A DNA stretch of 64,000 nt from an uncultured Oscillospiraceae bacterium. Lineage in GTDB: Bacteria; Bacillota; Clostridia; Christensenellales; CAG-314. Each line of letters opens with the position of its first letter. Position 1 is the stretch's first letter. Location of the stretch: the NCBI GenBank assembly GCA_964533825.1, contig CAZHMU010000003.1, positions 90,964 to 154,963 of the forward strand, written 5' to 3'. Both the position numbers and the translations under genes were made by a program. Shown one piece after another: positions 1 to 64,000 of this stretch. Under the pieces are notes generated by a model. That model worked only from the letters and a program-made list of their open reading frames with translations, was not told the origin of the DNA and searched no databases.

Positions 1-1062
1 ACTGTTATCTACGTTTTTGACAACAAGACTGTCGTCCCAACTGCGAACAAATCCGCCCTTGACATTGACGTTTTGGCAGGATTGAACGGAAATACCGTCG
101 CCATTGCTACGCGCCGTGATGATCTTGAGATTGTCGATATTGACGTCGTTACATTTGTACAATGTTACTGCCCAACCTGCTGGATCCAAAATAGCGATGT
201 CCCTGATAGTGACGTTGCTACAATTTTGTAGCTCGATGGGCAAAGTAAACTCGCTTGCCTTGGTGCGAGAGTACAACTCGCCTGCCAAAATGCCACGGCC
301 ACGGATTGTTAGGTTCTTGACATTGGCTGTGCGGATTTGGCCATACACAACTGCGCCACCTGCAAGGTACACCGTCGTGTCGTCTTCCGCTACGGGCAAT
401 GCGTTTGCCATCCAAACACCAGGGCCAACGTACACGGTTTTTTCTGGAATGTTGTTGGGATCAATTGCATCCTCTTCCAATGGATTTGCAAAAATGTGAA
501 AAGCATTTTTGTACGCTTCGGCCTGTTTGGATGTGGAGTACTCTACCACGTAGTTGTCGGGACAATCGAGTTTGAAGGTGATTTTGTTACCGCTAACTTG
601 TGGTGTGACATTGCGAGCAAGTGGACGAATAACCACGTTGGAAAGGGATGTTTCGCCAAACACTTCGATCTCCACAGTTACACTACCTTCGAAGTCGAAA
701 ATGACAACTTGGTTGTAGTCTTGAGATGGGGTGTAGGTAAAACTACGTGCGTGGTTTACGCGGGTGTCGTACACAAACAGCTCTTTGCCCTCTACCTTGG
801 CGCCTGCAAATGCAGATGTTTCCATAACGCGGGGGCCTTCGTAGGTGACAAGTTTTGTTTGAGTGATAACTGTCGATGATGGAGTTGGGCGGGTTTCCTT
901 TTCGTCACACTTGGTGCAAGTACGAGTGTCAATGCCGTTGCCATCGCTTACCCAATCCGACCAGGTGTGTTCTTCGCAAGGATCGTTGCATGCAACCAAG
1001 CCTACAAGCAGACTTGTGCACAAAACTACCGTCAGTAAAACTATCAAAAATTTCTTGTTCAT
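1..1062 (-). CDS. Secreted lipoprotein with right-handed beta-helix, GH28 (polygalacturonase)-like; its 3' end runs off the window
   Basis: ATG at 1062 is preceded by AGGAGAG. N-terminus MNKKFLIVLLTVVLCTSLLVGLVAC has a lipobox. The frame stays open to position 1. ARSNGDGISVQ...SWDDSLVVKN parallels the NTDG / GDDC motifs of GH28 enzymes and the neighbouring paralog. Absent from the ORF track because it is truncated. Confidence 0.6.
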   Translation of the reverse strand, partial: MNKKFLIVLLTVVLCTSLLVGLVACNDPCEEHTWSDWVSDGNGIDTRTCTKCDEKETRPTPSSTVITQTKLVTYEGPRVMETSAFAGAKVEGKELFVYDTRVNHARSFTYTPSQDYNQVVIFDFEGSVTVEIEVFGETSLSNVVIRPLARNVTPQVSGNKITFKLDCPDNYVVEYSTSKQAEAYKNAFHIFANPLEEDAIDPNNIPEKTVYVGPGVWMANALPVAEDDTTVYLAGGAVVYGQIRTANVKNLTIRGRGILAGELYSRTKASEFTLPIELQNCSNVTIRDIAILDPAGWAVTLYKCNDVNIDNLKIITARSNGDGISVQSCQNVNVKGGFVRSWDDSLVVKNVDNS

Positions 1063-1159
1063 GGTACTCTCCTAAGTAACTTACAAAATGCAATGCGGAG
1101 TATAGTGAGCCACATTATTTTTTATACTAAAATGATAATTTTTTGGGCAAAAAAATAAA

Positions 1160-1204
1160 AGACAATAGAACTGCAAAAAAGGTTGCAATTCTGCTGTCTT
1201 TTTA
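1160..1204. terminator. Bidirectional terminator-like hairpin between the two beta-helix genes
   Basis: agacaatagaactgcaa / ttgcaattctgctgtct pair at 14 of 17 positions, flanked by an A-run (1149-1159) and a T-run (1200-1209). Confidence 0.5.
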
Positions 1205-1246
1205 TTTTTGAGATAATTTTAGGTCAGTTTTGTCCACTTTTTGCGA

Positions 1247-3025
1247 TTACAATACTGTTACTGTTGCGGTATCGGTGTAGCCTGCAAGTTCAACGGCTGT
1301 CCAGCTTTGAGTAACTGTTGCGTAGACGGGACTTGTTCCAACAATAAAGCTTGCATTTGCGTATTCGTTTATGTTTACATAGGCGTAAGTGCTAGTGATA
1401 GGCTTTATTGGGCCCCAAATATTGTCAAAGACAACATTTGTAACATAGTGAACAGATGCGCCATATCCGCTCCTCATATCTCGACTACCTGCAACTCGTA
1501 TGGGCAGGGCAATGTTGCCGTCAAGTACCGACACGTTTTTGACAATTACACCATCGATACTGCCAAGAGCTGTTGTTTTGTGGTTGGTGGACCAAGTGGA
1601 GTTGAACTCGACGGCAATTTCCACAAGTTGGTTGTTGCTACCCGCGTCGCCTCGGCCCATGCTCGCATCTTCTACGGTGATTGTATCGTAGAGTACGTTG
1701 GTGATATTGGCATTGTTGGCATTGTGGATGCTGATGACAGGCTTGTGGAAGTTGTGCAAAACTGTGATGTTGGTAAAACTGATGTTATCCATCACAGCGC
1801 CAACAGTTTCGTAGCCGATTTCCATGCTTTGCGCAAGGTCCGTCCAAATTGTGCAGTTGGAAAAGGATATATCCTGCGTTACTCCCTCTACATTTCGGTC
1901 TGACCACTTGGGGTAGTTTTTGACAACAAGGCTGTCGTCCCAAGTACGCAAAAAGCAGTTTGTAACATCAATGCGTTGACAAGACTGTATGGAGATGCCA
2001 TCGCCATTACTGCGTGATGAGATGATTTTGATGCCGTCAATTTGGCTGTCGGTACAAAAGTACCAATTCACACACCAACCTGCTGGGTCCAAAACGGAAA
2101 AATCCAACAGCTTGACACCAAAACAGTAGTTGAAGTCCAATGGAACAGTAACCTTGCCAGTTGTGGGGTTGCGTTCAAATGTGGAGCCATCAATTATGCC
2201 TGTGCCACAAATTGCAATGTTAGAGGCGTTGTTTGCAACAAATCTTGCACGCACTACTGCGCCATCTTGCAAAACCACCTTTGTATTGGAGCTGAGCGTT
2301 ACCGTGTTGTTGACAATATTTGGGTTGTTTGCCGACGTGTGCACACCCTTGGGGAAGGTGATTACAGTCTGGTAGTTGTCTGCGGATGCATCCATCTTGT
2401 CGAAGGTGGATACAAACAAAAATACCGCTTTAGTTGCGTCGCCATTGGGCTCGATGCTGTAGTTGCCTGCACTACTGATAGTAAAGGTTGCAACACCATC
2501 CTGTACTGTTGCTTTGATACCGCTAGCAAGTGGACGCACAACACAACTTTGCATTTCGGCACAAGTAAACTTAACCTGCGTTTTGCCCTCCAAAAAGAAG
2601 TAGCCAACACCCATGTCGTCACGATTGGTGGGGTTTGCCACCCATTTGTGACTGTTGTTTACCTTGACATTGTACAAGGGTAGGTTTGTGCCATCAAGTT
2701 GAACTGTGCTTGAAGTGTACAATGGCACGTTGCTTGGTGGAGCGGTAAAGGACACTTTGCTTTGTTTTAGTTGAGGCTCGTCCTTTGGTGGAACGTAGCC
2801 TGGAGTGGGTTGAACTTGTGTTGTTTCGCACTTGGTGCAATAGCGATGATCGGTACCTTGACCGTCACTTGCCCAATCAGTCCAATCGTGGTCACACTCG
2901 GATGGTCGACAAGACACAAGCATACAGCACACAATCAACAAACCCAACAAAATCAATATGCATTTCTTCGTAGATACCACCTCCGTTACAAGATTATACA
3001 TCATTTTACTAGACAAGCCCGCCAT
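1247..3025 (-). CDS. Secreted lipoprotein, right-handed beta-helix GH28-like (paralog of 1..1062)
   Basis: 592-aa ORF. Signal/lipobox LLIVCCMLVSC. SRSNGDGISIQ...TWDDSLVVKNY...QSMEIG resembles the NTDG / GDDC / GHG motifs of GH28. Start is uncertain (3025, 3004 or 3001), with no clear SD. Confidence 0.65.
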   Translation of the reverse strand: MAGLSSKMMYNLVTEVVSTKKCILILLGLLIVCCMLVSCRPSECDHDWTDWASDGQGTDHRYCTKCETTQVQPTPGYVPPKDEPQLKQSKVSFTAPPSNVPLYTSSTVQLDGTNLPLYNVKVNNSHKWVANPTNRDDMGVGYFFLEGKTQVKFTCAEMQSCVVRPLASGIKATVQDGVATFTISSAGNYSIEPNGDATKAVFLFVSTFDKMDASADNYQTVITFPKGVHTSANNPNIVNNTVTLSSNTKVVLQDGAVVRARFVANNASNIAICGTGIIDGSTFERNPTTGKVTVPLDFNYCFGVKLLDFSVLDPAGWCVNWYFCTDSQIDGIKIISSRSNGDGISIQSCQRIDVTNCFLRTWDDSLVVKNYPKWSDRNVEGVTQDISFSNCTIWTDLAQSMEIGYETVGAVMDNISFTNITVLHNFHKPVISIHNANNANITNVLYDTITVEDASMGRGDAGSNNQLVEIAVEFNSTWSTNHKTTALGSIDGVIVKNVSVLDGNIALPIRVAGSRDMRSGYGASVHYVTNVVFDNIWGPIKPITSTYAYVNINEYANASFIVGTSPVYATVTQSWTAVELAGYTDTATVTVL

Positions 3026-3165
3026 TTGTCAACACCAAGAAATTGCAAAAAATATTGAAATATCTGCCCAAAATGACATTTTGCGCCAGTCATTGCCAAT
3101 AGCCAGCTTGCCTGTGTATTGTTAACATGTCACAGGTTTTGGCAAAGGCACAAAAAAAATACTAA

Positions 3166-3795
3166 AGGAGGGGTAAATGTGACAAGCGCAGAGAACACAA
3201 GGATGCTATTGAACTATACGTAGTTAATTGTGTTTGTGATTTTCTAAGCGACCCTGCAAATGTAGAAGTTGCTGCTACTGACGTTTTGAACTACTATGAA
3301 AAAAGGACTGACGTCAGCAACCTGAAGTCAATCCAAACGAAAATAGCTAATGCGCAAAGAGAGGTTGAAGCACTTGCTGATTCTTTTGTAAAAGCGAAGA
3401 GCAGGCTTCTTCAAGAGACCATCGAAAAGAAGATGGAAGAGTACGAGATTCTTCTTAACGATTTGAAATATCAAGAAGCACTACTTGAACTTGAGCGTGG
3501 CTACAAAATAACTAAAAAGGACATAATTGACTTTGTAGCAGAGTGGCTAAAAGGAGATAGAAACGACAAGGACTACCAACAAAAAATTGTAGATAACTTG
3601 GTTAGTCAAGTGTTTGTCAGCGATGACCATACTGTAGTTTACTTTAATATAAAGGGTGGAAAAACCATAGATTTAGTTGATCTTGACGACACAAACACCG
3701 TTCTAAAAACCAGCTTGGATTTTAGAATGCAAACATCGACATTCCTCCAACAAACCTATGCCTTTGGGTATAGGTTTTTATTTTTGATTACTTGA
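3166..3795 (+). pseudogene. 3' fragment of a large serine recombinase gene (zinc-ribbon / coiled-coil C-terminal part only)
   Basis: Open frame from the TAA at 3163 to the stop at 3793-3795. GKCDKRREHKDAIELYVVNCVCDFL... is followed by a long coiled-coil segment and ...VSQVFVSDDHTVVYFNIKGG, typical of the C-terminal half of large serine recombinases. No resolvase catalytic domain lies upstream. Confidence 0.5.
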
Positions 3796-3907
3796 GGGGT
3801 GAGAACCCTTGGGTCGGCGCTTGCATCAACCAAGGGGACCCCTTTAGGGGTTTCGGTTGTATCCCTCCACTTCTGCCAATGGTTGGCAATCCCGTATAGT
3901 CGCAAAG

Positions 3908-3944
3908 AAAGCAGTTCACTAAATGTGGACTGCTTTTTGTTTTG
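3908..3944 (+). terminator. Rho-independent terminator
   Basis: aaagcagt-(13 nt)-actgcttt hairpin followed by tttgtttt. Confidence 0.55.
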
Positions 3945-3950
3945 GATATG

Positions 3951-4033
3951 CAACTATTTTGTTGTTTGATAAACTCAATTATTTTGCTACTTGGCAAACA
4001 CAACTATTTTAATCTTTGCAAACTAATTATTTT
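3951..4033. repeat. Four iteron-like direct repeats CAAYTATTTT at about 25-bp spacing
   Basis: caactatttt at 3951, caattatttt at 3976, caactatttt at 4001, taattatttt at 4024, in a non-coding stretch. Confidence 0.6.
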
Positions 4034-4098
4034 GTTAGAACACAAATTTTATCGTTGGTGCTTGCTTGTTTGTTGCGCAAAATTTGCGTGTCTGGCCC

Positions 4099-4209
4099 CT
4101 ACTCGTCATTATCGCCGAACAGAATTTGGTGGTAGGGGCTGGGAAGGTTTGGATCGTAGGCAGGGGGTGTGTAGTGATAGTAGCTATCCACTTTGAACTT
4201 TTCGTTCAT
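4099..4209 (-). CDS. Possible 36-aa small protein (MNEKFKVDSYYHYTPPAYDPNLPSPYHQILFGDNDE)
   Basis: ATG at 4209 with GGAG 6 nt upstream. It lies 13 nt after, and in frame with, the TGA of the upstream 112-aa ORF. Below the ORF-track size cutoff. Confidence 0.3.
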   Translation of the reverse strand: MNEKFKVDSYYHYTPPAYDPNLPSPYHQILFGDNDE

Positions 4210-4221
4210 CAGCCACTCCGG

Positions 4222-4560
4222 TCACTCACGGATGAGGAACTCGCGCATACTTTCGCACGCTTTGAGGTCATTGGGGTCTTTGAAAAATGGATAGATGCCG
4301 TTTGCAATGCACGTCTCGTTGATTTTTGCAAAGTGCTTGCGGTACTTTTCCCGCACCGCTTCCAAAACTCCCGGTTTTTCGTGATTGGGGATGGCAAGCA
4401 ACTTAAATTCATTTGTTGTGTAGGGGTCCTTGAGAAACTTTACAATAAGAAAGTTGAACAGCATAGTATTTTGGTGTGGGTCAAACATATCAATCAAATC
4501 TTGACGCGCGTTCCACTCGATGCCACGTGTTAGGTAGTCGAGACTGCTGTATTCTGCCAT
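4222..4560 (-). CDS. Hypothetical 112-aa protein
   Basis: ORF with SD AAAGGAG 7 nt upstream of the ATG and a consensus-like promoter upstream. No recognisable domain. Confidence 0.55.
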   Translation of the reverse strand: MAEYSSLDYLTRGIEWNARQDLIDMFDPHQNTMLFNFLIVKFLKDPYTTNEFKLLAIPNHEKPGVLEAVREKYRKHFAKINETCIANGIYPFFKDPNDLKACESMREFLIRE

Positions 4561-4595
4561 AGGTTTGCTCCTTTGCGAAATTGTTTGATGGGTTA

Positions 4596-4624
4596 ATTAT
4601 AACATACAATGCAAGTGGAATCAA
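4596..4624 (-). promoter_or_regulatory. Sigma-70-type promoter for 4222..4560
   Basis: Minus strand reads TTGATT, a 17-nt spacer, then TGtTATAAT (extended -10). Confidence 0.5.
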
Positions 4625-4696
4625 GGTGGAGTGCTGGACTTTTTTGTTATTTTGCAAAATTTGTTTAATGCCGTTGTGGACGATGTTGTAGAAGTG

Positions 4697-4729
4697 CAAA
4701 AAAGAGCTGTGACGACCAAGTCACAGCTC
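4697..4729 (-). terminator. Rho-independent terminator of the zinc-ribbon gene
   Basis: Minus strand: GAGCTGTGAC-ttggtc-GTCACAGCTC followed by TTTTTT. Confidence 0.75.
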
Positions 4730-4747
4730 CTCAAAATATATCCGATA

Positions 4748-5140
4748 TTATCTGTGTCCACCTCGAGGACCGCCTCCACCATGATGTCCGCCACCGCCGT
4801 GAGGTCCACCGAACCCACCTCTTGGATGCATAGGTCCACGGTGCATTCCCATCATATGTCTGCGATGCCCAAGAATTCGTGGTCCAACAAAAGGATTTCT
4901 GCAATACGGATCAAGGAAATATCTGCCGTTATAATAATATAACTGTCTTGTTAATCCCCCCAATAAACTAACGGTAACCAACGTGCCAAGAATCGTACCT
5001 GCTGCAGAAGTAGCACTACCTGAGTTGTTACCTGTGCTATTACTTATTGAAGGCCCACCATTTAAAGCAGTTCCACAATTAGAACAATATGTAGCGCTAC
5101 TTTCTACGCTATTACCACAATTAGAACAATAATTAGCCAT
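4748..5140 (-). CDS. Zinc-ribbon protein with one TM helix and a Gly/His/Pro/Arg-rich tail
   Basis: N-terminal CSNCG...CSNCG double CxxC, a hydrophobic segment ILGTLVTVSLLGGL, and tail GGFGGPHGGGGHHGGGGPRGGHR. Confidence 0.6.
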   Translation of the reverse strand: MANYCSNCGNSVESSATYCSNCGTALNGGPSISNSTGNNSGSATSAAGTILGTLVTVSLLGGLTRQLYYYNGRYFLDPYCRNPFVGPRILGHRRHMMGMHRGPMHPRGGFGGPHGGGGHHGGGGPRGGHR

Positions 5141-5346
5141 TTTTACACCTCAATTCTATTTTAGAATAACATACTTGTGCGATAAAAAAATGTACTTTTT
5201 AAGAATTTTCTATCCTTATACAACTTTTTTCTCAAATATACAACTTTTTCCTTAAACGTACCTTTAATATTCTTTCAAATTGTGTTTAATTGTATAAATT
5301 GAGAGGACATAAGCCCATGGCCGTTAAGCCATAGCTCTTATAATAT

Positions 5347-5934
5347 TATTAAGTTCATTCAAGCCTGTGCGTATATTGTGCGTCGCAGGCTCTTTTTTAT
5401 TGGGTTGTATCTTATAACAAGCCGCCGGGGATGACGAACTCGAAACTCGCGCTTTCGCCTGCGATGATGTATTCGAGCGAGGCGGTTTTATCCACGTTCT
5501 CAAGGATGAACTCGGAGAGTCCTTCTCCACTCGGAGTGACCTGACCGACGATCTTGCCGTCAAAGACGACGTAGAAGGCGAAGTTGCCTCCGTTAATCTT
5601 GAAGTTGCCGAGCATTACGTGAATGTCCGAGCCCCTGAAAAGCGTCGTGGTGTAAAGCAGATAAACGCCCGTAAATTTGCTTGATGAATACTTCACGCCA
5701 TCGGAGAGCGCAAAGTCGCCGAAATTGAAGCTCAGCTGGCTTTCGCTGATGGAACCGCGAGTACCCATATTCAGCGATACGACGTTATCTTCCGTGATCT
5801 GTTGCAGGGAGTAGTCATCCGCACCGTTGGTATCCTCGATATGATCGGGGAGCGTGCAGCCCGTGAGCACAAGCATAAGGCATATAACGATACAACCAAT
5901 AGTAATTAGTGTTTTTTTCATAGAATTTTCTCCG
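5347..5934. repeat. 588-bp direct repeat, copy A (pairs with 8258..8845)
   Basis: Base-by-base comparison shows 5 mismatches, all within the last ~90 bp (signal-peptide end of the gene). The offset is exactly 2911 bp. Confidence 0.95.
5412..5921 (-). CDS. 169-aa lipoprotein, copy A
   Basis: MKKTLITIGCIVICLMLVLTGC lipobox. SD GGAGAAAATTCTATG. Confidence 0.7.
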   Translation of the reverse strand: MKKTLITIGCIVICLMLVLTGCTLPDHIEDTNGADDYSLQQITEDNVVSLNMGTRGSISESQLSFNFGDFALSDGVKYSSSKFTGVYLLYTTTLFRGSDIHVMLGNFKINGGNFAFYVVFDGKIVGQVTPSGEGLSEFILENVDKTASLEYIIAGESASFEFVIPGGLL

Positions 5935-5936
5935 TT

Positions 5937-6041
5937 TTAATCGAACTCGGTTACGGTTTCGTTACCATCGGAATAGGTGTAAGTTCCTTTAGAGTGGTGC
6001 ATTTTGTCCGTTGTATATACGATTTTGTGATCGTCGCGGTA
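5937..6041 (-). pseudogene. Relic of a YD-repeat protein C-terminus
   Basis: Translates to ...KGTYTYSDGNETVTEFD*, versus ...KETYTDSEGGETVTEYN* at the end of 10579..12606. The stop-to-next-ATG spacer (ttaaaacggagaaaattctATG) is the same as at 10563-10581. Confidence 0.5.
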
Positions 6042-8219
6042 TTATTCAACGGTAAGATATACGTAGCTTTGCGCAAGTCCGTCTTTCGTTACAAGATAAC
6101 ACATCATACGGTAAGTGCCTTTTCCGAGGGATGCGCCCTCATCAACCGCTTCACCGCTGGAATATTCAAGCACCGCACCGTGGTAGGGTGCACCGTAGGA
6201 AAGAATCTCAATCATTATGATTTTCTTGATCTCGTCGTAGGAATAAGCCGACTTGATCGCGGTAATGGTTATGTCGTGCTTGTTTTTAATTTCGTACTTG
6301 ATGATCAGATTGCTGTCCTGTTCGATCGCTTCAACGTGCATTGCACTGGATTCGATCTCGCCCTCCTGAATGGTCAGGAAAGCGATCTTCTGTATTTCAC
6401 TTACTCGGATACCCTCATCCTTCGTAGCTATATACACGACTGCCGCGTAATTTCCGCTATCAAGGCTCTTCGGAATCTGGTAGGTACCGCTTGTCTGAAG
6501 CGCGATAGAACCGCCGTTGAATATTACGGGGGTTGGGTCTGTGCCGTCAAGCGCTACCGTATTGACGCTGATCGGGTTTCCGTTCTCATCCAGCAGAGAA
6601 AGACCTACCTTGAGAACGTACTCCTTGCCTTCCTCAAAGAGAGCGACGTCGCTGGTTGATACCGAAACGCCGGAGAGGGTCACTTCGGTGCCGTCGAAAG
6701 TATTGTTGCCGTTAGCGGCAGCCTGAAGTGCCGCAAAATGAGCATTCTTGGAAAGCGTTTGCTTGGTGTCTGAGGTTTCGAAGCTCTTAACCGCCTCGTA
6801 ATCCGCCATCGCTTTATCATATTGCTCCTGCAGAACGGCCTTTGCGGCTTTAATGTTTTCCGCACTTGACATTTTGTAGCCGTTCCACTCAAAGCTTTCG
6901 GTAAAGTTATTCATAAACAAGGCTGCGTGCTCAACCGAGGCTGCGACCGTATCCATATCGCAGTAGAGCTGAAGACCCAGTGAATTTGCAAAGGTTCCAA
7001 ACTCCTCGCAAGCGGCGTCAAGAGTCATTTGCGGATTAATCATAGTAAAGTCGACAGATCCAAAGTATATTTGCTCCCCAAAGAAATATTGCACGTATCC
7101 CGACGTAAACGCAAATTGATTTTCGGGTAGGTCGTCGGTAATTGCTGTATAAACGCCGTTTTTCGTGGTCAGCGACGACAGCGCGTAGGTCTGGTATATG
7201 CCATCATACTCGTAGCAGTCAGATTCGTTTGCCGACACGGAAACGAAACCGTTCTTTATCGCGGAAATGTAAAGGTCAAAGGTGTACCGCCAGCCATCGT
7301 CACTTATCGCAAACAACTCCCGATTGTTCACGGGATCAAAGACCTTGTAGTCCGAATTGTAAATTAAGTCCCCTTCACCGTTGTTATGAATACTTACTTC
7401 TCCGCCAAATCCCAAGCCGTCCTTGATAATATATGAGAAGAAATTGGCGCCTGTGGTATTCGATTCATTATCTATAAAAACGTCAAAGCGAGTACTTACC
7501 CAGTAGCCGCGGGAGTTTTCCGCGATAAAATAGTCTGTAAGATCCCCGGAATCATCCGAAAGCGTATACATATATTCATAACGCTCACCGGGAACAAGCA
7601 GGAATTTAATCTGGGAATATCCATCCTCGGAGGTCGAACATCGGTATATTTCGTAAACGTTTTTCGCATTGTCATCGGTATAGCGGTAGTAAACGTTAAT
7701 ACCACCTAGATCGTCTAAATAGAACAGCACGTCACTGTTCTCATAAACACGAAGCATCATCGATGACCTACTGAAATTTACCCATTTATCGGTAACACCC
7801 ACGTCGTTTTTCATAAGCGCAATAGCCGAGGCAGCATTGCTTGCCCGATTTTCGATTTCCCCCATAAACTGCGTACTCTCGTCCATAGAGATAGAACCCG
7901 AGGAGAAGCTTGACCAGGTTTTGCGCGATGTGGATGAGGTAGCTACAACACTCGAAGATTTAGAAGAATAATAAGACATAAGCGACGCGGTTGGTGATTT
8001 CTCCTGAGAGCTATACGCTGAGCTTTGAGCGTCGCTGTTCATTCCTATGTCAATTTTCGCACTAATAAGATTTTCATCAAGGCGCTCGTTAGCCAAAAGC
8101 AGCTTTGCGGCTTCGGTGCCGGAATCAATTCTTTTCTTGAATAAATTACAGCTTGCCATAGAAAGCAGGACCGAGCAAAGCATGCATACTGCCAGTAAGA
8201 CCGATATAAATTTTTTCAT
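6042..8219 (-). CDS. 725-aa secreted lipoprotein, unknown function
   Basis: MKKFISVLLAVCMLCSVLLSMASC lipobox, followed by a Ser-rich linker and then a long soluble region. Confidence 0.7.
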   Translation of the reverse strand: MKKFISVLLAVCMLCSVLLSMASCNLFKKRIDSGTEAAKLLLANERLDENLISAKIDIGMNSDAQSSAYSSQEKSPTASLMSYYSSKSSSVVATSSTSRKTWSSFSSGSISMDESTQFMGEIENRASNAASAIALMKNDVGVTDKWVNFSRSSMMLRVYENSDVLFYLDDLGGINVYYRYTDDNAKNVYEIYRCSTSEDGYSQIKFLLVPGERYEYMYTLSDDSGDLTDYFIAENSRGYWVSTRFDVFIDNESNTTGANFFSYIIKDGLGFGGEVSIHNNGEGDLIYNSDYKVFDPVNNRELFAISDDGWRYTFDLYISAIKNGFVSVSANESDCYEYDGIYQTYALSSLTTKNGVYTAITDDLPENQFAFTSGYVQYFFGEQIYFGSVDFTMINPQMTLDAACEEFGTFANSLGLQLYCDMDTVAASVEHAALFMNNFTESFEWNGYKMSSAENIKAAKAVLQEQYDKAMADYEAVKSFETSDTKQTLSKNAHFAALQAAANGNNTFDGTEVTLSGVSVSTSDVALFEEGKEYVLKVGLSLLDENGNPISVNTVALDGTDPTPVIFNGGSIALQTSGTYQIPKSLDSGNYAAVVYIATKDEGIRVSEIQKIAFLTIQEGEIESSAMHVEAIEQDSNLIIKYEIKNKHDITITAIKSAYSYDEIKKIIMIEILSYGAPYHGAVLEYSSGEAVDEGASLGKGTYRMMCYLVTKDGLAQSYVYLTVE

Positions 8220-8257
8220 AATAGTTATCCTTCCTTATGGGGGTATTGTTCTTACAG

Positions 8258-8845
8258 TATTAAGTTCATTCAAGCCTGTGCGTATATTGTGCGTCGCAGG
8301 CTCTTTTTTATTGGGTTGTATCTTATAACAAGCCGCCGGGGATGACGAACTCGAAACTCGCGCTTTCGCCTGCGATGATGTATTCGAGCGAGGCGGTTTT
8401 ATCCACGTTCTCAAGGATGAACTCGGAGAGTCCTTCTCCACTCGGAGTGACCTGACCGACGATCTTGCCGTCAAAGACGACGTAGAAGGCGAAGTTGCCT
8501 CCGTTAATCTTGAAGTTGCCGAGCATTACGTGAATGTCCGAGCCCCTGAAAAGCGTCGTGGTGTAAAGCAGATAAACGCCCGTAAATTTGCTTGATGAAT
8601 ACTTCACGCCATCGGAGAGCGCAAAGTCGCCGAAATTGAAGCTCAGCTGGCTTTCGCTGATGGAACCGCGAGTACCCATATTCAGCGATACGACGTTATC
8701 TTCCGTGATCTGTTGCAGGGAGTAGTCATCCGCACCGTTGGTATCCTCGATATGATCGAGAGGCGTGCAGCCCGTGAGCACAAGCATAAGGCATATAGCG
8801 ATACAACAAATAGTAATTAGTGTTTTTTTCATAGAATTTTCTCCT
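8258..8845. repeat. 588-bp direct repeat, copy B
   Basis: See copy A. Confidence 0.95.
8323..8832 (-). CDS. 169-aa lipoprotein, copy B
   Basis: The track ORF 8323..9000 was trimmed to the ATG at 8832 (MKKTLITICCIAICLMLVLTGC). It has the same SD as copy A and is identical to copy A over the mature protein except around the lipobox. Confidence 0.7.
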   Translation of the reverse strand: MKKTLITICCIAICLMLVLTGCTPLDHIEDTNGADDYSLQQITEDNVVSLNMGTRGSISESQLSFNFGDFALSDGVKYSSSKFTGVYLLYTTTLFRGSDIHVMLGNFKINGGNFAFYVVFDGKIVGQVTPSGEGLSEFILENVDKTASLEYIIAGESASFEFVIPGGLL

Positions 8846-9075
8846 TTTTTAGTAATCGTTTGGGGCGGTGGGCTACGTTTTTGTTCGTAGCCTACCGCAA
8901 GATTGTCAGTTAAGGGTCTGTGCGTACTTTGTGCTTGTACTCCTTGTGAGCTAAAAGCTTTTGCACTATGCGCCATGTTGTGATAAATCGCAACGCTCAC
9001 GGAGCAATCGGCACTCGCGTACCCCCAAGCGAGCTTTTAGATACGCTTCGTTTGATTATCTACAGGCTCTTTTAC

Positions 9076-10563
9076 TTATCTTTTTTTCTTCTTGATGACA
9101 AACCAGTACAGAGCGAAACCGCCGATACCAACTACTGCAACAGAGCCGACAACGATGCCTACAATTGCACCACCCGTAAGTCCGTCATTATCCACGGTAG
9201 GTTCGGGAACAAGGTCACCGTTGCCGCCAGTCGTTCCTTCATTTCCGTTTGAAGTGCCGGTTGCAGGAATCTCTTCGGTTACACTATGACCACAAACGCA
9301 GGTCTTTTGTTTGCTACCTGTTTCCGTTTCGGTCGCTTCTTTCGTGACCGTCCATTCGCCAAAGCTGTGGTCTTCGTACTCCTCATACTCACCGCAGTCG
9401 CAGCAATAACGGTAATGCTGTTCATCGTCAAAATAACCCCACTCTGATATCGTAACGTGCTTGTTTGGATTAAAATCTCCGTAAGGCTCGCCACACGCCT
9501 CGCAGAGAGTCTTTTCGTTACAATTAGCCTCGTCGCCGCCAAAATGGTCTGCGTAGATAGCGTATAACGTAATATTGCCCGTCAAGGTAATCGTATTCTC
9601 CGTAATGATTTCATCGTCAGGGGAAAACGCCCAACCGACGAAATGCTTTCCATCGTATATAAAGGTGCAGGCAGGAAGCGTATACGGCACGCCCCCGATT
9701 GCGTTTTCGCTTTCCATCGTGCTAACGCCGCCGTTCTCATGAAAGGAAACGGTATATAAAGGCGCGATACAAACGTATTTTTGCGTGTAATTTGTCGATA
9801 ACTCTCCAATATCCTTATATCCGGCCGCAACCGCTTCTTCTTTCGTCGAACCGTACAAAACCTTTGTGGTGTCATAGTAGGCCGCGCTTATTGTCGGCGC
9901 CACATCAAATGCTTGCGTTTCACCATACGCGCTTAAGCTACCGCCTTCAATGCTGATATTGATAGCATCCACGCCGTAACTACACGTATTAGTACTAGGA
10001 GCATTCCCTCCGATTGCTGTAATATCGCCCCCTTTGAATGTAATATCACTGGCTTTTATTGCATAACTATTACACATCAAAGAAGAACCGCCAACTACAC
10101 TCAGACTGCCCTCACCCTCAAAGGCAACTTGTGGGATAAATATACCAAAAGAGTCTGCATCAGGACAATCAGGCGCGGTGATGCTGTTTGAACCTATAAG
10201 CTTCACCGTCAAGGTGTTAGTAGCATTGTAATAGATAGCAATTTGGCTATACCCCATAACCGTGCTCATCTCATATCCCAAGCCGCTGATTTCAAAATTG
10301 TCAAGCGTTAAGCTATTATCGTCTGGATTATACGTTGCCGAGCCGATTATCTTATCGTTATCTTCACTGTCAATAACAGTGTTTTCAGAAGTAAACTGAA
10401 TGCCGCCAACATAAAGGTCATAGCTTGTGAGCGTATCCCCCGTATCCGCAGCGCTTACCGTGAGTGTTCCCAATCCCAAAAATCCACAAAGGCAAATTGC
10501 GAACGTCAATAGGGATATAATAATAGTTTTTGTATAACAAATAGTGATCCGTGATTTTTTCAT
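9076..10563 (-). CDS. Surface protein with a Listeria-Bacteroides (Flg_new-type) repeat, a Cys-rich module and a C-terminal TM anchor
   Basis: Signal peptide. YTVSFHENGG...HFVGWAFSPDD...ITLYAIYA matches the Flg_new repeat pattern. Cys-rich stretch 9258-9537. C-terminus GGAIVGIVVGSVAVVGIGGFALYWFVIKKKKR. Confidence 0.7.
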   Translation of the reverse strand: MKKSRITICYTKTIIISLLTFAICLCGFLGLGTLTVSAADTGDTLTSYDLYVGGIQFTSENTVIDSEDNDKIIGSATYNPDDNSLTLDNFEISGLGYEMSTVMGYSQIAIYYNATNTLTVKLIGSNSITAPDCPDADSFGIFIPQVAFEGEGSLSVVGGSSLMCNSYAIKASDITFKGGDITAIGGNAPSTNTCSYGVDAINISIEGGSLSAYGETQAFDVAPTISAAYYDTTKVLYGSTKEEAVAAGYKDIGELSTNYTQKYVCIAPLYTVSFHENGGVSTMESENAIGGVPYTLPACTFIYDGKHFVGWAFSPDDEIITENTITLTGNITLYAIYADHFGGDEANCNEKTLCEACGEPYGDFNPNKHVTISEWGYFDDEQHYRYCCDCGEYEEYEDHSFGEWTVTKEATETETGSKQKTCVCGHSVTEEIPATGTSNGNEGTTGGNGDLVPEPTVDNDGLTGGAIVGIVVGSVAVVGIGGFALYWFVIKKKKR

Positions 10564-10578
10564 AGAATTTTCTCCGTT

Positions 10579-12606
10579 TTAATTATATTCGGTTACGGTT
10601 TCGCCACCCTCGGAATCTGTGTAGGTTTCTTTAATAAGGTTGCCGTTGTCGTCGTATTCGTAGCTATAGGCGTACCAACCGCTGGGATTGGTGTAGACTT
10701 CTTTGATACAGTTTCCGTTTCCGTCGTATTCGTAGTTGCCTTCGAACCAATTGCCATTGGGATAGGTCTGTTTCATTTTAATACAGTTGCCGTTGTCGTC
10801 GTATTCGCAGACGCGCTGGACGCCATCGGAACCGGTGTAGGTTTCTTTAATGTATTTGCCGTTGTCGTCGTATTCGTATTCGTAGACTTCACTGTAACCG
10901 TCTAAATAGGTGCGGGTTGCTTTAATCTCGTTTCCGTTTTCGTCGTATTCGTAGACACAGACGGAGTTGGAGCCGTCGGAATCGGTGTAGGATTCTTTAA
11001 TGCATTTGCCGTTTCCGTCGTATTCGTAGACGCGCTCGTATTCGAGACCATCGGAATCGGTGTAGGATTCTTTAATGCATTTGCCGTTTCCGTCGTATTC
11101 GTAGCCACGCTCGTATTCGAGACCATCGGAATCGGTGTAGGCTTCTTTAATCTTGTTTCCGTTTCCGTCGTATTCGTAGACGCGCTCGTATTCGAGACCA
11201 TCGGAGTTGGTGTAGGATTCTTTAATGCATTTGCCGTTTCCGTCGTATTCGTAGACGCGCTCGACGCCATCGGAATCGGTGTAGGCTTCTTTAATCTTGT
11301 TTCCGTTTCCGTCGTATTCGTAGACGCGCTCGACGCCATCGGAACCGGTGTAAGCTTCTTTAATCTTGTTTCCGTTTCCGTCGTATTCGTAGTAGATGCG
11401 CTCGACGCCGTCGGAATAGGTGTAAGCTTCTTTAATCTTGTTTCCGTTTCCGTCGTATTCATAGATGCGCTCGATGCCGTCGGAATCGGTGTAGGTTTCT
11501 TTAACGTATTTGCCGTTTCCGTCGTATTCATAGATGCGCTCGATGCCGTCGGAATAGGTGTAGGTTGCTTTAATCTTATTTCCGTTATCGTCGTATTCGT
11601 AGCTATAGGTGTAGCCGTAGTCATCGGAATCGGCGTAGATTTCTTTAATCTTGTTCCCGTTATCGTCGTATTCGTAGCTATAGGTGTACCCGTAGTCATC
11701 GGAATTGGCGTAGGTTTCTTTAATCTTGTTCCCGTTATTGTCGTATTCGTAGGTATAGACGAGCCAATGGCCATTGGAATAAGTTCGGGTCGCTTTAATA
11801 CAGTTACCACTCTCGTCGTATTCGTAGACGCACTCGTATTCGATACCGTCGGAAGCGGCGCAGACCTCTTTACTACAATTGCCGTTATTGTCGTATTCGT
11901 AGGTATAGACGCGCCCATAGCCATTGGAATAGGTTTGGGTCGCTTTAAGACGTTTGCTGTTGTCGTCGTATTCGTAGATGCACTCGTATTCGATATCGTC
12001 GGAATCGGTGTACGCTTCTTTAATCTTGTTTCCGTTTCCGTCGTATTCGTAGACGCGCTCGTATTCGAGACCATCGGAATCGGTGTAGGTTTCTTTAATG
12101 CAGTTGCCGTTTTCGTCGTATTCGTAGTCACAGGTGTAGCCGAAGTCATTGATATTGGTAAAGACTTCTTCAACACATTTTCCGTTTCCGTTGTAGTAAT
12201 ACTCGGTGACGCTCCACACTTTGTTTCCTGAATACGCGAGCTCATAGATAATATTACCAGTTGTGTTATAATACTTTTCGATGAGGTCGGCTTCCTCATA
12301 TTCTTTTTTTACCGTGAACGTTACGCCACATTCACAAGCGCGATCATCAAATACATGCTTTTCTCCATCTTCATTTTTAAGAACACCGCAACGTGAGCAT
12401 TCGTAATAATGGTAATAATCGTCGAAGGATGCTTCACTGAAATCGTGAGTGATCGTTCTTTCCTCGCCGCATTCGTTGCAGGTAACGTCGCAAGCGTTAT
12501 CGTATATATGCTCGCAAGGTTTATCGCCGCAAGCCGTTAAACTAAACGCAAGCAACAAGGACATACAAACAATAAGTAGCGTTGTGGTTATTCTATTTCT
12601 TTTCAT
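10579..12606 (-). CDS. Lipoprotein with about 21 tandem YD-like repeats
   Basis: Start moved to the ATG at 12606 (MKRNRITTTLLIVCMSLLLAFSLTAC), preceded by GGAGAA. Repeats read YEYD(G/D/E)NGN(K/C)IKE.YT.SDG.ER., resembling the RHS/YD Y-x-YD-x-x-G pattern. No C-terminal toxin-like domain. Confidence 0.75.
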   Translation of the reverse strand: MKRNRITTTLLIVCMSLLLAFSLTACGDKPCEHIYDNACDVTCNECGEERTITHDFSEASFDDYYHYYECSRCGVLKNEDGEKHVFDDRACECGVTFTVKKEYEEADLIEKYYNTTGNIIYELAYSGNKVWSVTEYYYNGNGKCVEEVFTNINDFGYTCDYEYDENGNCIKETYTDSDGLEYERVYEYDGNGNKIKEAYTDSDDIEYECIYEYDDNSKRLKATQTYSNGYGRVYTYEYDNNGNCSKEVCAASDGIEYECVYEYDESGNCIKATRTYSNGHWLVYTYEYDNNGNKIKETYANSDDYGYTYSYEYDDNGNKIKEIYADSDDYGYTYSYEYDDNGNKIKATYTYSDGIERIYEYDGNGKYVKETYTDSDGIERIYEYDGNGNKIKEAYTYSDGVERIYYEYDGNGNKIKEAYTGSDGVERVYEYDGNGNKIKEAYTDSDGVERVYEYDGNGKCIKESYTNSDGLEYERVYEYDGNGNKIKEAYTDSDGLEYERGYEYDGNGKCIKESYTDSDGLEYERVYEYDGNGKCIKESYTDSDGSNSVCVYEYDENGNEIKATRTYLDGYSEVYEYEYDDNGKYIKETYTGSDGVQRVCEYDDNGNCIKMKQTYPNGNWFEGNYEYDGNGNCIKEVYTNPSGWYAYSYEYDDNGNLIKETYTDSEGGETVTEYN
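10600..12200 (-). repeat. Coding tandem repeats (57-72 nt units) inside the YD-like gene
   Basis: Strings such as tttccgtcgtattcgtagacgcgctcg recur many times. This generates an artefactual second long ORF (10902..12299) in another frame. Confidence 0.85.
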
Positions 12607-12629
12607 ATATGCATTCTCCATATCAAATC

Positions 12630-13364
12630 TTATTTCTTTTTGTTTTTGTTCTTTTCTCTTAAATACTTTGCACGCCTTTTCTTGAAATCTGCCAAGGCTT
12701 TTTCGTGCTTGGTATTTATATATTCCTTAAATTCCTGCAAAATTCTGAGGCCTATGGCTCGGTAGTCCATTGCAAGAACTTTTTTTATTTTCGTTTGAAT
12801 AATATCTTCGGGTACGTTATATAACCTCATTATCGTGGTCAAGGCAAGCTCTATCCTTATTTCTAACGGTGAAGAAGTTTCCGTTGTCATAAGCACCGCA
12901 TATTCTATACCCGAAACAATGTCCTCCGCTTCTTTGAATTTTTCTTCACTCCAACCCTTACAATACGGTGAGAAGATTCTTTTCATTTTCTCAATATCGT
13001 TCTTGCGTATTATATTCAAGGTTATAGGGATTGTGTAAGAAGAAAGGAAAAAGTCCTTTGCGTTTTCGTCTTGCTCGCTTGCACTAACCATAGAGGTAAG
13101 CTCCAAACAATAAGCAAGCAGCGAATTTACACCCTCTTTTGCTTCTTCCTCCATCAGTTTCCATTGAAAGTCGCATAGTTCTTCCACCAAAACGGCAAGC
13201 AAATCTTCTTTTCTCGTGAAATGAAAATTAAAATTGCCTGTGCTGATGCCGAGTTCTTCGCACATAGCCTTTGTTGAAGCGTTGGTATAGCCTTGCTCCA
13301 AGAACATATTACAGCCCATTAAAATGATTTCTGACCGAGTATCTCTTTTAACGTTCCTTTGCAA
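12630..13364 (-). CDS. TetR/AcrR family transcriptional regulator
   Basis: N-terminal HTH ...GYTNASTKAMCEELGISTGNFNFHFTRKEDLL. TTG start with AAGGAGGG SD. The stop lies 23 nt before the YD-like gene. Confidence 0.85.
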   Translation of the reverse strand: MQRNVKRDTRSEIILMGCNMFLEQGYTNASTKAMCEELGISTGNFNFHFTRKEDLLAVLVEELCDFQWKLMEEEAKEGVNSLLAYCLELTSMVSASEQDENAKDFFLSSYTIPITLNIIRKNDIEKMKRIFSPYCKGWSEEKFKEAEDIVSGIEYAVLMTTETSSPLEIRIELALTTIMRLYNVPEDIIQTKIKKVLAMDYRAIGLRILQEFKEYINTKHEKALADFKKRRAKYLREKNKNKKK

Positions 13365-13409
13365 TTTTCCGCCCTCCTTGCCTGCACTGTTCCTATTAGG
13401 TCTATACCT

Positions 13410-13438
13410 ATTATAGTGCTATGAACAACGTTTGTCAA
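13410..13438 (-). promoter_or_regulatory. Consensus sigma-70 promoter of the TetR / YD-repeat transcription unit
   Basis: Minus strand reads TTGACA, a 17-nt spacer, then TATAAT. Confidence 0.65.
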
Positions 13439-13750
13439 GTGGTTTGATAGTAAAATGAAAAATAATTTGCTATTTTGAACTTTTTTGTGGTGTTTGGTTA
13501 AAATGTCCGTTGATAAAGACAAAAATTGAACGATTAGTCACAAAGTGAACGAAAGGGGTATAAAGTGAACGATTTGCTTTCTGCCGAAAAAAACAAAAAA
13601 GCTTGCAAGGACGAAAACAATCACGGCAAGCCTGCATTTTTGCAATAAAACTTATAAAAAAGGGCAAACTGCCCTTATTTTTGCAATAAAAAAGCCATAA
13701 TACCGATATTTTTTTGCATCAATATTATGGTTTCTTTATGTGATTTGCAA

Positions 13751-13782
13751 CAAAAAAAGACCTTGTGATAGATGCAAGGTCT
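13751..13782 (-). terminator. Rho-independent terminator downstream of the second TetR gene
   Basis: AGACCTTG-(9 nt)-CAAGGTCT hairpin followed on the minus strand by seven T. Confidence 0.6.
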
Positions 13783-13935
13783 TTGGGTATATAGAAATCG
13801 TTATTTAAGATAGACTAAGATTTTAATATAAGATTTCGGGTGGGCGCATCTTAGGGTAAAGGGTGCAAAAACGCAAAGGTGTGCAATTTTAACGAAGGAC
13901 CGATTATAAAACGCCTCGTTTTTATTGGCTTACGT

Positions 13936-14538
13936 TTACGTGTTCCACTTGATCTCTGTGCCGATGTGCCATTCTTCTTCGCTCAAGAATCGGCTACAAA
14001 TAAGCGCCATCTGTTCCGGAGTTTCTCGATAACCATGTCTTATCCATCCGAAAATGATGTTGAATATAGAACCGATCCACGATAACACCCTGTAATATGC
14101 ATCGGGGAAATTTGCATCAATCGCCTGAAGGTATTTATCATTTACAGCCATTTCAAATTTGTCGACCATTCCTGCCATTTGGATTATTTCAAAAAGCTCC
14201 TTAATTTCTTGCACCTTTTCAAACAGGACGCGATAACTTCTAACCATATTATGTCTGATCAATTCCGTAGATAATGCGTCGACGATGGTTTCTGCGGCTC
14301 GGTTGAACAGATTGGTCAGGATATCTTCTTTGGAGTTGTAATTTCGATAATACGCAGATCTGGAAACTCCAGCCTTGCGAATAATGTCTGAAATTGAAAT
14401 CGACTGATAATCATTTTCTTTCATAAGTATGATTAGTGCGGCTTCGATACATTCCCGTGTTAACCGATTGGACTCCTCGTTGGAGAGTCTGAGGGCGTTT
14501 CGACGATTCATTTCCGTTTGATTTATAGTTTCTGACAA
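13936..14538 (-). CDS. TetR/AcrR family transcriptional regulator
   Basis: HTH ...YQSISISDIIRKAGVSRSAYYRNYNSKEDIL. TTG start. Divergent from a membrane-protein gene. Confidence 0.85.
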   Translation of the reverse strand: MSETINQTEMNRRNALRLSNEESNRLTRECIEAALIILMKENDYQSISISDIIRKAGVSRSAYYRNYNSKEDILTNLFNRAAETIVDALSTELIRHNMVRSYRVLFEKVQEIKELFEIIQMAGMVDKFEMAVNDKYLQAIDANFPDAYYRVLSWIGSIFNIIFGWIRHGYRETPEQMALICSRFLSEEEWHIGTEIKWNT

Positions 14539-14589
14539 GACAATTTCCCCTTATATGTATAGTCCGTGTATAGTCCGTGATTGAATTTA

Positions 14590-14624
14590 TTGACAGACAG
14601 TTGTGTCGGTGATACAATTGTATC
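14590..14624 (+). promoter_or_regulatory. Promoter of 14688..15620 with an overlapping 14-bp perfect palindrome (candidate TetR operator)
   Basis: TTGACA (14590-14595), a 17-nt spacer, then TACAAT (14613-14618). GATACAATTGTATC (14611-14624) overlaps the -10. Confidence 0.6.
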
Positions 14625-14687
14625 ATCGTGTTTTAGTATAGCACGAAACAATTTTTTTGTCAATATAAAAAAGGAGGTACTACAATT

Positions 14688-15620
14688 ATGATTGGAAATT
14701 TCCCAATCACTTGGATCATCATGGAAGTGATGAGCGTCGTTCTGTTTGCTATGTGTATGAGACACGCGCTGAATAGTAATCGACCCAAACAAAAGCTTTT
14801 TGAATTATGCTGCTTTATTTTAGCGGCTGCCATTTTTGAACATGTCGGTGTGCTTGGAGGCAACTACTGGTATTCGCAGGAACGATTTATGATGTTCGGT
14901 CTGCTACCACTTAGCATTTTGCTGATAGAGGCCGTTATTATGTATTCCGCAATGACCCTGTTTGAATACACTAATATGCCCAAGTGGAGCATCGTTTTCT
15001 TCGTAGGCATTCTGTCCACCATTCAGGATATGACCATTGACCCAGTCTATGTAAATGATATCTATGTGTTCGATGGTGTGGCACAAGGACATTGGAATTG
15101 GAATATCTATTACGACACTACATTCTTTGGTATTCCGTTCTTCAACTTTTCAAGCTGGTTCTATATGACCGGTATTTATGCAGGTCTGATGCTACTCGGA
15201 AGACATCTGTACGAAAAGACGAAAAAAGAATGGGTAGGTATCTGTTATCCCTTCGTTTCGGCGGTTTTGTTAATCGTTGCATTGGTTCCCACCGCTTTGT
15301 TGCTAGTCAAACCCATTTATTCCGACAGCAGCACCTTCAAATTCTGGTATGAGCTGATTGCTCTGATCGTCAACTTTGCCGTTGCGATCGTGTTAATGGC
15401 AAAGTACTGGAAGAAGATGTCTCCCGTGAACCTCAAAAAGGATGGCATCGTAATCTTTGCAATTCCCGCGATTTTGCATTTGTATGATATCGTTGTCGGC
15501 TTTGCATTGGGTATCAAGAAGAGCTATATTCCTGTTTTGGTATTCACAGCGATCCATATGGCATATCTGTTCCTTGTTTGGCGCAAATCCAAAAAAGCCA
15601 TGCCTGTTTTGGAAAATTAA
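14688..15620 (+). CDS. Polytopic membrane protein (possibly DUF422 / carotenoid-biosynthesis-like family)
   Basis: 310 aa with about 8 hydrophobic segments. SD AAGGAGG. The family guess is from memory of the overall pattern only. Confidence 0.65.
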   Translation: MIGNFPITWIIMEVMSVVLFAMCMRHALNSNRPKQKLFELCCFILAAAIFEHVGVLGGNYWYSQERFMMFGLLPLSILLIEAVIMYSAMTLFEYTNMPKWSIVFFVGILSTIQDMTIDPVYVNDIYVFDGVAQGHWNWNIYYDTTFFGIPFFNFSSWFYMTGIYAGLMLLGRHLYEKTKKEWVGICYPFVSAVLLIVALVPTALLLVKPIYSDSSTFKFWYELIALIVNFAVAIVLMAKYWKKMSPVNLKKDGIVIFAIPAILHLYDIVVGFALGIKKSYIPVLVFTAIHMAYLFLVWRKSKKAMPVLEN

Positions 15621-15630
15621 TAAAATTGAA

Positions 15631-15669
15631 AATCGCCATCACGGAGTGTTTCCGAGTTGGCGATTTTTT
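15631..15669 (+). terminator. Rho-independent terminator
   Basis: AATCGCCA-(19 nt)-TGGCGATT followed by TTTTT. Confidence 0.8.
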
Positions 15670-16002
15670 AATAGGATATTTGATGGTTTTAATGTTTTTT
15701 ATTAACGATTACTTCATAAGTAAGCTGTGATTTTTCATGTTGGAACTAATCTTTATTCTGTAACGAATTTGACTTGAAAATGTACCACAATTGACCGCAT
15801 CAAAGTTGACATTGTAGGTGCTTAGGCAAACAAACTCAAAAAAGGCTTATTTTTAGTACACAGACTATAATTTCAATTTTGACCACACTTCTAACGATAA
15901 CAAAAGAGACTCCCCATTAAAAGCACGAAAACTCTTAAGGAATATGTTTCTTTATGCAAGAAGATGCTCCATCCGATTGAGAGAAAAAATATCTTAATAA
16001 GC

Positions 16003-16050
16003 AATAAAAAATGCAGAAACGGCACAATTTTTTGTATCCTTTTCTGCATT
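16003..16050 (-). terminator. Rho-independent terminator after tRNA-Thr
   Basis: Minus strand: AATGCAGAAA-(20 nt)-TTTCTGCATT followed by TTTTTATT. Confidence 0.75.
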
Positions 16051-16056
16051 CTTATT

Positions 16057-16132
16057 TGGTGCTGGTGATAGGAATCGAACCTACGACCTAGTGATTACGA
16101 ATCACTTGCTCTACCGACTGAGCCACACCAGC
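16057..16132 (-). tRNA. tRNA-Thr (anticodon CGU), CCA encoded
   Basis: Hand-folded cloverleaf: acceptor GCTGGTG/CACCAGC, D stem GCTC/GAGC, anticodon stem AGTGA/TCACT with loop TTCGTAA, T arm GTAGG-TTCGATT-CCTAT, 3' ACCA. Confidence 0.93.
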
Positions 16133-16296
16133 GTATTTGAGTGCATCAAGCTGATGCACTACTTTGTTGTGTTGTTTTTTGTTGCAAACATTGCGAGAGC
16201 AATAATGCAACCACCAATTTGCACTGTATTCTGCAGAATATTGATGTTTTTGATGCCCCAAATTGCATCACCCATCAAATGCTGTACAGCGTTTTG

Positions 16297-16542
16297 TTAG
16301 TTGTTTGCTACGTATTGTTTGAGAGCTTGAGCAAGTTGGTCTGGACAAGATGTTTGCTTTGGACCGCATTTGATGCCGTCAAGTCTTGCGATTGCGTCGC
16401 CGATTTCCATCCCTTCGACAAGTGCGCCAATACCTTTCAAGTTGCCGTTGCAACCACCAAAGAAAGAAACGTTGCAAACTTTGCCATCTACCACGTCGAA
16501 AGAGATTTCGCGTGAGCAGGTACCTTTTGTTGTGTATTTCAT
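16297..16542 (-). CDS. TSCPD domain protein (TIGR03905-like)
   Basis: MKYTTKGTCSREISFDV...GGCNGNLKGIGALVEGM...KCG.KQTSCPDQLA. Start trimmed to 16542, with GAGGTG SD. Confidence 0.8.
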   Translation of the reverse strand: MKYTTKGTCSREISFDVVDGKVCNVSFFGGCNGNLKGIGALVEGMEIGDAIARLDGIKCGPKQTSCPDQLAQALKQYVANN

Positions 16543-16571
16543 AATTTTTTCACCTCGTGTTTGGTGCAATT

Positions 16572-16600
16572 ATTGTACACCACCGCTATGGTTTTGTCAA
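16572..16600 (-). promoter_or_regulatory. Sigma-70-type promoter of the TSCPD gene / tRNA-Thr unit
   Basis: Minus strand reads TTGACA, a 17-nt spacer, then TACAAT. Confidence 0.55.
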
Positions 16601-16610
16601 ACATTAGCAA

Positions 16611-16638
16611 GCAAAAAGCGCAGGAATTTTACTGCGCT
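16611..16638 (-). terminator. Rho-independent terminator of rsfS
   Basis: Minus strand: AGCGCAG-(8 nt)-CTGCGCT followed by TTTTTG. Confidence 0.75.
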
Positions 16639-16703
16639 TTATGTTGATGTTTTTTGGATATATCACAAAATTTGATAACAAATTTTGCATAAACACAGAC
16701 AAA

Positions 16704-17057
16704 TTAGTCAACGTAAGTTGTAACGTTTTGTCCGTTGTTCCAAAGGGTGTCAAGGGCGTAGACATCGCGCGTTTCTTTGTGGAAGATGTGCACGATGATA
16801 TCGCCGTAGTCCACGCAGATCCAACGGCCTTCGCTTGCGCCTTCGTGACGGATGGCAAACTTGCCGAGTTTTTCCATTGTGCCTTCCAAATGCTCAAAAA
16901 GTGCTTTAACTTGTGGGGCGGACTTACCCGAGCATACGATGAGATAGTCGGCAATGTCGGACATACCTGCAACTTCGATAATTTTGATATCCAATGCGGA
17001 TTTGTCGGAAAGGGCTTTGCAGATGCTTTGTACAGTTTCGTTAGTGATGTTTTGCAT
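16704..17057 (-). CDS. rsfS: Ribosome silencing factor RsfS (iojap)
   Basis: 117 aa with ...ADYLIVCSGKSAPQVKAL...WICVDYGDIIVHIFHKETRDVYALDTLW. Lies downstream of nadD-yqeK, as in other Bacillota. Confidence 0.9.
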   Translation of the reverse strand: MQNITNETVQSICKALSDKSALDIKIIEVAGMSDIADYLIVCSGKSAPQVKALFEHLEGTMEKLGKFAIRHEGASEGRWICVDYGDIIVHIFHKETRDVYALDTLWNNGQNVTTYVD

Positions 17058-17260
17058 ATATTTTCTCCTATGGTAGTTATGTTTTAGTTTATGTTTTTTT
17101 GGGGGACTGGGTGTGAGTTTTAACTTTTTGGTAATACTTGGTGTTTTTTGATGGGTATAAATTGTATTTTGGATTGTATGGCGGTAGGATGGTAGTCTCC
17201 CTACGCCCTCTCAGACGCCTACGGCACCGGCTCCCCCAAAGTGAGAGCCTTTTTACAAGG

Positions 17261-17286
17261 TGCGAACGAACACAGCTCGCCCTACG
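17261..17286 (-). repeat. REP-like hairpin, copy 1
   Basis: Minus-strand RNA reads GUAGGGCGAGC-UGU-GUUCGUUC (8 bp including 3 G-U), 14 nt after the nadD-yqeK stop. Confidence 0.6.
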
Positions 17287-17299
17287 CATTGGTTGTTTA

Positions 17300-18385
17300 C
17301 TACTTGGTGTAGTAGTCCAGTGCTTGTTGGGTCAAGGGATGGCGGTCGTTTCCATGAGTGGTTAGGCAAAAGTCGTTGGCTTCCACAAGGCAGGCAACAA
17401 ACATATCTGTGAGAGAGCCTTTTAGGAGATGCTCCGTTGGGAAAGGACGAGTTTGTTCCGTTTTGTCGGCAACATACACCAACATATCCAGTTCCGTCAT
17501 GTTGGGTCTTGCTGTGCAGTGGTATCTTATCGCATCCAAGATTTCCGTATCAGTAATGCCAAAGTCCTTTTCCGCAACCAGCGCACCCAAAAATGCGTGG
17601 ATGATGGGACGTGGCATATCTTGGGGATCAAAACCGTAGTCGGCGTACCTTTCGGCAGGTAGGTTTTTTGCACAATCGTGGAGCAAGCACGCCCAATAGG
17701 CTTTTTCCTTCAAGTAACTGGGGCAGAGCTCCAGCCCACGCTTGACAACGTAGTAGGTGTGATTGAAACGTTTAGGGTCGGTGACGTAGGTGCGAAGTTT
17801 GTCCACCACTTGCGTTTTGTGGGCGTAGACGTTGTCTTGCAGGATGAACTTATCTACTGCGTCATCAACAAACTGTGTGTTTGGCAGGCGGAAGTTGTAC
17901 CTGAGGCGAATTTCCGTTGAGCTGACGTCGGTAGGCTCAAAGGATACTTTGGCGATTTTGCCAAGGTATTTTTGCTCCATTTGAGATGAGTCCACGCCGT
18001 CGCGCTCGCAGACGGCAAGCGTTGCCAAACTCAAAATTTGTTGTGGCTTGTACCACTTTTCGAAGTCGCGGAAACTGTCTTCCCCTATTATCAAAAACAG
18101 CTGGTCGTTGGGGTGGGTTTCGTGCAGGTGTTGCAAAGTGTCCACAGTGTAGCTTTTGCCTACCTTGGTGATTTCGTAGTCGCTAACTTCGCCAATGCCG
18201 TCAAAGGCAATTTTGCACATTGCAAGGCGGTCCAGCTTGTCCACGTCGGTCTTTTTGTGTGGTGGATCGCCACAAGGCATGATGATGAGCTTGTCCAGTT
18301 GCAACTGCGATACCGCTTGGCGAGCCATATTTAGGTGTGTTTTGTGTGGCGGATTGAAAGTTCCGCCAAAAAGTCCTATTTTCAT
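17300..18385 (-). CDS. nadD: Fused nicotinate-nucleotide adenylyltransferase (NadD) and YqeK HD-domain phosphohydrolase
   Basis: The N-terminal half has GLFGGTFNPPHKTH and ...IGEDSF. The C-terminal half has ...WACLLHDCAK...IIHAFLGA...RYHCTARP...VYVADKTE, typical of YqeK. One uninterrupted frame. Start taken at the ATG at 18385. Confidence 0.85.
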   Translation of the reverse strand: MKIGLFGGTFNPPHKTHLNMARQAVSQLQLDKLIIMPCGDPPHKKTDVDKLDRLAMCKIAFDGIGEVSDYEITKVGKSYTVDTLQHLHETHPNDQLFLIIGEDSFRDFEKWYKPQQILSLATLAVCERDGVDSSQMEQKYLGKIAKVSFEPTDVSSTEIRLRYNFRLPNTQFVDDAVDKFILQDNVYAHKTQVVDKLRTYVTDPKRFNHTYYVVKRGLELCPSYLKEKAYWACLLHDCAKNLPAERYADYGFDPQDMPRPIIHAFLGALVAEKDFGITDTEILDAIRYHCTARPNMTELDMLVYVADKTEQTRPFPTEHLLKGSLTDMFVACLVEANDFCLTTHGNDRHPLTQQALDYYTK

Positions 18386-18391
18386 ACAATC

Positions 18392-18420
18392 ATTATACAG
18401 TATTTTGCGCAAATTTTCAA
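18392..18420 (-). promoter_or_regulatory. Consensus promoter positioned for a leaderless nadD-yqeK mRNA
   Basis: Minus strand reads TTGAAA, a 17-nt spacer, TATAAT, then gattgt and the ATG at 18385. No SD is present. Confidence 0.5.
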
Positions 18421-18451
18421 TAAAAATTTTGATGTTGTCAATAATTGTTGT

Positions 18452-19234
18452 ATGGCAAAATTTTTTGATGTATTTTTGAGCAGTATTGCAATATTTTTTG
18501 TATCCTTTTGTTGGGGATACTACGTTTTGCGCGACTACAAGTTGGCGCTCGGGGTGGCGATTGTGATTGGACTTTGTTCAAGTTACATAGTTTATCGAAT
18601 TGTGAACAAGGGGCAAAGTAAAGCTGTTGCCACCAAACAAAAAAAGGCAATGTTAGCCAGCTTTTGCAACTACTTGAGTTTTTGTGAAAATGCAAGCGAT
18701 GTGTTTGCTGATTTGCTAAAATACTACACCTTTGCTATTGAAAAAGTGGGCGATGAGTGCCTTGTTGCCGTCAAAAACGGTCAAAAAAGCTACGTTGCGT
18801 TGATGTTTGACAGCGACTTCGTGACCGTCCAAGAGGTCAGAAAAGCCGTCAAAATGGCAAAAGCAAACAAGGTGGACAAACTTGTGGTGTTTTGCCTTGG
18901 GGCAAAGGCGACGGAAATACAGCTGGCAAATGGACAACTGCCCACAAAGTTTGTGGATGCCAAAAGTTGTTTGGCACTGTTTGAGCAGGCGGACAAACTT
19001 CCGCCACTCACAAAACCTGCGGTAAAAAAGTCGGCATATTTTTGCCAATTTGCTTTCAGCAAAAAGCGGTTTGGGGGTTACTTTACAAGTGGGATGTTTT
19101 TGCTTGTAACATCCATGCTGACATTTTTTCCGTTGTACTCCATTGTTTGGGGGACAGCGTTGCTTGGAGTGGCATTGTACAGCTTGTTGAACAAAAGGTA
19201 CAATGTGGTGGAAAAGGTGGCGACATTAGAGTGA
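18452..19234 (+). CDS. Membrane protein with 2 N-terminal and 2 C-terminal TM helices around a soluble core
   Basis: The track ORF 18335.. overlaps nadD, so the first non-overlapping ATG at 18452 (MAKFFDVFLSSIAIFFV...) was taken. No SD was seen and the function is unknown. Confidence 0.5.
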   Translation: MAKFFDVFLSSIAIFFVSFCWGYYVLRDYKLALGVAIVIGLCSSYIVYRIVNKGQSKAVATKQKKAMLASFCNYLSFCENASDVFADLLKYYTFAIEKVGDECLVAVKNGQKSYVALMFDSDFVTVQEVRKAVKMAKANKVDKLVVFCLGAKATEIQLANGQLPTKFVDAKSCLALFEQADKLPPLTKPAVKKSAYFCQFAFSKKRFGGYFTSGMFLLVTSMLTFFPLYSIVWGTALLGVALYSLLNKRYNVVEKVATLE

Positions 19235-19245
19235 AAAATGCAAAA

Positions 19246-19280
19246 TAAAAGAGCAATCAAACGATTGCTCTATTTTTTTG
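19246..19280. terminator. Bidirectional terminator between convergent genes
   Basis: AGAGCAATC-aaac-GATTGCTCT flanked by an A-run and tattttttt. Confidence 0.85.
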
Positions 19281-19288
19281 AAAATTTG

Positions 19289-19963
19289 TTAGCGTTCGCG
19301 TACTCGGCCGAAGCAGTCTTTGACCTTCAAAAGCACTGTCCCGATGCCCAGCACAATACCCAAAACAATCAGTATCCACCAAAATACGCCCATAGGGAAA
19401 GTGGACAAATTAAACCAGCCGTATTGATAGAAATCTAAAAAGAAGTATGGCACTTTTGCGCCGTAGCCAAAGTCTGCACCAGAAAGGGATGCACTCATAA
19501 CAAACACAAAGTACACAAGTGGAGTGGATATCGACCACCAAAAATCCGTCTTTTTGTGACGATAGCCTTGCGCATTGACAAGCCAATCGGCAACGGACAA
19601 AATTGGCACTACACCATGGCAAAGGATACTGTCAAAGTCAAAAATGAGCTCTGGGTATTCCTTCATTTGGATGGGTGCAAGCATAACCCAAAACACAAGA
19701 AATGTCAATGTGATAGCAACGGACGCTGCGTACTTGACGACGTTGAGCCAATGTGGGATGTGAACCTTTTTGCCACAGTAGGAAAGAACATCCAAAATGG
19801 CAAATGCAAGGCATACAAGGCCAATGGCAATGTTGCTTTGGGTTGTGTAGTACAAAAATGTGTTGCGCGCCATAAACTCGCCATTGGCAGCGGCGATTAC
19901 GCCCCAACAGGCAAAAATAGCGGTTAGGAATCTAAGTATTGTGGAAGTAATTTTTTTAGTCAA
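19289..19963 (-). CDS. Pr6Pr-family (FAR-17a/AIG1-like) membrane protein
   Basis: 224 aa with about 6 TM segments and the YYTTQSN motif after TM1. Confidence 0.6.
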   Translation of the reverse strand: MTKKITSTILRFLTAIFACWGVIAAANGEFMARNTFLYYTTQSNIAIGLVCLAFAILDVLSYCGKKVHIPHWLNVVKYAASVAITLTFLVFWVMLAPIQMKEYPELIFDFDSILCHGVVPILSVADWLVNAQGYRHKKTDFWWSISTPLVYFVFVMSASLSGADFGYGAKVPYFFLDFYQYGWFNLSTFPMGVFWWILIVLGIVLGIGTVLLKVKDCFGRVRER

Positions 19964-20005
19964 CGTGGTTTACCTCGAAACAAATAAAGGTGATTGTATA
20001 ATGAA

Positions 20006-20878
20006 TTACTTGCCTTTGCGGAACATTTTGTCGATGGCTTGTTGGTCGTAGACGTACTTTTTGCCACAGAAGTGACAGCAAACTTCGATTTGGCCCACTT
20101 CGTCGATGATGGATTGAGCCTCTTGTTTGCCAAGGCCTTTGACAACCTTGTTGATTTTGCGTTTGCCGCAGTTGCACTTGTACTTGACCACTTGCGTTTC
20201 GGTAAACACAGGGTTGAACTCACCAAAGAAACGCTTGATTACCTGCTCGGCTGTGGAGCCGTCAAATTGGTAGCTCATTTCGTCCATGGCGTACATAACT
20301 GTTTCCAAGCGGTACAACAAATCTTCCGGACAGTTGGGCATTACTTGAACAAACACACCACCGGCAGACTTACATTTTCCTTTTTTGAGACCAACACCAA
20401 GTGTTACACCGCAAGGTTGTTGCTCACTTGTAGCAAAGTAGTAGGCAAAGTCGGAGGCAATTTCGCCACTGATGATTTTGGATGTACCAACGTAGGGTTG
20501 CTTGAGTCCCAAGTCTTTGATTACAGTGATTGCACCATCGCGACCAACGGCTGCACCAACATCCAGGTGACCATCAGCTCGCAAGGTTGTTTCTACAACT
20601 GGATTTGCAACTGTGCCCTTTACACGGCCTTTGCCATCGGCGCAAACTGTAATTGTGCCAAGTGGGCCACCGCCATTGATGGTTGCAGTAAGGTAGTCGT
20701 CGGAGTTTTTGAGTTCCTTACCCATTAGTGCTGCCATTGTGAGCGCGCGACCAAGCGCCGCTGCTGCTACTGGAGAAAGGTTGTGAACTTTGATAGCTCG
20801 ATTTACGATGGTTTTGCTTTCTACTGCCGAGATTATTACGGCATTTTCGATGATTGCTTTTGTTAAAATTGATGGCAT
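20006..20878 (-). CDS. hslO: Redox-regulated chaperone Hsp33
   Basis: C-terminal zinc centre YKCNCG...CCHFCGKKY and overall Hsp33 length. Start trimmed to the ATG at 20878. Confidence 0.9.
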   Translation of the reverse strand: MPSILTKAIIENAVIISAVESKTIVNRAIKVHNLSPVAAAALGRALTMAALMGKELKNSDDYLTATINGGGPLGTITVCADGKGRVKGTVANPVVETTLRADGHLDVGAAVGRDGAITVIKDLGLKQPYVGTSKIISGEIASDFAYYFATSEQQPCGVTLGVGLKKGKCKSAGGVFVQVMPNCPEDLLYRLETVMYAMDEMSYQFDGSTAEQVIKRFFGEFNPVFTETQVVKYKCNCGKRKINKVVKGLGKQEAQSIIDEVGQIEVCCHFCGKKYVYDQQAIDKMFRKGK

Positions 20879-20940
20879 AGTTGTAGTCCTGTTAAAGTGT
20901 ATTTTTGAGGTTAGCAATTAGATTGCATTTTCAGATATCT

Positions 20941-20970
20941 GCGGGTAGCAGAGTTACGTCTGCCCCTACG
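20941..20970 (-). repeat. REP-like hairpin, variant copy
   Basis: Minus strand reads CGUAGGGGCAGA-CGUAAC-UCUGC(UA)CCC. It shares the GUAGGGG 5' flank and lies 57 nt after the methyltransferase stop. Confidence 0.4.
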
Positions 20971-21026
20971 AATGTTGGATGCTGTCGTCAAAATCCAGTC
21001 AAAAGTTGTTTGCGCAAGCAATGAAT

Positions 21027-21743
21027 TTACTCGTTTACCGCGTAAAATGTGATGCGAAGGCTGTCTTGTTGCAGGCTTTTGCCGTAGTCGGCGGTTGTTT
21101 CCACAAGGGTAAAACCTGCATCACGCAAACAATTTTCCACAAAAGATTGTGTGTGGATGTACTGGGTGTGGCTTTCGTCACTGCGATTGTAATTTTGACC
21201 GCATTTGGTAAACAGCGTCAAGTTCATTGTGACGGAATTGTCGGCAAGAGTGTTTGTCCAAAGGAGAGTTTTGTCCTTGTCGTCCACAAAAAAGACGTTG
21301 TTTGCAACGATGTTTTGCAGTTTGTAGGCAGAAGACACATCAAACACAAATGGAGCGCCAACTTTGAGATTAGCTTTGACAGTTTGGAAAAAGGCCGTCA
21401 AGTCGGCTGGGACAATGTAGTTTGTGCCATCGTTGACGCACACAGCCATATCTACTGGGCTTGCAAGTTTGAGTTTTTGCATATCTTGTTTGACAAAGAC
21501 TGCCCTGCACTTTTGACAAGCCTCTGTTAGCATCTCGGCAGAGTTATCTACCCCCACTACTTGCAAACCACGCTTGGCAAGGAGAGCTGTCATTTTGCCA
21601 GTGCCACAAGCAAGGTCCACAACGGACTTGACTTTGTGCTTAGCTACCACTGTAAACAAATATTGCGACCAGCCAGTGTAGTCGCAATCGTTGTGTGTTA
21701 GGTTATCGTAACTATTGGCAATTACCGAATAACTTTTGTTCAT
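21027..21743 (-). CDS. Class I SAM-dependent methyltransferase
   Basis: Motif I VVDLACGTGKMT followed by VVGVDNSAEML. ATG at 21743, with an alternative GTG at 21755. Confidence 0.8.
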   Translation of the reverse strand: MNKSYSVIANSYDNLTHNDCDYTGWSQYLFTVVAKHKVKSVVDLACGTGKMTALLAKRGLQVVGVDNSAEMLTEACQKCRAVFVKQDMQKLKLASPVDMAVCVNDGTNYIVPADLTAFFQTVKANLKVGAPFVFDVSSAYKLQNIVANNVFFVDDKDKTLLWTNTLADNSVTMNLTLFTKCGQNYNRSDESHTQYIHTQSFVENCLRDAGFTLVETTADYGKSLQQDSLRITFYAVNE

Positions 21744-21747
21744 ATTT

Positions 21748-22683
21748 TTACGCACCTTGTGGCTCTGCGCCTACTTGGTTGGAGTTGTGTTTGTTCTTTT
21801 TGCCCTTTTTGGTTTCTACTGGGTGGAACAAAGCGAAAGTTCTCATCATGTGAGATTGCCATACCAGTGGGAAGTACAATCCGCCAAACATAAGCATGAA
21901 AACCATCACGAAAGATTGAAGCATACCACCTGCAGTGAGCAAATAAAGTGGGATAGGCAACAATGCAAACACCAATTGGAAGATGTTTGGAACAATGTTG
22001 AGCCACATCAACAGCCAAGCATCACGCAAGTTTGCACTCAAAGTTTGTTTATAAGTTACAGATACACTGCACAAAATGAGCAAATACACCGCAACAAGCA
22101 ACAATGCAATAGCCATCAAAACAACGCAAATTACTGAAACCCAACCTGGCATAATGCCTGGCGCCCAGTTTGCAAATGTCAAAATGCCAAACACAGAGAA
22201 AGCGATGATAAGTTCGCTTGCAAGTGCGTACAAGATGTTTGCTTTGACACCCATCACAAAACTACGAAGTACGCCAACTGTTGCAAGTTTGCCTGTCCAA
22301 AATGAGTCACGAATTACGGCCAAACCGCCGGAAAGCACAAGAGCTGCCAAAACGGATGCCAAAACAGTATACAAACCATATTCTACTTCCATTTGGAACT
22401 TTTGGTTGGCGAAAACTTGGTCTACGCCTATCCATGCACCAGTGGAAAATGGATCGCCCACTGTTGGCAAGATTGATTGAAGTTGTGTAACTTGATAGTT
22501 AGTATAAACCAGCATCACAAAAATGGGTGCAAGTGTCAACAAAACGAGAAGGCTAAAGCCAAACACGTGCCACGTATTTTCGCGATAGAGAACTTGGAAA
22601 AACTTCCAAGTGTTGAGGCGGTTTAGACGTTTTGTGACGTGTCCGCAACGTTCATTTGCTAATGCTATTTTTCTGTAGTCCAT
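21748..22683 (-). CDS. Polytopic membrane protein, unknown function
   Basis: Start at 22683 (MDYRKIAL...) with AAGGAGA SD. About 6 TM segments. Confidence 0.6.
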   Translation of the reverse strand: MDYRKIALANERCGHVTKRLNRLNTWKFFQVLYRENTWHVFGFSLLVLLTLAPIFVMLVYTNYQVTQLQSILPTVGDPFSTGAWIGVDQVFANQKFQMEVEYGLYTVLASVLAALVLSGGLAVIRDSFWTGKLATVGVLRSFVMGVKANILYALASELIIAFSVFGILTFANWAPGIMPGWVSVICVVLMAIALLLVAVYLLILCSVSVTYKQTLSANLRDAWLLMWLNIVPNIFQLVFALLPIPLYLLTAGGMLQSFVMVFMLMFGGLYFPLVWQSHMMRTFALFHPVETKKGKKNKHNSNQVGAEPQGA

Positions 22684-23009
22684 TGTGAAAAGTCTCCTTT
22701 TGGCGCGCAAAAGTGCACACCTTTGAGTATGTCTTGGGATATTATATCAAAGATATATTTTTTTTTCAAGTATTTGACTGCTTTTTGTCAATTATTTGCA
22801 TTGTATACTGGAAAGTTGAAAGTTAGCGGAAAAATTACTTGTGCAATAACAATTATTTGTGTTTTTGTGACAAGTGCAACTAAACATGGATGGTTTACAG
22901 CAGGTTGGAGTGTTGAAATATTTTTTAGTTTTGGCGAAAGTTGTCCGCATTTGGTTAGTTTTAGCATTTTGCGTGTGCCGTCAAAATACACTACTGCAAA
23001 GGGGTTTTT

Positions 23010-23981
23010 ATGAAAATTGCCATTGTGGGGGCAACCGGGCTTGTGGGGGAAAGTTTGAAAAACATCATTTGTGACAAGTTGCCCACTGCCACTTTGCAGT
23101 TGTACGGAAACAAATCGGTAGGAAAAAAGGTGCAATGTGGCAATAAATACGCCACTGTTTTGCCGGTTAGTAACATACTTGACAATCTCCCTGACGTTGC
23201 AATGTTTATGGCAAACGAGGTTGTTGCAAAGGAGTACATTCCGCAACTGGCAAAAAGGGGAGTAATATGCATTGACAACAGCAGTTACTTTCGTATGCAT
23301 AGCGACGTGCCACTTGTTGTGCCCTGCATCAACGGCCACAAGGTGGCAAAAAGCAAAGTCATTGCCAATCCAAACTGCACTACCATACAGGTTGCCATTG
23401 CGCTACATTGTTTGCGCAGTTTGCGACCATACAAGGTGACAGTCGCAACCTATCAATCAACAAGTGGCGCGGGACGAGATGGCCTGATTGATCTGCAAGA
23501 AAACAGGCAATACGGCAAACTGAAAGCCTTTGCGCACCCCATTGCAAACAATGTGATTCCACTTGTGGGAAGCATTACGGAAAGTGGCTACTCCACTGAA
23601 GAAGTCAAAATGCAAAATGAGTGCCAAAAGATTTTGGGTATGCCACTGGCTATCAACTGTTTTTGCGCAAGGGTACCAGTGAGCGTTGGACACTGTGCAT
23701 TTGTCAACGTACAACTGGAAAAATCTTTTACAATGCCACAAGTAAGACAACTTTTGCAGGGGGAAAGCAACGTGCTGACATTTTTTGAGCCGTACGACAA
23801 TTTGTTGCCAATGCCGATGGGCATACGCGGGAGCAAGTACGTTGGCATTGGCAGAGTTGTGCGCGACCAGACATCAAACGGCATAAATATGTTTGTAGTG
23901 GCGGACAACATCTTGCGTGGGGCAAGCTACAATGCCTACGAAATACTGGAACTTGCTCTGCAAGAAGAACAGTTTGAGTAA
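23010..23981 (+). CDS. asd: Aspartate-semialdehyde dehydrogenase
   Basis: MKIAIVGATGLVG, active-site region IANPNCTTI, YQSTSGAGRDG. Confidence 0.9.
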   Translation: MKIAIVGATGLVGESLKNIICDKLPTATLQLYGNKSVGKKVQCGNKYATVLPVSNILDNLPDVAMFMANEVVAKEYIPQLAKRGVICIDNSSYFRMHSDVPLVVPCINGHKVAKSKVIANPNCTTIQVAIALHCLRSLRPYKVTVATYQSTSGAGRDGLIDLQENRQYGKLKAFAHPIANNVIPLVGSITESGYSTEEVKMQNECQKILGMPLAINCFCARVPVSVGHCAFVNVQLEKSFTMPQVRQLLQGESNVLTFFEPYDNLLPMPMGIRGSKYVGIGRVVRDQTSNGINMFVVADNILRGASYNAYEILELALQEEQFE

Positions 23982-24108
23982 ATTTGGTAAAGGACCATGT
24001 CAATATGCCAAAATTTGTGGACAAACGAAGCTATGACGTAGTTTTTGCGGTGCAACAGCAAAACAAACTCGTCAAACAAAAAACTTTGAAAGTATTGGGG
24101 GGAAAGGT

Positions 24109-24930
24109 ATGAGTGAAATTATCACTGCGCTTGCAACGCCATTTGTAGGCGGAAAGATAGACATTGACAGCTTTGGCAAGCTGGTGGAGAGTCAGTGCCA
24201 AAACGGCATTGATGGGTTGCTTGTGGCTGGCGCTACTGGCGAAGGTATGTTGCTATCTCCTTGCGAAAAGAAACTGCTTGTGACAGTGGCAAAGCAGATT
24301 GCAACTGACACTCCAGTTTGGCTAAATATTGACGGCGTTGGCACCCGAGAGGCTGTGGAGCAGGTAAGATGGGCAAACAAACTGGGTGTGGATGGGTTGC
24401 TTGTTAGCCCACCTGCTTTTTGCAAATGTACACCTATGGGGCTGCTGGAACACGGCAAACGGTTGGTGCGAGAAACAACCTTGCCCATAATGATGTACAA
24501 TGCTCCCAGTCGTGTTGGGTATCCGTTGCCATTGGATGTTGTGCAGATGCTCTCCCACTTGGGAGTGACTGTAAAGGATGCTGGCAAGGACCTTGCCTAC
24601 ACCAAAAGTTTGCAAAAGTTTACCACTGTCTTTTGTGGAAACGAACAAAAGGCAACGGAATTTGTGGAATTGGGGGTGGAAAAAGCGGTATCGGTGGTTG
24701 CAAACGTCTGTCCAAAGCTTACAAAAGGCTTTTTTGGCGGGGCGAATCTGACCAAAAAACAGACGTCCTACTTCAAACGCGTAGCACGACTGACTGCGTT
24801 GGAAATCAACCCTGTGGCAATCAAGTATATGCTCTTCAAAGTGGGTATTTTTGCATCTTTTGAGCTGCGATTACCCTTGACGGAAGCAAACGCGCGCACA
24901 AAACGGCTTGTTGATGAGGTATTTGCGTGA
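24109..24930 (+). CDS. dapA: 4-hydroxy-tetrahydrodipicolinate synthase
   Basis: ITALATPF...IDGLLVAGATGEG...YNAPSRVG. Overlaps dapB by 4 nt. Confidence 0.85.
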   Translation: MSEIITALATPFVGGKIDIDSFGKLVESQCQNGIDGLLVAGATGEGMLLSPCEKKLLVTVAKQIATDTPVWLNIDGVGTREAVEQVRWANKLGVDGLLVSPPAFCKCTPMGLLEHGKRLVRETTLPIMMYNAPSRVGYPLPLDVVQMLSHLGVTVKDAGKDLAYTKSLQKFTTVFCGNEQKATEFVELGVEKAVSVVANVCPKLTKGFFGGANLTKKQTSYFKRVARLTALEINPVAIKYMLFKVGIFASFELRLPLTEANARTKRLVDEVFA

Positions 24931-25553
24931 AAATTGCTGTGTTTGGCGCAAAAGGACGTGTTGGTAGCGAGGTTGTTCGTCTTGCAAAAGGGCATGACGT
25001 GTGGCAAATTGACAAAGACTACGAGCAAAATCCACTGCAAAATGTGGATGTTGTCATTGATTTTAGCTTGCCAAGCGCAACAAAACAGGTCGTAGATTTT
25101 TGTCAAGCGCACCGCTGTCCGCTTGTTACTGGGGTTACAGGTCGGTCACAAAGTGACTCGCAACTTGTTGACCAACTGTCCAAACAAGTTACGGTTGTTG
25201 CACAGGACAATTTTAGCCAAGGTATTGCGTTGCTTACGGAGATTTGCCAGCACGTAGCTCAAAAATGCAACTGGGCGTGCGAAATTGTAGAAACGCACCA
25301 CCAAAACAAAAAGGATAGCCCAAGCGGTACGGCAAAAATGATAGCTAGCAAAGTCGCCAAAACTGGGGGAGAATTTTGCACGGTGACGATACACAGCTTG
25401 CGTCTTGGCAGCAACTTTGGTCGTCACGAAATTGTGTTTGCAACGCAAGGAGAAAGCTTGACAATCACTCACCAGGCGGAAAACGTAGATATTTTTGCCA
25501 AAGGGGCATTGAAAACAGCTCTGGAAGTGGCAAAAAATAGTCAAAAGTATTGA
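24927..25553 (+). CDS. dapB: 4-hydroxy-tetrahydrodipicolinate reductase (short form, 208 aa)
   Basis: MKIAVFGAKGRVG, VIDFSLPSA, EIVETHHQNKKDSPSGTA. Confidence 0.85.
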   Translation: MKIAVFGAKGRVGSEVVRLAKGHDVWQIDKDYEQNPLQNVDVVIDFSLPSATKQVVDFCQAHRCPLVTGVTGRSQSDSQLVDQLSKQVTVVAQDNFSQGIALLTEICQHVAQKCNWACEIVETHHQNKKDSPSGTAKMIASKVAKTGGEFCTVTIHSLRLGSNFGRHEIVFATQGESLTITHQAENVDIFAKGALKTALEVAKNSQKY

Positions 25554-25577
25554 CATCTGCGCGGGAAGTGCTATAAT
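25550..25577 (+). promoter_or_regulatory. Sigma-70 promoter of the zinc-ribbon membrane-protein pair
   Basis: TTGACA, a 16-nt spacer, then TATAAT. The -35 overlaps the dapB stop codon. Confidence 0.6.
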
Positions 25578-25606
25578 ATGAGTAACATCTATTTAGGAGG
25601 TTACAT

Positions 25607-26131
25607 ATGAAATACTGCTCAAAATGCGGTTGGGAAATGCAAGACGACGAAGTTTTTTGCCGCAACTGTGGCACAAAGTCTGGCGCAACCGAAGGCCCAA
25701 CCAACACTGCTACCTACTACGACGATACACCACCAAAAACATTGAACAAAACAATGCAAGTTATTCTTAAAATTTTGCTGATTATTGCAGTTTTGAGTAT
25801 CGTTTGGAGCGCTGGCGAATGTTTTGTAAATGCCTTTATTCTTGACAATGGCGGAACAGATGCCGTTCGCGAAATGTTTGCTGACTTCCCAGAAGTGTTG
25901 GATATGTTGGCTCAACTTGATGGCACCGACGTTGCAGAGTTGTTTGAAATCATCTTTATCGTTGCTGGTGTGTTTTCGCTTATCCCACTTTGTTGGGTTT
26001 TGCCAATGCGCAAAAAAATTTTGAAAGCAATGAAAGAAGGTACAACCTTGACAACTGGTTTCAAAATTTGCACATTGATTTTTGTAAACGCTCTTGCCGG
26101 TATCCTTTTGCTTTGCTCAAGTGATATTTAA
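25607..26131 (+). CDS. Zinc-ribbon membrane protein
   Basis: MKYCSKCG...FCRNCG, then 3-4 TM segments. AGGAGG SD. Confidence 0.65.
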   Translation: MKYCSKCGWEMQDDEVFCRNCGTKSGATEGPTNTATYYDDTPPKTLNKTMQVILKILLIIAVLSIVWSAGECFVNAFILDNGGTDAVREMFADFPEVLDMLAQLDGTDVAELFEIIFIVAGVFSLIPLCWVLPMRKKILKAMKEGTTLTTGFKICTLIFVNALAGILLLCSSDI

Positions 26132-26200
26132 CACCAACACCAATAATGTTTATTGCTCTTTGCGCCAATGCAAGGAGCAATTTTACAAAGGAGTCAAACT

Positions 26201-26752
26201 ATGAAATACTGTCCTAAATGCGGAACAGAATTGACGGATGAAAGCGCATACTGCCACAAATGTGGCGCTTGGCAATACGTCGAGGCTCAACAGGGACAAC
26301 AATCTCAACAAAGTCAGCAACATCAAGCACCACAAAAGCCACCATACAACAAAGGTATTGCAACTGCAAACAAAGTTTTGCTCATCATTTTGTGCGTTTC
26401 GCTGTGCATAACAGCCATTGAGGCCATTGTTTTTAGCGTATTTTCTGCCAAATGGTTGGAAGACATCAGCCAAATGATGCAAGACTTGGAAGATCAATAC
26501 GGCGCAGCAATAAGTATGGTTTACTGGGTATTTGCTAACTTTGGCGTGATAGGCGTTTGGTTGCACGCATTGCCGCTTGCGTGGGTGTTGCCAATGACTG
26601 TGCACTACTTCAAAAAGGTCAAGGCTGACGAGCCAACAACATTGTCCTTCAAAATTTGCACGCTGATATTTGCTCATTTTTTGGTAGGAATATTTATGCT
26701 ATGTTTTGAACCACACGCTGACGATGTGCAACCAAAGCCACAAAGCATTTGA
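26201..26752 (+). CDS. Zinc-ribbon membrane protein (paralog of 25607..26131)
   Basis: Start trimmed to 26201 (MKYCPKCG...YCHKCG) with AAAGGAG SD. Shares ...FKICTLIF... with its neighbour. Confidence 0.65.
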   Translation: MKYCPKCGTELTDESAYCHKCGAWQYVEAQQGQQSQQSQQHQAPQKPPYNKGIATANKVLLIILCVSLCITAIEAIVFSVFSAKWLEDISQMMQDLEDQYGAAISMVYWVFANFGVIGVWLHALPLAWVLPMTVHYFKKVKADEPTTLSFKICTLIFAHFLVGIFMLCFEPHADDVQPKPQSI

Positions 26753-26786
26753 TTTGATAAAAATTGGCACAAATAACTAAACAAAA

Positions 26787-26822
26787 AGGACGAAATCGTA
26801 ATGGTTTCGTCCTATTTGTTTG
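26787..26822 (+). terminator. Rho-independent terminator
   Basis: AGGACGAAA-(9 nt)-TTTCGTCCT followed by atttgtttg. Confidence 0.75.
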
Positions 26823-26841
26823 TTGTTTGCTGAAAATGTGC

Positions 26842-26864
26842 AGACGACCATAGGTCGCCCATAC
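26842..26864 (-). repeat. REP-like hairpin
   Basis: Minus strand reads GUAUGGGCGACC-UAU-GGUCGUCU (8 bp including 2 G-U). Confidence 0.55.
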
Positions 26865-27054
26865 ATAGAAAAGAATTACATAGTGGCGGGAAGTTAAAGG
26901 TTGATATAGTCGCACTCAATACAAAAGGCTCTCACTTTGGAGAGTCTTTTGTGTATCGTTGTATTTTGTACGGACAAGAGTTAGTTTTTTTTGCGCAAGA
27001 TGTTTTGCAAAGGTAATAATAAGCAAATTCAAATTTGGTGCAAGTGTAATTTCG

Positions 27055-28272
27055 TTAGTTCTTTTTGCGAAGAATGTCGCCAACTGTCAATGTGTATGGG
27101 CAGTTGATTTTGAGCAGTTGTTGCACTTTGTTGCAAACTTCAACTGGGTTGCCCTTGTCGTCAAGAGCGTACTCAACTGTAAATTGCTTGTTGGTGTCGG
27201 TAGTTGCGGAAAGGGTTTCCAGAGTTTCACCAACGACAAACTTGTTGCGTTGCTCCACGACTATGTAGCCATCGCCTGTTTCGCGCACTACTGCAATAAA
27301 CTTGTACTCTTCCACAGCCCTGCTTGATGGGTAGTACTGGCGAGTTTCCTGCTCGTCAAAGTAGAAACCGGTTGTGTAGGCGCGGTGAGATGCCTTGTCC
27401 AGCTCGGCAATGAGCTCGGCAATGAGCTGGTCATTGAAAGTATCGTTTGCAATAGCATCAAGTGCACGGCGGTAGGCATTTACTACCGTTGCCACGTAGA
27501 AGGGGGATTTCATACGGCCTTCGATTTTCAAACTCACAACGCCTGCGTCAATAATTTGTGGTAGGTGGGCAAGCATATTCATATCCTTGGAGTTGAAAAT
27601 GTAAGTACCGCGGTCATCTTCCATTACTGGCATATAGTCGTCACGACCCACTTCGCGCACTTCCCAAGCCCAACGGCACGCTTGGACGCAAGCACCACCG
27701 TTACTGTCGCGGTTGGTAAGGTAGTTACTCATCAAGCATCTGCCAGAGTAGCTAATACACATTGCGCCATGGACAAAGATTTCCAGTTCCGTTTGTGGGC
27801 AAAAGTTGTGGATGTTGGCAATTTCCTTGAGATTGACTTCGCGCGCCAAAACCACACGCTCAGCACCCTGTTCCGTCCAAAACTTGACGGCATGCTTGTT
27901 GGTTGTGTTGGCTTGGGTGGAGATGTGGATGGGAACATTGCAATGCGCTTTGACGTAACTAAACATTCCCACGTCAGACACAAGCACCGCATCTACTTGG
28001 GCATCTTCCAAAGCTTTCAAGTAGTCTTTTAGGTCGTCAAAATCTGGGTTGTGGGCAAATACGTTCAAAGTGACGTACACCTTTTTGCCAAGGTTGTGGG
28101 CATATTTTACCGCCTCGGCAATTTCCTCTTCGGTAAAGTTGTCGGCAAAGGCGCGCAAACCGTAGCGTTTACCTGCAAGATACACCGCATCTGCGCCAAA
28201 GTGAAAGGCGGTTTTTAGTTTTTCCATGTTGCCAGCTGGGGCAAGAAGTTCGATATGTTTGATGTTTTTCAT
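27055..28272 (-). CDS. Peptidase U32 family protein (TrhP/YrrO-like)
   Basis: MKNIKHIELLAPAGN...GADAVYLAG..YGLRA...VYVTLN. Start trimmed to 28272. Confidence 0.85.
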   Translation of the reverse strand: MKNIKHIELLAPAGNMEKLKTAFHFGADAVYLAGKRYGLRAFADNFTEEEIAEAVKYAHNLGKKVYVTLNVFAHNPDFDDLKDYLKALEDAQVDAVLVSDVGMFSYVKAHCNVPIHISTQANTTNKHAVKFWTEQGAERVVLAREVNLKEIANIHNFCPQTELEIFVHGAMCISYSGRCLMSNYLTNRDSNGGACVQACRWAWEVREVGRDDYMPVMEDDRGTYIFNSKDMNMLAHLPQIIDAGVVSLKIEGRMKSPFYVATVVNAYRRALDAIANDTFNDQLIAELIAELDKASHRAYTTGFYFDEQETRQYYPSSRAVEEYKFIAVVRETGDGYIVVEQRNKFVVGETLETLSATTDTNKQFTVEYALDDKGNPVEVCNKVQQLLKINCPYTLTVGDILRKKN

Positions 28273-28373
28273 AGTGAGTAAATTCGCACCTAACTTTGTG
28301 TGAGTTACAAATAGGTTTGGAAACGATTTTGTTTGAAACAGTTTTATGCAACCTTGCAATGGTTGGCACAGTT

Positions 28374-28961
28374 TTAGTTCAATTTTTTGGATATTGTTAC
28401 ACCATCGCCAATGCGAAAAAGTTCCGTTTGATAGCGTGGGTTTGTTGTGATGTCGTTGAGAAAAGCGTTCATGTTACGTGCCACAGTGATGTGCTTGTGG
28501 CGTTTGTTTTCTGGGACGTGTTCCACCAAACCTTTGTACAAAACATTGTCGCAAACAAGTGTGCCACCCAACTCCAACAGGTCGGTAAGATAGGGCAAAA
28601 AGACCTCGTACTGACCTTTGGGACCGTCCATAAAAATGAAGTCGTAGGTGCCTGTGAGCTGTGTGACAATTTCGCGTGCGTCGCCAACAAAGATGGTAAC
28701 GCGGTCAAGCACACCTGCATCGCGAAAGTTTTCGCGCGCCATTGTGGCGGATGACTCCAACAGCTCGATGGTGTTCAACGTTGCACTTTCGCAGGCGGAA
28801 AGCATCACGATACCAGAGTAGCCAATAGCTGTGCCAATTTCCAAAATGCGTTTGGGTTGGCAGTTGGCAACGGTATCGTAAAGTAGCTCCTTGGTGTCGT
28901 CCAACATCACTGGTATGAAGTTTTTGCGAGCAAATTGCTCAATAAGCTTTAATGATGGCAT
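28374..28961 (-). CDS. Class I O-methyltransferase (family 3; TrmR/YrrM-like)
   Basis: ILEIGTAIGYSG...FDFIFMDG.K..Y pattern. Start trimmed to 28961, because the longer track ORF reads into an intergenic repeat. Confidence 0.8.
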   Translation of the reverse strand: MPSLKLIEQFARKNFIPVMLDDTKELLYDTVANCQPKRILEIGTAIGYSGIVMLSACESATLNTIELLESSATMARENFRDAGVLDRVTIFVGDAREIVTQLTGTYDFIFMDGPKGQYEVFLPYLTDLLELGGTLVCDNVLYKGLVEHVPENKRHKHITVARNMNAFLNDITTNPRYQTELFRIGDGVTISKKLN

Positions 28962-29056
28962 AGAGAGTCTGTGAATAGGTAATAGTGAAGAGTGAATAGG
29001 TGATGATTGCACTTAGAACCTATTCTTTTTTGATATGGTAAGTGTTTTGAAGAAGG

Positions 29057-29083
29057 TGCGGATGAGCACAGCTCGCCCCTACG
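29057..29083 (-). repeat. REP-like hairpin
   Basis: Minus strand reads CGUAGGGGCGAGC-UGU-GCUCAUCC (7 of 8 paired), 45 nt after the rnj stop. Confidence 0.55.
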
Positions 29084-29127
29084 GAGCGAGAATATACGAC
29101 CAGTGAAAGCCTTTATGACAGTGAATG

Positions 29128-31062
29128 TTACACTTCCAAAATGACTGGCAAAATCATTGGGTTGCGTTTGAGTTGTTGACGGAAATACTTTTTGCAGGTG
29201 CGTTGGACAACCGTCTTGATGGATGCAATGCTTGTTGCTTTTTGTGCGATGATTTCCGCCAAAACGAGTTTTTTGACTTCGTCAATACGGCTGGTGCCTT
29301 CTTCGTCAAAGAAACATCCGCGCGAAGATACTTCCACATCGGTAACAACTTTGCCTGTGTATTTGTCCACACCAACTACGCACACCAAGATACCTTCTTC
29401 GGCAAGTGACAAGCGGTCTTTGAGGACAATGTTGCCAACGTCGCCAACACCAAAACCATCTACCATCACGTTGCCACCTTCTACCTTGCCCATAATTTTG
29501 AAGGTGTTTTTGTCCACTTCGATACAGTCGCAAAGCTCTGGGATAATTGTGTTGGAAGGCTTGTGTTTGAGTTTTGTAACCAAATCAGCGTGTTGCTTGA
29601 GATGGCGGTACTCGCCGTGTACAGGAATGAAATACTTGGGCTTTACAAGGGTGTAGACAAGTTTGAGTTCCTCTTGGCAGGCGTGACCTGATACGTGTAC
29701 TGCTGCCAATGCTGAGTACACTACTTGCGCGCCAAGGTGGTAGAGATTGTTGATTACATTGTTGATGGCGCGTTCGTTGCCGGGGATTGGGTTGGCGGAA
29801 ATGATGATTGTGTCGTTTTCGCCAATTTGCACCTTGTTGAACTCGCCACTGGCCATACGAGTGAGCGAAGACATTGGCTCGCCCTGGCTACCGGTGGACA
29901 AAATTACCAGTTTACCGTCGTCAATGTGGCCGATTTTGTCGATGTCCACAAAGATATCGTTGTCAACAGACAGGTGCCCAATGCGTGTGGATGCCTCAAT
30001 ATACTTGACCATACTTTTGCCTGATACGGCAATCTTGCGCTTGTAGGTTTTGGCAAGCTCGATGATCATACCAAGGCGGTCAACGTTTGATGCAAACGTC
30101 GCAACAATGATGCGACGGCCTTTGGCCTCTTGGAAGATTTGGTTGAACTGATCGGACACAACCGATTCACTCAAGGTATAACCAGGTTTTTCTACATTGG
30201 TGGACTCGGACAACATCAAGAGTACCCCTTGTTTGCCGATTTCCGCAATGCGGTTGATGTTCATAATTTCGTTGCCAAGTGGGGTGTAGTCGATTTTGAA
30301 ATCGCCTGTGTGCAACACTACACCAACCGGTGTGCGCAAACAGATGGCGCAACTGCCCGCAATTGAGTGGGATACGTGGATGAACTCCGCTGTAAAGTCG
30401 CCAACGGCAACTACCGACTTGTCGGCAACGGGGACAAAGTTAACTTTGTCCAAAACGTTGTGCTCGGCAAGTTTCATTTCCGCAAGAGCAAGCGTCAGTT
30501 TTGTGCCGTAGACATCCACCTTTTTGTTGAGTTTTGCCACCACGTATGGCAATGCGCCGATGTGGTCTTCGTGACCGTGGGTGAGCAAAATGCCTTTGAG
30601 TTTGTGTTGGTTTTCTTCAAGGTAGGTGATGTCTGGGATGACAACGTCAACACCTGGAGTTTCCGCACCGGGGAAGGTCATACCTACATCCAATACCACC
30701 ATTGTGTTGCCAAACTCAAACAAAGTCATGTTTTTGCCAATCTCACCCACACCACCAAGGAAAATCACTTTGAGTTTGCCCTTGGCTTGTGCTTGCGCAA
30801 AGGTGGGTTTTTGTTGTGCAGATGCCATTGGCGACAAGGTGTTCAATGCAACAGGTGCCTTGCCGTACTTTTGTTGTGGCTTTTGTTGAGATTTTTTGTT
30901 GGGCTTGTCCGCTTGCTTTTTGGCTGTGGACTTTGCCGATGTTTTGGTTGTAGATTGGGTTGTGGACTTGCCTTTTGTCTTGGGTTGTGTGAGCGTCAAG
31001 TTTGTTGACGGACCTTGATTTAGCGTTTGTCCACGAGAGTTTTGTTTTTTGTTAGATTTCAT
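29128..31062 (-). CDS. rnj: Ribonuclease J with a ~90-aa Lys/Gln/Thr-rich N-terminal extension
   Basis: LKVIFLGGVGEIGKNM...LLTHGHEDHIGALPY and full beta-CASP length. GAGGTA SD. Confidence 0.9.
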   Translation of the reverse strand: MKSNKKQNSRGQTLNQGPSTNLTLTQPKTKGKSTTQSTTKTSAKSTAKKQADKPNKKSQQKPQQKYGKAPVALNTLSPMASAQQKPTFAQAQAKGKLKVIFLGGVGEIGKNMTLFEFGNTMVVLDVGMTFPGAETPGVDVVIPDITYLEENQHKLKGILLTHGHEDHIGALPYVVAKLNKKVDVYGTKLTLALAEMKLAEHNVLDKVNFVPVADKSVVAVGDFTAEFIHVSHSIAGSCAICLRTPVGVVLHTGDFKIDYTPLGNEIMNINRIAEIGKQGVLLMLSESTNVEKPGYTLSESVVSDQFNQIFQEAKGRRIIVATFASNVDRLGMIIELAKTYKRKIAVSGKSMVKYIEASTRIGHLSVDNDIFVDIDKIGHIDDGKLVILSTGSQGEPMSSLTRMASGEFNKVQIGENDTIIISANPIPGNERAINNVINNLYHLGAQVVYSALAAVHVSGHACQEELKLVYTLVKPKYFIPVHGEYRHLKQHADLVTKLKHKPSNTIIPELCDCIEVDKNTFKIMGKVEGGNVMVDGFGVGDVGNIVLKDRLSLAEEGILVCVVGVDKYTGKVVTDVEVSSRGCFFDEEGTSRIDEVKKLVLAEIIAQKATSIASIKTVVQRTCKKYFRQQLKRNPMILPVILEV

Positions 31063-31391
31063 AGTACCTCATAAAATTACTGCAAAAAAGACAATCTCAA
31101 TAGGATTGTTTTTTGGGGATATTAGATTTATATATAAAACAGTTGTATCTTGCAAAAGCACAGCCTACAACATTGATTATCGTTGAAAAAGTAATTTGTC
31201 AAAATTACGACATATACAGTATACACCAAATTGGCAAAAAAAACAACTGTTTTGCTCGGTATCTTCAATTCGTAAAGTAGCTCCAAGAAGATAGTTGCAT
31301 TGTTTAGAGCTGTATACTCTTGTGATAGCCATCGTTTTGACAAGATTAAAAGGTAAAACAGAAATTGCTTTACGAAGTGAAATTTGGCATC

Positions 31392-31421
31392 TAAAAAGGA
31401 CTCGACGTAGTGTCAAGTCCT
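31392..31421 (-). terminator. Rho-independent terminator
   Basis: Minus strand: AGGACTTGAC-actac-GTCGAGTCCT followed by TTTTTAG. Confidence 0.7.
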
Positions 31422-31428
31422 TTGGAGA

Positions 31429-32403
31429 TTAGTTTTTCTTTTTGTTTTTGCGGTTGTATTGCTCGGTGCCTTCCAAAAGGATGGGTTTGAAGAAGTAAGG
31501 ATAGTTGTTTGACTCGTAGTACAAAACGAAGTTCAAGCACTTGATTACATAGAACAACACAAAGTTTACAACTGTCGAAAGGGAAAGTGAAATCCAGCGG
31601 TTTTCGTTGAAAAGATAGGCAACGGCTGTCAAAACTGTCATTACCACTATCACTATCAATGTGTGCAAAAATACTTTGCCAAAGTGCTTGATGGCAAGGG
31701 ACAAGCCTTCACCAAAGGCTGTACCCACCTTTTTAGCATCGTCGTTGTACACAACGGATGGCAAACAAAATGCCATAAATGCATGTCTGATTGCATACAA
31801 AAGCACCGCGATTACAAGTACAGGGATGATTGCTCCCCAACCAAAGATGAACATACAAATTGTTGCCATTGCAACGCTTCCTGCAACAATCAAGGTGTCA
31901 AACACGATGGAAAGCAACATTTGCCATCCCACAAATGCCACCGATTTACCCGCCTTTTTGAGCAAGAACCAGGTAAACGGACGTGCTGTGTTGGAACTCA
32001 TAAATTCGTCAATTTGGTAGCCGACAGCAATGTCGGTAAAAGATACCAAAAAGCGGTAAAGCAAGTATGCAAAAAGACAGATGATGACGGATACTTCCAC
32101 ACGGTTCCACATATTGGGCACCGACTCGATAGCAGTCTTGATACTGTCAACAAGACCTTTGAGGTCTTCGTTGATGAAGTGGTCAACGTTGAAAGTGCCG
32201 TTCAACAATGCTTGTACAGAGTGGGCAATGGTATCGCTTACACCATTGGTTTGAAATGCGTTCAAAACGTCTTCGGCAAGCGAACCAAATGCAAAGAATG
32301 CCAAAGCCAAAAACAACCCAAGTGACAAAAATTGGAACATTAAAGACTTTAGAAAAGCCTTCCAGTTGACAAGGGCTATGCGTAGAGTTTTACCAAATAA
32401 CAT
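31429..32403 (-). CDS. Polytopic membrane protein, unknown function
   Basis: 324 aa with about 6 TM segments. AAGGAGGG SD. Lys-rich C-terminus. Confidence 0.6.
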   Translation of the reverse strand: MLFGKTLRIALVNWKAFLKSLMFQFLSLGLFLALAFFAFGSLAEDVLNAFQTNGVSDTIAHSVQALLNGTFNVDHFINEDLKGLVDSIKTAIESVPNMWNRVEVSVIICLFAYLLYRFLVSFTDIAVGYQIDEFMSSNTARPFTWFLLKKAGKSVAFVGWQMLLSIVFDTLIVAGSVAMATICMFIFGWGAIIPVLVIAVLLYAIRHAFMAFCLPSVVYNDDAKKVGTAFGEGLSLAIKHFGKVFLHTLIVIVVMTVLTAVAYLFNENRWISLSLSTVVNFVLFYVIKCLNFVLYYESNNYPYFFKPILLEGTEQYNRKNKKKN

Positions 32404-32415
32404 TGTTTGCCCTCC

Positions 32416-33231
32416 TTAGCCGATGAGTACGCGAGAGATATCTTTACGCTCGCTACCGAGTGTTTTGTGATGAATCGTAAATGCCATGCAAGGCACGTAG
32501 TAGATGACAAATGCAAAGAACAATCCGTGAACAACGTTGCTGATTACTGGCACAACGTAGTCCAAGGCTACAACCAACGCTTGAATAAGTGTGTAGGCAA
32601 TGGCGTGTCCAACGCAAAGTTTGGTGTGTTTGGACATTTCGCGGATGGAGTAGGACAATGCAACGTTAAATGGGTAGCTCTCCGAGTAGGAAAGCGGAAA
32701 GCAAAGTAGCATAAGCATCCAGACGTACACTGTCACGCCGATATCCATACACAAAAGCACAAGACCGATGACGATGACGGCGTTCATTGGCAAAAATTTG
32801 CCAAGCACCCACAAAATACCAAATGTTACAAATTGCAAAAGTTGCAATGCCACAGCAAAGCAAGCGCAAAAAATAAGCATTGATGGCATAACTTTCATTG
32901 CACTTTTCAAGGGGAATACAACAAATCCGCCAACACGCATATGACGAGACACCTTTACAACCAACCAGCTAAATGTGATTGACAAAAGCACCAAGGAAAT
33001 AAGTCCGTACCACCAAGCATCAGCTTGACGAATCAGTGACATACCGTTCATCATTTCCGCAAGGTAGGTTTCTTCCGTAAGGTTGCCTCTTATCCAATCT
33101 TGCAAAAAGACTGTTTCGTTGCTGAAATTGGCAAAAATTGCCATAAAAACGGCAACAGGTAGTACGATGTAGATGTACTTCCAAAAGTTTCTAAAAAAGT
33201 AGGATATTGCTGATGAACTTTGATATCTCAT
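32416..33231 (-). CDS. Polytopic membrane protein, unknown function
   Basis: Start trimmed to 33231 (MRYQSSSAISYFF...) with GGAGGAGG SD. About 6 TM segments. Confidence 0.6.
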   Translation of the reverse strand: MRYQSSSAISYFFRNFWKYIYIVLPVAVFMAIFANFSNETVFLQDWIRGNLTEETYLAEMMNGMSLIRQADAWWYGLISLVLLSITFSWLVVKVSRHMRVGGFVVFPLKSAMKVMPSMLIFCACFAVALQLLQFVTFGILWVLGKFLPMNAVIVIGLVLLCMDIGVTVYVWMLMLLCFPLSYSESYPFNVALSYSIREMSKHTKLCVGHAIAYTLIQALVVALDYVVPVISNVVHGLFFAFVIYYVPCMAFTIHHKTLGSERKDISRVLIG

Positions 33232-33304
33232 AAAAGTTCCTCCTCCTTTGTTTGTGGAGCAAATGGCGTTATGGAACCAATTACCCAGTTTGCATAGTAC
33301 AATT

Positions 33305-33333
33305 ATTATACAGTATCCAAAAAGATTTTTCAA
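33305..33333 (-). promoter_or_regulatory. Sigma-70 promoter of the two membrane-protein genes
   Basis: Minus strand reads TTGAAA, a 17-nt spacer, then TATAAT. Confidence 0.55.
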
Positions 33334-33372
33334 GTGTTTTGTTGGAATATGATAATTTAATATACCAAAAGA

Positions 33373-33404
33373 ATAAAAAACGGAGTGGCGATTTGTCCAC
33401 TCCG
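33373..33404 (-). terminator. Rho-independent terminator closing the phage-like operon
   Basis: Minus strand: CGGAGTGG-(8 nt)-CCACTCCG followed by TTTTTTATT. Confidence 0.8.
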
Positions 33405-33460
33405 TTAGTTTGAGTTTGTTTGATATCTCGGTAATCAACGATACATTGTGTTCTGTACGC

Positions 33461-34390
33461 CTATTCCGGAAGGTTGTTTATGATCCAGCTGGTCAAGGAT
33501 GGGTAGTAGTCACCAAGATGGGTGGAAAGAAAGCTGTCACTTCCCACCACGTACAACGCTTCTTCCTGCCTCCAGCCGATAAAATACTGCTTGCAGTAGT
33601 TGTACTTTTCCGAAATCTTTTGCGATTCTACACCACTTTCGCCCAGTTCGGCATACAGTTGGGCGGCTTTCAATGCACGTTCGTACTCTGCTTGGCGAGC
33701 ATACTCCAATGCCTTTTGGCAACTGGCTTGGTACTTTGTTTCCTTTTCCGAAAGGGCTGTGTTGTACTTGGTGATGCGCTCCTCGTCCTTTTGCTCGCGG
33801 TACAAAAGTTCTTGATAACGTTCTTGGATGCGGAGCGCCAACTCCTCATCAAGAGAATTCAAGCCTTGTGTGTAGCGGTTTTCCAGCTCTTCCAGTTGCA
33901 CATCCACCGCATCCAGCAAACTGTCGTAGTGAATGATACTTTGGGATACTTGGTCGTTGTAGTCGGACAACGCATCATCGTTGGCTTTGGTTACTACCGA
34001 CGAAAAAATCAGTCCATTGTTGATAAGTTTACGGCGGAGTGTTTTGACTTCCGCATTGTATTTGTCCAACAACTCCGCAAGCTTTTTGCGCGAGCTTTCC
34101 GTAAGGCGCAGTTTTTGCGCTTCGTAGCCCTGTTTTGTGCGCAGGTAGCTCTGCTCGAAATTGCGCACTTTGTTTGTGTGGTTGGGGGTTACGTCAGCAG
34201 TGGCAAGTGCCAACAGTTCTTCCTCCGTTTTGGGGACGTACTCCATAGGCTCAAGTCCTAACGTTGGGGGCAGGTCGAGCTGTGGCTCTTGGTAATTGAG
34301 TGAATACTTTTTGTCAATGTCCAAGATGGTGTCCTTCAAATCTTGGTACATAGTGATTAGCTCTTGAGCGCGTTCGGTAGTGATACTCAT
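33461..34390 (-). CDS. Phage-cluster protein, coiled-coil rich, unknown function
   Basis: 309 aa. Its ATG overlaps the upstream stop (ATGA). Long heptad-like E/K/L/Q-rich stretches. Confidence 0.55.
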   Translation of the reverse strand: MSITTERAQELITMYQDLKDTILDIDKKYSLNYQEPQLDLPPTLGLEPMEYVPKTEEELLALATADVTPNHTNKVRNFEQSYLRTKQGYEAQKLRLTESSRKKLAELLDKYNAEVKTLRRKLINNGLIFSSVVTKANDDALSDYNDQVSQSIIHYDSLLDAVDVQLEELENRYTQGLNSLDEELALRIQERYQELLYREQKDEERITKYNTALSEKETKYQASCQKALEYARQAEYERALKAAQLYAELGESGVESQKISEKYNYCKQYFIGWRQEEALYVVGSDSFLSTHLGDYYPSLTSWIINNLPE

Positions 34391-35592
34391 ACTGATACCT
34401 CACTTGTGCGCGCTGTCAAAGAGAGCTGTTTGACAGACATTGCGCCGTTGGAGTGCAACTCCACTGTGATATGCTTGCCGTACCCCACCAAAAGCAAGGA
34501 TTGAGGAGTATCCTTGCCCTTTAGATTGTAGATACGACGTGCGTTGGACACAATGTGCACATCCACATCCGCTGCCGTTTGCACAATTAGCCTGTGCAGG
34601 TGTTTGGTTGTGAGTTTGTCATCAAAGTTAATGGGTTGGCTTGTCCAATGGCATTGTTGGCGAGTAGACGCAAGTTCGAAGCCATTTTCGCCATCACTTG
34701 TCAACAAACTTATGCCGTTGGACATGGCTGCGTTTACCTTTGCTTGATGTACGGACACAACCTTGCCACTGTGGGGATTGTGGGATGTGGCGGTATGTGT
34801 ACCGTCCGTTTGTCCAAAGAGATAGTACAAGCCTTTGTGCATTATGGCACATGTGGGCGTTGTATCCGTTTGCGCGATAACTTTCAAATTGCCGTTTTGC
34901 AGTGCCATAATGTTTCCGTTGGCTACAAACAAAATTTTGTTGCCGTAGGAACAAACTGTTTGTGGGTGCACCACTCCAACGCTTGTGCAAAGCTTTTTGA
35001 TTTGGATATCCGTCATTTCGCCATCCATTTGCAGTTTGTAGATGTTGTCGCCCACTGCGTACAACTCGCCATTGTTGACCAGCGCAACGCACTCGGTGGG
35101 CAAATCCACCCAAATGTCATCGGCAAAGGTTGTTTCCGTTGGGTTGGACATATACACGCGCTTGCCAGCAAGAGCAAAAAGTCTGCTTTGACAAAAGGCA
35201 AGGCTGTCCGCTTGAATGTCAGCAATTTTTTTGGGGTTGCCACTGAAAATTGTGTAGACGGCATTGTTGCCACTGACGGCCAAAGTGTTTGTGTTGTGGT
35301 CAAACGCCCAAACAACACTTTGGCAACCTGCCAGCTGCGGAAATGTTCGCACGCCCATTGTTAAACCTGTAGCTTTCAACGCTACTTGCTCGCCACCAAC
35401 AATTGCAAGGTACTGCAAAATACCATCGTCCTTTTGCACAAAGGCGCCAGCGTAATTCAAGCCGTTTGTAAATTGCACATTTGAGCAAGCTTGCATCACA
35501 ATTTTGCCTTTGGAACTTTGTGTAGAACAAAAGTCAGCAACGGCAGTGACACTGGCACCTTTTTTGAGTTTTTTGTGTGTTGGAAATATCAC
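34387..35592 (-). CDS. Phage-cluster protein, unknown function (repetitive beta-rich sequence)
   Basis: A GTG start at 35592 overlaps the upstream TGA (GTGA) and is preceded by AAGGAGGTG. The track start at 35649 has no SD. Confidence 0.55.
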   Translation of the reverse strand: MIFPTHKKLKKGASVTAVADFCSTQSSKGKIVMQACSNVQFTNGLNYAGAFVQKDDGILQYLAIVGGEQVALKATGLTMGVRTFPQLAGCQSVVWAFDHNTNTLAVSGNNAVYTIFSGNPKKIADIQADSLAFCQSRLFALAGKRVYMSNPTETTFADDIWVDLPTECVALVNNGELYAVGDNIYKLQMDGEMTDIQIKKLCTSVGVVHPQTVCSYGNKILFVANGNIMALQNGNLKVIAQTDTTPTCAIMHKGLYYLFGQTDGTHTATSHNPHSGKVVSVHQAKVNAAMSNGISLLTSDGENGFELASTRQQCHWTSQPINFDDKLTTKHLHRLIVQTAADVDVHIVSNARRIYNLKGKDTPQSLLLVGYGKHITVELHSNGAMSVKQLSLTARTSEVSV

Positions 35593-36146
35593 TTCCACCA
35601 CCTCCTTGCGGGCATTTTCATTGGGGAAATTTTGCGTGTTGCAATGCACAATGCATCGTGATACTTGGCAAGGTATCTTTCCATTTGCGCTTCGTCGCCG
35701 ATACTGTGAAAGTACTCGGCAAGCACGCCATAAGCAAAGGTACGTGGTGTAAGCCTTGGCGATGGTAAAACAAACTCGTCATCCCACCCTACTTGTGTGG
35801 GCAGTTTGGCATACAAAAGATTGAAGGTGCCGTTGTAGTCCACAAACAAGCCCCTTTCGGTATAGCGGAAGGGTACATCGTTGCCTTGACTGTCCGTTAG
35901 GCGGATGACTCTGTTCAAAAGCAGGTTTTGGGTATCAACGATACCATCTGCGCTTGATACAACTACTTTGCAAACGGACGTTGCCCAATTGCAGTACAAA
36001 TCTTCTAAAACCAAATTAGAAACGGTAAGCAAAAGTACTGCACAGTCGTTTTGGGCGTAGTCATCTCCTTGGTCTTGGTAGCAATCAGGTGGCAAATCCA
36101 AGTTTGCCAACTGTTTGCAAATTTTTGCTATTTGACTAACTTTCAT
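35589..36146 (-). CDS. Phage-cluster protein (position suggests head completion / adaptor)
   Basis: 185 aa with ATGA overlap to the upstream ORF. The call rests on gene order only. Confidence 0.5.
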   Translation of the reverse strand: MKVSQIAKICKQLANLDLPPDCYQDQGDDYAQNDCAVLLLTVSNLVLEDLYCNWATSVCKVVVSSADGIVDTQNLLLNRVIRLTDSQGNDVPFRYTERGLFVDYNGTFNLLYAKLPTQVGWDDEFVLPSPRLTPRTFAYGVLAEYFHSIGDEAQMERYLAKYHDALCIATRKISPMKMPARRWWK

Positions 36147-36382
36147 TGTTGCTCCTTTTTGCGAAAGTGAGTTCCTTGATTAGTGTTTTTGGGGAAAAGG
36201 AATAAAATAGAACCCTCTCCGTCTGCAACGTGCACCAGCCTTCGGCCCCGGTCGTAAACATAGTTTACTTCCACGCTTTGATTACAAACAACACACTCTG
36301 TTGTTTGCTTAACGCGTCGCGCCCAAAGTGATAGGCTTACACAAAGCACACTCATAAAAAACAAATTTTCAAGGTAACTCAA
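36143..36382 (-). CDS. Possible small phage-cluster protein
   Basis: 79-aa ORF with a TTG start and no clear SD. Retained only because it fills the gap and overlaps the next start. Confidence 0.3.
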   Translation of the reverse strand: MSYLENLFFMSVLCVSLSLWARRVKQTTECVVCNQSVEVNYVYDRGRRLVHVADGEGSILFLFPKNTNQGTHFRKKEQQ

Positions 36383-36475
36383 AAGGCAGTGTGCAAAAAC
36401 TGCTCCCCTGTGGCATTGTTGCTACTCGCATTGAGCTGGGGCGTTTTTGCAAAATTGCCTTGTTAGTGTGTTAGA

Positions 36476-37639
36476 TTACTCTTCGGTAATGCCAGTGATC
36501 ATTGCTTGGCCGATTGGGCGGTCGCAGATGAGATCGACGTACTTGACAAGTGTTGCAGAGTACACTGGTTTGCCGTTGACTTGTTTCAAAACTCGACCGT
36601 CGTCACCTTCCAACCAGCGCCAATCGCAAAGTTGATGAAGGTGGAAGTCTTTGGTGTTCAAGATGTACATTGTGCCTTCTGGACAGAAACGGTCAGCAAC
36701 AATGGGGATGCCATTGTAGCTCATAGCCTTGTAACCACCTTCCAATTCCATTACATCGTTGTTGTACTTGATACCAGAAAGGTAGTTTTGGTAAGCACGT
36801 TTTACACCTGCAGAGCACACAATGAAGTCGGCAGTAGAGCCGGAAACCTCTTCCATAGCATCGATTGCCTTTTGGATTACTGTGTCGCTGATGTACTCCG
36901 CTTCGAACTTTTGAGGTTTGAGCCACTTGTGTTCGGAACGAGAAAGTCCGTACAATGTTGCGCTGTCGCCAAAGATTGCGCCAAGACCAGTGATTTCCTT
37001 TTGGTAGCTACCTTGAACTGTCACGTAGTCGCCAGAAGCGATTGTGTTAGATGCGATTGTGCCACCGGAAACTTTGATTGTTTTGTTTTCGCGGTCAACG
37101 TCGATGATGCGACGACCGCTCAATGCGTAGCCTGTGGATGGGCTAACAAAGTCCACCACCATACCTTCCATCACGTTGCGAACTGTGTCGATTGTAATGA
37201 CGTTGCCAGTTTGGGAAACAACCTTGGCAATCACGCCTGTGCCGTCGCCAAAAAGCATACGGCCAAAGTTAAATTTGGATGCCTTTACCAGACCTTCCAT
37301 TTCCGCTTCCAAAAGGTTTACAAACGCGCCTGCGTTGTTTTCACTTGCGCGGATGGCCTTGTCGGAAATTTCGATTGTGCCGTACAAGTTTTTGAGAGTG
37401 AGCACAAATTGTGCATAGTTGTTGGATGCAGAATCTGGCAAAGTGCCATCTTCGTCACCTGCGCCGATACCACCATTGATACCAAATGGCGCAAGCTTGC
37501 GAATTTCCTTGCCCCAAACGTTAGAGGATGTTTTTTCAAAACGAGCCAAAAGTGGGTTTACGGCTGTGTTGAGTTGGTCGGCTACAACGCCGAGATAGAG
37601 TGTTTTGAGTGCGTTTTCTGCACTGCTAAGTGTGATCAT
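36476..37639 (-). CDS. Phage major capsid protein (HK97-fold type)
   Basis: 387 aa, directly after a scaffold-like gene. Start at 37639 with AAGGAGA SD. Sequence pattern ...LKNLYGTIEISDKAIRAS...GAFVNLL..E...L...FGDGTG is typical of scaffold-dependent coat proteins. Confidence 0.8.
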   Translation of the reverse strand: MITLSSAENALKTLYLGVVADQLNTAVNPLLARFEKTSSNVWGKEIRKLAPFGINGGIGAGDEDGTLPDSASNNYAQFVLTLKNLYGTIEISDKAIRASENNAGAFVNLLEAEMEGLVKASKFNFGRMLFGDGTGVIAKVVSQTGNVITIDTVRNVMEGMVVDFVSPSTGYALSGRRIIDVDRENKTIKVSGGTIASNTIASGDYVTVQGSYQKEITGLGAIFGDSATLYGLSRSEHKWLKPQKFEAEYISDTVIQKAIDAMEEVSGSTADFIVCSAGVKRAYQNYLSGIKYNNDVMELEGGYKAMSYNGIPIVADRFCPEGTMYILNTKDFHLHQLCDWRWLEGDDGRVLKQVNGKPVYSATLVKYVDLICDRPIGQAMITGITEE

Positions 37640-37705
37640 TTGATTCTCCTTGTTTAGTAGATTTTTGAGTTGATACAAAAAGTATCAGGTTTGACAACCT
37701 GTTGT

Positions 37706-38125
37706 TTACACATTGTCAAAAAGTTTTTGTGCCATCAGTGTTGCCTCTTTGATGGTCCTTGGTTTGGATGGCAATGCCAAGGACATAGACCCACCACCTG
37801 TCATCACTGTGGGTGCGGTAGGGGTTGGAGCGTATTGTTGCAGTAACTTGAGAGCAAAACTTGGGTTTTGTTCAAGAAATTGTTGCAACTGCTCGTCAGT
37901 TGGAGTTGTATCGGTGCTCAAAGGTTGGTCTTTGGGGATTGTTGCATCGACTTCGTCCGTTTGTGTGGGTGGCACGGTTTCTACCTGTTGCTCGGTGGAA
38001 GCTGTGCTTGTACCCTGTTGTTTTTGCAGAAGGGACAGTTGTTGGCACTTTTGAGTGAAGCTTTTTTCCAGTTCAGTGTAGCCTTTCAACAGTTCTTCGG
38101 CAGAGTTAAATTTTCCGTAGTCCAT
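37706..38125 (-). CDS. Phage scaffolding protein
   Basis: 139 aa. N-terminus KFNSAEELLKGYTELEKSFTQKCQ, a Gln/Thr/Pro-rich middle region, and a position between portal and capsid. Confidence 0.65.
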   Translation of the reverse strand: MDYGKFNSAEELLKGYTELEKSFTQKCQQLSLLQKQQGTSTASTEQQVETVPPTQTDEVDATIPKDQPLSTDTTPTDEQLQQFLEQNPSFALKLLQQYAPTPTAPTVMTGGGSMSLALPSKPRTIKEATLMAQKLFDNV

Positions 38126-39961
38126 TTACATTTCTCCTTGTGCGTTATTTTGCATTTGTTTGTGTTGCTCAATGTGTGCAAGCACTTTGTCGATGGTTGC
38201 TTTGTCCACAATGCCAAAGTTGGAAATAACAAAGCGTGTGTGCTCTTCCACGTGCAGTGCGTGGTCGTCCACCGGCAAAATTTGCGCTTGGTCAATGGCA
38301 ACGTTTTCGTTTTGCGCGCGGTCGATGTGCAATTGGGTGATGTCTTGGGAGTTTTCCCAGTTGCCAAAGCCCATCATAGACAAGATTTTTGCTTTGCTAC
38401 TTTCGGTGAGTTTACCTTGCTTGTCGTACAGGATGCCGGCGTTAAGCAAGTCGAAAAGCATTGTTCGGCGTGTTGCAGGGGTATCGGTAAGCTGATTTTC
38501 CGTTTCGAAAACAACGTCGTCGGAGCCGATATCGCTCCCCTTGAAGTAGAACACTTCTGCGCCCTTTTGGTTGTCCACAAAGCGCATCAGCTTGGAGTTG
38601 GTCACAAACTGCTTGTACAAGCGCAAAATGTACTTGCTTAGTTTTTTGATGCACAGTTTGACACTGTCGATGGAGCTTGCAAGGCGAGTGTCGTCCTGCT
38701 CGGCAATCAGTTGCAACGCTACGCCACTTGTGACGGTGGTTGGGGTTGTGCTGTTGCGAGCAAATTCGCTCACGCCAGAAACTGTAACAAACTCTTGCAA
38801 AAGTCTGTCTTCCTCTTGGTTGAAGTCGTGTGGCACGTCGCCCGCATCCATCAGTGATGGCTTTACTGCCCCTTGGCGATACACCAAGATTTTGCCTGGA
38901 GAAAGACCTTCTTCTTCCAAATTGTCGATGTCTACACTGCCGTCTTCCACAGTCATAACCCCCATTGCAAGGCGGTTAAGAAACTCGTGTTTGCGGTTTT
39001 TGACTGCGTTGTAGGCGCGTTGGATGGGGATGATGCGTTCCACAATGCTTGCACCCCAAAAACATCCTGGTTGCTCGGTGGAAGTTTGTTTGACAAACGG
39101 GAATGTGCGTTCCCCTTCTTCGCCAAGCACAAATGGCATTTTGCCATAGTACAGCAAGGTATTGCCAGCGACAATTTCCAACTTGCCGTTGGGGTGGTCC
39201 ATTGTAGGCTTGGTGTAGCGTTCAATTACCAACACTTGATTGGTTTTGGCTTCCTGCGTGATGCTTGGCACAGTGGAGTTGTAACCAAGTCCGCCAACAC
39301 CTGCAACGGCATTGATGTTGAACACCTTGATATCTTCCCCCTTTACATCCACACCCCAGGTATTTTTGACATCGTTTGCGTCGTACACCTTTGCGTGGAT
39401 GATGGATGAGCACTGCTCGATTGTTTGCGTTACGTTGGAGTCGGGGTAGATTTCAAATGGCGAACAAGCAATGATTGTTACGTCGCCCTTGGCATTGTCC
39501 CAAGCGATTTTGTAAAAAGCCGTTCCGCACACTTCACTCCACGATGTAACTTCAGTAATAATTTCGTCCAAGCGAGTCTTGTCGTGAACGGCATCGAGAA
39601 TTTTTGTGGAAAGCTTGGCTGATGCAATGTCCTTATCGGAGTTGGAAAAGGGGCGCGCAATGGGTTTTGGACGCACGCGATTGAGCCTTGCCAAGCGAGT
39701 TTCCACAATGGGAGCAATGTGGTTGTACACCTGTTTTTCCTGCCAGAAGTAGTATTTTTCTTCCTGCTCGATGGCGCCACGTGGTGTGATTGCGCAGTAT
39801 TGGTTACCCATCACAAAGTTCATATTCAGTTGCCACGCCAATTCGTACGGACGGCGAAAACTTTGGCGGTTTGCAAAGTCCTGTTTGACATCGGCAACAA
39901 CGTCCTCTACAAAACGTTGCTGTTGTAGTTGACGCTCCTTGGCGGTAAGTTTTTTAGTCAT
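38126..39961 (-). CDS. Phage portal protein
   Basis: About 611 aa. Start at 39961 with AGGAGG SD. ...YELAWQLNMNFVMGNQY... motif and a position after the terminase. Confidence 0.8.
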   Translation of the reverse strand: MTKKLTAKERQLQQQRFVEDVVADVKQDFANRQSFRRPYELAWQLNMNFVMGNQYCAITPRGAIEQEEKYYFWQEKQVYNHIAPIVETRLARLNRVRPKPIARPFSNSDKDIASAKLSTKILDAVHDKTRLDEIITEVTSWSEVCGTAFYKIAWDNAKGDVTIIACSPFEIYPDSNVTQTIEQCSSIIHAKVYDANDVKNTWGVDVKGEDIKVFNINAVAGVGGLGYNSTVPSITQEAKTNQVLVIERYTKPTMDHPNGKLEIVAGNTLLYYGKMPFVLGEEGERTFPFVKQTSTEQPGCFWGASIVERIIPIQRAYNAVKNRKHEFLNRLAMGVMTVEDGSVDIDNLEEEGLSPGKILVYRQGAVKPSLMDAGDVPHDFNQEEDRLLQEFVTVSGVSEFARNSTTPTTVTSGVALQLIAEQDDTRLASSIDSVKLCIKKLSKYILRLYKQFVTNSKLMRFVDNQKGAEVFYFKGSDIGSDDVVFETENQLTDTPATRRTMLFDLLNAGILYDKQGKLTESSKAKILSMMGFGNWENSQDITQLHIDRAQNENVAIDQAQILPVDDHALHVEEHTRFVISNFGIVDKATIDKVLAHIEQHKQMQNNAQGEM

Positions 39962-40175
39962 AGAGTTCCTCCTGTCTTTGGTCAAGTTTGCGTTTGATGG
40001 TGTTTTGGGGGCTTTTTGGCGTACGGCGGGAAATTGCCTCTGTTGCTAAACGCTCAAAACACTCGTCGCAAAGATAAATTTTTTGTTTGGTCAAAAGGTA
40101 GCTGGTGGCACTGTTGTTGCAACCTTTGCAACTACATTTTGCTGGAGTTGTTGATTTTTGTAGTAGTTTTGTCAT
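39954..40175 (-). CDS. Small Cys-rich (zinc-finger-like) phage-cluster protein
   Basis: 73 aa with CSCKGC...CDEC. Overlaps both neighbours. Confidence 0.45.
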   Translation of the reverse strand: MTKLLQKSTTPAKCSCKGCNNSATSYLLTKQKIYLCDECFERLATEAISRRTPKSPQNTIKRKLDQRQEELYD

Positions 40176-40480
40176 TGTTGATCCTCTTGTTGAGTGTCCA
40201 TAGGTGTGGTTTTGTCGCAGATGTCAAGTAGTTTCAAAAGGCGCAGCTTTTCCACCGCAAGTTGCTCGTCCGTCATTTTGCATACGTCCATTTCATCCTC
40301 GGAAAGTTGCAGTAGCGCTTTGATTGCGTTGACATCTGGGGGCACTTTTTTGGTGGTAATTTTGCGTTTGGAAAGTTGTACTTGTCCATTTATTGCGACG
40401 AACTCTTCCGTCTTTTCGTGGACGGTGTAGCCTTTGGCCTTTTTTAGTAAAATTTTGGTTAGAAGTTGTTTGTAGTTCAT
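40172..40480 (-). CDS. Small phage-cluster protein, possibly terminase-small-subunit-like
   Basis: 102 aa from the ATG at 40480. ...KKVPPDVNAIKALLQL... resembles the conserved PD..A motif of some TerS proteins. It lies downstream rather than upstream of terL, so the call is weak. Confidence 0.4.
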   Translation of the reverse strand: MNYKQLLTKILLKKAKGYTVHEKTEEFVAINGQVQLSKRKITTKKVPPDVNAIKALLQLSEDEMDVCKMTDEQLAVEKLRLLKLLDICDKTTPMDTQQEDQQ

Positions 40481-40485
40481 GGATG

Positions 40486-41898
40486 TTAAATCCTTTTTAG
40501 GTGGCGGATTAGACGTTCTTTGTCGGTGGCAATGATGCTTTTGGGCGTGTTTGGCTTTGGTGTTTCGTTGATGTAGCAAGCGTAGTAACGCAGTTCGTCC
40601 ATGGCGTGGTCGTCACGCTTGATGGGTTTGTCGTCATTACCCCAAAAGTAGCCTTTGATTTCCCTAATCATATTGACACAGGTGGAAAAAATGTACAGTT
40701 TGGGTGGGCCGTTTGCTGGTTTGAGCAACCCTTTGACCTTGTTGATGCCTGTGTACAAATCCTTGTTAACACGAGTGTTGATGGTGATGCCGTTATCGCT
40801 AAATAGTTCTGCAACCGACCTTTGCCCAGACAGGGTACGTTGGTTACCCGCGCTGTCCATAAGGGCGGAAATGTTGCCGAACTTGTCCTTTTTCCAGTTG
40901 AGCTTTTGGCAGATTTCCTTTATCTTTTCCGCGTGGTAGGCTACGTCCTTTTGCGCTTGGTACCACTCTGCAATGACGTACACGTTGCCGTCAAAGTCAC
41001 GGGCGTACCAGTGGCAAGAAAGGGGGTTGTTGAGTCCTGGGTCGATGGACAAAGTGTCCTGCCAGTCAAGGGGTACGTCAAATGGGGCAATGACGTTGGC
41101 ATCGCTAAACTCGGGGTATACCATACCGCCCCAACTTTGAAACTGACCATACCTGCGCGATTGCAGTTGATCGGCAGACAACGTTTGGGTCATTTCGTCA
41201 ATTTCCCTTGTGGAGAGATAGGGGTTGTCCGCCCACTCCATAAATTCGCACCATACTTGGTCGCTGTTGTGGCAGTTTTTGTAAATTTCTTCGTACACCC
41301 AGGTTAAACCTTTCAAAGGGGTCATTGTGCCAAAGATGTGCCCGCACCTGTCCAAAACACGCATACGGCACTCGTCATAGATATCCTTTGGGGGTTCTTC
41401 GTCAAACCATACAAAGTCAAGGCTTGTGCCTTGGAACTTTTCGCGACCGGCTTCGCAACTTTTGAAGGCAATTTTGCTTGTGCCACCAAAAACGTTTGCC
41501 ACTACAATGTAGTCGATGATGCCGTAGTCCATACTTTGTTTGGAACCACTTGTCATCACCGTTTGCACTATCCAATTTTTGTCCAGGTAATGCAGTATTT
41601 TTTGTTGAGCAACGTCACGTTGTACCTGTTGGGAAAGGGAAACAACCCAGCAGGACACGTCGTCCTTGTTTTGCCGAAAGGGATGGATGCCACGCGCCAG
41701 CCAGACTGTTTCCACCGCACCACACTCCGTTTTGCCACTGCGGTTGCCACCAAACACCCATCGGTTGCGTTTTAGGCAACGATGAAATGCCATTTGCTTT
41801 TGATGCACCTTGCCCTTGTTGTAGCGCGCCAAAGGGGAATTCTTGCGTCGCTTTTGCTCGCGCTGGATGTCGTTTAGTCGTTGAATTATTTGTTGCAT
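40486..41898 (-). CDS. Phage terminase large subunit
   Basis: Walker A FGGNRSGKTE, Walker B LDFVWFDEEP, and C-terminal nuclease-region DHAMDELRY. Start trimmed to the ATG at 41898. Confidence 0.85.
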   Translation of the reverse strand: MQQIIQRLNDIQREQKRRKNSPLARYNKGKVHQKQMAFHRCLKRNRWVFGGNRSGKTECGAVETVWLARGIHPFRQNKDDVSCWVVSLSQQVQRDVAQQKILHYLDKNWIVQTVMTSGSKQSMDYGIIDYIVVANVFGGTSKIAFKSCEAGREKFQGTSLDFVWFDEEPPKDIYDECRMRVLDRCGHIFGTMTPLKGLTWVYEEIYKNCHNSDQVWCEFMEWADNPYLSTREIDEMTQTLSADQLQSRRYGQFQSWGGMVYPEFSDANVIAPFDVPLDWQDTLSIDPGLNNPLSCHWYARDFDGNVYVIAEWYQAQKDVAYHAEKIKEICQKLNWKKDKFGNISALMDSAGNQRTLSGQRSVAELFSDNGITINTRVNKDLYTGINKVKGLLKPANGPPKLYIFSTCVNMIREIKGYFWGNDDKPIKRDDHAMDELRYYACYINETPKPNTPKSIIATDKERLIRHLKRI

Positions 41899-42015
41899 TT
41901 GTTTTCCTTGTGGATTTGAGTTTTGTTGAGTTGCAATAGTTGTGCTGATGTGACACAACTCGGCAAAAAAGTTGTGTACAAGTTGGTTATACTTTTTGCA
42001 ATGTCCTTTCCCGAG

Positions 42016-42052
42016 CCGTTGATTGAAACAATACTGTACTGTCAATCAACGG
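42016..42052. promoter_or_regulatory. Perfect 11-bp inverted repeat in the terL / SH3b divergent spacer
   Basis: CCGTTGATTGA-(15 nt)-TCAATCAACGG. Confidence 0.4.
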
Positions 42053-42083
42053 ACTGTTTTGGGAAAGGTTAGGAGAAAAAATT

Positions 42084-42806
42084 ATGCGAAAAGTGATGTT
42101 AGCCATTGTATTGTTGTGTTGTTGCCTTTGCCCAAAAGTTGCCTTTGCCGAAGAAGTAAAATGGGCACGTGTTGTGAGAGATGATACCTTTTTGTACGCC
42201 ACCGAAGATTGTTCAAAACAAATGTTTGAGTTGGAAAAGTCTTACTATGTGGAAATACTGGAGGAGCTTGCAAAAACCTACTTTGTCAAAGTTGACTGCC
42301 AAAGCAAGCAGTTTCCTGCATTATGTGGGTACGTTTTGAAAAACGAAGTGCAAACGTCCAGCGAATCGCCAGACAATCCGTTGTATCCTACGGAAAAGGT
42401 GATAGTAAACGGAAACTCCGCCATATTGCGCCTCTCGCCAACGCCATCTGCAGAAGTGGTTATTGTTGCTTCAAACACACAATCGTTGTGTTACTACGGC
42501 GAGATGGTAGGTTACGGCAAAAATTGGTACTACGTGTACTTTGCAGGAGAATTCGGGTACGTTTTGGCGGAAGACGTAACAGCAGTAAACGTGTCGTTGC
42601 ATCCAACACCCATTGAGGTACCACAAGATACCCCTGTGGTAGCACCACCAAGTGATGTCGTTGTGGATACCACACCAGAGCCAACAATTTCGCCAACGGC
42701 GGAAATAATCTTGACTGTGTTTGTAGCGTTGTTAGCAGTGGCAATAACATTTTCGCTGTTTTTGCCTGTCAAAAGCAAAAAGCAGGTTTTTGATGGAGAC
42801 ATATAG
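42084..42806 (+). CDS. Secreted protein with two SH3b-like domains and a C-terminal TM anchor
   Basis: Signal peptide. ...GYVLKNEV and ...NWYYVYFAGEFGYVLAEDV are SH3_3-like. A Pro/Thr linker precedes a terminal hydrophobic helix. Confidence 0.65.
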   Translation: MRKVMLAIVLLCCCLCPKVAFAEEVKWARVVRDDTFLYATEDCSKQMFELEKSYYVEILEELAKTYFVKVDCQSKQFPALCGYVLKNEVQTSSESPDNPLYPTEKVIVNGNSAILRLSPTPSAEVVIVASNTQSLCYYGEMVGYGKNWYYVYFAGEFGYVLAEDVTAVNVSLHPTPIEVPQDTPVVAPPSDVVVDTTPEPTISPTAEIILTVFVALLAVAITFSLFLPVKSKKQVFDGDI

Positions 42807-42874
42807 GGTTAGGAATGGGAAAGAGTGAATAGAGAGTAGGTGTGGACATATTTTAAGACACTTACCAAGGGCCT

Positions 42875-42902
42875 GTGTGAACTAACGCAGTTCGCTCATA
42901 TG
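42875..42902 (-). repeat. REP-like hairpin
   Basis: Minus strand reads AUAUGAGCGAAC-UGC-GUUAGUUC (7 of 8 paired). Confidence 0.5.
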
Positions 42903-43127
42903 ATTGTAAAGGTGATAAGGAAGAGTGAATAGGTGTGGATGCATTTTAGATGACCTTGCTAATATGCACAATTACTGCAGGTTAGTGTTGTTTTTTTGCA
43001 GACGTGTTAAATTTCCTTTTCTATTATCTATTCTCTTTTGTTTCTCGGCTTCACCCTTGTATGGCACTGTTGTAGGAAATACTCTTTACGCAATGAAGGT
43101 TGCTTTCCAAGATTTAGCCAAGGACTG

Positions 43128-43158
43128 TATGCGGTCGTCCAATGACCGCCCCTACACC
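43128..43158 (-). repeat. REP-like hairpin
   Basis: Minus strand reads GUAGGGGCGGUC-AUUGGAC-GACCGC (6 bp). Confidence 0.5.
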
Positions 43159-43370
43159 CGCTCCGTCACGCTACGCGCGCCACCTCTCCCAGAGTGAGAG
43201 GCTGTTTACCTTAAAAAGCAGTCAAAACTCAATACATACCCACAAAAATGCAAATTTAGGGGGTTAGTTGCACCACTTAAGTCCAGAGCAATCCAACGCG
43301 GACATCTCAAATTGTTTCCGTCACAATACGGTTGATTTGCGCAACATTTATAGCAACAATATGCGCTATG

Positions 43371-43838
43371 TTAAAAGGATATCGGCCGACCTTTGCCACT
43401 ACTTTTGAGTTGCTCGCCCACCCAATGTACCGACTGGTAGTTGTTTGCAAGCCACTTTTCGTCCATACCAAGATGCTCAAGTTTACTTCTAAACATCTTG
43501 CGCGCTTTACTTAGGTAGCGGTACAATGTTGAAAGGGAAATTCCGTACTTTTGGCAAATGGTAAGCTTGTCGGTGTTGTGCAAATACACTTCACAAATGA
43601 GCGCTCGGTAACCCTTTGGCGTGAGTTGCAAAGCGTGCGCTACGCCGTTGTAAAAACGCAGGCAGCTGTCGCGTTTCTCGGTGTAGTTGCAGATTGCCTC
43701 CACCTGCCCCATTGTGCCATCTCGCCAGTTGGCTGTAGAATAGGACTTGAGCGCCAACGTTTTGATTGTTTTGTTGAATTCTTGAGCGGATTGTTTCATA
43801 CGCAATGCACCGCGTAGCATCACTAATTCGTGATTCAT
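43371..43838 (-). CDS. Sigma-70 region-4-like / ArpU-RinA-like phage late transcriptional regulator
   Basis: 155 aa from the ATG at 43838 with GGAGGTG SD. C-terminal HTH ...ICQKYGISLSTLYRYLSKARKMF. Size and position are typical of late activators upstream of packaging genes. Confidence 0.5.
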   Translation of the reverse strand: MNHELVMLRGALRMKQSAQEFNKTIKTLALKSYSTANWRDGTMGQVEAICNYTEKRDSCLRFYNGVAHALQLTPKGYRALICEVYLHNTDKLTICQKYGISLSTLYRYLSKARKMFRSKLEHLGMDEKWLANNYQSVHWVGEQLKSSGKGRPISF

Positions 43839-44229
43839 TTTGTTCACCTCCGTTGCCCTGTTTTGGGGCATTTCTTTTTGCGGTACTGTCACAAGTTGTG
43901 ATTGTATTGCCATTTCTTGCACCAGTATTTTTTGATTTTTTCGCTTTATTTTCGAACATTTGTTCTAAACGACTGCATTTTACCATAGCAAAACTGACAA
44001 CTATCTGTCAGTGTTTTGGTTATTTCACACAAAATTTTGGTGTTATCCTTAAAAAATATAGCAACAATTTTCTCGTGCAGTTTGGGGGGCGTTTTTAACA
44101 GTTAAATGCGGTTTTAGTGCATGTATCGCAACGTTTCAAAAAGTCAAGAGGGCAAAAAGGTTAGACGTTTGTAAAAAGTTCACAAGGATTGTGGCTATAA
44201 ATATAAATAGAAAATTGTTCTCTAAAGTG

Positions 44230-44258
44230 TTGAAAAATGTTATTTTTTTTGGTATAAT
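44230..44258 (+). promoter_or_regulatory. Near-consensus extended -10 promoter with a T8 tract in the spacer
   Basis: TTGAAA, a 17-nt spacer containing tttttttt (44243-44250), then TGgTATAAT. Confidence 0.6.
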
Positions 44259-44337
44259 GTTTGTAATTATATACTTTTGACAACTAACACATCTACTTGC
44301 GGAAGCTTGACCGCACAAAAGTGATTGAGGAATACTT

Positions 44338-46215
44338 ATGAAAAAACTGCTTTTAACTTTGATATGTGTACTTGTTGTTGCGCTATGTTTGCCAACCTTT
44401 GCTTTGGCGGACACCACTACTGCGCAAGCCAACGACGTACACTTCATAGCGCCAACGGGCATTGCACTTGTGGGCGACTACTTGCTCGTGAGCGACAGCG
44501 TGGCAGACAACCAAAGTGCAATTTTGTGCTTTGACGTTGCAAACGGAAACGCACACGTGTTTACACATCTACTTGACAAGCAAGCAACAAATTTGTCCAG
44601 CTCCAATGGACGTTTGTTCGTCATCTTTGCTGACAGCTTTGTTGAGTACGCCATTGCCGATGACAACAAATCCCTTGTGGAAGTGGAAACATTTGCCTTT
44701 GAGAACGTAATTGACGTTTGTGTGGGCAAGCTCGATCTTGATGGCTCCATAAAGGACACTATCTACTTCCTGCAAAAAGGCACAAACGGAGACTCTCTAA
44801 AACGTGTCAAGGATGACAAATCCGCTGGAACAATCAATGGAATGTCGGTAGCAAACGCTTTCAGTTGCTTGTCAATGAGTGATGGAACAAACAACTATGT
44901 TTACATTTCTGGCAAAAATGCTGACGAAACAAACTCCATTACACGTTATGGCTGCGTCTGGGATTGGGATATCGAAGGCGACAAACTCAATGCTAATGGC
45001 GTAAGTTACGCAGGCACATTTGAGCTTTTGGGACTTGCCACAAACAATCGTGAGTACCCTGTTGTATATGGCGCAAAATCTATGTACAACCTTAACTTTG
45101 ACGGCAACAGTGCTTACGTTGCTACACAAGGTTTTGAAGACTTTTCCGCACAAGAGTACAGATTCATCAAAGTGACAAGCAACCAAAATTATTTTGTCAT
45201 TTTGAACGATAACAACCAAATCAACATTTTTGAGCTTGTAGAAAAGAATGGCGAGCCTGCGTTGAGCGACAACAGCTCCACCATCGGTAGCGACCTTGTA
45301 AAAACGGCCGTTCCCACCACTTACACAAGTTTTACGTTGGCAAAGTCTACCGGATACCCAACAAACATCGTCTACAAAACAAATGATGGCGATACATCAA
45401 TCGAAAGCATCTTGACAAACGACCAAGTGCAAGAATTTGTAATTTTGGGTTACAGTGGATACGAAGATGCAAGCTACTACTACGTTTTTGTAAACGGCAA
45501 GTTTGGTTGGATCAAAAAGAGTGATGACGCAACAACACCTGACACTGACGCCAAAATTGAAGTTGTTGATACAAAAGTTAGCGACAAAGTGACATACAAC
45601 GCAAAGTTTAACTCTCTGGGTATGGTGCACATCTACAACCTACCTTCGTCCGACAAAACTGTCCGCAAAGAATTGGAGCAAGTACAGCAAACTGCATCAA
45701 GCATGACGAGCGTAAAAATCTTGCAACAATTTAAGGAGACGGAAAAAAACATTGTTTGGTACTACGTTGAGTACGGACAAGGCAAGTATGGTTTTGTAAA
45801 GAGCAGTGACGTTGGACAATTTACTGCAACTTTGGCAGAACCTGTGGATGCGGTTGTTACAAAGCAAGTAAATGCATCGTTGTTTAATGCTGTAACATTG
45901 CACATGACAAAGGATCTTGACCCCGAAACAGTTTTGACCTACGATGGCAACAGCGAAAACCTTGTAAAACTGTACTCTGGCGACTGGGTAAATGTCATCG
46001 AAGTGGACGAAGAATCTGGCGCAAGTTTTGTTCAGGTTCTGGACCCCAACGGCAACGACCATATTTATGGTTGGGTGGAAACAGCTCGACTTGCGGACAT
46101 CAACGCCATCACAACTAATGCAGTTGTTGGTTTTGTCGCATTGGGCATTGCCATTGTACTTGCGATTGTGTTCTGCACTGTGTTTGTAAGCCGCAAAAAG
46201 AAAGCAAACAAATAA
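44338..46215 (+). CDS. Large secreted protein with a beta-propeller-like N-terminal region, three SH3b-like domains and a C-terminal TM anchor
   Basis: Signal peptide ...PTFALA. SH3b-like segments read YYYVFVNGKFGWIKKSD, WYYVEYGQGKYGFVKSSDV and IYGWVETARL. Terminal helix AVVGFVALGIAIVLAIVFCTVFV followed by RKKKANK. Confidence 0.7.
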   Translation: MKKLLLTLICVLVVALCLPTFALADTTTAQANDVHFIAPTGIALVGDYLLVSDSVADNQSAILCFDVANGNAHVFTHLLDKQATNLSSSNGRLFVIFADSFVEYAIADDNKSLVEVETFAFENVIDVCVGKLDLDGSIKDTIYFLQKGTNGDSLKRVKDDKSAGTINGMSVANAFSCLSMSDGTNNYVYISGKNADETNSITRYGCVWDWDIEGDKLNANGVSYAGTFELLGLATNNREYPVVYGAKSMYNLNFDGNSAYVATQGFEDFSAQEYRFIKVTSNQNYFVILNDNNQINIFELVEKNGEPALSDNSSTIGSDLVKTAVPTTYTSFTLAKSTGYPTNIVYKTNDGDTSIESILTNDQVQEFVILGYSGYEDASYYYVFVNGKFGWIKKSDDATTPDTDAKIEVVDTKVSDKVTYNAKFNSLGMVHIYNLPSSDKTVRKELEQVQQTASSMTSVKILQQFKETEKNIVWYYVEYGQGKYGFVKSSDVGQFTATLAEPVDAVVTKQVNASLFNAVTLHMTKDLDPETVLTYDGNSENLVKLYSGDWVNVIEVDEESGASFVQVLDPNGNDHIYGWVETARLADINAITTNAVVGFVALGIAIVLAIVFCTVFVSRKKKANK

Positions 46216-46246
46216 GCAAAAAGCAAAAATTGATAGTAAAACAAAA

Positions 46247-46277
46247 AGCACTCCAATAGTTTGGAGTGCTTTTTTTG
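46247..46277 (+). terminator. Rho-independent terminator
   Basis: AGCACTCCAA-tagt-TTGGAGTGCT followed by TTTTTT. Confidence 0.85.
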
Positions 46278-46635
46278 GGTTGGGGTGTGGTTGTTACAAA
46301 AGGTGGATGACATGGCTCACACCTACGGTGGTTAGGTAAAAGTGAAGATCGAACAGTGAATAGTTATGGACGCGTTGTTGGATTGTAAGGAAGCATATTA
46401 TCTCCCGTTGAAGTTATCAAATGGTTGTTTGTGAGAAGATGATACCTTGCCCTACGGCGGTTACGTTAAAGCGAAGAGTTGTGGATTAATTTTTAGGGCA
46501 ATTTGTCAAGATATAGATAGTTTTGAACTAACACATTATTCGTCCATTTGTAGTTTGTTTTAGCCTTGACAACTATGTTAAAGGTCGCATACTCTTGTCC
46601 ATTTTCTCTTACATATTATCTTATTGGCGTACGCC

Positions 46636-47301
46636 CTACTGCACTGCGGTCAAAATTGTAGGCGTGTCCGCTTGTGGCAGGCTGTCGCAGTTTTCTGCAA
46701 GATTGAGCTTGGTTACGGACACTTCGTAGGTGGTACGAGTATCCACAGTGCCATCGTCAAGGCGCTTTTGGTACTCGCGCGATTGCACACGACCCACGAT
46801 GTGAATATGTTCGCCCACTGGTAAAGTGCTGGCAAAACGCGCCGTACGCCCCCAAATGATGCAAGGGATGTAGTCACTTTTGTTGTATGGACGATTGACC
46901 GCCAAAAGGACATCGCAAATTTCGCGATTAAAGGGGGTTGTGCGGTAAACTGGTGTTTTGCAGATGTAACCATCAAGTTCCATTGTGTTGGGGTTGATGG
47001 TGTCATCGTAGGGCAAAATGTCCTGTACAAACACTGTCAAAAGCAGTTTGGAGTGGGTATCCACCAGTTTGTTGTAACTGCGCAGTTGTCCCACCACTGT
47101 AATTTTGTTACCATCCGCAATAAGGTCGGACAAAAGGTGCTCAGACAAAGAGATGGGCAAAAGGTCGTTGTTGCCGGAAAGACGTGGCACGGACAGTTGC
47201 AAAATGTAAAATTTTTCGCCAAATACGGTGTGCGAGTAGGTGGCATTGCCCACCACTGTGCCTGTCAAGACCACTTTGTTGTTAGTTGCGTTTGTGTTCA
47301 T
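46636..47301 (-). CDS. SSB-family protein with two tandem OB-fold-like halves
   Basis: The first half reads NKVVLTGTVVGNATYSHTVFGEKFYILQLSVPR... The second half reads ...LDGYICKTPVYRTTPFNREICDVLLAVNRPYNKSDYIPCIIWGR...GRVQSREY. Both resemble Clostridial SSB-like OB proteins. Confidence 0.55.
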   Translation of the reverse strand: MNTNATNNKVVLTGTVVGNATYSHTVFGEKFYILQLSVPRLSGNNDLLPISLSEHLLSDLIADGNKITVVGQLRSYNKLVDTHSKLLLTVFVQDILPYDDTINPNTMELDGYICKTPVYRTTPFNREICDVLLAVNRPYNKSDYIPCIIWGRTARFASTLPVGEHIHIVGRVQSREYQKRLDDGTVDTRTTYEVSVTKLNLAENCDSLPQADTPTILTAVQ

Positions 47302-47362
47302 AAAAAAGTTCTCCTTTGGGTGTTGAATTTGTTTTGCTTGTTATGCTGTTGATGTACAATTA

Positions 47363-48109
47363 TCAAGTATCACTACTTTGTATGCTCAAAATCTGTTTGC
47401 CGGTGTTGTCGATGTAGTAGTTGTCGTGGAAAATCAGCTCGCCAATGGGACAGAATTGCAAGTTTTTGAGTTTGAGACTTTCAAAAATCAGCGGCAATGC
47501 TTCTACAATGTGGTCGCTGTTGTTGTGGCACAGGATGATGTCGCCACTCTTGGATTTTTGCACGCGCTCGGCAATTTGCTTGGCAGTTAGTCCCTTCCAG
47601 TCAAGGCTATCCACGCTCCACTGGATTGTGTACAAGCCAAGCTCGGTGGCAATTTCAATAAGCTGATTGTTGTAGTCGCCAAAGGGCGGACGGAAAAGTT
47701 TGGGCATTTGTCCTGTAAGCTCGTAAATCTTTTGGCAACTGGACGCAAGCTCCTTTCGGCATTTTTCGGCAGAAAGTTTACTCATTTGTGGGTGAGTTTC
47801 CGAGTGAGTGCCAATTTCAAAGCCACGCTGGGCAATTTCCTTGACCATTTCGGGGTACTTGTCTATCCAAAAACCCACCAAAAAGAAGGTGGCTTTGACG
47901 TTGTACTGCTCGCAAATATCCATTATTTGGCGAGTTTTGTCCGCTCCCCAAGCAGCATCAAAGCTGATAGATACAAGATTGTCCGTTCTATCTACACAGT
48001 AGATGGGAATTTTGCGGTTTTGTGCGGAAACTTGCGCGTAGCCACCCACACAGCAGGTAAAAATGATACACAAAAGGGAAACGGCAATAGACGTGACGAT
48101 TTTTTTCAC
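47363..48109 (-). CDS. Polysaccharide deacetylase (NodB homology domain)
   Basis: Signal peptide. ISFDAAWG...ATFFLVGFW...GFEIGTHSETH...LFRPPFG. Confidence 0.85.
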   Translation of the reverse strand: MKKIVTSIAVSLLCIIFTCCVGGYAQVSAQNRKIPIYCVDRTDNLVSISFDAAWGADKTRQIMDICEQYNVKATFFLVGFWIDKYPEMVKEIAQRGFEIGTHSETHPQMSKLSAEKCRKELASSCQKIYELTGQMPKLFRPPFGDYNNQLIEIATELGLYTIQWSVDSLDWKGLTAKQIAERVQKSKSGDIILCHNNSDHIVEALPLIFESLKLKNLQFCPIGELIFHDNYYIDNTGKQILSIQSSDT

Positions 48110-48234
48110 AGTGACCTCTCAATGATAGTAAATTTTGCGTGTAAAACTTTGGGATGTATTGGCAGTTTTAGTCGTATTTTCTACATTTTATGAATGAGAG
48201 ATTAAAAAAATGAGTGCAGAAAGTGAGAGAGAAT

Positions 48235-48270
48235 AAAAAAAGAGAAAGGATTGATTCCTTTCTCTTTTTA
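48235..48270. terminator. Bidirectional terminator
   Basis: AGAGAAAGGA-(5 nt)-TCCTTTCTCT flanked by A6 and T4. Confidence 0.75.
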
Positions 48271-48318
48271 TTGACTTAATATTAAATTTGATACAGTAGA
48301 TATCTATTATGAATATGT

Positions 48319-48987
48319 TTATACACCCAAACGTTCTCTCATATCGTTGAGCATTTCTCCATTATATTTGAAAAATCTTGGGCCAGCAATGGGCGCAGAG
48401 TGATCTAAATTCATAATGATTCTTGCAACCATAGTCAAAGACATAACTTCGCCATTGAACTCAACCTTCTTATCGTCCACTACCGTACAGAAAATACTTT
48501 CGTCTTTGAAATATGTAATTTTTGCACCAATAGGGATATTTACCATTGCAAAAGAAAATGGCTTTGCTCTTTCGCGAGATTCTTCGGCAATGGTCGCAGC
48601 GACATTAGTCTCTGCCTCTTGTTCAGCAGATGGCTTAATTAGTTTCAGTCTATCGGTTGTCCCATGTATTTCTGCCATTGCTTCAAATAAACGATAAGCT
48701 TCCTCAGGCAACATCGCAAAAAATTCCCTCTTGCGTTTTTTACCTGCCACAGTATCAATGGCACGCAAATTAGGATTCAATAACTCGATAATCTCATGGA
48801 GTTTCATATCTGTTAATCGATTGTCTACTTCATAAGTTGCATAAACTCTAAACGCAAATGGAGTGCACTCGCTACGGTTTAGTTGTGCAAGTCTGGTATC
48901 CATATCGTCTGCATAACCAATTTTTACATACTCTTCAAAAGATGGGTTGGTCAGTATGTAAATTACGCCTTTCTTTTCTTTTGTCAT
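48319..48987 (-). CDS. GIY-YIG / T5orf172-domain protein with a C-terminal DUF4357-like region
   Basis: GVIYILTNPSFEEYVKIGYADD...RLAQLN matches the T5orf172 (MUG113) pattern. By eye the gene is AT-richer than its neighbours. Confidence 0.65.
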   Translation of the reverse strand: MTKEKKGVIYILTNPSFEEYVKIGYADDMDTRLAQLNRSECTPFAFRVYATYEVDNRLTDMKLHEIIELLNPNLRAIDTVAGKKRKREFFAMLPEEAYRLFEAMAEIHGTTDRLKLIKPSAEQEAETNVAATIAEESRERAKPFSFAMVNIPIGAKITYFKDESIFCTVVDDKKVEFNGEVMSLTMVARIIMNLDHSAPIAGPRFFKYNGEMLNDMRERLGV

Positions 48988-49027
48988 TTGAATGCTCTCC
49001 TATTTTCATTAGTGATATAAGTTTGTG

Positions 49028-50095
49028 TTAGTTTTTCGCCAATCCTTTCAACAACACAGTACATTGCACTGCAATGCCGTCGCCGTTGCCGAGTGCGCCA
49101 AGGTGTTCGGTCGTGGTGGCAGTAAGATTGACGCAACTAACATCAATTTTGAGAACTTTGGCAAGGTTCTGCGCCATTTGGGGGATGTGGGGTGAAAGTT
49201 TGGGTGCTTGACAAATTACAACTGCGGACACGTTTACCACTTCAAAACCGCTATCCTTGGCGATTTGCACACACTTGGCAAGCAAGTCCATGCTGTTTGC
49301 GCCGAGATATTTGTCGTCCGTATCGGGGAATTGCACACCGATATCGCGGTTGTTGGATGCTGATAGCACTCCATCACAAATTGCGTGGGCAAGCACGTCT
49401 GCATCGCTGTGGCCCTTGAGTTTTTTGTTGTAAGGCACTTTGACACCGCCCAAAATTACGCCATCCCCATCGCAAAAGGCGTGGACGTCAAAGCCGTTGC
49501 CAATGCGGAAGGTGGGTAAATCTTGCGGATAGGTAATTTTGACGTTTGCGCGTTCGCCATCGGCAAAATGGACACTGCCAAAAACATCATGGAAAAGTGT
49601 ACTTTCATCAGTGTAGTTTTGGTGTTGTGCGTTTGCAAAAGCCTGTTTGAGTTTGATGCAATCAAAGACTTGTGGGGTTTGCACCGCTTTCAAGGTTGTG
49701 CGGTCGATGGTTGTTGCACCATTGCCTGCTTGTTGCCAAACTGTGTCGGTAACAGGCAAACTTGGTACTGCACTGCCGTAAGTTTGTGCCTCACAAAACA
49801 GCTTTTCAATGAGCGCTTTGCTCACAAATGGGCGCGCGCCATCGTGGATGGCAACCAAGGTACAGTCGTTGCCCACCATATCAAGGCCATTTTGCACCGA
49901 CAAAAAGCGAGTTTGGCCAGCTGGCGCAAAGGTTGTGCCGTCAATTTGTACGCCAACCACTACAATTTTGTCCACAAGTGGACGAAAAATGTCAACGGTG
50001 TTTTGCAGTACCGTTTTGTTAAACAGCAAAGTATTCAGTTTGTCGTTGCCAAATCTGGTGGAGTGTCCACCGGCAACAATCACTGCGTATTTCAT
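49028..50095 (-). CDS. ispDF: Bifunctional IspD/IspF (MEP cytidylyltransferase / MEcPP synthase)
   Basis: N-terminal VIVAGGHSTRFG. The C-terminal half reads FRIGNGFDVHAF...GHSDADVLAHAI. One frame. Confidence 0.9.
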   Translation of the reverse strand: MKYAVIVAGGHSTRFGNDKLNTLLFNKTVLQNTVDIFRPLVDKIVVVGVQIDGTTFAPAGQTRFLSVQNGLDMVGNDCTLVAIHDGARPFVSKALIEKLFCEAQTYGSAVPSLPVTDTVWQQAGNGATTIDRTTLKAVQTPQVFDCIKLKQAFANAQHQNYTDESTLFHDVFGSVHFADGERANVKITYPQDLPTFRIGNGFDVHAFCDGDGVILGGVKVPYNKKLKGHSDADVLAHAICDGVLSASNNRDIGVQFPDTDDKYLGANSMDLLAKCVQIAKDSGFEVVNVSAVVICQAPKLSPHIPQMAQNLAKVLKIDVSCVNLTATTTEHLGALGNGDGIAVQCTVLLKGLAKN

Positions 50096-50340
50096 AGGTT
50101 GATTACAATTTCGTACAGTTCGCTTGCCTCGTCACGCTTGACAGTTTCGGCAAGTTTTTTTACGCGGAAAGTCAGTGGCGCCGTTGCAAAATGCACACAA
50201 ACAAGGTCGCCAACCTTCAGCTGATGACCTGGTTTTGCAGGTTTGCCATTGACATCCACTTTGCCAGCGTCACAGGCTTCTTGAGCCATTGTGCGACGCT
50301 TCAAAATGCGAGATACTTTCAAAAATTTGTCCAGTCTCAT
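50092..50340 (-). CDS. S4-domain RNA-binding protein
   Basis: MRLDKFLKVSRILKRRTMAQEA...GKV.VNGK.AKP. Start trimmed to 50340, just after the recR stop. Confidence 0.75.
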   Translation of the reverse strand: MRLDKFLKVSRILKRRTMAQEACDAGKVDVNGKPAKPGHQLKVGDLVCVHFATAPLTFRVKKLAETVKRDEASELYEIVINL

Positions 50341-50344
50341 AGTT

Positions 50345-50935
50345 TTACACTTCCTTGCGGTTGACAAATGCGCGTGACAAAGTTACTTCGTCAGCGTATT
50401 GCAACTCACTGCCAACAGAGATGCCTTGCGCAAGGCGTGTCACCTTGACACCATACTGCTTTACAAAGCGAGCAATGTAGGTTGCGGTTGCTTCCCCCTC
50501 GGCGGATGTGTCGGTAGCAAGGATGACTTCGTGAACATCGCCAGTCAGGCGTTTGAAAAGCTCCGCAAGGCGGATGTCGTCACGACCAACGTTTTTAAGT
50601 GGGTTCAAAACACCACCCAAAACGTGGTACACACCCTTGTACTCGCCAAGACGCTCGATTGCCAAAACGTCCTTTGCCTCTTGCACTACGCAAATAACTG
50701 AGTTATCCCTTGTATTGCAGATGTGGCAAGGGTCGGTATCGGTGTAGTTACCGCAAACGGAGCACACTTTGACGTTGGATTTTGCTTCCAAAATTGCTTG
50801 GGCAAAGTCTTGCGCATCTGCGTCATTCATGGCCAAAATACGCAAAGCATATCTTTGCGCTGTTTTTGAGCCAACACCTGGCAGTTTGGTAAACTGACGG
50901 ATGAGTTTTTCGATTGGTTGAACGTAGTTTGCCAT
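50345..50935 (-). CDS. recR: Recombination protein RecR
   Basis: LPGVGSKTAQR, zinc finger CSVCGNYTDTDPCHIC, Toprim region. Confidence 0.92.
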   Translation of the reverse strand: MANYVQPIEKLIRQFTKLPGVGSKTAQRYALRILAMNDADAQDFAQAILEAKSNVKVCSVCGNYTDTDPCHICNTRDNSVICVVQEAKDVLAIERLGEYKGVYHVLGGVLNPLKNVGRDDIRLAELFKRLTGDVHEVILATDTSAEGEATATYIARFVKQYGVKVTRLAQGISVGSELQYADEVTLSRAFVNRKEV

Positions 50936-50936
50936 C

Positions 50937-51305
50937 TTAGAACAATCCCTTCATTTGTGCAAAAGGTGCCATGAGTTTGTCTTCTTCTGCCTGCGCCTTT
51001 TGGTATGCATCGTTGATGGCAGCAAGAATCATATCTTCCAACATTTCGCAGTCGTCTGGATCGCAGATTTCTGGCTTGATGGAAACGGACAATACACTCT
51101 TTTTGCCGTTGCAAACAACTTGAACCATTCCGCCACCAGCAGAGCCGGTAACTTCAAGTTCTTCAAGAGCGTTTTGCGCTTCCAGCATTTTTTGTTGCAT
51201 TTGTTGCGCTTGTTTCATCAAGTTTTGCATGTTTCCGCCGCCGAAGCCGCTACCACCGCCACTGCGGTTGCCACCACCTGGGTTGTAACCATATTTGTTG
51301 CCCAT
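50937..51305 (-). CDS. ybaB: Nucleoid-associated protein YbaB/EbfC
   Basis: ...NMQNLMKQAQQMQQKMLEAQ..LE...V.G.AGGG.V... Gly-rich N-terminal extension. Confidence 0.88.
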   Translation of the reverse strand: MGNKYGYNPGGGNRSGGGSGFGGGNMQNLMKQAQQMQQKMLEAQNALEELEVTGSAGGGMVQVVCNGKKSVLSVSIKPEICDPDDCEMLEDMILAAINDAYQKAQAEEDKLMAPFAQMKGLF

Positions 51306-51371
51306 AAGATTTTTCTCCTTTTTATCACGACAATGTTGTCGAAAGATATTTTTATTATGTTATGATTTTGT

Positions 51372-51390
51372 GGACAAACGCAGTTTGCCC
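51372..51390 (-). repeat. REP-like hairpin
   Basis: Minus strand reads AUAUGGGCAAAC-UGC-GUUUGUCC (8 bp including 1 G-U). Confidence 0.6.
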
Positions 51391-51510
51391 ATATATTTTA
51401 GAATTGCGGGAGGACAACCCCCTCCCCTCCGAACGTGATTGTAAGCGGACAGTCGGAGACGCCTGTCACCACAATAAAACTATTGTGGTTTGATGACACA
51501 ATTTGTAATA

Positions 51511-51537
51511 TGCGAACGAGCACAGCTTGTCCCTACG
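51511..51537 (-). repeat. REP-like hairpin
   Basis: Minus strand reads CGUAGGGACAAGC-UGU-GCUCGUUC (7 of 8 paired), 54 nt after the dnaX stop. Confidence 0.55.
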
Positions 51538-51590
51538 TATTTTGATTTACCTAACAACCAAAATACCCACAATTATTGAAATATTATTGA

Positions 51591-53108
51591 TTATTTGTTA
51601 TCGTCATCTGATCCAAAGCGGACGGGACCAAGGGAATTCAGTTGGTCGTCAAGTGTCGAATCGTTGGGGTCTTCGGCAAGCACAAATGTGATTGTCTTGT
51701 CCCAAAACTTGCCAATGGCAATTTCCAGCTCACGCTTGTAGTTGATTTGACCCTTGCCAAAGTTGCAAGTGATAAGCGCGTGTGCACCCTTGGAGCAGGT
51801 TACCACAAACTCGTCACGAGAAATTGCAACGGTAACGTCACGCCATACGCCCACCAAAAGTGGGTTGTTTTTGCTTTCCAACTGAATTTTTACACCGCGC
51901 CAGATGGATTCCGCACTGGTTTTGTCCACGATAAAAAGATCCTTTGTGTCGGTGGACATATTGTGTGGTTGTTGCTCGAGCCTGTACAAACGGCGGTCAA
52001 GGCCCTCCACGTCAACTTCGCCACTGCAAGATGAAATTTTCAACAATGCGCTTTCAAACAACATCAGTGGGGAGAGTGCGTATCTCAAAGTTGTGTCGCA
52101 AGCAACAAGCACGTCGATTGCGTACAACAGCTTTTTGGTGGTGGTTTGGTTTGCCAAATCTTTGTATTGAGCAAAGATATCGTCCGGCAAAACAAGCATT
52201 TGCTTTGCGGTTGGGCACAATTTGACTGTGAGTAAATCTTTGAAGTACAGTGACAAGTCCTTTGCAAGACGAGCAATGTCCTTGCCTTGCTTTACCAGTT
52301 TGTCCGTTTCCGTCAAAATTGCTGCTGCATCGTTTGTCAAAACTGCCTTTGCAAGTGCGGTAATGCTGTTTTTGGAAGATACACCAAGTACAGCCATAAC
52401 GTCGTCGTAGGTTAGCGCATCGCCCTCGATTGCAAAACAGCGGTCAGCTATGGACACTGCATCACGCACACTACCTTCGCCTGCTTGAGCAATAGCGTTG
52501 ACAGCTTCTGGAGTGTACTTTTTGCCCTCTTGGTCGTAGATTTTGCCAATGTGAGTAGCCAACAAGTCCGTTGGCACAAGGCGGAAATCAAAACGCATAC
52601 AACGAGAAAGAATTGTTGCAGGGATTTTGTGAACTTCGGTAGTACACAAAATGAACAATGCGTGCTCGGGTGGTTCTTCCAACGTTTTCAAAAGTGCGTT
52701 GAAAGCACCTTGACTCAACATATGAACCTCGTCGATGATGTACACCTTGTAACGACCGTTGACCGGTGGATATTGCACCTTTTCGCGGATGTCACGAGCG
52801 TAATCCACACCATTGTTGGATGCTGCGTCCATTTCCATAATGTCAATGTTGTTTGCGCCTTGGTTGCACACAAAGCAATCGCCACAAGAGTTGCCATTGT
52901 GGTTTGCCGCGTTTGCGCAGTTTACAGCACGAGCAAAAATCTTTGCAGTAGAGGTTTTACCTGTTCCGCGAGTACCAGTAAAAAGATATGCGTGGGACAC
53001 CTTGTTGTGCAAGATTTGGTTGCGCAATGTAGAGATGATGTGCTCTTGACCAATTACGTCGTCAAAGGTTTGTGGACGGTACTTTCGGTACAATGCAATG
53101 TAGTTCAT
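51591..53108 (-). CDS. dnaX: DNA polymerase III subunits gamma/tau
   Basis: YRPQTFDDVIGQEH...HAYLFTGTRGTGKTS...IIDEVHML... Confidence 0.92.
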   Translation of the reverse strand: MNYIALYRKYRPQTFDDVIGQEHIISTLRNQILHNKVSHAYLFTGTRGTGKTSTAKIFARAVNCANAANHNGNSCGDCFVCNQGANNIDIMEMDAASNNGVDYARDIREKVQYPPVNGRYKVYIIDEVHMLSQGAFNALLKTLEEPPEHALFILCTTEVHKIPATILSRCMRFDFRLVPTDLLATHIGKIYDQEGKKYTPEAVNAIAQAGEGSVRDAVSIADRCFAIEGDALTYDDVMAVLGVSSKNSITALAKAVLTNDAAAILTETDKLVKQGKDIARLAKDLSLYFKDLLTVKLCPTAKQMLVLPDDIFAQYKDLANQTTTKKLLYAIDVLVACDTTLRYALSPLMLFESALLKISSCSGEVDVEGLDRRLYRLEQQPHNMSTDTKDLFIVDKTSAESIWRGVKIQLESKNNPLLVGVWRDVTVAISRDEFVVTCSKGAHALITCNFGKGQINYKRELEIAIGKFWDKTITFVLAEDPNDSTLDDQLNSLGPVRFGSDDDNK

Positions 53109-53110
53109 AC

Positions 53111-53653
53111 TTACTCCTTGATTTCCAACAGCTTTTTGCGCGCTCTTTGCAGTGCGCCGTCCACTGATTTGTAGCTTTTGTTTGTTTTTTCGGCAATGTC
53201 GTCGTAGCTGTAGCCTTGGCTAAACAGCATGATTACTGTGCGCTCGAAGGGGGTCAAGCTTTCGGCAATGACCTTTGCCACCTTTTGGGCGTGTTCTTTG
53301 TGCAACAGACTTTCCAGCGGATTGCAGTCGTCCTCCAAAGTGAGAGCCGAGTCCAAATCCACATAGTTGGAAAGTGGCTTGTTTTTGGCTGCAGAGTCAC
53401 GCTTGACGGCATCGACAATTTGCCTTTTGATGCACAGCTGTGCAAATGCGGGAAAACTGCCCTTTGTTTGGTCGTAGTTGGTAACTGCAAGGTATAGCCC
53501 AAGCATCCCCTCTTGCAAAAGGTCGTCTTTGTCGCCACCCACCAAGTAAAATCTGTTTGCAAGGGTGCGCACAAGCCCTTTGTACTGGGATACAAGCTCC
53601 TCCAGAGCCAAACTATCGCCATTTTTTGCTTTTTGAATAATATCTTGTTGCAA
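53111..53653 (-). CDS. sigH: Sigma-70 family factor, SigH-like
   Basis: ...DLLQEGMLGLYLAV..YD...SFPAFAQLCIKRQI...YSYDDIAEKTN.SYKSVDGALQRARKKL resembles Bacillus SigH. It follows mrnC-rlmB as in B. subtilis. Start taken at the TTG at 53653 (AGAGG SD). The track start at 53698 overlaps rlmB. Confidence 0.75.
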   Translation of the reverse strand: MQQDIIQKAKNGDSLALEELVSQYKGLVRTLANRFYLVGGDKDDLLQEGMLGLYLAVTNYDQTKGSFPAFAQLCIKRQIVDAVKRDSAAKNKPLSNYVDLDSALTLEDDCNPLESLLHKEHAQKVAKVIAESLTPFERTVIMLFSQGYSYDDIAEKTNKSYKSVDGALQRARKKLLEIKE

Positions 53654-53655
53654 AA

Positions 53656-54357
53656 TTAACCTCTTTGACGGACTACTTCGTACACGGCAACTCCACAAGC
53701 AACGGATGCGTTTAGGGAGTTGACTTTGCCTTTGAGTTTCATAGATACAACGCCGTCACAGCACTTGCGAGTGAGTTGGCTTACACCAAAACCTTCGCTA
53801 CCAACAACAAGTGCAACTGCGCCTTTCAAGTTGGTTTGAGTGATTTCCTCGCCGTCCATATCCAACGCGTACACCCAAACACCCTTTTGTTGAAGTTCCT
53901 TTATGGCGTTGTTGATGTTTGTTACACGAGCAATCTTCATATGGGCAAAAGCACCTGCAGACGTTTTGACAACGGTGTCGTTTACGGCAACTTGGCGCAT
54001 ACGGCCAATGATGATGCCATCCACGCCTGCGCACTCGCACACACGGATGATGCTACCAAAGTTGTGTGGGTCGTTGATGTTGTCCAAAATTACCACAAAT
54101 GGCTCGTCACTTTGCGCTAAAATGTCGTCGATGTCGCAGTACTCAAAGTCTACCACATCGGCTATGTAGCCTTGGTGTTTGCCTTCGATACTTTCCTTGT
54201 CCAAAATATTTTTGTCCACAAAGGTAACTTTGACACCCTTGGCTTTGGCAAGACGGACAATTTTGCCGTCATCCCCCTTTGCCACCATAATTGAGTTTAC
54301 TGTGATTGTATCACTTGTAAGTGCCTCGTAGACACAATTTCTTCCTTCAATTTTCAT
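53656..54357 (-). CDS. rlmB: TrmH-family 23S rRNA 2'-O-methyltransferase RlmB
   Basis: SpoU motifs ...LDNINDPHNFGSIIR... and ...ALVVGSEGFGVS... Start at 54357 with GGAGAAA SD. Confidence 0.85.
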   Translation of the reverse strand: MKIEGRNCVYEALTSDTITVNSIMVAKGDDGKIVRLAKAKGVKVTFVDKNILDKESIEGKHQGYIADVVDFEYCDIDDILAQSDEPFVVILDNINDPHNFGSIIRVCECAGVDGIIIGRMRQVAVNDTVVKTSAGAFAHMKIARVTNINNAIKELQQKGVWVYALDMDGEEITQTNLKGAVALVVGSEGFGVSQLTRKCCDGVVSMKLKGKVNSLNASVACGVAVYEVVRQRG

Positions 54358-54739
54358 TTGTTTCTCCAAGTAGCTCTGCAATGCGAGAGTCATTGCCAGT
54401 AAGATACAGGTAGCCAATTACCGCCTCAAACCCTGTTGCTTTGCGGTAGTCTGCGCCTGTTTGATTTTTTGCTTTGTGGTGACTTTTGCCATTGCGACCG
54501 CGCAAAAATACCGATTTTTCCTCTTCGGTAAAGCTATCGAACAGCTTGTCCGCCAAAAGTGCTTGGTTGTGAGCATTGACAACGCTTGACGCAAGCTTGT
54601 GCAACTCGCCAGCTTTTAGGTCGTGTGTGGTTGCAAGTTTTTGACGCACGTACAAACTTTGTACGGCATCGCCAACATAGGCAAGCACCAACGAATTTAG
54701 TTGTTGCGCCTCTTTTGCGCTCAAAATTGTGCGATCCAT
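54347..54739 (-). CDS. mrnC: Mini-ribonuclease 3
   Basis: 130 aa with LNSLVLAYVGDAVQSLYVR and ...GFEAVIGYLYL. No dsRBD. Confidence 0.85.
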   Translation of the reverse strand: MDRTILSAKEAQQLNSLVLAYVGDAVQSLYVRQKLATTHDLKAGELHKLASSVVNAHNQALLADKLFDSFTEEEKSVFLRGRNGKSHHKAKNQTGADYRKATGFEAVIGYLYLTGNDSRIAELLGETNEN

Positions 54740-55338
54740 CAGTCTTCGATGAAAAACTTTTTGCCGTACACTACTGAGCCAACGATGTAGTCGATATCTT
54801 CAAAACCCATTTTTTCGTAGAAAGCGCGAGCAACTTCGTTTTTGGATGAGCAGACCAGGTGCAAGCCTTCCACATACAAAGCCTTGAGATGGTCTTGAAG
54901 TGCATTTACAAGTTGAGTGCCGATGCCTTGACGGTGGTAGTCGGACAAAATGTCTACGTGAAGGTGTGCTGTGTAGCCACTGCGAACGTAACGCTCGGCA
55001 ATTTTGAGTTGCGCATTGTACTCAAAATACTGCTTGCTACTAAGTTTGCGAACAAGTGGCAGGTAGTTTTCTGCCATTTTTTCTTGGTAGTCATCGGTGT
55101 CTACTGCGCACAAAATGTAGCCAACAGGGATGTCGTTTTCGTCAACGGCAACAAAACAGTGTGAGCTTTGGTTATCGAGATAGTAGTCACAGTACATTGC
55201 GCACAAAAGAGCGCGATTTACTGGAGTGTCGTCACTGGCAAAACTGCTTGTTGCAACACAGATGTCTTGAACGTATCTAAAGTCTTTCTTTTGGTAAGGT
55301 CTGATTGTAATCAATTTGATTCTCCTTTTGGTGGACAT
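54739..55338 (-). CDS. GNAT family N-acetyltransferase
   Basis: ...LHVDILSDYHRQGIGTQLVNAL... acetyl-CoA binding pattern. Its stop overlaps the mrnC start. Confidence 0.75.
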   Translation of the reverse strand: MSTKRRIKLITIRPYQKKDFRYVQDICVATSSFASDDTPVNRALLCAMYCDYYLDNQSSHCFVAVDENDIPVGYILCAVDTDDYQEKMAENYLPLVRKLSSKQYFEYNAQLKIAERYVRSGYTAHLHVDILSDYHRQGIGTQLVNALQDHLKALYVEGLHLVCSSKNEVARAFYEKMGFEDIDYIVGSVVYGKKFFIED

Positions 55339-55628
55339 ATTTGTCCATTATTGACTATGGTAACACACTGCAAGCCCTTTTGTCAAGTAGCCATGGAAAT
55401 ATATAGTATATTATTTATACTATCCACTGTCGTTGAAAATGCCGTCTAACCACATAAAAGAGGATGGCTAAATAATGGGACAAGCAAGTTAAAATGAGTC
55501 AACGCCTAAAGGCTAAGTACGTGAGCACTTTGACGCAACCATAACAAGCGACAAAATGCCTTTGGTGAGGCGGATATTCAATGATTAAGTAGCGCAAAAA
55601 CTGTCAATACTTGATACGAGGTGAAAAT

Positions 55629-58229
55629 ATGAAATTTACTACGTTTATTGCGGAAAATGTACGCTGGAACGCTAACAAAAATCCCTTTGGGCATTTGTGG
55701 GCGGTGAGCACCACCAAAGATACACTGTATGCGCAACTGAAAGCACTTGGAGAAAGGTACTATCACGAACGTAAGCAGATTGGGACAATCAAAACAGAGT
55801 TTTGTTTGAACTACCTTGCATTGAAAAACCCTACTACCTGCTGTCAAAAACAAGTTTTGCGACACTTTGACGGATATTGGCAACGCTTTTTGCGGTTGAA
55901 AAACATATTTGAAAGGGGGATGGACTTTCCCGCCAATGGACTAACAAGATTGGAAAAGATTGGTGAACTCATTGCCAAGTGCACCGCTTTTTGCTTGGAC
56001 AGTGAAGAGCTTGCCGACATTCTGCACGATTGTAAGTATCTTGTGGAGTTGACCGACAGGGAAGTTGAGTATCTACCACTGGTTGTTGACTTGTACCGCA
56101 TCAACTACTTTTGCGCAGTTGGACAAGAAGTTTTTACCAAAAATACCCTTGCGGAAAGTGCTTTGGCAAAGTTGTTGGATGACAACACTAATACACAATT
56201 TGTAGACACAACACACTACGCACAAGCGGACTACACAAACAACAATCTTACATCAATGTGTGACGTTTTGGGCAACTCCGCTTTGGCGTTTTGTGGGGAA
56301 AATGTCGATACGTCATTGAAAATGCTTGTATACAAGTGCGGTCGAAACGTGTTTGATACCTTTTGCAGACATCAGTTTTACCAAAATTGCGCCGAGTTTG
56401 CAAGCGACGTTTCCAACGGAAAAATTACCCAAAAATACTTTTTGCAAGATGGTTGCGAAGTACGCAAAACCACCATTTTGCACACTGGCAAAAGCAAGTG
56501 TAAATTTGTGGTAGATTTGCTTGTGGAGTGCGGCGGACAACCTCTTGCAGACATTGACGGAGCGTTGTGTTTTGTAACAGACAAGCACTACGTTGCGGTG
56601 GCAGTAGTTGCACAAAACAGTCTTGCAAAGTGCAAAATCTTGGGCAATAACTTGACGTTGGAGTTGCAACTTGCACCCAACGAGCAAACAACATTTGACG
56701 TGGTTACCATCGTTGCAGAAAGGTACGACCAAGTTACAACCAAGCTTGCACATCTCAACTACTATGGCGCAACTCGACAAAATGAGTTTTGTGGACAAGC
56801 AATAGATATCGACTACACAACACCACTGCATATTACCCCATCATCAAACTGCTTTCGTACACAACAACCCACGCGGGCAAAAAAGATAAACTTCACCTAC
56901 CAAATGGGCAATGATGACGTTGCGACCTTTTTAGACAATGGTGGCAACAGCACCACTTTACTCAAGGGATTTGTGTTTGGTGTGGGTGGCGAGCAAGTGT
57001 ATGCGGTGGATGGCGCAAAATTTTGCCAAGTCAACTGCGGAAAGTTCACTTTGGACGGCAAACTGACCTACCAAAAGCAAAAAAGCCGATGCATTGTGAG
57101 CCATGGCGACGGTAAGCGTGTGGCAACTTGCCACGCAACTCCGCAAAAAACTGTGTTTTATCTGCCTTTTGAAAGGGGTTCCATTGTCAGTTTTGAGCAT
57201 AACACCTTTTTTGTCAAGGATGGACTGCGTAGCTACAACATCCGCTGTTGCGGTCAAGTGGAAAGTTACACCACCGATGGCATAGAGTTTTCGCCATACA
57301 GATTGCGATACAAGTTTAGCAACAACTTGACAGCCGGAAACTGCCTCGCTATTTGTTTTGCAAAGGATTTTCAGTGCTCGATCACAATTTGCTCTGCGGA
57401 AAGCACCCCGCCCATTGCGCCGGTTGTGCAGGAAAGTTTGGTGTCGACATATCTCAACTACGTCAACGGTAAGCAAGTGTTTTGCTTGAACAATTTTTTG
57501 AAACGCCCCAATGCGCTTACACTTGCCGGCATTGTGTACACAAATCCGCAGTTTGTCAAAAACTACCTGCAAAAGCTGTGGCAAGATATGCAACAACCAC
57601 GCTACTACGATCAAAACGGATGCTTACAAAAAAGCAATGCTGAGTGGCTGTTTGACCTTGCGTGCATCTACTACGCAACGCTGACAAAGGACGGCGACTT
57701 TCCCACCAACGAAATGAAAAGCTATGTCAACACCCACCTACTTTCGGCAAAGTGCAATGGCGCAGATTTGGTTGTGCAGGCATTGTGCTTGAAAAAAGCA
57801 TCGCAAATTGACGGCTTTGACAAGGTCAAGTGCTTGGTACAATTTGCAACACTTACAAAGCAAATTGCCCAAAACGAAAAACTACACAAAATGGCGCAAG
57901 CTGTCGGCGTTGCACCTTTGGATACGCCATCTAAAGAGTACCTAAAACAGTTGTGTGCCGACTGCGAAATTCCAAAAAATTGGTACTACGTATCGCAACT
58001 GGAAAACTTGTACGGATTGCACATCGTAGGCGCAAGCTTGCGCGTTTGCCCCACCGCCTTTGAGGAGAAGTTGGAAGAATTCGCTTTGAACTTTGACGGC
58101 AAACGCATTTACACCACCTTTACAAAAGGCAGTGTGCAAATGATGACGCTAAATGGCACACAATGCCATCAGCCCTTTGACCCCTACAGCTTGAAAGTGG
58201 ACAAAAACACCTTGGTGGTTAGTTATTGA
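55629..58229 (+). CDS. 866-aa cytoplasmic protein of unknown function (C-terminus faintly GH94/GH65-phosphorylase-like)
   Basis: Start at 55629 with GAGGTG SD. The tail ...LYGLHIVGASLRVCPTAFEEKLEEFALNFDGKRIYTTF... resembles the C-terminal beta-sandwich pattern of glycoside phosphorylases. This is a tentative memory-based similarity. Confidence 0.55.
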   Translation: MKFTTFIAENVRWNANKNPFGHLWAVSTTKDTLYAQLKALGERYYHERKQIGTIKTEFCLNYLALKNPTTCCQKQVLRHFDGYWQRFLRLKNIFERGMDFPANGLTRLEKIGELIAKCTAFCLDSEELADILHDCKYLVELTDREVEYLPLVVDLYRINYFCAVGQEVFTKNTLAESALAKLLDDNTNTQFVDTTHYAQADYTNNNLTSMCDVLGNSALAFCGENVDTSLKMLVYKCGRNVFDTFCRHQFYQNCAEFASDVSNGKITQKYFLQDGCEVRKTTILHTGKSKCKFVVDLLVECGGQPLADIDGALCFVTDKHYVAVAVVAQNSLAKCKILGNNLTLELQLAPNEQTTFDVVTIVAERYDQVTTKLAHLNYYGATRQNEFCGQAIDIDYTTPLHITPSSNCFRTQQPTRAKKINFTYQMGNDDVATFLDNGGNSTTLLKGFVFGVGGEQVYAVDGAKFCQVNCGKFTLDGKLTYQKQKSRCIVSHGDGKRVATCHATPQKTVFYLPFERGSIVSFEHNTFFVKDGLRSYNIRCCGQVESYTTDGIEFSPYRLRYKFSNNLTAGNCLAICFAKDFQCSITICSAESTPPIAPVVQESLVSTYLNYVNGKQVFCLNNFLKRPNALTLAGIVYTNPQFVKNYLQKLWQDMQQPRYYDQNGCLQKSNAEWLFDLACIYYATLTKDGDFPTNEMKSYVNTHLLSAKCNGADLVVQALCLKKASQIDGFDKVKCLVQFATLTKQIAQNEKLHKMAQAVGVAPLDTPSKEYLKQLCADCEIPKNWYYVSQLENLYGLHIVGASLRVCPTAFEEKLEEFALNFDGKRIYTTFTKGSVQMMTLNGTQCHQPFDPYSLKVDKNTLVVSY

Positions 58230-58237
58230 ATGGAAAA

Positions 58238-58265
58238 AGACTTGCACTGTTGCAAGTCTTTTTTG
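58238..58265 (+). terminator. Rho-independent terminator
   Basis: AGACTTGCA-ctgt-TGCAAGTCT followed by TTTTT. Confidence 0.8.
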
Positions 58266-58344
58266 TTTAAGGATGTTATCTACTTTTTGGGCTGTGATAT
58301 TTTTCATTTATATTTGAGTAAGTCAGCATTGTATGCAAAGGCAA

Positions 58345-59007
58345 TCAATTTTCTGTTGGTGTCGCAGTATCCGTTGCTGTTGGGGTGGCAAGTTGCGAGC
58401 CCCTAACGGTCTTGTTGCACAAAAGGCTGATGGCAAGCCAACACACAACTATGCACACGCCAGCGCCTGTCAAAATGTTCATCAAAAGGATGTTTTCGGG
58501 AGTCATAGTTTGCTCGGGAGAAACGCCTGTAAATGAAACAAGCATTGAGCGTTGCAGTGCAAATATGGATACAAAGCCATTGGCAAAGGATATGTAGCGC
58601 AGGGAAATGATTTTGCCAGAGGTGCTTTTGCGAGATTTGATCCAGTTGATGGTTGCCAAGGTTAGTTGAGTGAACGTGTATGCGGCAATGGTAATCATTA
58701 CTATGATGTGATGTTGTGTGCCCCTGTCACGCATTGCCGCCAAAATAACGGTACCAACAAGTGGCAAGAGCAAAATTAGTAGCATCACACCAGTAAACTT
58801 GACGATAAACTGTTCCTTTTGCTTGATTGTTAGTGCTACAAAGCGCACCACGCTCAAAACAAAGTGGTAAACACCAAGCACCAAAAGCCACCACGATTTT
58901 GTGATGGCTCCGTAGATGAGATAGTAAATTGAATAGGCAACGTTTACTGAAAAACTGGTCCAAGTGGACTTGACTATTTTTGTTGCCGTTGTGAGAAATT
59001 TGTTCAT
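58345..59007 (-). CDS. Polytopic membrane protein, unknown function
   Basis: 220 aa with about 6 TM segments. Confidence 0.6.
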   Translation of the reverse strand: MNKFLTTATKIVKSTWTSFSVNVAYSIYYLIYGAITKSWWLLVLGVYHFVLSVVRFVALTIKQKEQFIVKFTGVMLLILLLPLVGTVILAAMRDRGTQHHIIVMITIAAYTFTQLTLATINWIKSRKSTSGKIISLRYISFANGFVSIFALQRSMLVSFTGVSPEQTMTPENILLMNILTGAGVCIVVCWLAISLLCNKTVRGSQLATPTATDTATPTEN

Positions 59008-59082
59008 GGATACTCCTTTACACCCTCTCGAGATGGGCGCTTGGTTGGGTCCACTGTTCTTTTTTGTTTTTGTTTTGTTAGA

Positions 59083-59679
59083 CTAATTGGCGATGTTTCT
59101 TTCGCCCAAAACGCAGGAAGTGATGACTTTGATTACTGTGTTGATATCGTCCTTACAATCTTTTTCAAGCCACTCCGTAACAATGGCGTAGACACCTGTA
59201 AGATAGAACTTTACTGTGTAGGAGCGCTCGTTTTGTGCCACGCCAAAGCGTGTTAACACTGGGTCAAAAACCATTTTGAACATTGCGGCATACACTTCGT
59301 CCATGTTCATTGTGGAAAAATGCTTCATCGACACTTTGAGAAGGCGACGATTGTCCTTGACAAAGGTTAGGTATGGTGTGAGATATTCCGCCGTGATAAA
59401 CACCAATTCCTCCTTGGGGCAGGTTGCAAGTCCGGAGAGCTTGTCCTTTTTGTCAACGTTATAGTACGCAAAGTGCTTATCCAAGATGTACTTGGTTGTT
59501 TCCTTCAAAAGGTCGTGGGTGTTTTCGTAGTGGAGATAAAATGTGGAGCGATTTACTCCGGCAATGTCACAAATTTCCTTGATGGTGATGTACTCAAAGT
59601 CTTTCTTTTCCAACAGCGTGATGAGGGCTTCGTCCATCTTGATAGCCGTATTAAAGTATTTGCTCTCACTTTTGTTCAT
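59083..59679 (-). CDS. TetR/AcrR family transcriptional regulator
   Basis: HTH ...ITIKEICDIAGVNRSTFYLHYENTHDLL. Confidence 0.85.
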   Translation of the reverse strand: MNKSESKYFNTAIKMDEALITLLEKKDFEYITIKEICDIAGVNRSTFYLHYENTHDLLKETTKYILDKHFAYYNVDKKDKLSGLATCPKEELVFITAEYLTPYLTFVKDNRRLLKVSMKHFSTMNMDEVYAAMFKMVFDPVLTRFGVAQNERSYTVKFYLTGVYAIVTEWLEKDCKDDINTVIKVITSCVLGERNIAN

Positions 59680-59703
59680 GAGATGCCCTCCTTGTGGAAA
59701 AAA

Positions 59704-60060
59704 TTACTCTTCTTCGCTGATTTGTCTTGCCAGTTCAACAATTTCGTAAGCGTACTTTTGCTTGCCCTTTTCCAGCAAGTTTTTGTAGATTGGGTAGTTG
59801 ATACCTGTGCCAGTAAAACCAATAACGCCAAGAACGATACCAAGGATGAACATTGGGGCTGTGCCACCACCGATAACGCCCATTGCAAGGCTCATACCTG
59901 TGCCTGCGACAAGTGCGGAAATGATACCAAATGTGTAGGTAAAGATGGTTGCTGGCATTTTTGCCTTTCTGTCAAGCTTGCGAAGACGAACAATTTTGGA
60001 GTCGTCTTTTGGTGCGTATTCTTTTGCGATTGATTCTGCATAGATTTTGTTTGTGTTCAT
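59704..60060 (-). CDS. Small membrane protein (2 TM segments)
   Basis: 118 aa. AAGGAGAAA SD. Central Gly-rich hydrophobic hairpin. Confidence 0.6.
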   Translation of the reverse strand: MNTNKIYAESIAKEYAPKDDSKIVRLRKLDRKAKMPATIFTYTFGIISALVAGTGMSLAMGVIGGGTAPMFILGIVLGVIGFTGTGINYPIYKNLLEKGKQKYAYEIVELARQISEEE

Positions 60061-60323
60061 AGTTATTTTCTCCTTTTTGTTTTAGTGTTTTTGTCGAATT
60101 TTGTTGAGGCATAGATTACAAGAGATTTTGTTTGCTTGCTTATGTTTTGCAGCAATCAACTTACTTTTGCGCAAACCTTTGATGATACCATTGTACCCCA
60201 AAAATCCGCAAAACTGAGCAACAAAAAGGGAAAGATGTGTTGTTTTGAAAGAGTTTTTGAAAGTTTTTTTGATTGTTTTACCAATATTTTTGCCAATGTT
60301 GTGGCACTTTGATATGCGATACA

Positions 60324-60674
60324 CTACTTGCGTGGTATCAAGATGCCTTTCATACTTTCACTGCTGTTGTGGAAGTCGTACACAATTTGCATTTCCTCTG
60401 CGGTGCAACCGACAAGCAGTTTGATTTCCGAATCTCTTTTTAAGAGGTCAACTGTGCAAATGATAGCATTGACGGTGTTGTTTGGCAAACTTCCGCGCCA
60501 AACGTCGATACCTGCACCATCCATCGAAGTGGTATCTTGTAGGTAACCGTAGTCAACATCGTACTTGATGTGGGCAAAGCGTGGATGCGCGCTACCCTTT
60601 GGGCGGTCGATGACGATGTTGCCATTTGCCACAAGCTTGTCCACCGCTTGCCAAAAATCGTTTGTGTAGTTCAT
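60324..60674 (-). CDS. Short inorganic-pyrophosphatase-like protein
   Basis: IDRPKGSAHP...YDVDYGYLQDTTSMDGAGIDVW resembles the metal-binding core of family I PPases. The family call is tentative. Confidence 0.5.
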   Translation of the reverse strand: MNYTNDFWQAVDKLVANGNIVIDRPKGSAHPRFAHIKYDVDYGYLQDTTSMDGAGIDVWRGSLPNNTVNAIICTVDLLKRDSEIKLLVGCTAEEMQIVYDFHNSSESMKGILIPRK

Positions 60675-60722
60675 AATTTAGTCCTTTTACAGATAAACCT
60701 GTTTTTCGTGTGTTGTGATAAC

Positions 60723-60751
60723 ATTATACCACCACCGCCAACGTTTGTCCA
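60723..60751 (-). promoter_or_regulatory. Sigma-70-type promoter
   Basis: Minus strand reads TGGACA, a 17-nt spacer, then TGgTATAAT. Confidence 0.5.
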
Positions 60752-60874
60752 CACGCTTTTGACACAAAGTTATGTTAGTAAGCCAACAGCCAAATCCCCC
60801 TTGAAATGGCCATCGCACAGCAGAACATTTGGGGGTTTCTTTGACACAAACCCATTAACCTTTTGCAAGTACAA

Positions 60875-60910
60875 CAAAAAAGGAACACAAAAAAGTGTGT
60901 TCCTTTTTGT
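60875..60910. terminator. Bidirectional terminator after the flavodiiron gene
   Basis: AGGAACACA-aaaaag-TGTGTTCCT flanked by A6 and TTTT. Confidence 0.8.
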
Positions 60911-61005
60911 TTTGTGTAATATGGTTCATATTTTGTTCAAGCATTGGATGGGTGTTAGTACACTACCTACAATTAAACAAATGCCCATGTTTAACTACGA
61001 TTGTG

Positions 61006-62157
61006 CTATTGTGCAAGTTCGTCAGCGAGCAAAGCAAGTTGGCTTTCGCTTTCGCTACTCAATGCGGACAAAATCTTGACTGTTGCGTTTGTGTATGTCA
61101 AGTTTTTGCAGTTTGCAAGCATATCTTTCATCTTTTTGGTGGCCATTGGCGCCCAACTGCCGTTTTCGATGAAGGCAACAGTTTTGTTTTGGAAGTTGCG
61201 CTCGGTAAGATGATTGATAAACTCCTTCATAAAGGGGAAGATATCGCCATTGTAGGTGGTGGTTGCAAAGACGATTTTGCCGTATCTAAATGCATCTTCT
61301 ACCGCTTCGGCCATGTCCGAGCGAGCAAGGTCGTTCAATACAACCTTTTGGCCTTTGGCTTCAAGCATTTGGGCAAGTTTCAAAACAGCCTTTTTGGTGT
61401 TACCATATACGGACGTGTACGCCAAAACGATGCCTTCGCTCTCTACACCATAGCTTGACCAAATGTTGTACAGATTGATGTAGTAGCCCAAGTTTTCCGT
61501 CAAAATTGGTCCGTGAAGTGGGCAAATGGTATTGATGGGCAAGTTTGCCGCCTTTTTGAGCAAAGTTTGAACAGGCATCCCATACTTGCCAACGATGCCG
61601 ATGTAGTATCTGCGAGCTTCGCAAGCCCACTCTTCGTCGGTATCCAATGCGCCAAACTTGCCAAATGCGTCAGCAGAGAACAAAACTCCTTGGCTCTTTT
61701 CGAAGGTCATGATGACTTCTGGCCAGTGCACCATTGGCGCTTCCACAAAGGTAAGTGTGTTGTTGCCAAGGCAAAGCTCAGAGCCTTCCTTTACTTCCAC
61801 ACGCTTATCGGCAAAGTCGGTACCAAAAAAGTTTTTCATCATGATGAAAGCACGAGTGGATGCAACAACCTTTGCGGATGGATAGGTTTCAACAAAGTTC
61901 ATCACGCTACCAGAGTGGTCTGGTTCCATATGTTGAACGATGAGGTAATCGGGTGTTCTGCCATCAAGCACCTTGGCAACGTTTGATAGCCACTCGTCGG
62001 CAAATCTTTCATCAACGGCATCCATTACGGCAATTTTGTCATCCATGATTACGTAGGAATTGTAAGCAATACCATTGGGGACATCGTACAAGCCTTCGAA
62101 CAGGTCAATTTGCTTGTCATCTACACCAACGTAGAAAATGTTTTTGGTTATGTTCAT
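61006..62157 (-). CDS. FprA-type flavodiiron protein
   Basis: Metallo-beta-lactamase part ...VQHMEPDHSG... followed by a flavodoxin-like C-terminal domain. 383 aa. Confidence 0.88.
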   Translation of the reverse strand: MNITKNIFYVGVDDKQIDLFEGLYDVPNGIAYNSYVIMDDKIAVMDAVDERFADEWLSNVAKVLDGRTPDYLIVQHMEPDHSGSVMNFVETYPSAKVVASTRAFIMMKNFFGTDFADKRVEVKEGSELCLGNNTLTFVEAPMVHWPEVIMTFEKSQGVLFSADAFGKFGALDTDEEWACEARRYYIGIVGKYGMPVQTLLKKAANLPINTICPLHGPILTENLGYYINLYNIWSSYGVESEGIVLAYTSVYGNTKKAVLKLAQMLEAKGQKVVLNDLARSDMAEAVEDAFRYGKIVFATTTYNGDIFPFMKEFINHLTERNFQNKTVAFIENGSWAPMATKKMKDMLANCKNLTYTNATVKILSALSSESESQLALLADELAQ

Positions 62158-62320
62158 AGAGTAACGCTCCTTTTTGCGAGTATTTTATATATGCAAATAT
62201 TACCATATTGCGGAAAATAAATCAAACAAATGGAAGAAACTTTGGTGCAAATTACAAAAGTAAGCCCCGTCTTAGTGTGTTTAGATTGTGGGAATTTAAT
62301 TAGCCAAACAAATGGCAAAA

Positions 62321-62875
62321 CTACTTTTTGTAAATGATAAGTGGCCCTTTGCTATGTTTGATGGTGCGATGCAATCGGGGCAAAAGATAGGTTAGTATCC
62401 AATGCTTTGTTTTGTCGTAGCCACCGTCGTAATATATGGCACCAATGATTGCCTCGACATAGGCATCGTGCTTGTTATGTCCGATTTGTTCGTCTAACGG
62501 GATGTACACATCGTCGTAGAAGTGGTAGTCGTTAAAGGCGAAATCAATCAGTTGGTACTGTTCCAAAAAGTCGTACAATAGTTCGTTGTTGACCAATTTT
62601 GCCATGCGTTTGGATAAATCTGCCTTGCTTTTGGCGCCTTGGGTGTAGATGTGGTCGGCAATAACAGCGCCAAGCACCGCATCACCAACAATTGCAAGTT
62701 GCTCGTTGGTATACTCTCTGTGGTTTTTTGACGCCAAATCCGTTTTGACACGCTTTGAATACATAGCTTGCATCAACAACTGCACATTCTCAAAGTGATA
62801 GCGAATACGCATTTGCAGTTGGGTCATTTTTTCGTCAATAACTTCTTGGCTGATTTGACAAGTAAAATTAGTCAT
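62321..62875 (-). CDS. RNase III-domain protein without dsRBD
   Basis: ...NEQLAIVGDAVLGAVIADHIY... and ...DAYVEAIIGAIYYDGG match the RNase III signature and second catalytic region. 184 aa with no C-terminal dsRNA-binding domain. Confidence 0.7.
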   Translation of the reverse strand: MTNFTCQISQEVIDEKMTQLQMRIRYHFENVQLLMQAMYSKRVKTDLASKNHREYTNEQLAIVGDAVLGAVIADHIYTQGAKSKADLSKRMAKLVNNELLYDFLEQYQLIDFAFNDYHFYDDVYIPLDEQIGHNKHDAYVEAIIGAIYYDGGYDKTKHWILTYLLPRLHRTIKHSKGPLIIYKK

Positions 62876-62972
62876 ACAAACACCTCGACAATATTATACC
62901 ACATACGTAGGCAAAATTCAATGGTTAGATGGACTTATGTTTATTGTGATAATGTAACTCTGCAAAAGTACT

Positions 62973-63018
62973 AAAAAATGCGACGAGCAATACTGTCGTC
63001 GCATTTGGATTTTTTTAT
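62973..63018. terminator. Bidirectional terminator
   Basis: ATGCGACGA-(9 nt)-TCGTCGCAT flanked by A6 and ttggattttttt. Confidence 0.75.
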
Positions 63019-63107
63019 TTGCAGAATTTGCATTGTAACATTTACATACAAAACGGAATGTTGGTCTTTGTGCTGACAAGCAAACAATTAACCATTCAAG
63101 CTAACAA

Positions 63108-63908
63108 CTAACCATTTTGTTGAGCTTTCCTTTGAGCATTTTTGTTTTTGATAAGGTTGTACACCCCGTTGAATACAAAAATGTAGACAACCAACAACAA
63201 CACTACTATCAATGGGTAAATTACAGGGTTGCCGTTGACAAGGTTGAAGATGATGTCGTAAGGTGTGCCATCACCACGCATCAAGAAAAAGTAGTTGTAG
63301 TCAAGTAAAATATTTGCAATGTACGCCAAAACGCTTACGCCAAACATGATGGCAAAAGTAAGTGGCAGGTTTTTCTTTCTCATGCTGGCCATGCCAGAAA
63401 TGACAATGTAAAGGGATGCAAAGCCGGATATGCCATGAGTGATAGCTGATGCAACGTTGTAGAAAGAGAATACTGGGTATGCGCCATAGTTTTGTCCTGC
63501 AAAGTACAACCCCATCACTGCTGCGAGGATACCAAAGATGAACACAAAGTCCAATCCAACTTCCTTCAAGCGACCTTTGGCAAATGCGGCAATGGGGATG
63601 GTAATAAACTGAATACTGCATAAAAACAGTGGCAAACTGTACAGCCAGTAGGTTGGGTCTTTGCGCACGAAGGACTCCATCACAATGCGGAAAAACTCAA
63701 AACCATCAATGATGATTGCCGTCCAAACAAGAACCTTGTTTTTTTCTTTTTCTGTTTTGTTCTTGTTGACTATGCCCAGCCAAATTGCAAGGGCAATTAC
63801 TATTGCAAACCAAACGGATACCGACACCAAGTGTTGCCAGGACATATACCCCTCGACAGGTCGCTCATAGCCACCAAAACCAAAAAATTCTCTCAATGCT
63901 TCTAACAT
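63108..63908 (-). CDS. Integral membrane protein (YwaF / TIGR02206-like)
   Basis: Start trimmed to 63908 with GAGGAG SD. About 7 TM segments. The family guess comes from the overall pattern. Confidence 0.55.
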   Translation of the reverse strand: MLEALREFFGFGGYERPVEGYMSWQHLVSVSVWFAIVIALAIWLGIVNKNKTEKEKNKVLVWTAIIIDGFEFFRIVMESFVRKDPTYWLYSLPLFLCSIQFITIPIAAFAKGRLKEVGLDFVFIFGILAAVMGLYFAGQNYGAYPVFSFYNVASAITHGISGFASLYIVISGMASMRKKNLPLTFAIMFGVSVLAYIANILLDYNYFFLMRGDGTPYDIIFNLVNGNPVIYPLIVVLLLVVYIFVFNGVYNLIKNKNAQRKAQQNG

Positions 63909-64000
63909 TTGTTTACTCCTCTCAAAAAAATGTCGAAAACTTGCATAACAAATTATAGGCCAATCTGCATACATTGTCAATAGTTTGTAGCAGAAATGCA

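Follow-up and report, generated by a model that had tools for sequence, protein, structure and literature searches.

Results

The window, meaning the whole 64-kb stretch of DNA that was analysed, carries on its minus strand at 33461-41898 a co-directional operon of nine genes for phage packaging, head and short-tail proteins, in the order TerL, small-terminase (TerS) candidate, Cys-rich protein, portal, scaffolding protein candidate and capsid, then adaptor, nozzle and a DUF7934 protein. An earlier note on this DNA had described a co-directional packaging and head operon, and matches in Pfam, PHROGs and NCBIfam for TerL, portal and major capsid protein bear it out. That note had counted ten ORFs, but ORF 36143-36382 has a TTG start, lacks an RBS and has no homologue at any locus, including that of the closest relative; it is spurious, and the operon therefore has nine genes, not ten. 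The rejected ORF lies in an unstranded non-coding spacer (36147-36475). In 50 other loci the position after the capsid gene holds a real gene family of 85-140 aa, unrelated to ORF 36143-36382, and no trace of that family is found in the window's spacer. Of the start/stop overlaps that had been proposed between genes, those at 34387-34390, 35589-35592 and 40172-40175 are present, 4 nt each; the Cys-rich ORF and the portal gene also overlap (ATGACTAA). Coordinates given below use refined starts for terL (41898), the small ORF (40480), portal (39961), capsid (37639) and nozzle (35592).

The operon ends at an intrinsic terminator on the minus strand (33379-33406), a 10-bp stem, six of its pairs GC, with a T-run after it; the position first proposed, 33373-33404, differs by a few bases. 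Beyond it, a TTGAAA-17-TATAAT promoter and an RBS serve the next operon. The flanks are housekeeping genes, as had been described, with rnj, an O-methyltransferase and U32 on one side and an SSB-like gene, ispDF, recR and dnaX on the other.

TerL (40486-41898, minus strand, 470 aa) matches Terminase_6N (7e-14), Terminase_6C (6e-7) and phrog_2 (2e-32). No position of its Walker A, Walker B or C-motif falls below 86% conservation across 65 loci, and the Gly, Lys and Thr of Walker A, the Asp and Glu of Walker B and the nuclease Asp are invariant; its approximate dN/dS is 0.06-0.09. The 102-aa protein encoded next (40172-40480, minus strand) belongs to a family found in 70 loci, with an approximate dN/dS of 0.05-0.22. 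Its operon position and a weak match to the terS family phrog_309 (1.5e-4) make it a putative TerS, although its profile matches nothing in the PDB and no DNA-binding domain is recognisable. The Cys-rich protein (39954-40175, minus strand, 73 aa; CxCxxC...CxxC), zinc-ribbon-like in sequence, has family members in 68 loci, and its gene overlaps the adjoining genes at both its start and its stop. The portal (38126-39961, minus strand, 611 aa), of P22/SU10 type, matches P22_portal (5e-21) and phrog_156 (2e-35); the podovirus GP4 portal is its only PDB match by sequence, and its approximate dN/dS is 0.06-0.07. Between the portal and capsid genes lies a gene for a helical 139-aa protein rich in Gln, Glu, Thr and Pro (37706-38125, minus strand), with family members in 77 loci; because it has no database match, it is designated only a candidate scaffolding protein. 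The major capsid protein (36476-37639, minus strand, 387 aa) matches NF033394 capsid_maj_Podo (8.7e-88) and phrog_14242 (1.5e-68), and is 59-89% identical across Christensenellales.

The earlier note saw no recognisable tail. Structurally this is wrong, as two of the proteins that it had left as unknowns fold as a podovirus adaptor and nozzle. By its predicted structure (AlphaFold2 model, pLDDT 88.3, searched with Foldseek), the 185-aa protein encoded at 35589-36146 (minus strand) is a head-to-tail adaptor: nearly all of the best 26 PDB matches are reconstructions of podovirus portal-tail, neck or tail, and those annotated as adaptor or tail tubular protein A come from Pa223, N4, A4, SU10, PhiM1 (adaptor), crAss001, GP4, T7 (gp11) and KP32. 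At the sequence level the adaptor has no match, and hhalign against T7 gp11 returned nothing. The 401-aa protein encoded at 34387-35592 (minus strand) is likewise, as modelled (pLDDT 87.8), a beta-propeller tail nozzle, its best nine Foldseek PDB matches all being chains from podovirus portal-tail or nozzle reconstructions (VP1, 1e-13 and TMq 0.70; Pa223, GP4, PhiM1 nozzle, Pam1 and T7). It is the fastest-evolving gene of the operon, at 20-59% identity. The two folds together therefore indicate that a short podovirus-type neck is encoded. The last gene (33461-34390, minus strand, 309 aa; Pfam DUF7934, 6e-27) also evolves fast; its family is found in 63 loci, and other genes replace it in one sub-lineage. 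In the PDB its profile reaches no better than E 0.04, and these weak, non-significant matches are mostly with helical or coiled-coil chains. The protein is probably a coiled coil, and is a candidate for a distal tail or particle-associated component. The lineage of the window has the most reduced tail set, without the tail genes of 340-820 aa seen in relatives, and has lost two genes that relatives keep, a small one following the capsid gene and an additional tail gene.

Upstream of terL lies a gene for a 155-aa protein (43371-43838, minus strand) with a homologue in that position in 58 loci. A sigma/ArpU-like regulator had been suggested here, and the suggestion holds as far as sigma region 4: a profile of the family, built from 30 loci, hits region 4 of SigF, ECF sigmas and SigW in the PDB (E 2e-6 to 1e-4), and the protein itself has weak matches to phrog_248 and TIGR02937. 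We regard it as a candidate for a dedicated activator of the operon. In the inspected layouts a gene on the opposite strand separates this gene from terL; in the window it lies at 42084-42806 on the plus strand, opposite to the operon as the earlier note had it, and encodes a signal peptide, SH3b domains (Pfam SH3_3), a Pro/Thr linker and a C-terminal membrane anchor. The family of this SH3b gene, found in 60 loci, is a conserved divergent neighbour of terL and evolves fast (21-77% identity). A conserved 17-nt motif, TTTTGCCGAGTTGTGTC, lies at 41952-41968 on the minus strand, 54 nt upstream of the terL start, and is the sole exact copy in the window. Each of 16 loci has a single copy of its core, TTTGCCGAGTT[GA]TGT, on the terL strand and at or just upstream of the terL start, and 22 of 62 upstream regions contain a relaxed form, compared with a background rate of 0.035 per 300 nt. 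The motif is a candidate promoter or operator of the operon. The sigma-like protein matches region 4 only, and its tie to this motif is one that we infer.

No integrase, repressor, replication gene, tape measure, holin or lysin had been seen near the operon, and a Pfam and PHROGs scan of most of the window's ORFs of at least 120 aa likewise finds none across the window. Neither lysis genes nor fibres nor receptor-binding proteins are found in its 64 kb, and the cluster is free of att-like repeats and of any adjoining tRNA. In every inspected locus of relatives, the surroundings of the cluster lack replication and integration genes.

Relatives of the capsid are encoded in 271 GTDB species-representative genomes. 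The host is a gut member of the Clostridia with a small genome, and its relatives are Ca. Fimimonas and other Christensenellales, whose genomes measure about 1.4 Mb. Comparison of related genomes for locus and flanks, as the earlier note had proposed, finds the cluster syntenic across dozens of Christensenellales species, between deacetylase and SSB genes on one side and rnj, O-methyltransferase and U32 on the other, with the same flanking genes even where the capsid is only 74-78% identical. Among 82 loci compared, all 35 in which rnj was detected have it downstream on the same strand, and SSB is upstream in every one of 21. Divergence of capsid and portal follows that of the flanking genes (Spearman 0.64-0.86), and over the same 31 loci mean identity is 72% for the capsid vs. 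64% for RNase J. The dN/dS comparison, also proposed there, put every operon gene at 0.05-0.28 and rnj, U32 and the O-methyltransferase at 0.06-0.12, values that are approximate because dS is near saturation (0.6-2.5). Once genes truncated at contig ends are set aside, 64 of 66 loci keep an intact terL, 70 of 71 an intact portal gene and 80 of 80 a full-length capsid gene, about 97-100% in each case. The two loci with a split terL may be faults of assembly or cases of genuine loss. What IMG/VR contains of this chromosomal module is limited to short fragments, some of which carry the host flanks seen here. The cluster has very probably been inherited vertically and maintained by selection.

Discussion

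Of the three readings first offered for this locus, a domesticated particle resembling a gene transfer agent (GTA) is the one favoured by synteny, co-divergence, purifying selection and intactness. Intact inheritance with the chromosome across a whole order makes the cluster most likely a GTA, not a dead virus. We consider it probable that this is a domesticated cluster from a short-tailed (podovirus-type) phage, fixed in the Christensenellales chromosome and acting as a gene transfer agent (viriform).

The closest parallel in layout is FpGTA I of Faecalibacterium prausnitzii, whose 40-nm particles hold about 9 kb of host DNA (Nat Commun 2026; PMC12946183). The same study reports GTA-like packaging in Christensenellaceae MAGs (HGM11616, QANA01), with reads of about 4-6 kb and no locus identified (PMC12946183). 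Like the cluster, FpGTA I is an operon in the chromosome of a gut member of the Clostridia; it spans about 10 kb with about ten genes, derives from a short-tailed phage, lacks integrase and replication genes and is near-ubiquitous in its own host clade. Its genes run TerL, portal, scaffold-position gene, capsid, small ORF, adaptor, nozzle and a final charged protein, the last an abundant product annotated as "TolA" in the position of the DUF7934 protein here. The comparison is one of order and annotation, and FpGTA particles have been seen, whereas the cluster is known from its genes alone. The hosts belong to Oscillospirales and Christensenellales, respectively. The FpGTA capsid is annotated as N4-gp56 family, while the capsid here matches NF033394 and nothing of the N4-gp56 family at E <= 0.01; between portal and capsid, FpGTA has a gene annotated as Prp-like, and the scaffold candidate here has no such match. 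The window's lineage lacks the small ORF after the capsid and the gene between the nozzle and the last gene, and FpGTA operon II (fibres, holin, endolysin) has no counterpart in this 64 kb.

RcGTA, representing the viriforms of Alphaproteobacteria, shares with the cluster vertical inheritance, purifying selection, lack of replication and integration genes, and a small TerS-like protein without an evident DNA-binding domain. For both, a dedicated regulator with a sigma-like domain is proposed, GafA in the case of RcGTA. RcGTA differs in its resemblance to a siphovirus, since it has a long tail, a tape measure and head spikes, and none of its proteins is related to those described here; its random packaging, small capsid and transfer via competence genes are demonstrated, whereas a function for the cluster is inferred only. 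The folds of the cluster's adaptor and nozzle match those of the portal-adaptor-nozzle machines of T7 (gp8/gp11/gp12), GP4, VP1, Pa223 and SU10, though at only 8-15% sequence identity, and T7 has the same order of capsid, adaptor and nozzle genes. The nozzle here is half the size of T7 gp12, and the cluster, unlike podoviruses, has no internal core proteins, fibres, tailspikes or surrounding phage genome.

The evidence for domestication would be identical if the particle were kept for some use other than gene transfer, and does not discriminate between uses: killing, as has been proposed for PBSX particles, service as a decoy for related phages, or the programmed discharge of DNA or cell contents when a subpopulation lyses. 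The window's lineage, with its most reduced tail set, has no recognisable receptor-binding or fibre genes, and the FpGTA paper itself leaves DNA delivery by FpGTA particles open (PMC12946183). Against this, the ATPase and nuclease motifs of TerL are strictly conserved, as is the portal, which argues that DNA packaging itself is under selection, and fast evolution of nozzle and DUF7934 protein is usual for the host-contact parts of infective particles. Nor do we know of a killing mechanism for a tail-less or short-tailed capsid. We consider such other uses unlikely. In another reading, the operon supplies the structural genes of a phage that is split but still works, or serves as a helper resource; the genes for replication, lysis and fibres would then lie at other places in the genome, and the particles would favour a specific replicon or satellite as cargo. 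A precedent of sorts is the second FpGTA operon, about 125 kb away, with its fibres, receptor-binding protein, holin and endolysin (PMC12946183). Inspection of the present genome covered 64 kb, and the distant relative L121 has a weak Phage_holin_1 protein beside its tail genes. Order-wide synteny and co-divergence with housekeeping genes would nevertheless be unexpected for a phage that replicates and moves; with no replication or integration gene nearby in the inspected loci, and nothing beyond short pieces of the chromosomal module in IMG/VR, we hold this to be improbable.

The two other readings offered earlier fare worse. An ordinary defective prophage, well preserved by chance, would account for the missing integrase, replication and lysis genes and for the loss of two genes in the window's lineage, yet none of the signs of decay specified beforehand was found: the block sits at the same locus in relatives, no att junctions are seen, nearly all loci are intact, dN/dS is low throughout and conservation of the capsid exceeds that of RNase J. 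We judge it very improbable. Capsid-forming satellites (cf-PICIs) resemble the cluster in being small (about 10 kb in the cluster) and compact and in encoding a terminase, portal, scaffold and capsid of their own, and one whose integration module was lost or relocated had been suggested. They are, however, mobile, integrase-bearing, patchily distributed and helper-dependent, relying on the tails of helper phages, whereas this cluster encodes its own adaptor and nozzle, keeps a fixed, syntenic position by vertical inheritance across an order, and has no integrase, att site, alpA or primase-replicase module, or other sign of mobility. A cf-PICI origin is scarcely credible.

If the cluster is a gene transfer agent, the sigma-region-4-like protein (43371-43838) would switch on a single promoter marked by the motif at 41952-41968. 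By homology, the nine-gene operon would then make capsids with the help of the scaffold and with a P22-type portal. TerL, whose catalytic motifs are intact, would pack headfuls of DNA, presumably host DNA, into these capsids, perhaps with the 102-aa TerS candidate. Judging from their folds, adaptor and nozzle would close the portal and make a stubby tail, to which the DUF7934 protein may add a further particle or tail-tip component. Functions for release and attachment lie outside the operon, and must come from elsewhere or from unrecognised neighbours. It is somewhat better than an even chance that the cluster packages random host DNA and transfers it.

Composition of the operon

Nine phage-type genes run in the same direction on the minus strand at 33461-41898. 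The earlier note had described ten ORFs here as a head and packaging module; the operon is real, but the ORF at 36143-36382 is spurious, having no homologue even in the closest relative. A genuine gene of 85-140 aa occupies that position in 50 other loci and has left no trace in the window. The large terminase gene terL (40486-41898), with matches to Terminase_6N/6C and phrog_2, is followed by a 102-aa TerS candidate (40172-40480; weak terS match only), a 73-aa Cys-rich protein (39954-40175), a portal of P22/SU10 type (38126-39961), a 139-aa scaffold-like protein (37706-38125), the major capsid protein (36476-37639), a head-to-tail adaptor (35589-36146), a nozzle (34387-35592) and a protein of Pfam family DUF7934 (33461-34390). 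Several of these genes are joined by start/stop overlaps. The operon closes, as first read, at a terminator, located at 33379-33406 and consisting of a 10-bp GC-rich hairpin and a T-run, and directly past it lie a consensus promoter and ribosome-binding site for the next genes.

The capsid protein matches the NCBIfam model capsid_maj_Podo (NF033394) at 8.7e-88 and phrog_14242 at 1.5e-68; its true start gives 387 aa, against 400 aa for the longer ORF reading. Its profile found no sequence homologue in the PDB, so no T-number can be inferred, and the head is presumed to be small. The gap between the scaffold and capsid genes contains a stem-loop (6 bp, 37686-37701) with a T-rich tail after it, which may set the ratio in which the two genes are expressed. 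Sequence-level searches of the PDB with the TerS candidate and the DUF7934 protein returned nothing meaningful, and the DUF7934 family alignment lacks any conserved stretch. The roles of these two proteins, of the Cys-rich protein and of the SH3 protein encoded upstream of terL are putative.

Evidence for a short tail

The sequence as first read offered no recognisable tail, a view that predicted structures overturn. The AlphaFold2 model for 34387-35592 is a beta-propeller (pLDDT 87.8) whose best nine PDB matches are podovirus portal-tail or nozzle chains (VP1, Pa223, GP4, PhiM1, Pam1, T7). The model for 35589-36146 (pLDDT 88.3) resembles head-to-tail adaptors, and nearly all of its top 26 matches belong to reconstructions of podovirus portal-tail complexes, necks or tails, among them T7 gp11, the PhiM1 adaptor, SU10, N4 and GP4. 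The two predicted assignments are resolved by structure modelling only, and no sequence-based method detected either identity: the adaptor found nothing meaningful in the PDB by sequence, alignment of its family with T7 gp11 by hhalign gave a probability of 0.2, and tblastn with the nozzle matched none of 50,697 phage genomes. Given these folds, the cluster encodes a head, a motor for packaging and a closed neck made of portal, adaptor and nozzle; T7 likewise has its genes in the order capsid, adaptor, nozzle. No fibres, ejection proteins or lysis genes are recognisable in the cluster.

More distant lineages have additional tail genes between the nozzle and DUF7934 genes, encoding either proteins of 340-390 aa or paired proteins of about 800 and 670 aa, and one of the large extra proteins matches PHROG tail protein 5302 at 2e-28. 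In one lineage, a weakly holin-like protein is encoded before rnj. The cultured species Maliibacterium massiliense has a related cluster, with a capsid (WP_162990927.1) 44% identical to that of the window, in which adaptor, nozzle, an 807-aa ORF and DUF7934 are found. The lineage represented by the window has the most reduced version of the cluster.

Conservation at a fixed chromosomal locus

Relatives of the capsid number in the thousands. The best 120, all of 386-389 aa and 73-100% identical, come from Clostridia MAGs, on chromosomal contigs of up to 1.1 Mb. A scan of species-representative genomes found 271 with a capsid relative, and named carriers include Candidatus Fimimonas (capsid 87%), Ca. 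Heteroclostridium, Ca. Limihabitans and Christensenellaceae. Ca. Fimimonas, with genomes of about 1.4 Mb, is CAG-1435 in GTDB (family CAG-314, order Christensenellales). NCBI taxonomy puts it in Myxococcaceae, which is probably why some of the Clostridia MAGs that supplied comparative loci L003, L009, L011, L015, L020 and L023 are labelled 'Corallococcus sp.'

We compared 82 loci fetched from other genomes. The earlier note had proposed looking for the same locus with the same flanks in relatives and computing dN/dS; such synteny is seen in dozens of species. Where capsid identity is only 74-78%, gene order is still preserved over the whole neighbourhood, which spans the deacetylase and SSB genes, the operon, and rnj with the methyltransferase and U32 genes. 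Wherever they were detected, rnj lies downstream on the same strand (35/35 loci) and the SSB gene upstream (21/21). Capsid and portal identities track the identities of the flanking genes (Spearman 0.64-0.86), and across the same 31 loci the capsid averages 72% identity versus 64% for RNase J. Against four relatives, dN/dS points to purifying selection, at 0.05-0.28 for every operon gene and a similar 0.06-0.12 for the flanks, although dS is near saturation.

With cuts at contig ends excluded, genes are intact for capsid in 80 of 80 loci, for portal in 70 of 71 and for terL in 64 of 66, and the key residues of the TerL Walker A, Walker B, coupling-motif and nuclease sites show no variation across 65 loci. 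With iterative profiles, the TerS candidate, Cys-rich protein, scaffold, adaptor, nozzle, DUF7934, sigma-like and SH3 proteins were recovered from 58-77 of the 82 loci, which is almost everywhere that the contig extends far enough. In two loci, terL is split into two overlapping ORFs (L065, 5327-6755; L075, 5367-6850), which could be a frameshift from assembly error or a genuine loss of function.

A putative dedicated promoter and a sigma-like protein

The intergenic DNA upstream of terL cannot be aligned between species, apart from one conserved motif, TTTTGCCGAGTTGTGTC, at 41952-41968 on the terL strand, written as a search pattern as TTTGCCGAGTTRTGT. In 16 species, each locus of about 20 kb has exactly one copy of the core of the motif, on the terL strand and either at the terL start or shortly before it. 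When the pattern is relaxed, 22 of 62 upstream regions have a match, the background rate being 0.035 per 300 nt. Conservation of a motif once per locus in otherwise unalignable DNA argues for regulated expression of the operon from one dedicated promoter, as far as sequence can indicate. When the motif was used in a metagenome-wide scan for a co-regulated second locus, one real cluster appeared among the at least 120 matches listed, the others being chance matches.

The gene at 43371-43838 (minus strand), previously read as a candidate sigma/ArpU-like regulator, encodes a 155-aa protein whose family profile does match sigma factor region 4; its regulatory role, including control of the terL promoter, is putative. 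Between it and terL lies the divergently transcribed SH3 gene (42084-42806, plus strand), a conserved neighbour encoding a membrane-anchored protein. Adjoining the regulator on its other side is a fast-evolving 625-aa surface protein (44338-46215) with GW/SH3-like repeats; at its position, two distant relatives (loci L121 and L124) have a giant ORF of about 10,000 aa. Both the 240-aa SH3 protein and the 625-aa protein were considered as lysins and rejected, each having a signal peptide, a C-terminal membrane anchor and no catalytic domain match.

Surroundings of the operon

Gene identities on both sides bear out the housekeeping flanks named at first reading: rnj, an O-methyltransferase and a U32 peptidase on one, and an SSB-like gene, a polysaccharide deacetylase, ispDF, recR and dnaX on the other. 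The cluster was searched with Pfam, PHROGs and NCBIfam, and most ORFs of at least 120 aa across the 64-kb window with Pfam and PHROGs. In agreement with the first reading, no integrase, repressor, replication gene, holin or lysin was found among the ORFs scanned, nor were att-like repeats or an adjacent tRNA found at the cluster.

Past the operon terminator, under their own strong promoter, are two multi-pass membrane proteins (31429-32403 and 32416-33231; about six TM segments each) that match nothing in Pfam or PHROGs and keep the same position in 35-44 loci; in one distant relative, a weakly holin-like protein with two TM segments sits there instead. The SSB-like protein (46636-47301) has an N-terminal extension of about 100 aa and is closest to a family from phages, phrog_26861 (1.7e-34), rather than to the usual SSB family. 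Slow-evolving and syntenic with the module in 21/21 loci, it may be a second SSB; to connect it with the particles or with DNA uptake would be speculation. An ORF with a T5orf172 (GIY-YIG-like) domain (48319-48987), in a dip to 37% GC between the deacetylase gene and ispDF, looks like a lineage-specific insertion, since the related locus L001 has a gene with HTH_31/HTH_3 domains just past the deacetylase gene and none of the fetched loci yielded a T5orf172 relative. Farther away, a minus-strand run of large ORFs (6042-12621) that looks like a surface or toxin cluster encodes two proteins without matches (725 and 225 aa), one with a Listeria-Bacteroides repeat (495 aa) and one in which RHS repeats and DUF2963 were detected (680 aa). 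The ORF at 1247-3025 encodes a GH28-like beta-helix protein of 592 aa, and an 872-aa ORF at 55611-58229 has no Pfam or PHROG match.

Comparison with described systems

By capsid, the closest sequenced phages are those of Arthrobacter and Microbacterium; at 25-31% identity they reveal little about where the cluster came from. In IMG/VR, a scan picked up short fragments of this chromosomal module only, and never a complete phage that carries it. The closest described system is FpGTA, the gene transfer agent (GTA) of Faecalibacterium and the first podovirus-like GTA to be reported in gut Clostridia, in 2026 (PMC12946183). Its structural operon, 10.5 kb and ten genes with proteins RCH50844-RCH50853 (CP030777, 2536737-2546346), runs TerL, portal, a scaffold-position gene, capsid, a small ORF, adaptor, nozzle and further genes to an abundant 'TolA'-annotated protein; its particles, 40 nm across and tail-less in appearance, contain about 9 kb of host DNA, and fibres and lysis genes are encoded in a second operon 125 kb away (PMC12946183).

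Set against the FpGTA proteomics table, our cluster and its relatives have the same collinear podovirus-type gene order, charged terminal protein included. The annotations differ: the FpGTA capsid is assigned to the N4-gp56 family, whereas the cluster capsid matches NF033394 and has no N4-gp56 match at E <= 0.01, and the FpGTA gene before the capsid is annotated Prp, whereas the scaffold-position protein of the cluster has no Pfam match. Judged from annotation names only, these proteins of the two systems do not look orthologous. Because its capsid falls in a different HMM family, we call the cluster an analogue of FpGTA, possibly a distant relative, and not a member of the FpGTA family. Searches of the 64-kb window turned up no counterpart of the second FpGTA operon, with its fibres, receptor-binding protein, holin and endolysin, and no genes for release and attachment, both of which are putative functions of the particles.

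Discussion

Three readings of the locus had been offered in the earlier note: a domesticated, GTA-like particle, a capsid-forming satellite of cf-PICI type, and a well-preserved prophage remnant. A decaying prophage should show patchy distribution, pseudogenes and relaxed selection, and the cluster shows none of these. Fixed locus, co-divergence with the flanks, purifying selection and missing mobility genes speak equally against an active phage. A satellite could consist of capsid and packaging genes, yet the features that define one (integrase, att sites, replication module, mobility, helper dependence) were not found here, and the fixed chromosomal position, co-divergence and purifying selection contradict it as well.

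With prophage, active phage and satellite all contradicted, the domesticated particle remains, and the GTA-like reading is the best supported. Features by which GTAs and other viriforms are recognised are present: vertical inheritance at one locus with the same flanks and co-varying identities in dozens of species, intact genes under purifying selection over long evolutionary time, and a chromosomal structural cluster for which window scans found no replication, integration or lysogeny-control genes. Particles of this kind would be expected to package host DNA at random, with no preference for their own locus, in heads too small for the DNA that encodes the particle. GTA-like packaging has been observed for MAGs of Christensenellaceae, with about 4 kb for HGM11616 (HGM11616 sp900761075, GCA_900761075) and about 6.3 kb for QANA01 (QANA01 sp019420265, GCA_019420265), in a study that did not name the genes responsible (PMC12946183), and the present cluster is the obvious candidate. 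Our literature searches found no description of the Christensenellales cluster. We propose, tentatively and as a conjecture that may well prove wrong, that it underlies the packaging of Christensenellaceae DNA in human faecal virus-like particles, as an ancient, order-wide GTA of minimal nine-gene podovirus architecture, kept even in 1.4-Mb genomes, with a capsid that diverges less than RNase J, and switched on by a sigma-like factor of its own acting at the conserved promoter motif. If so, FpGTA and this cluster would be the first two known GTA lineages with short tails, both of them carried by abundant gut anaerobes.

Very few GTAs are known, most of them in Alphaproteobacteria, and Christensenellales is an order of heritable, health-associated gut bacteria. 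The cluster provides a concrete, testable candidate locus for GTA-like packaging, conserved across that order, and Maliibacterium massiliense, as a cultured carrier of a related cluster, is usable for experiments. If active, the cluster would represent a major route by which genes move among gut anaerobes, one that has gone uncounted so far, and even strongly reduced genomes would be paying to keep such a system.
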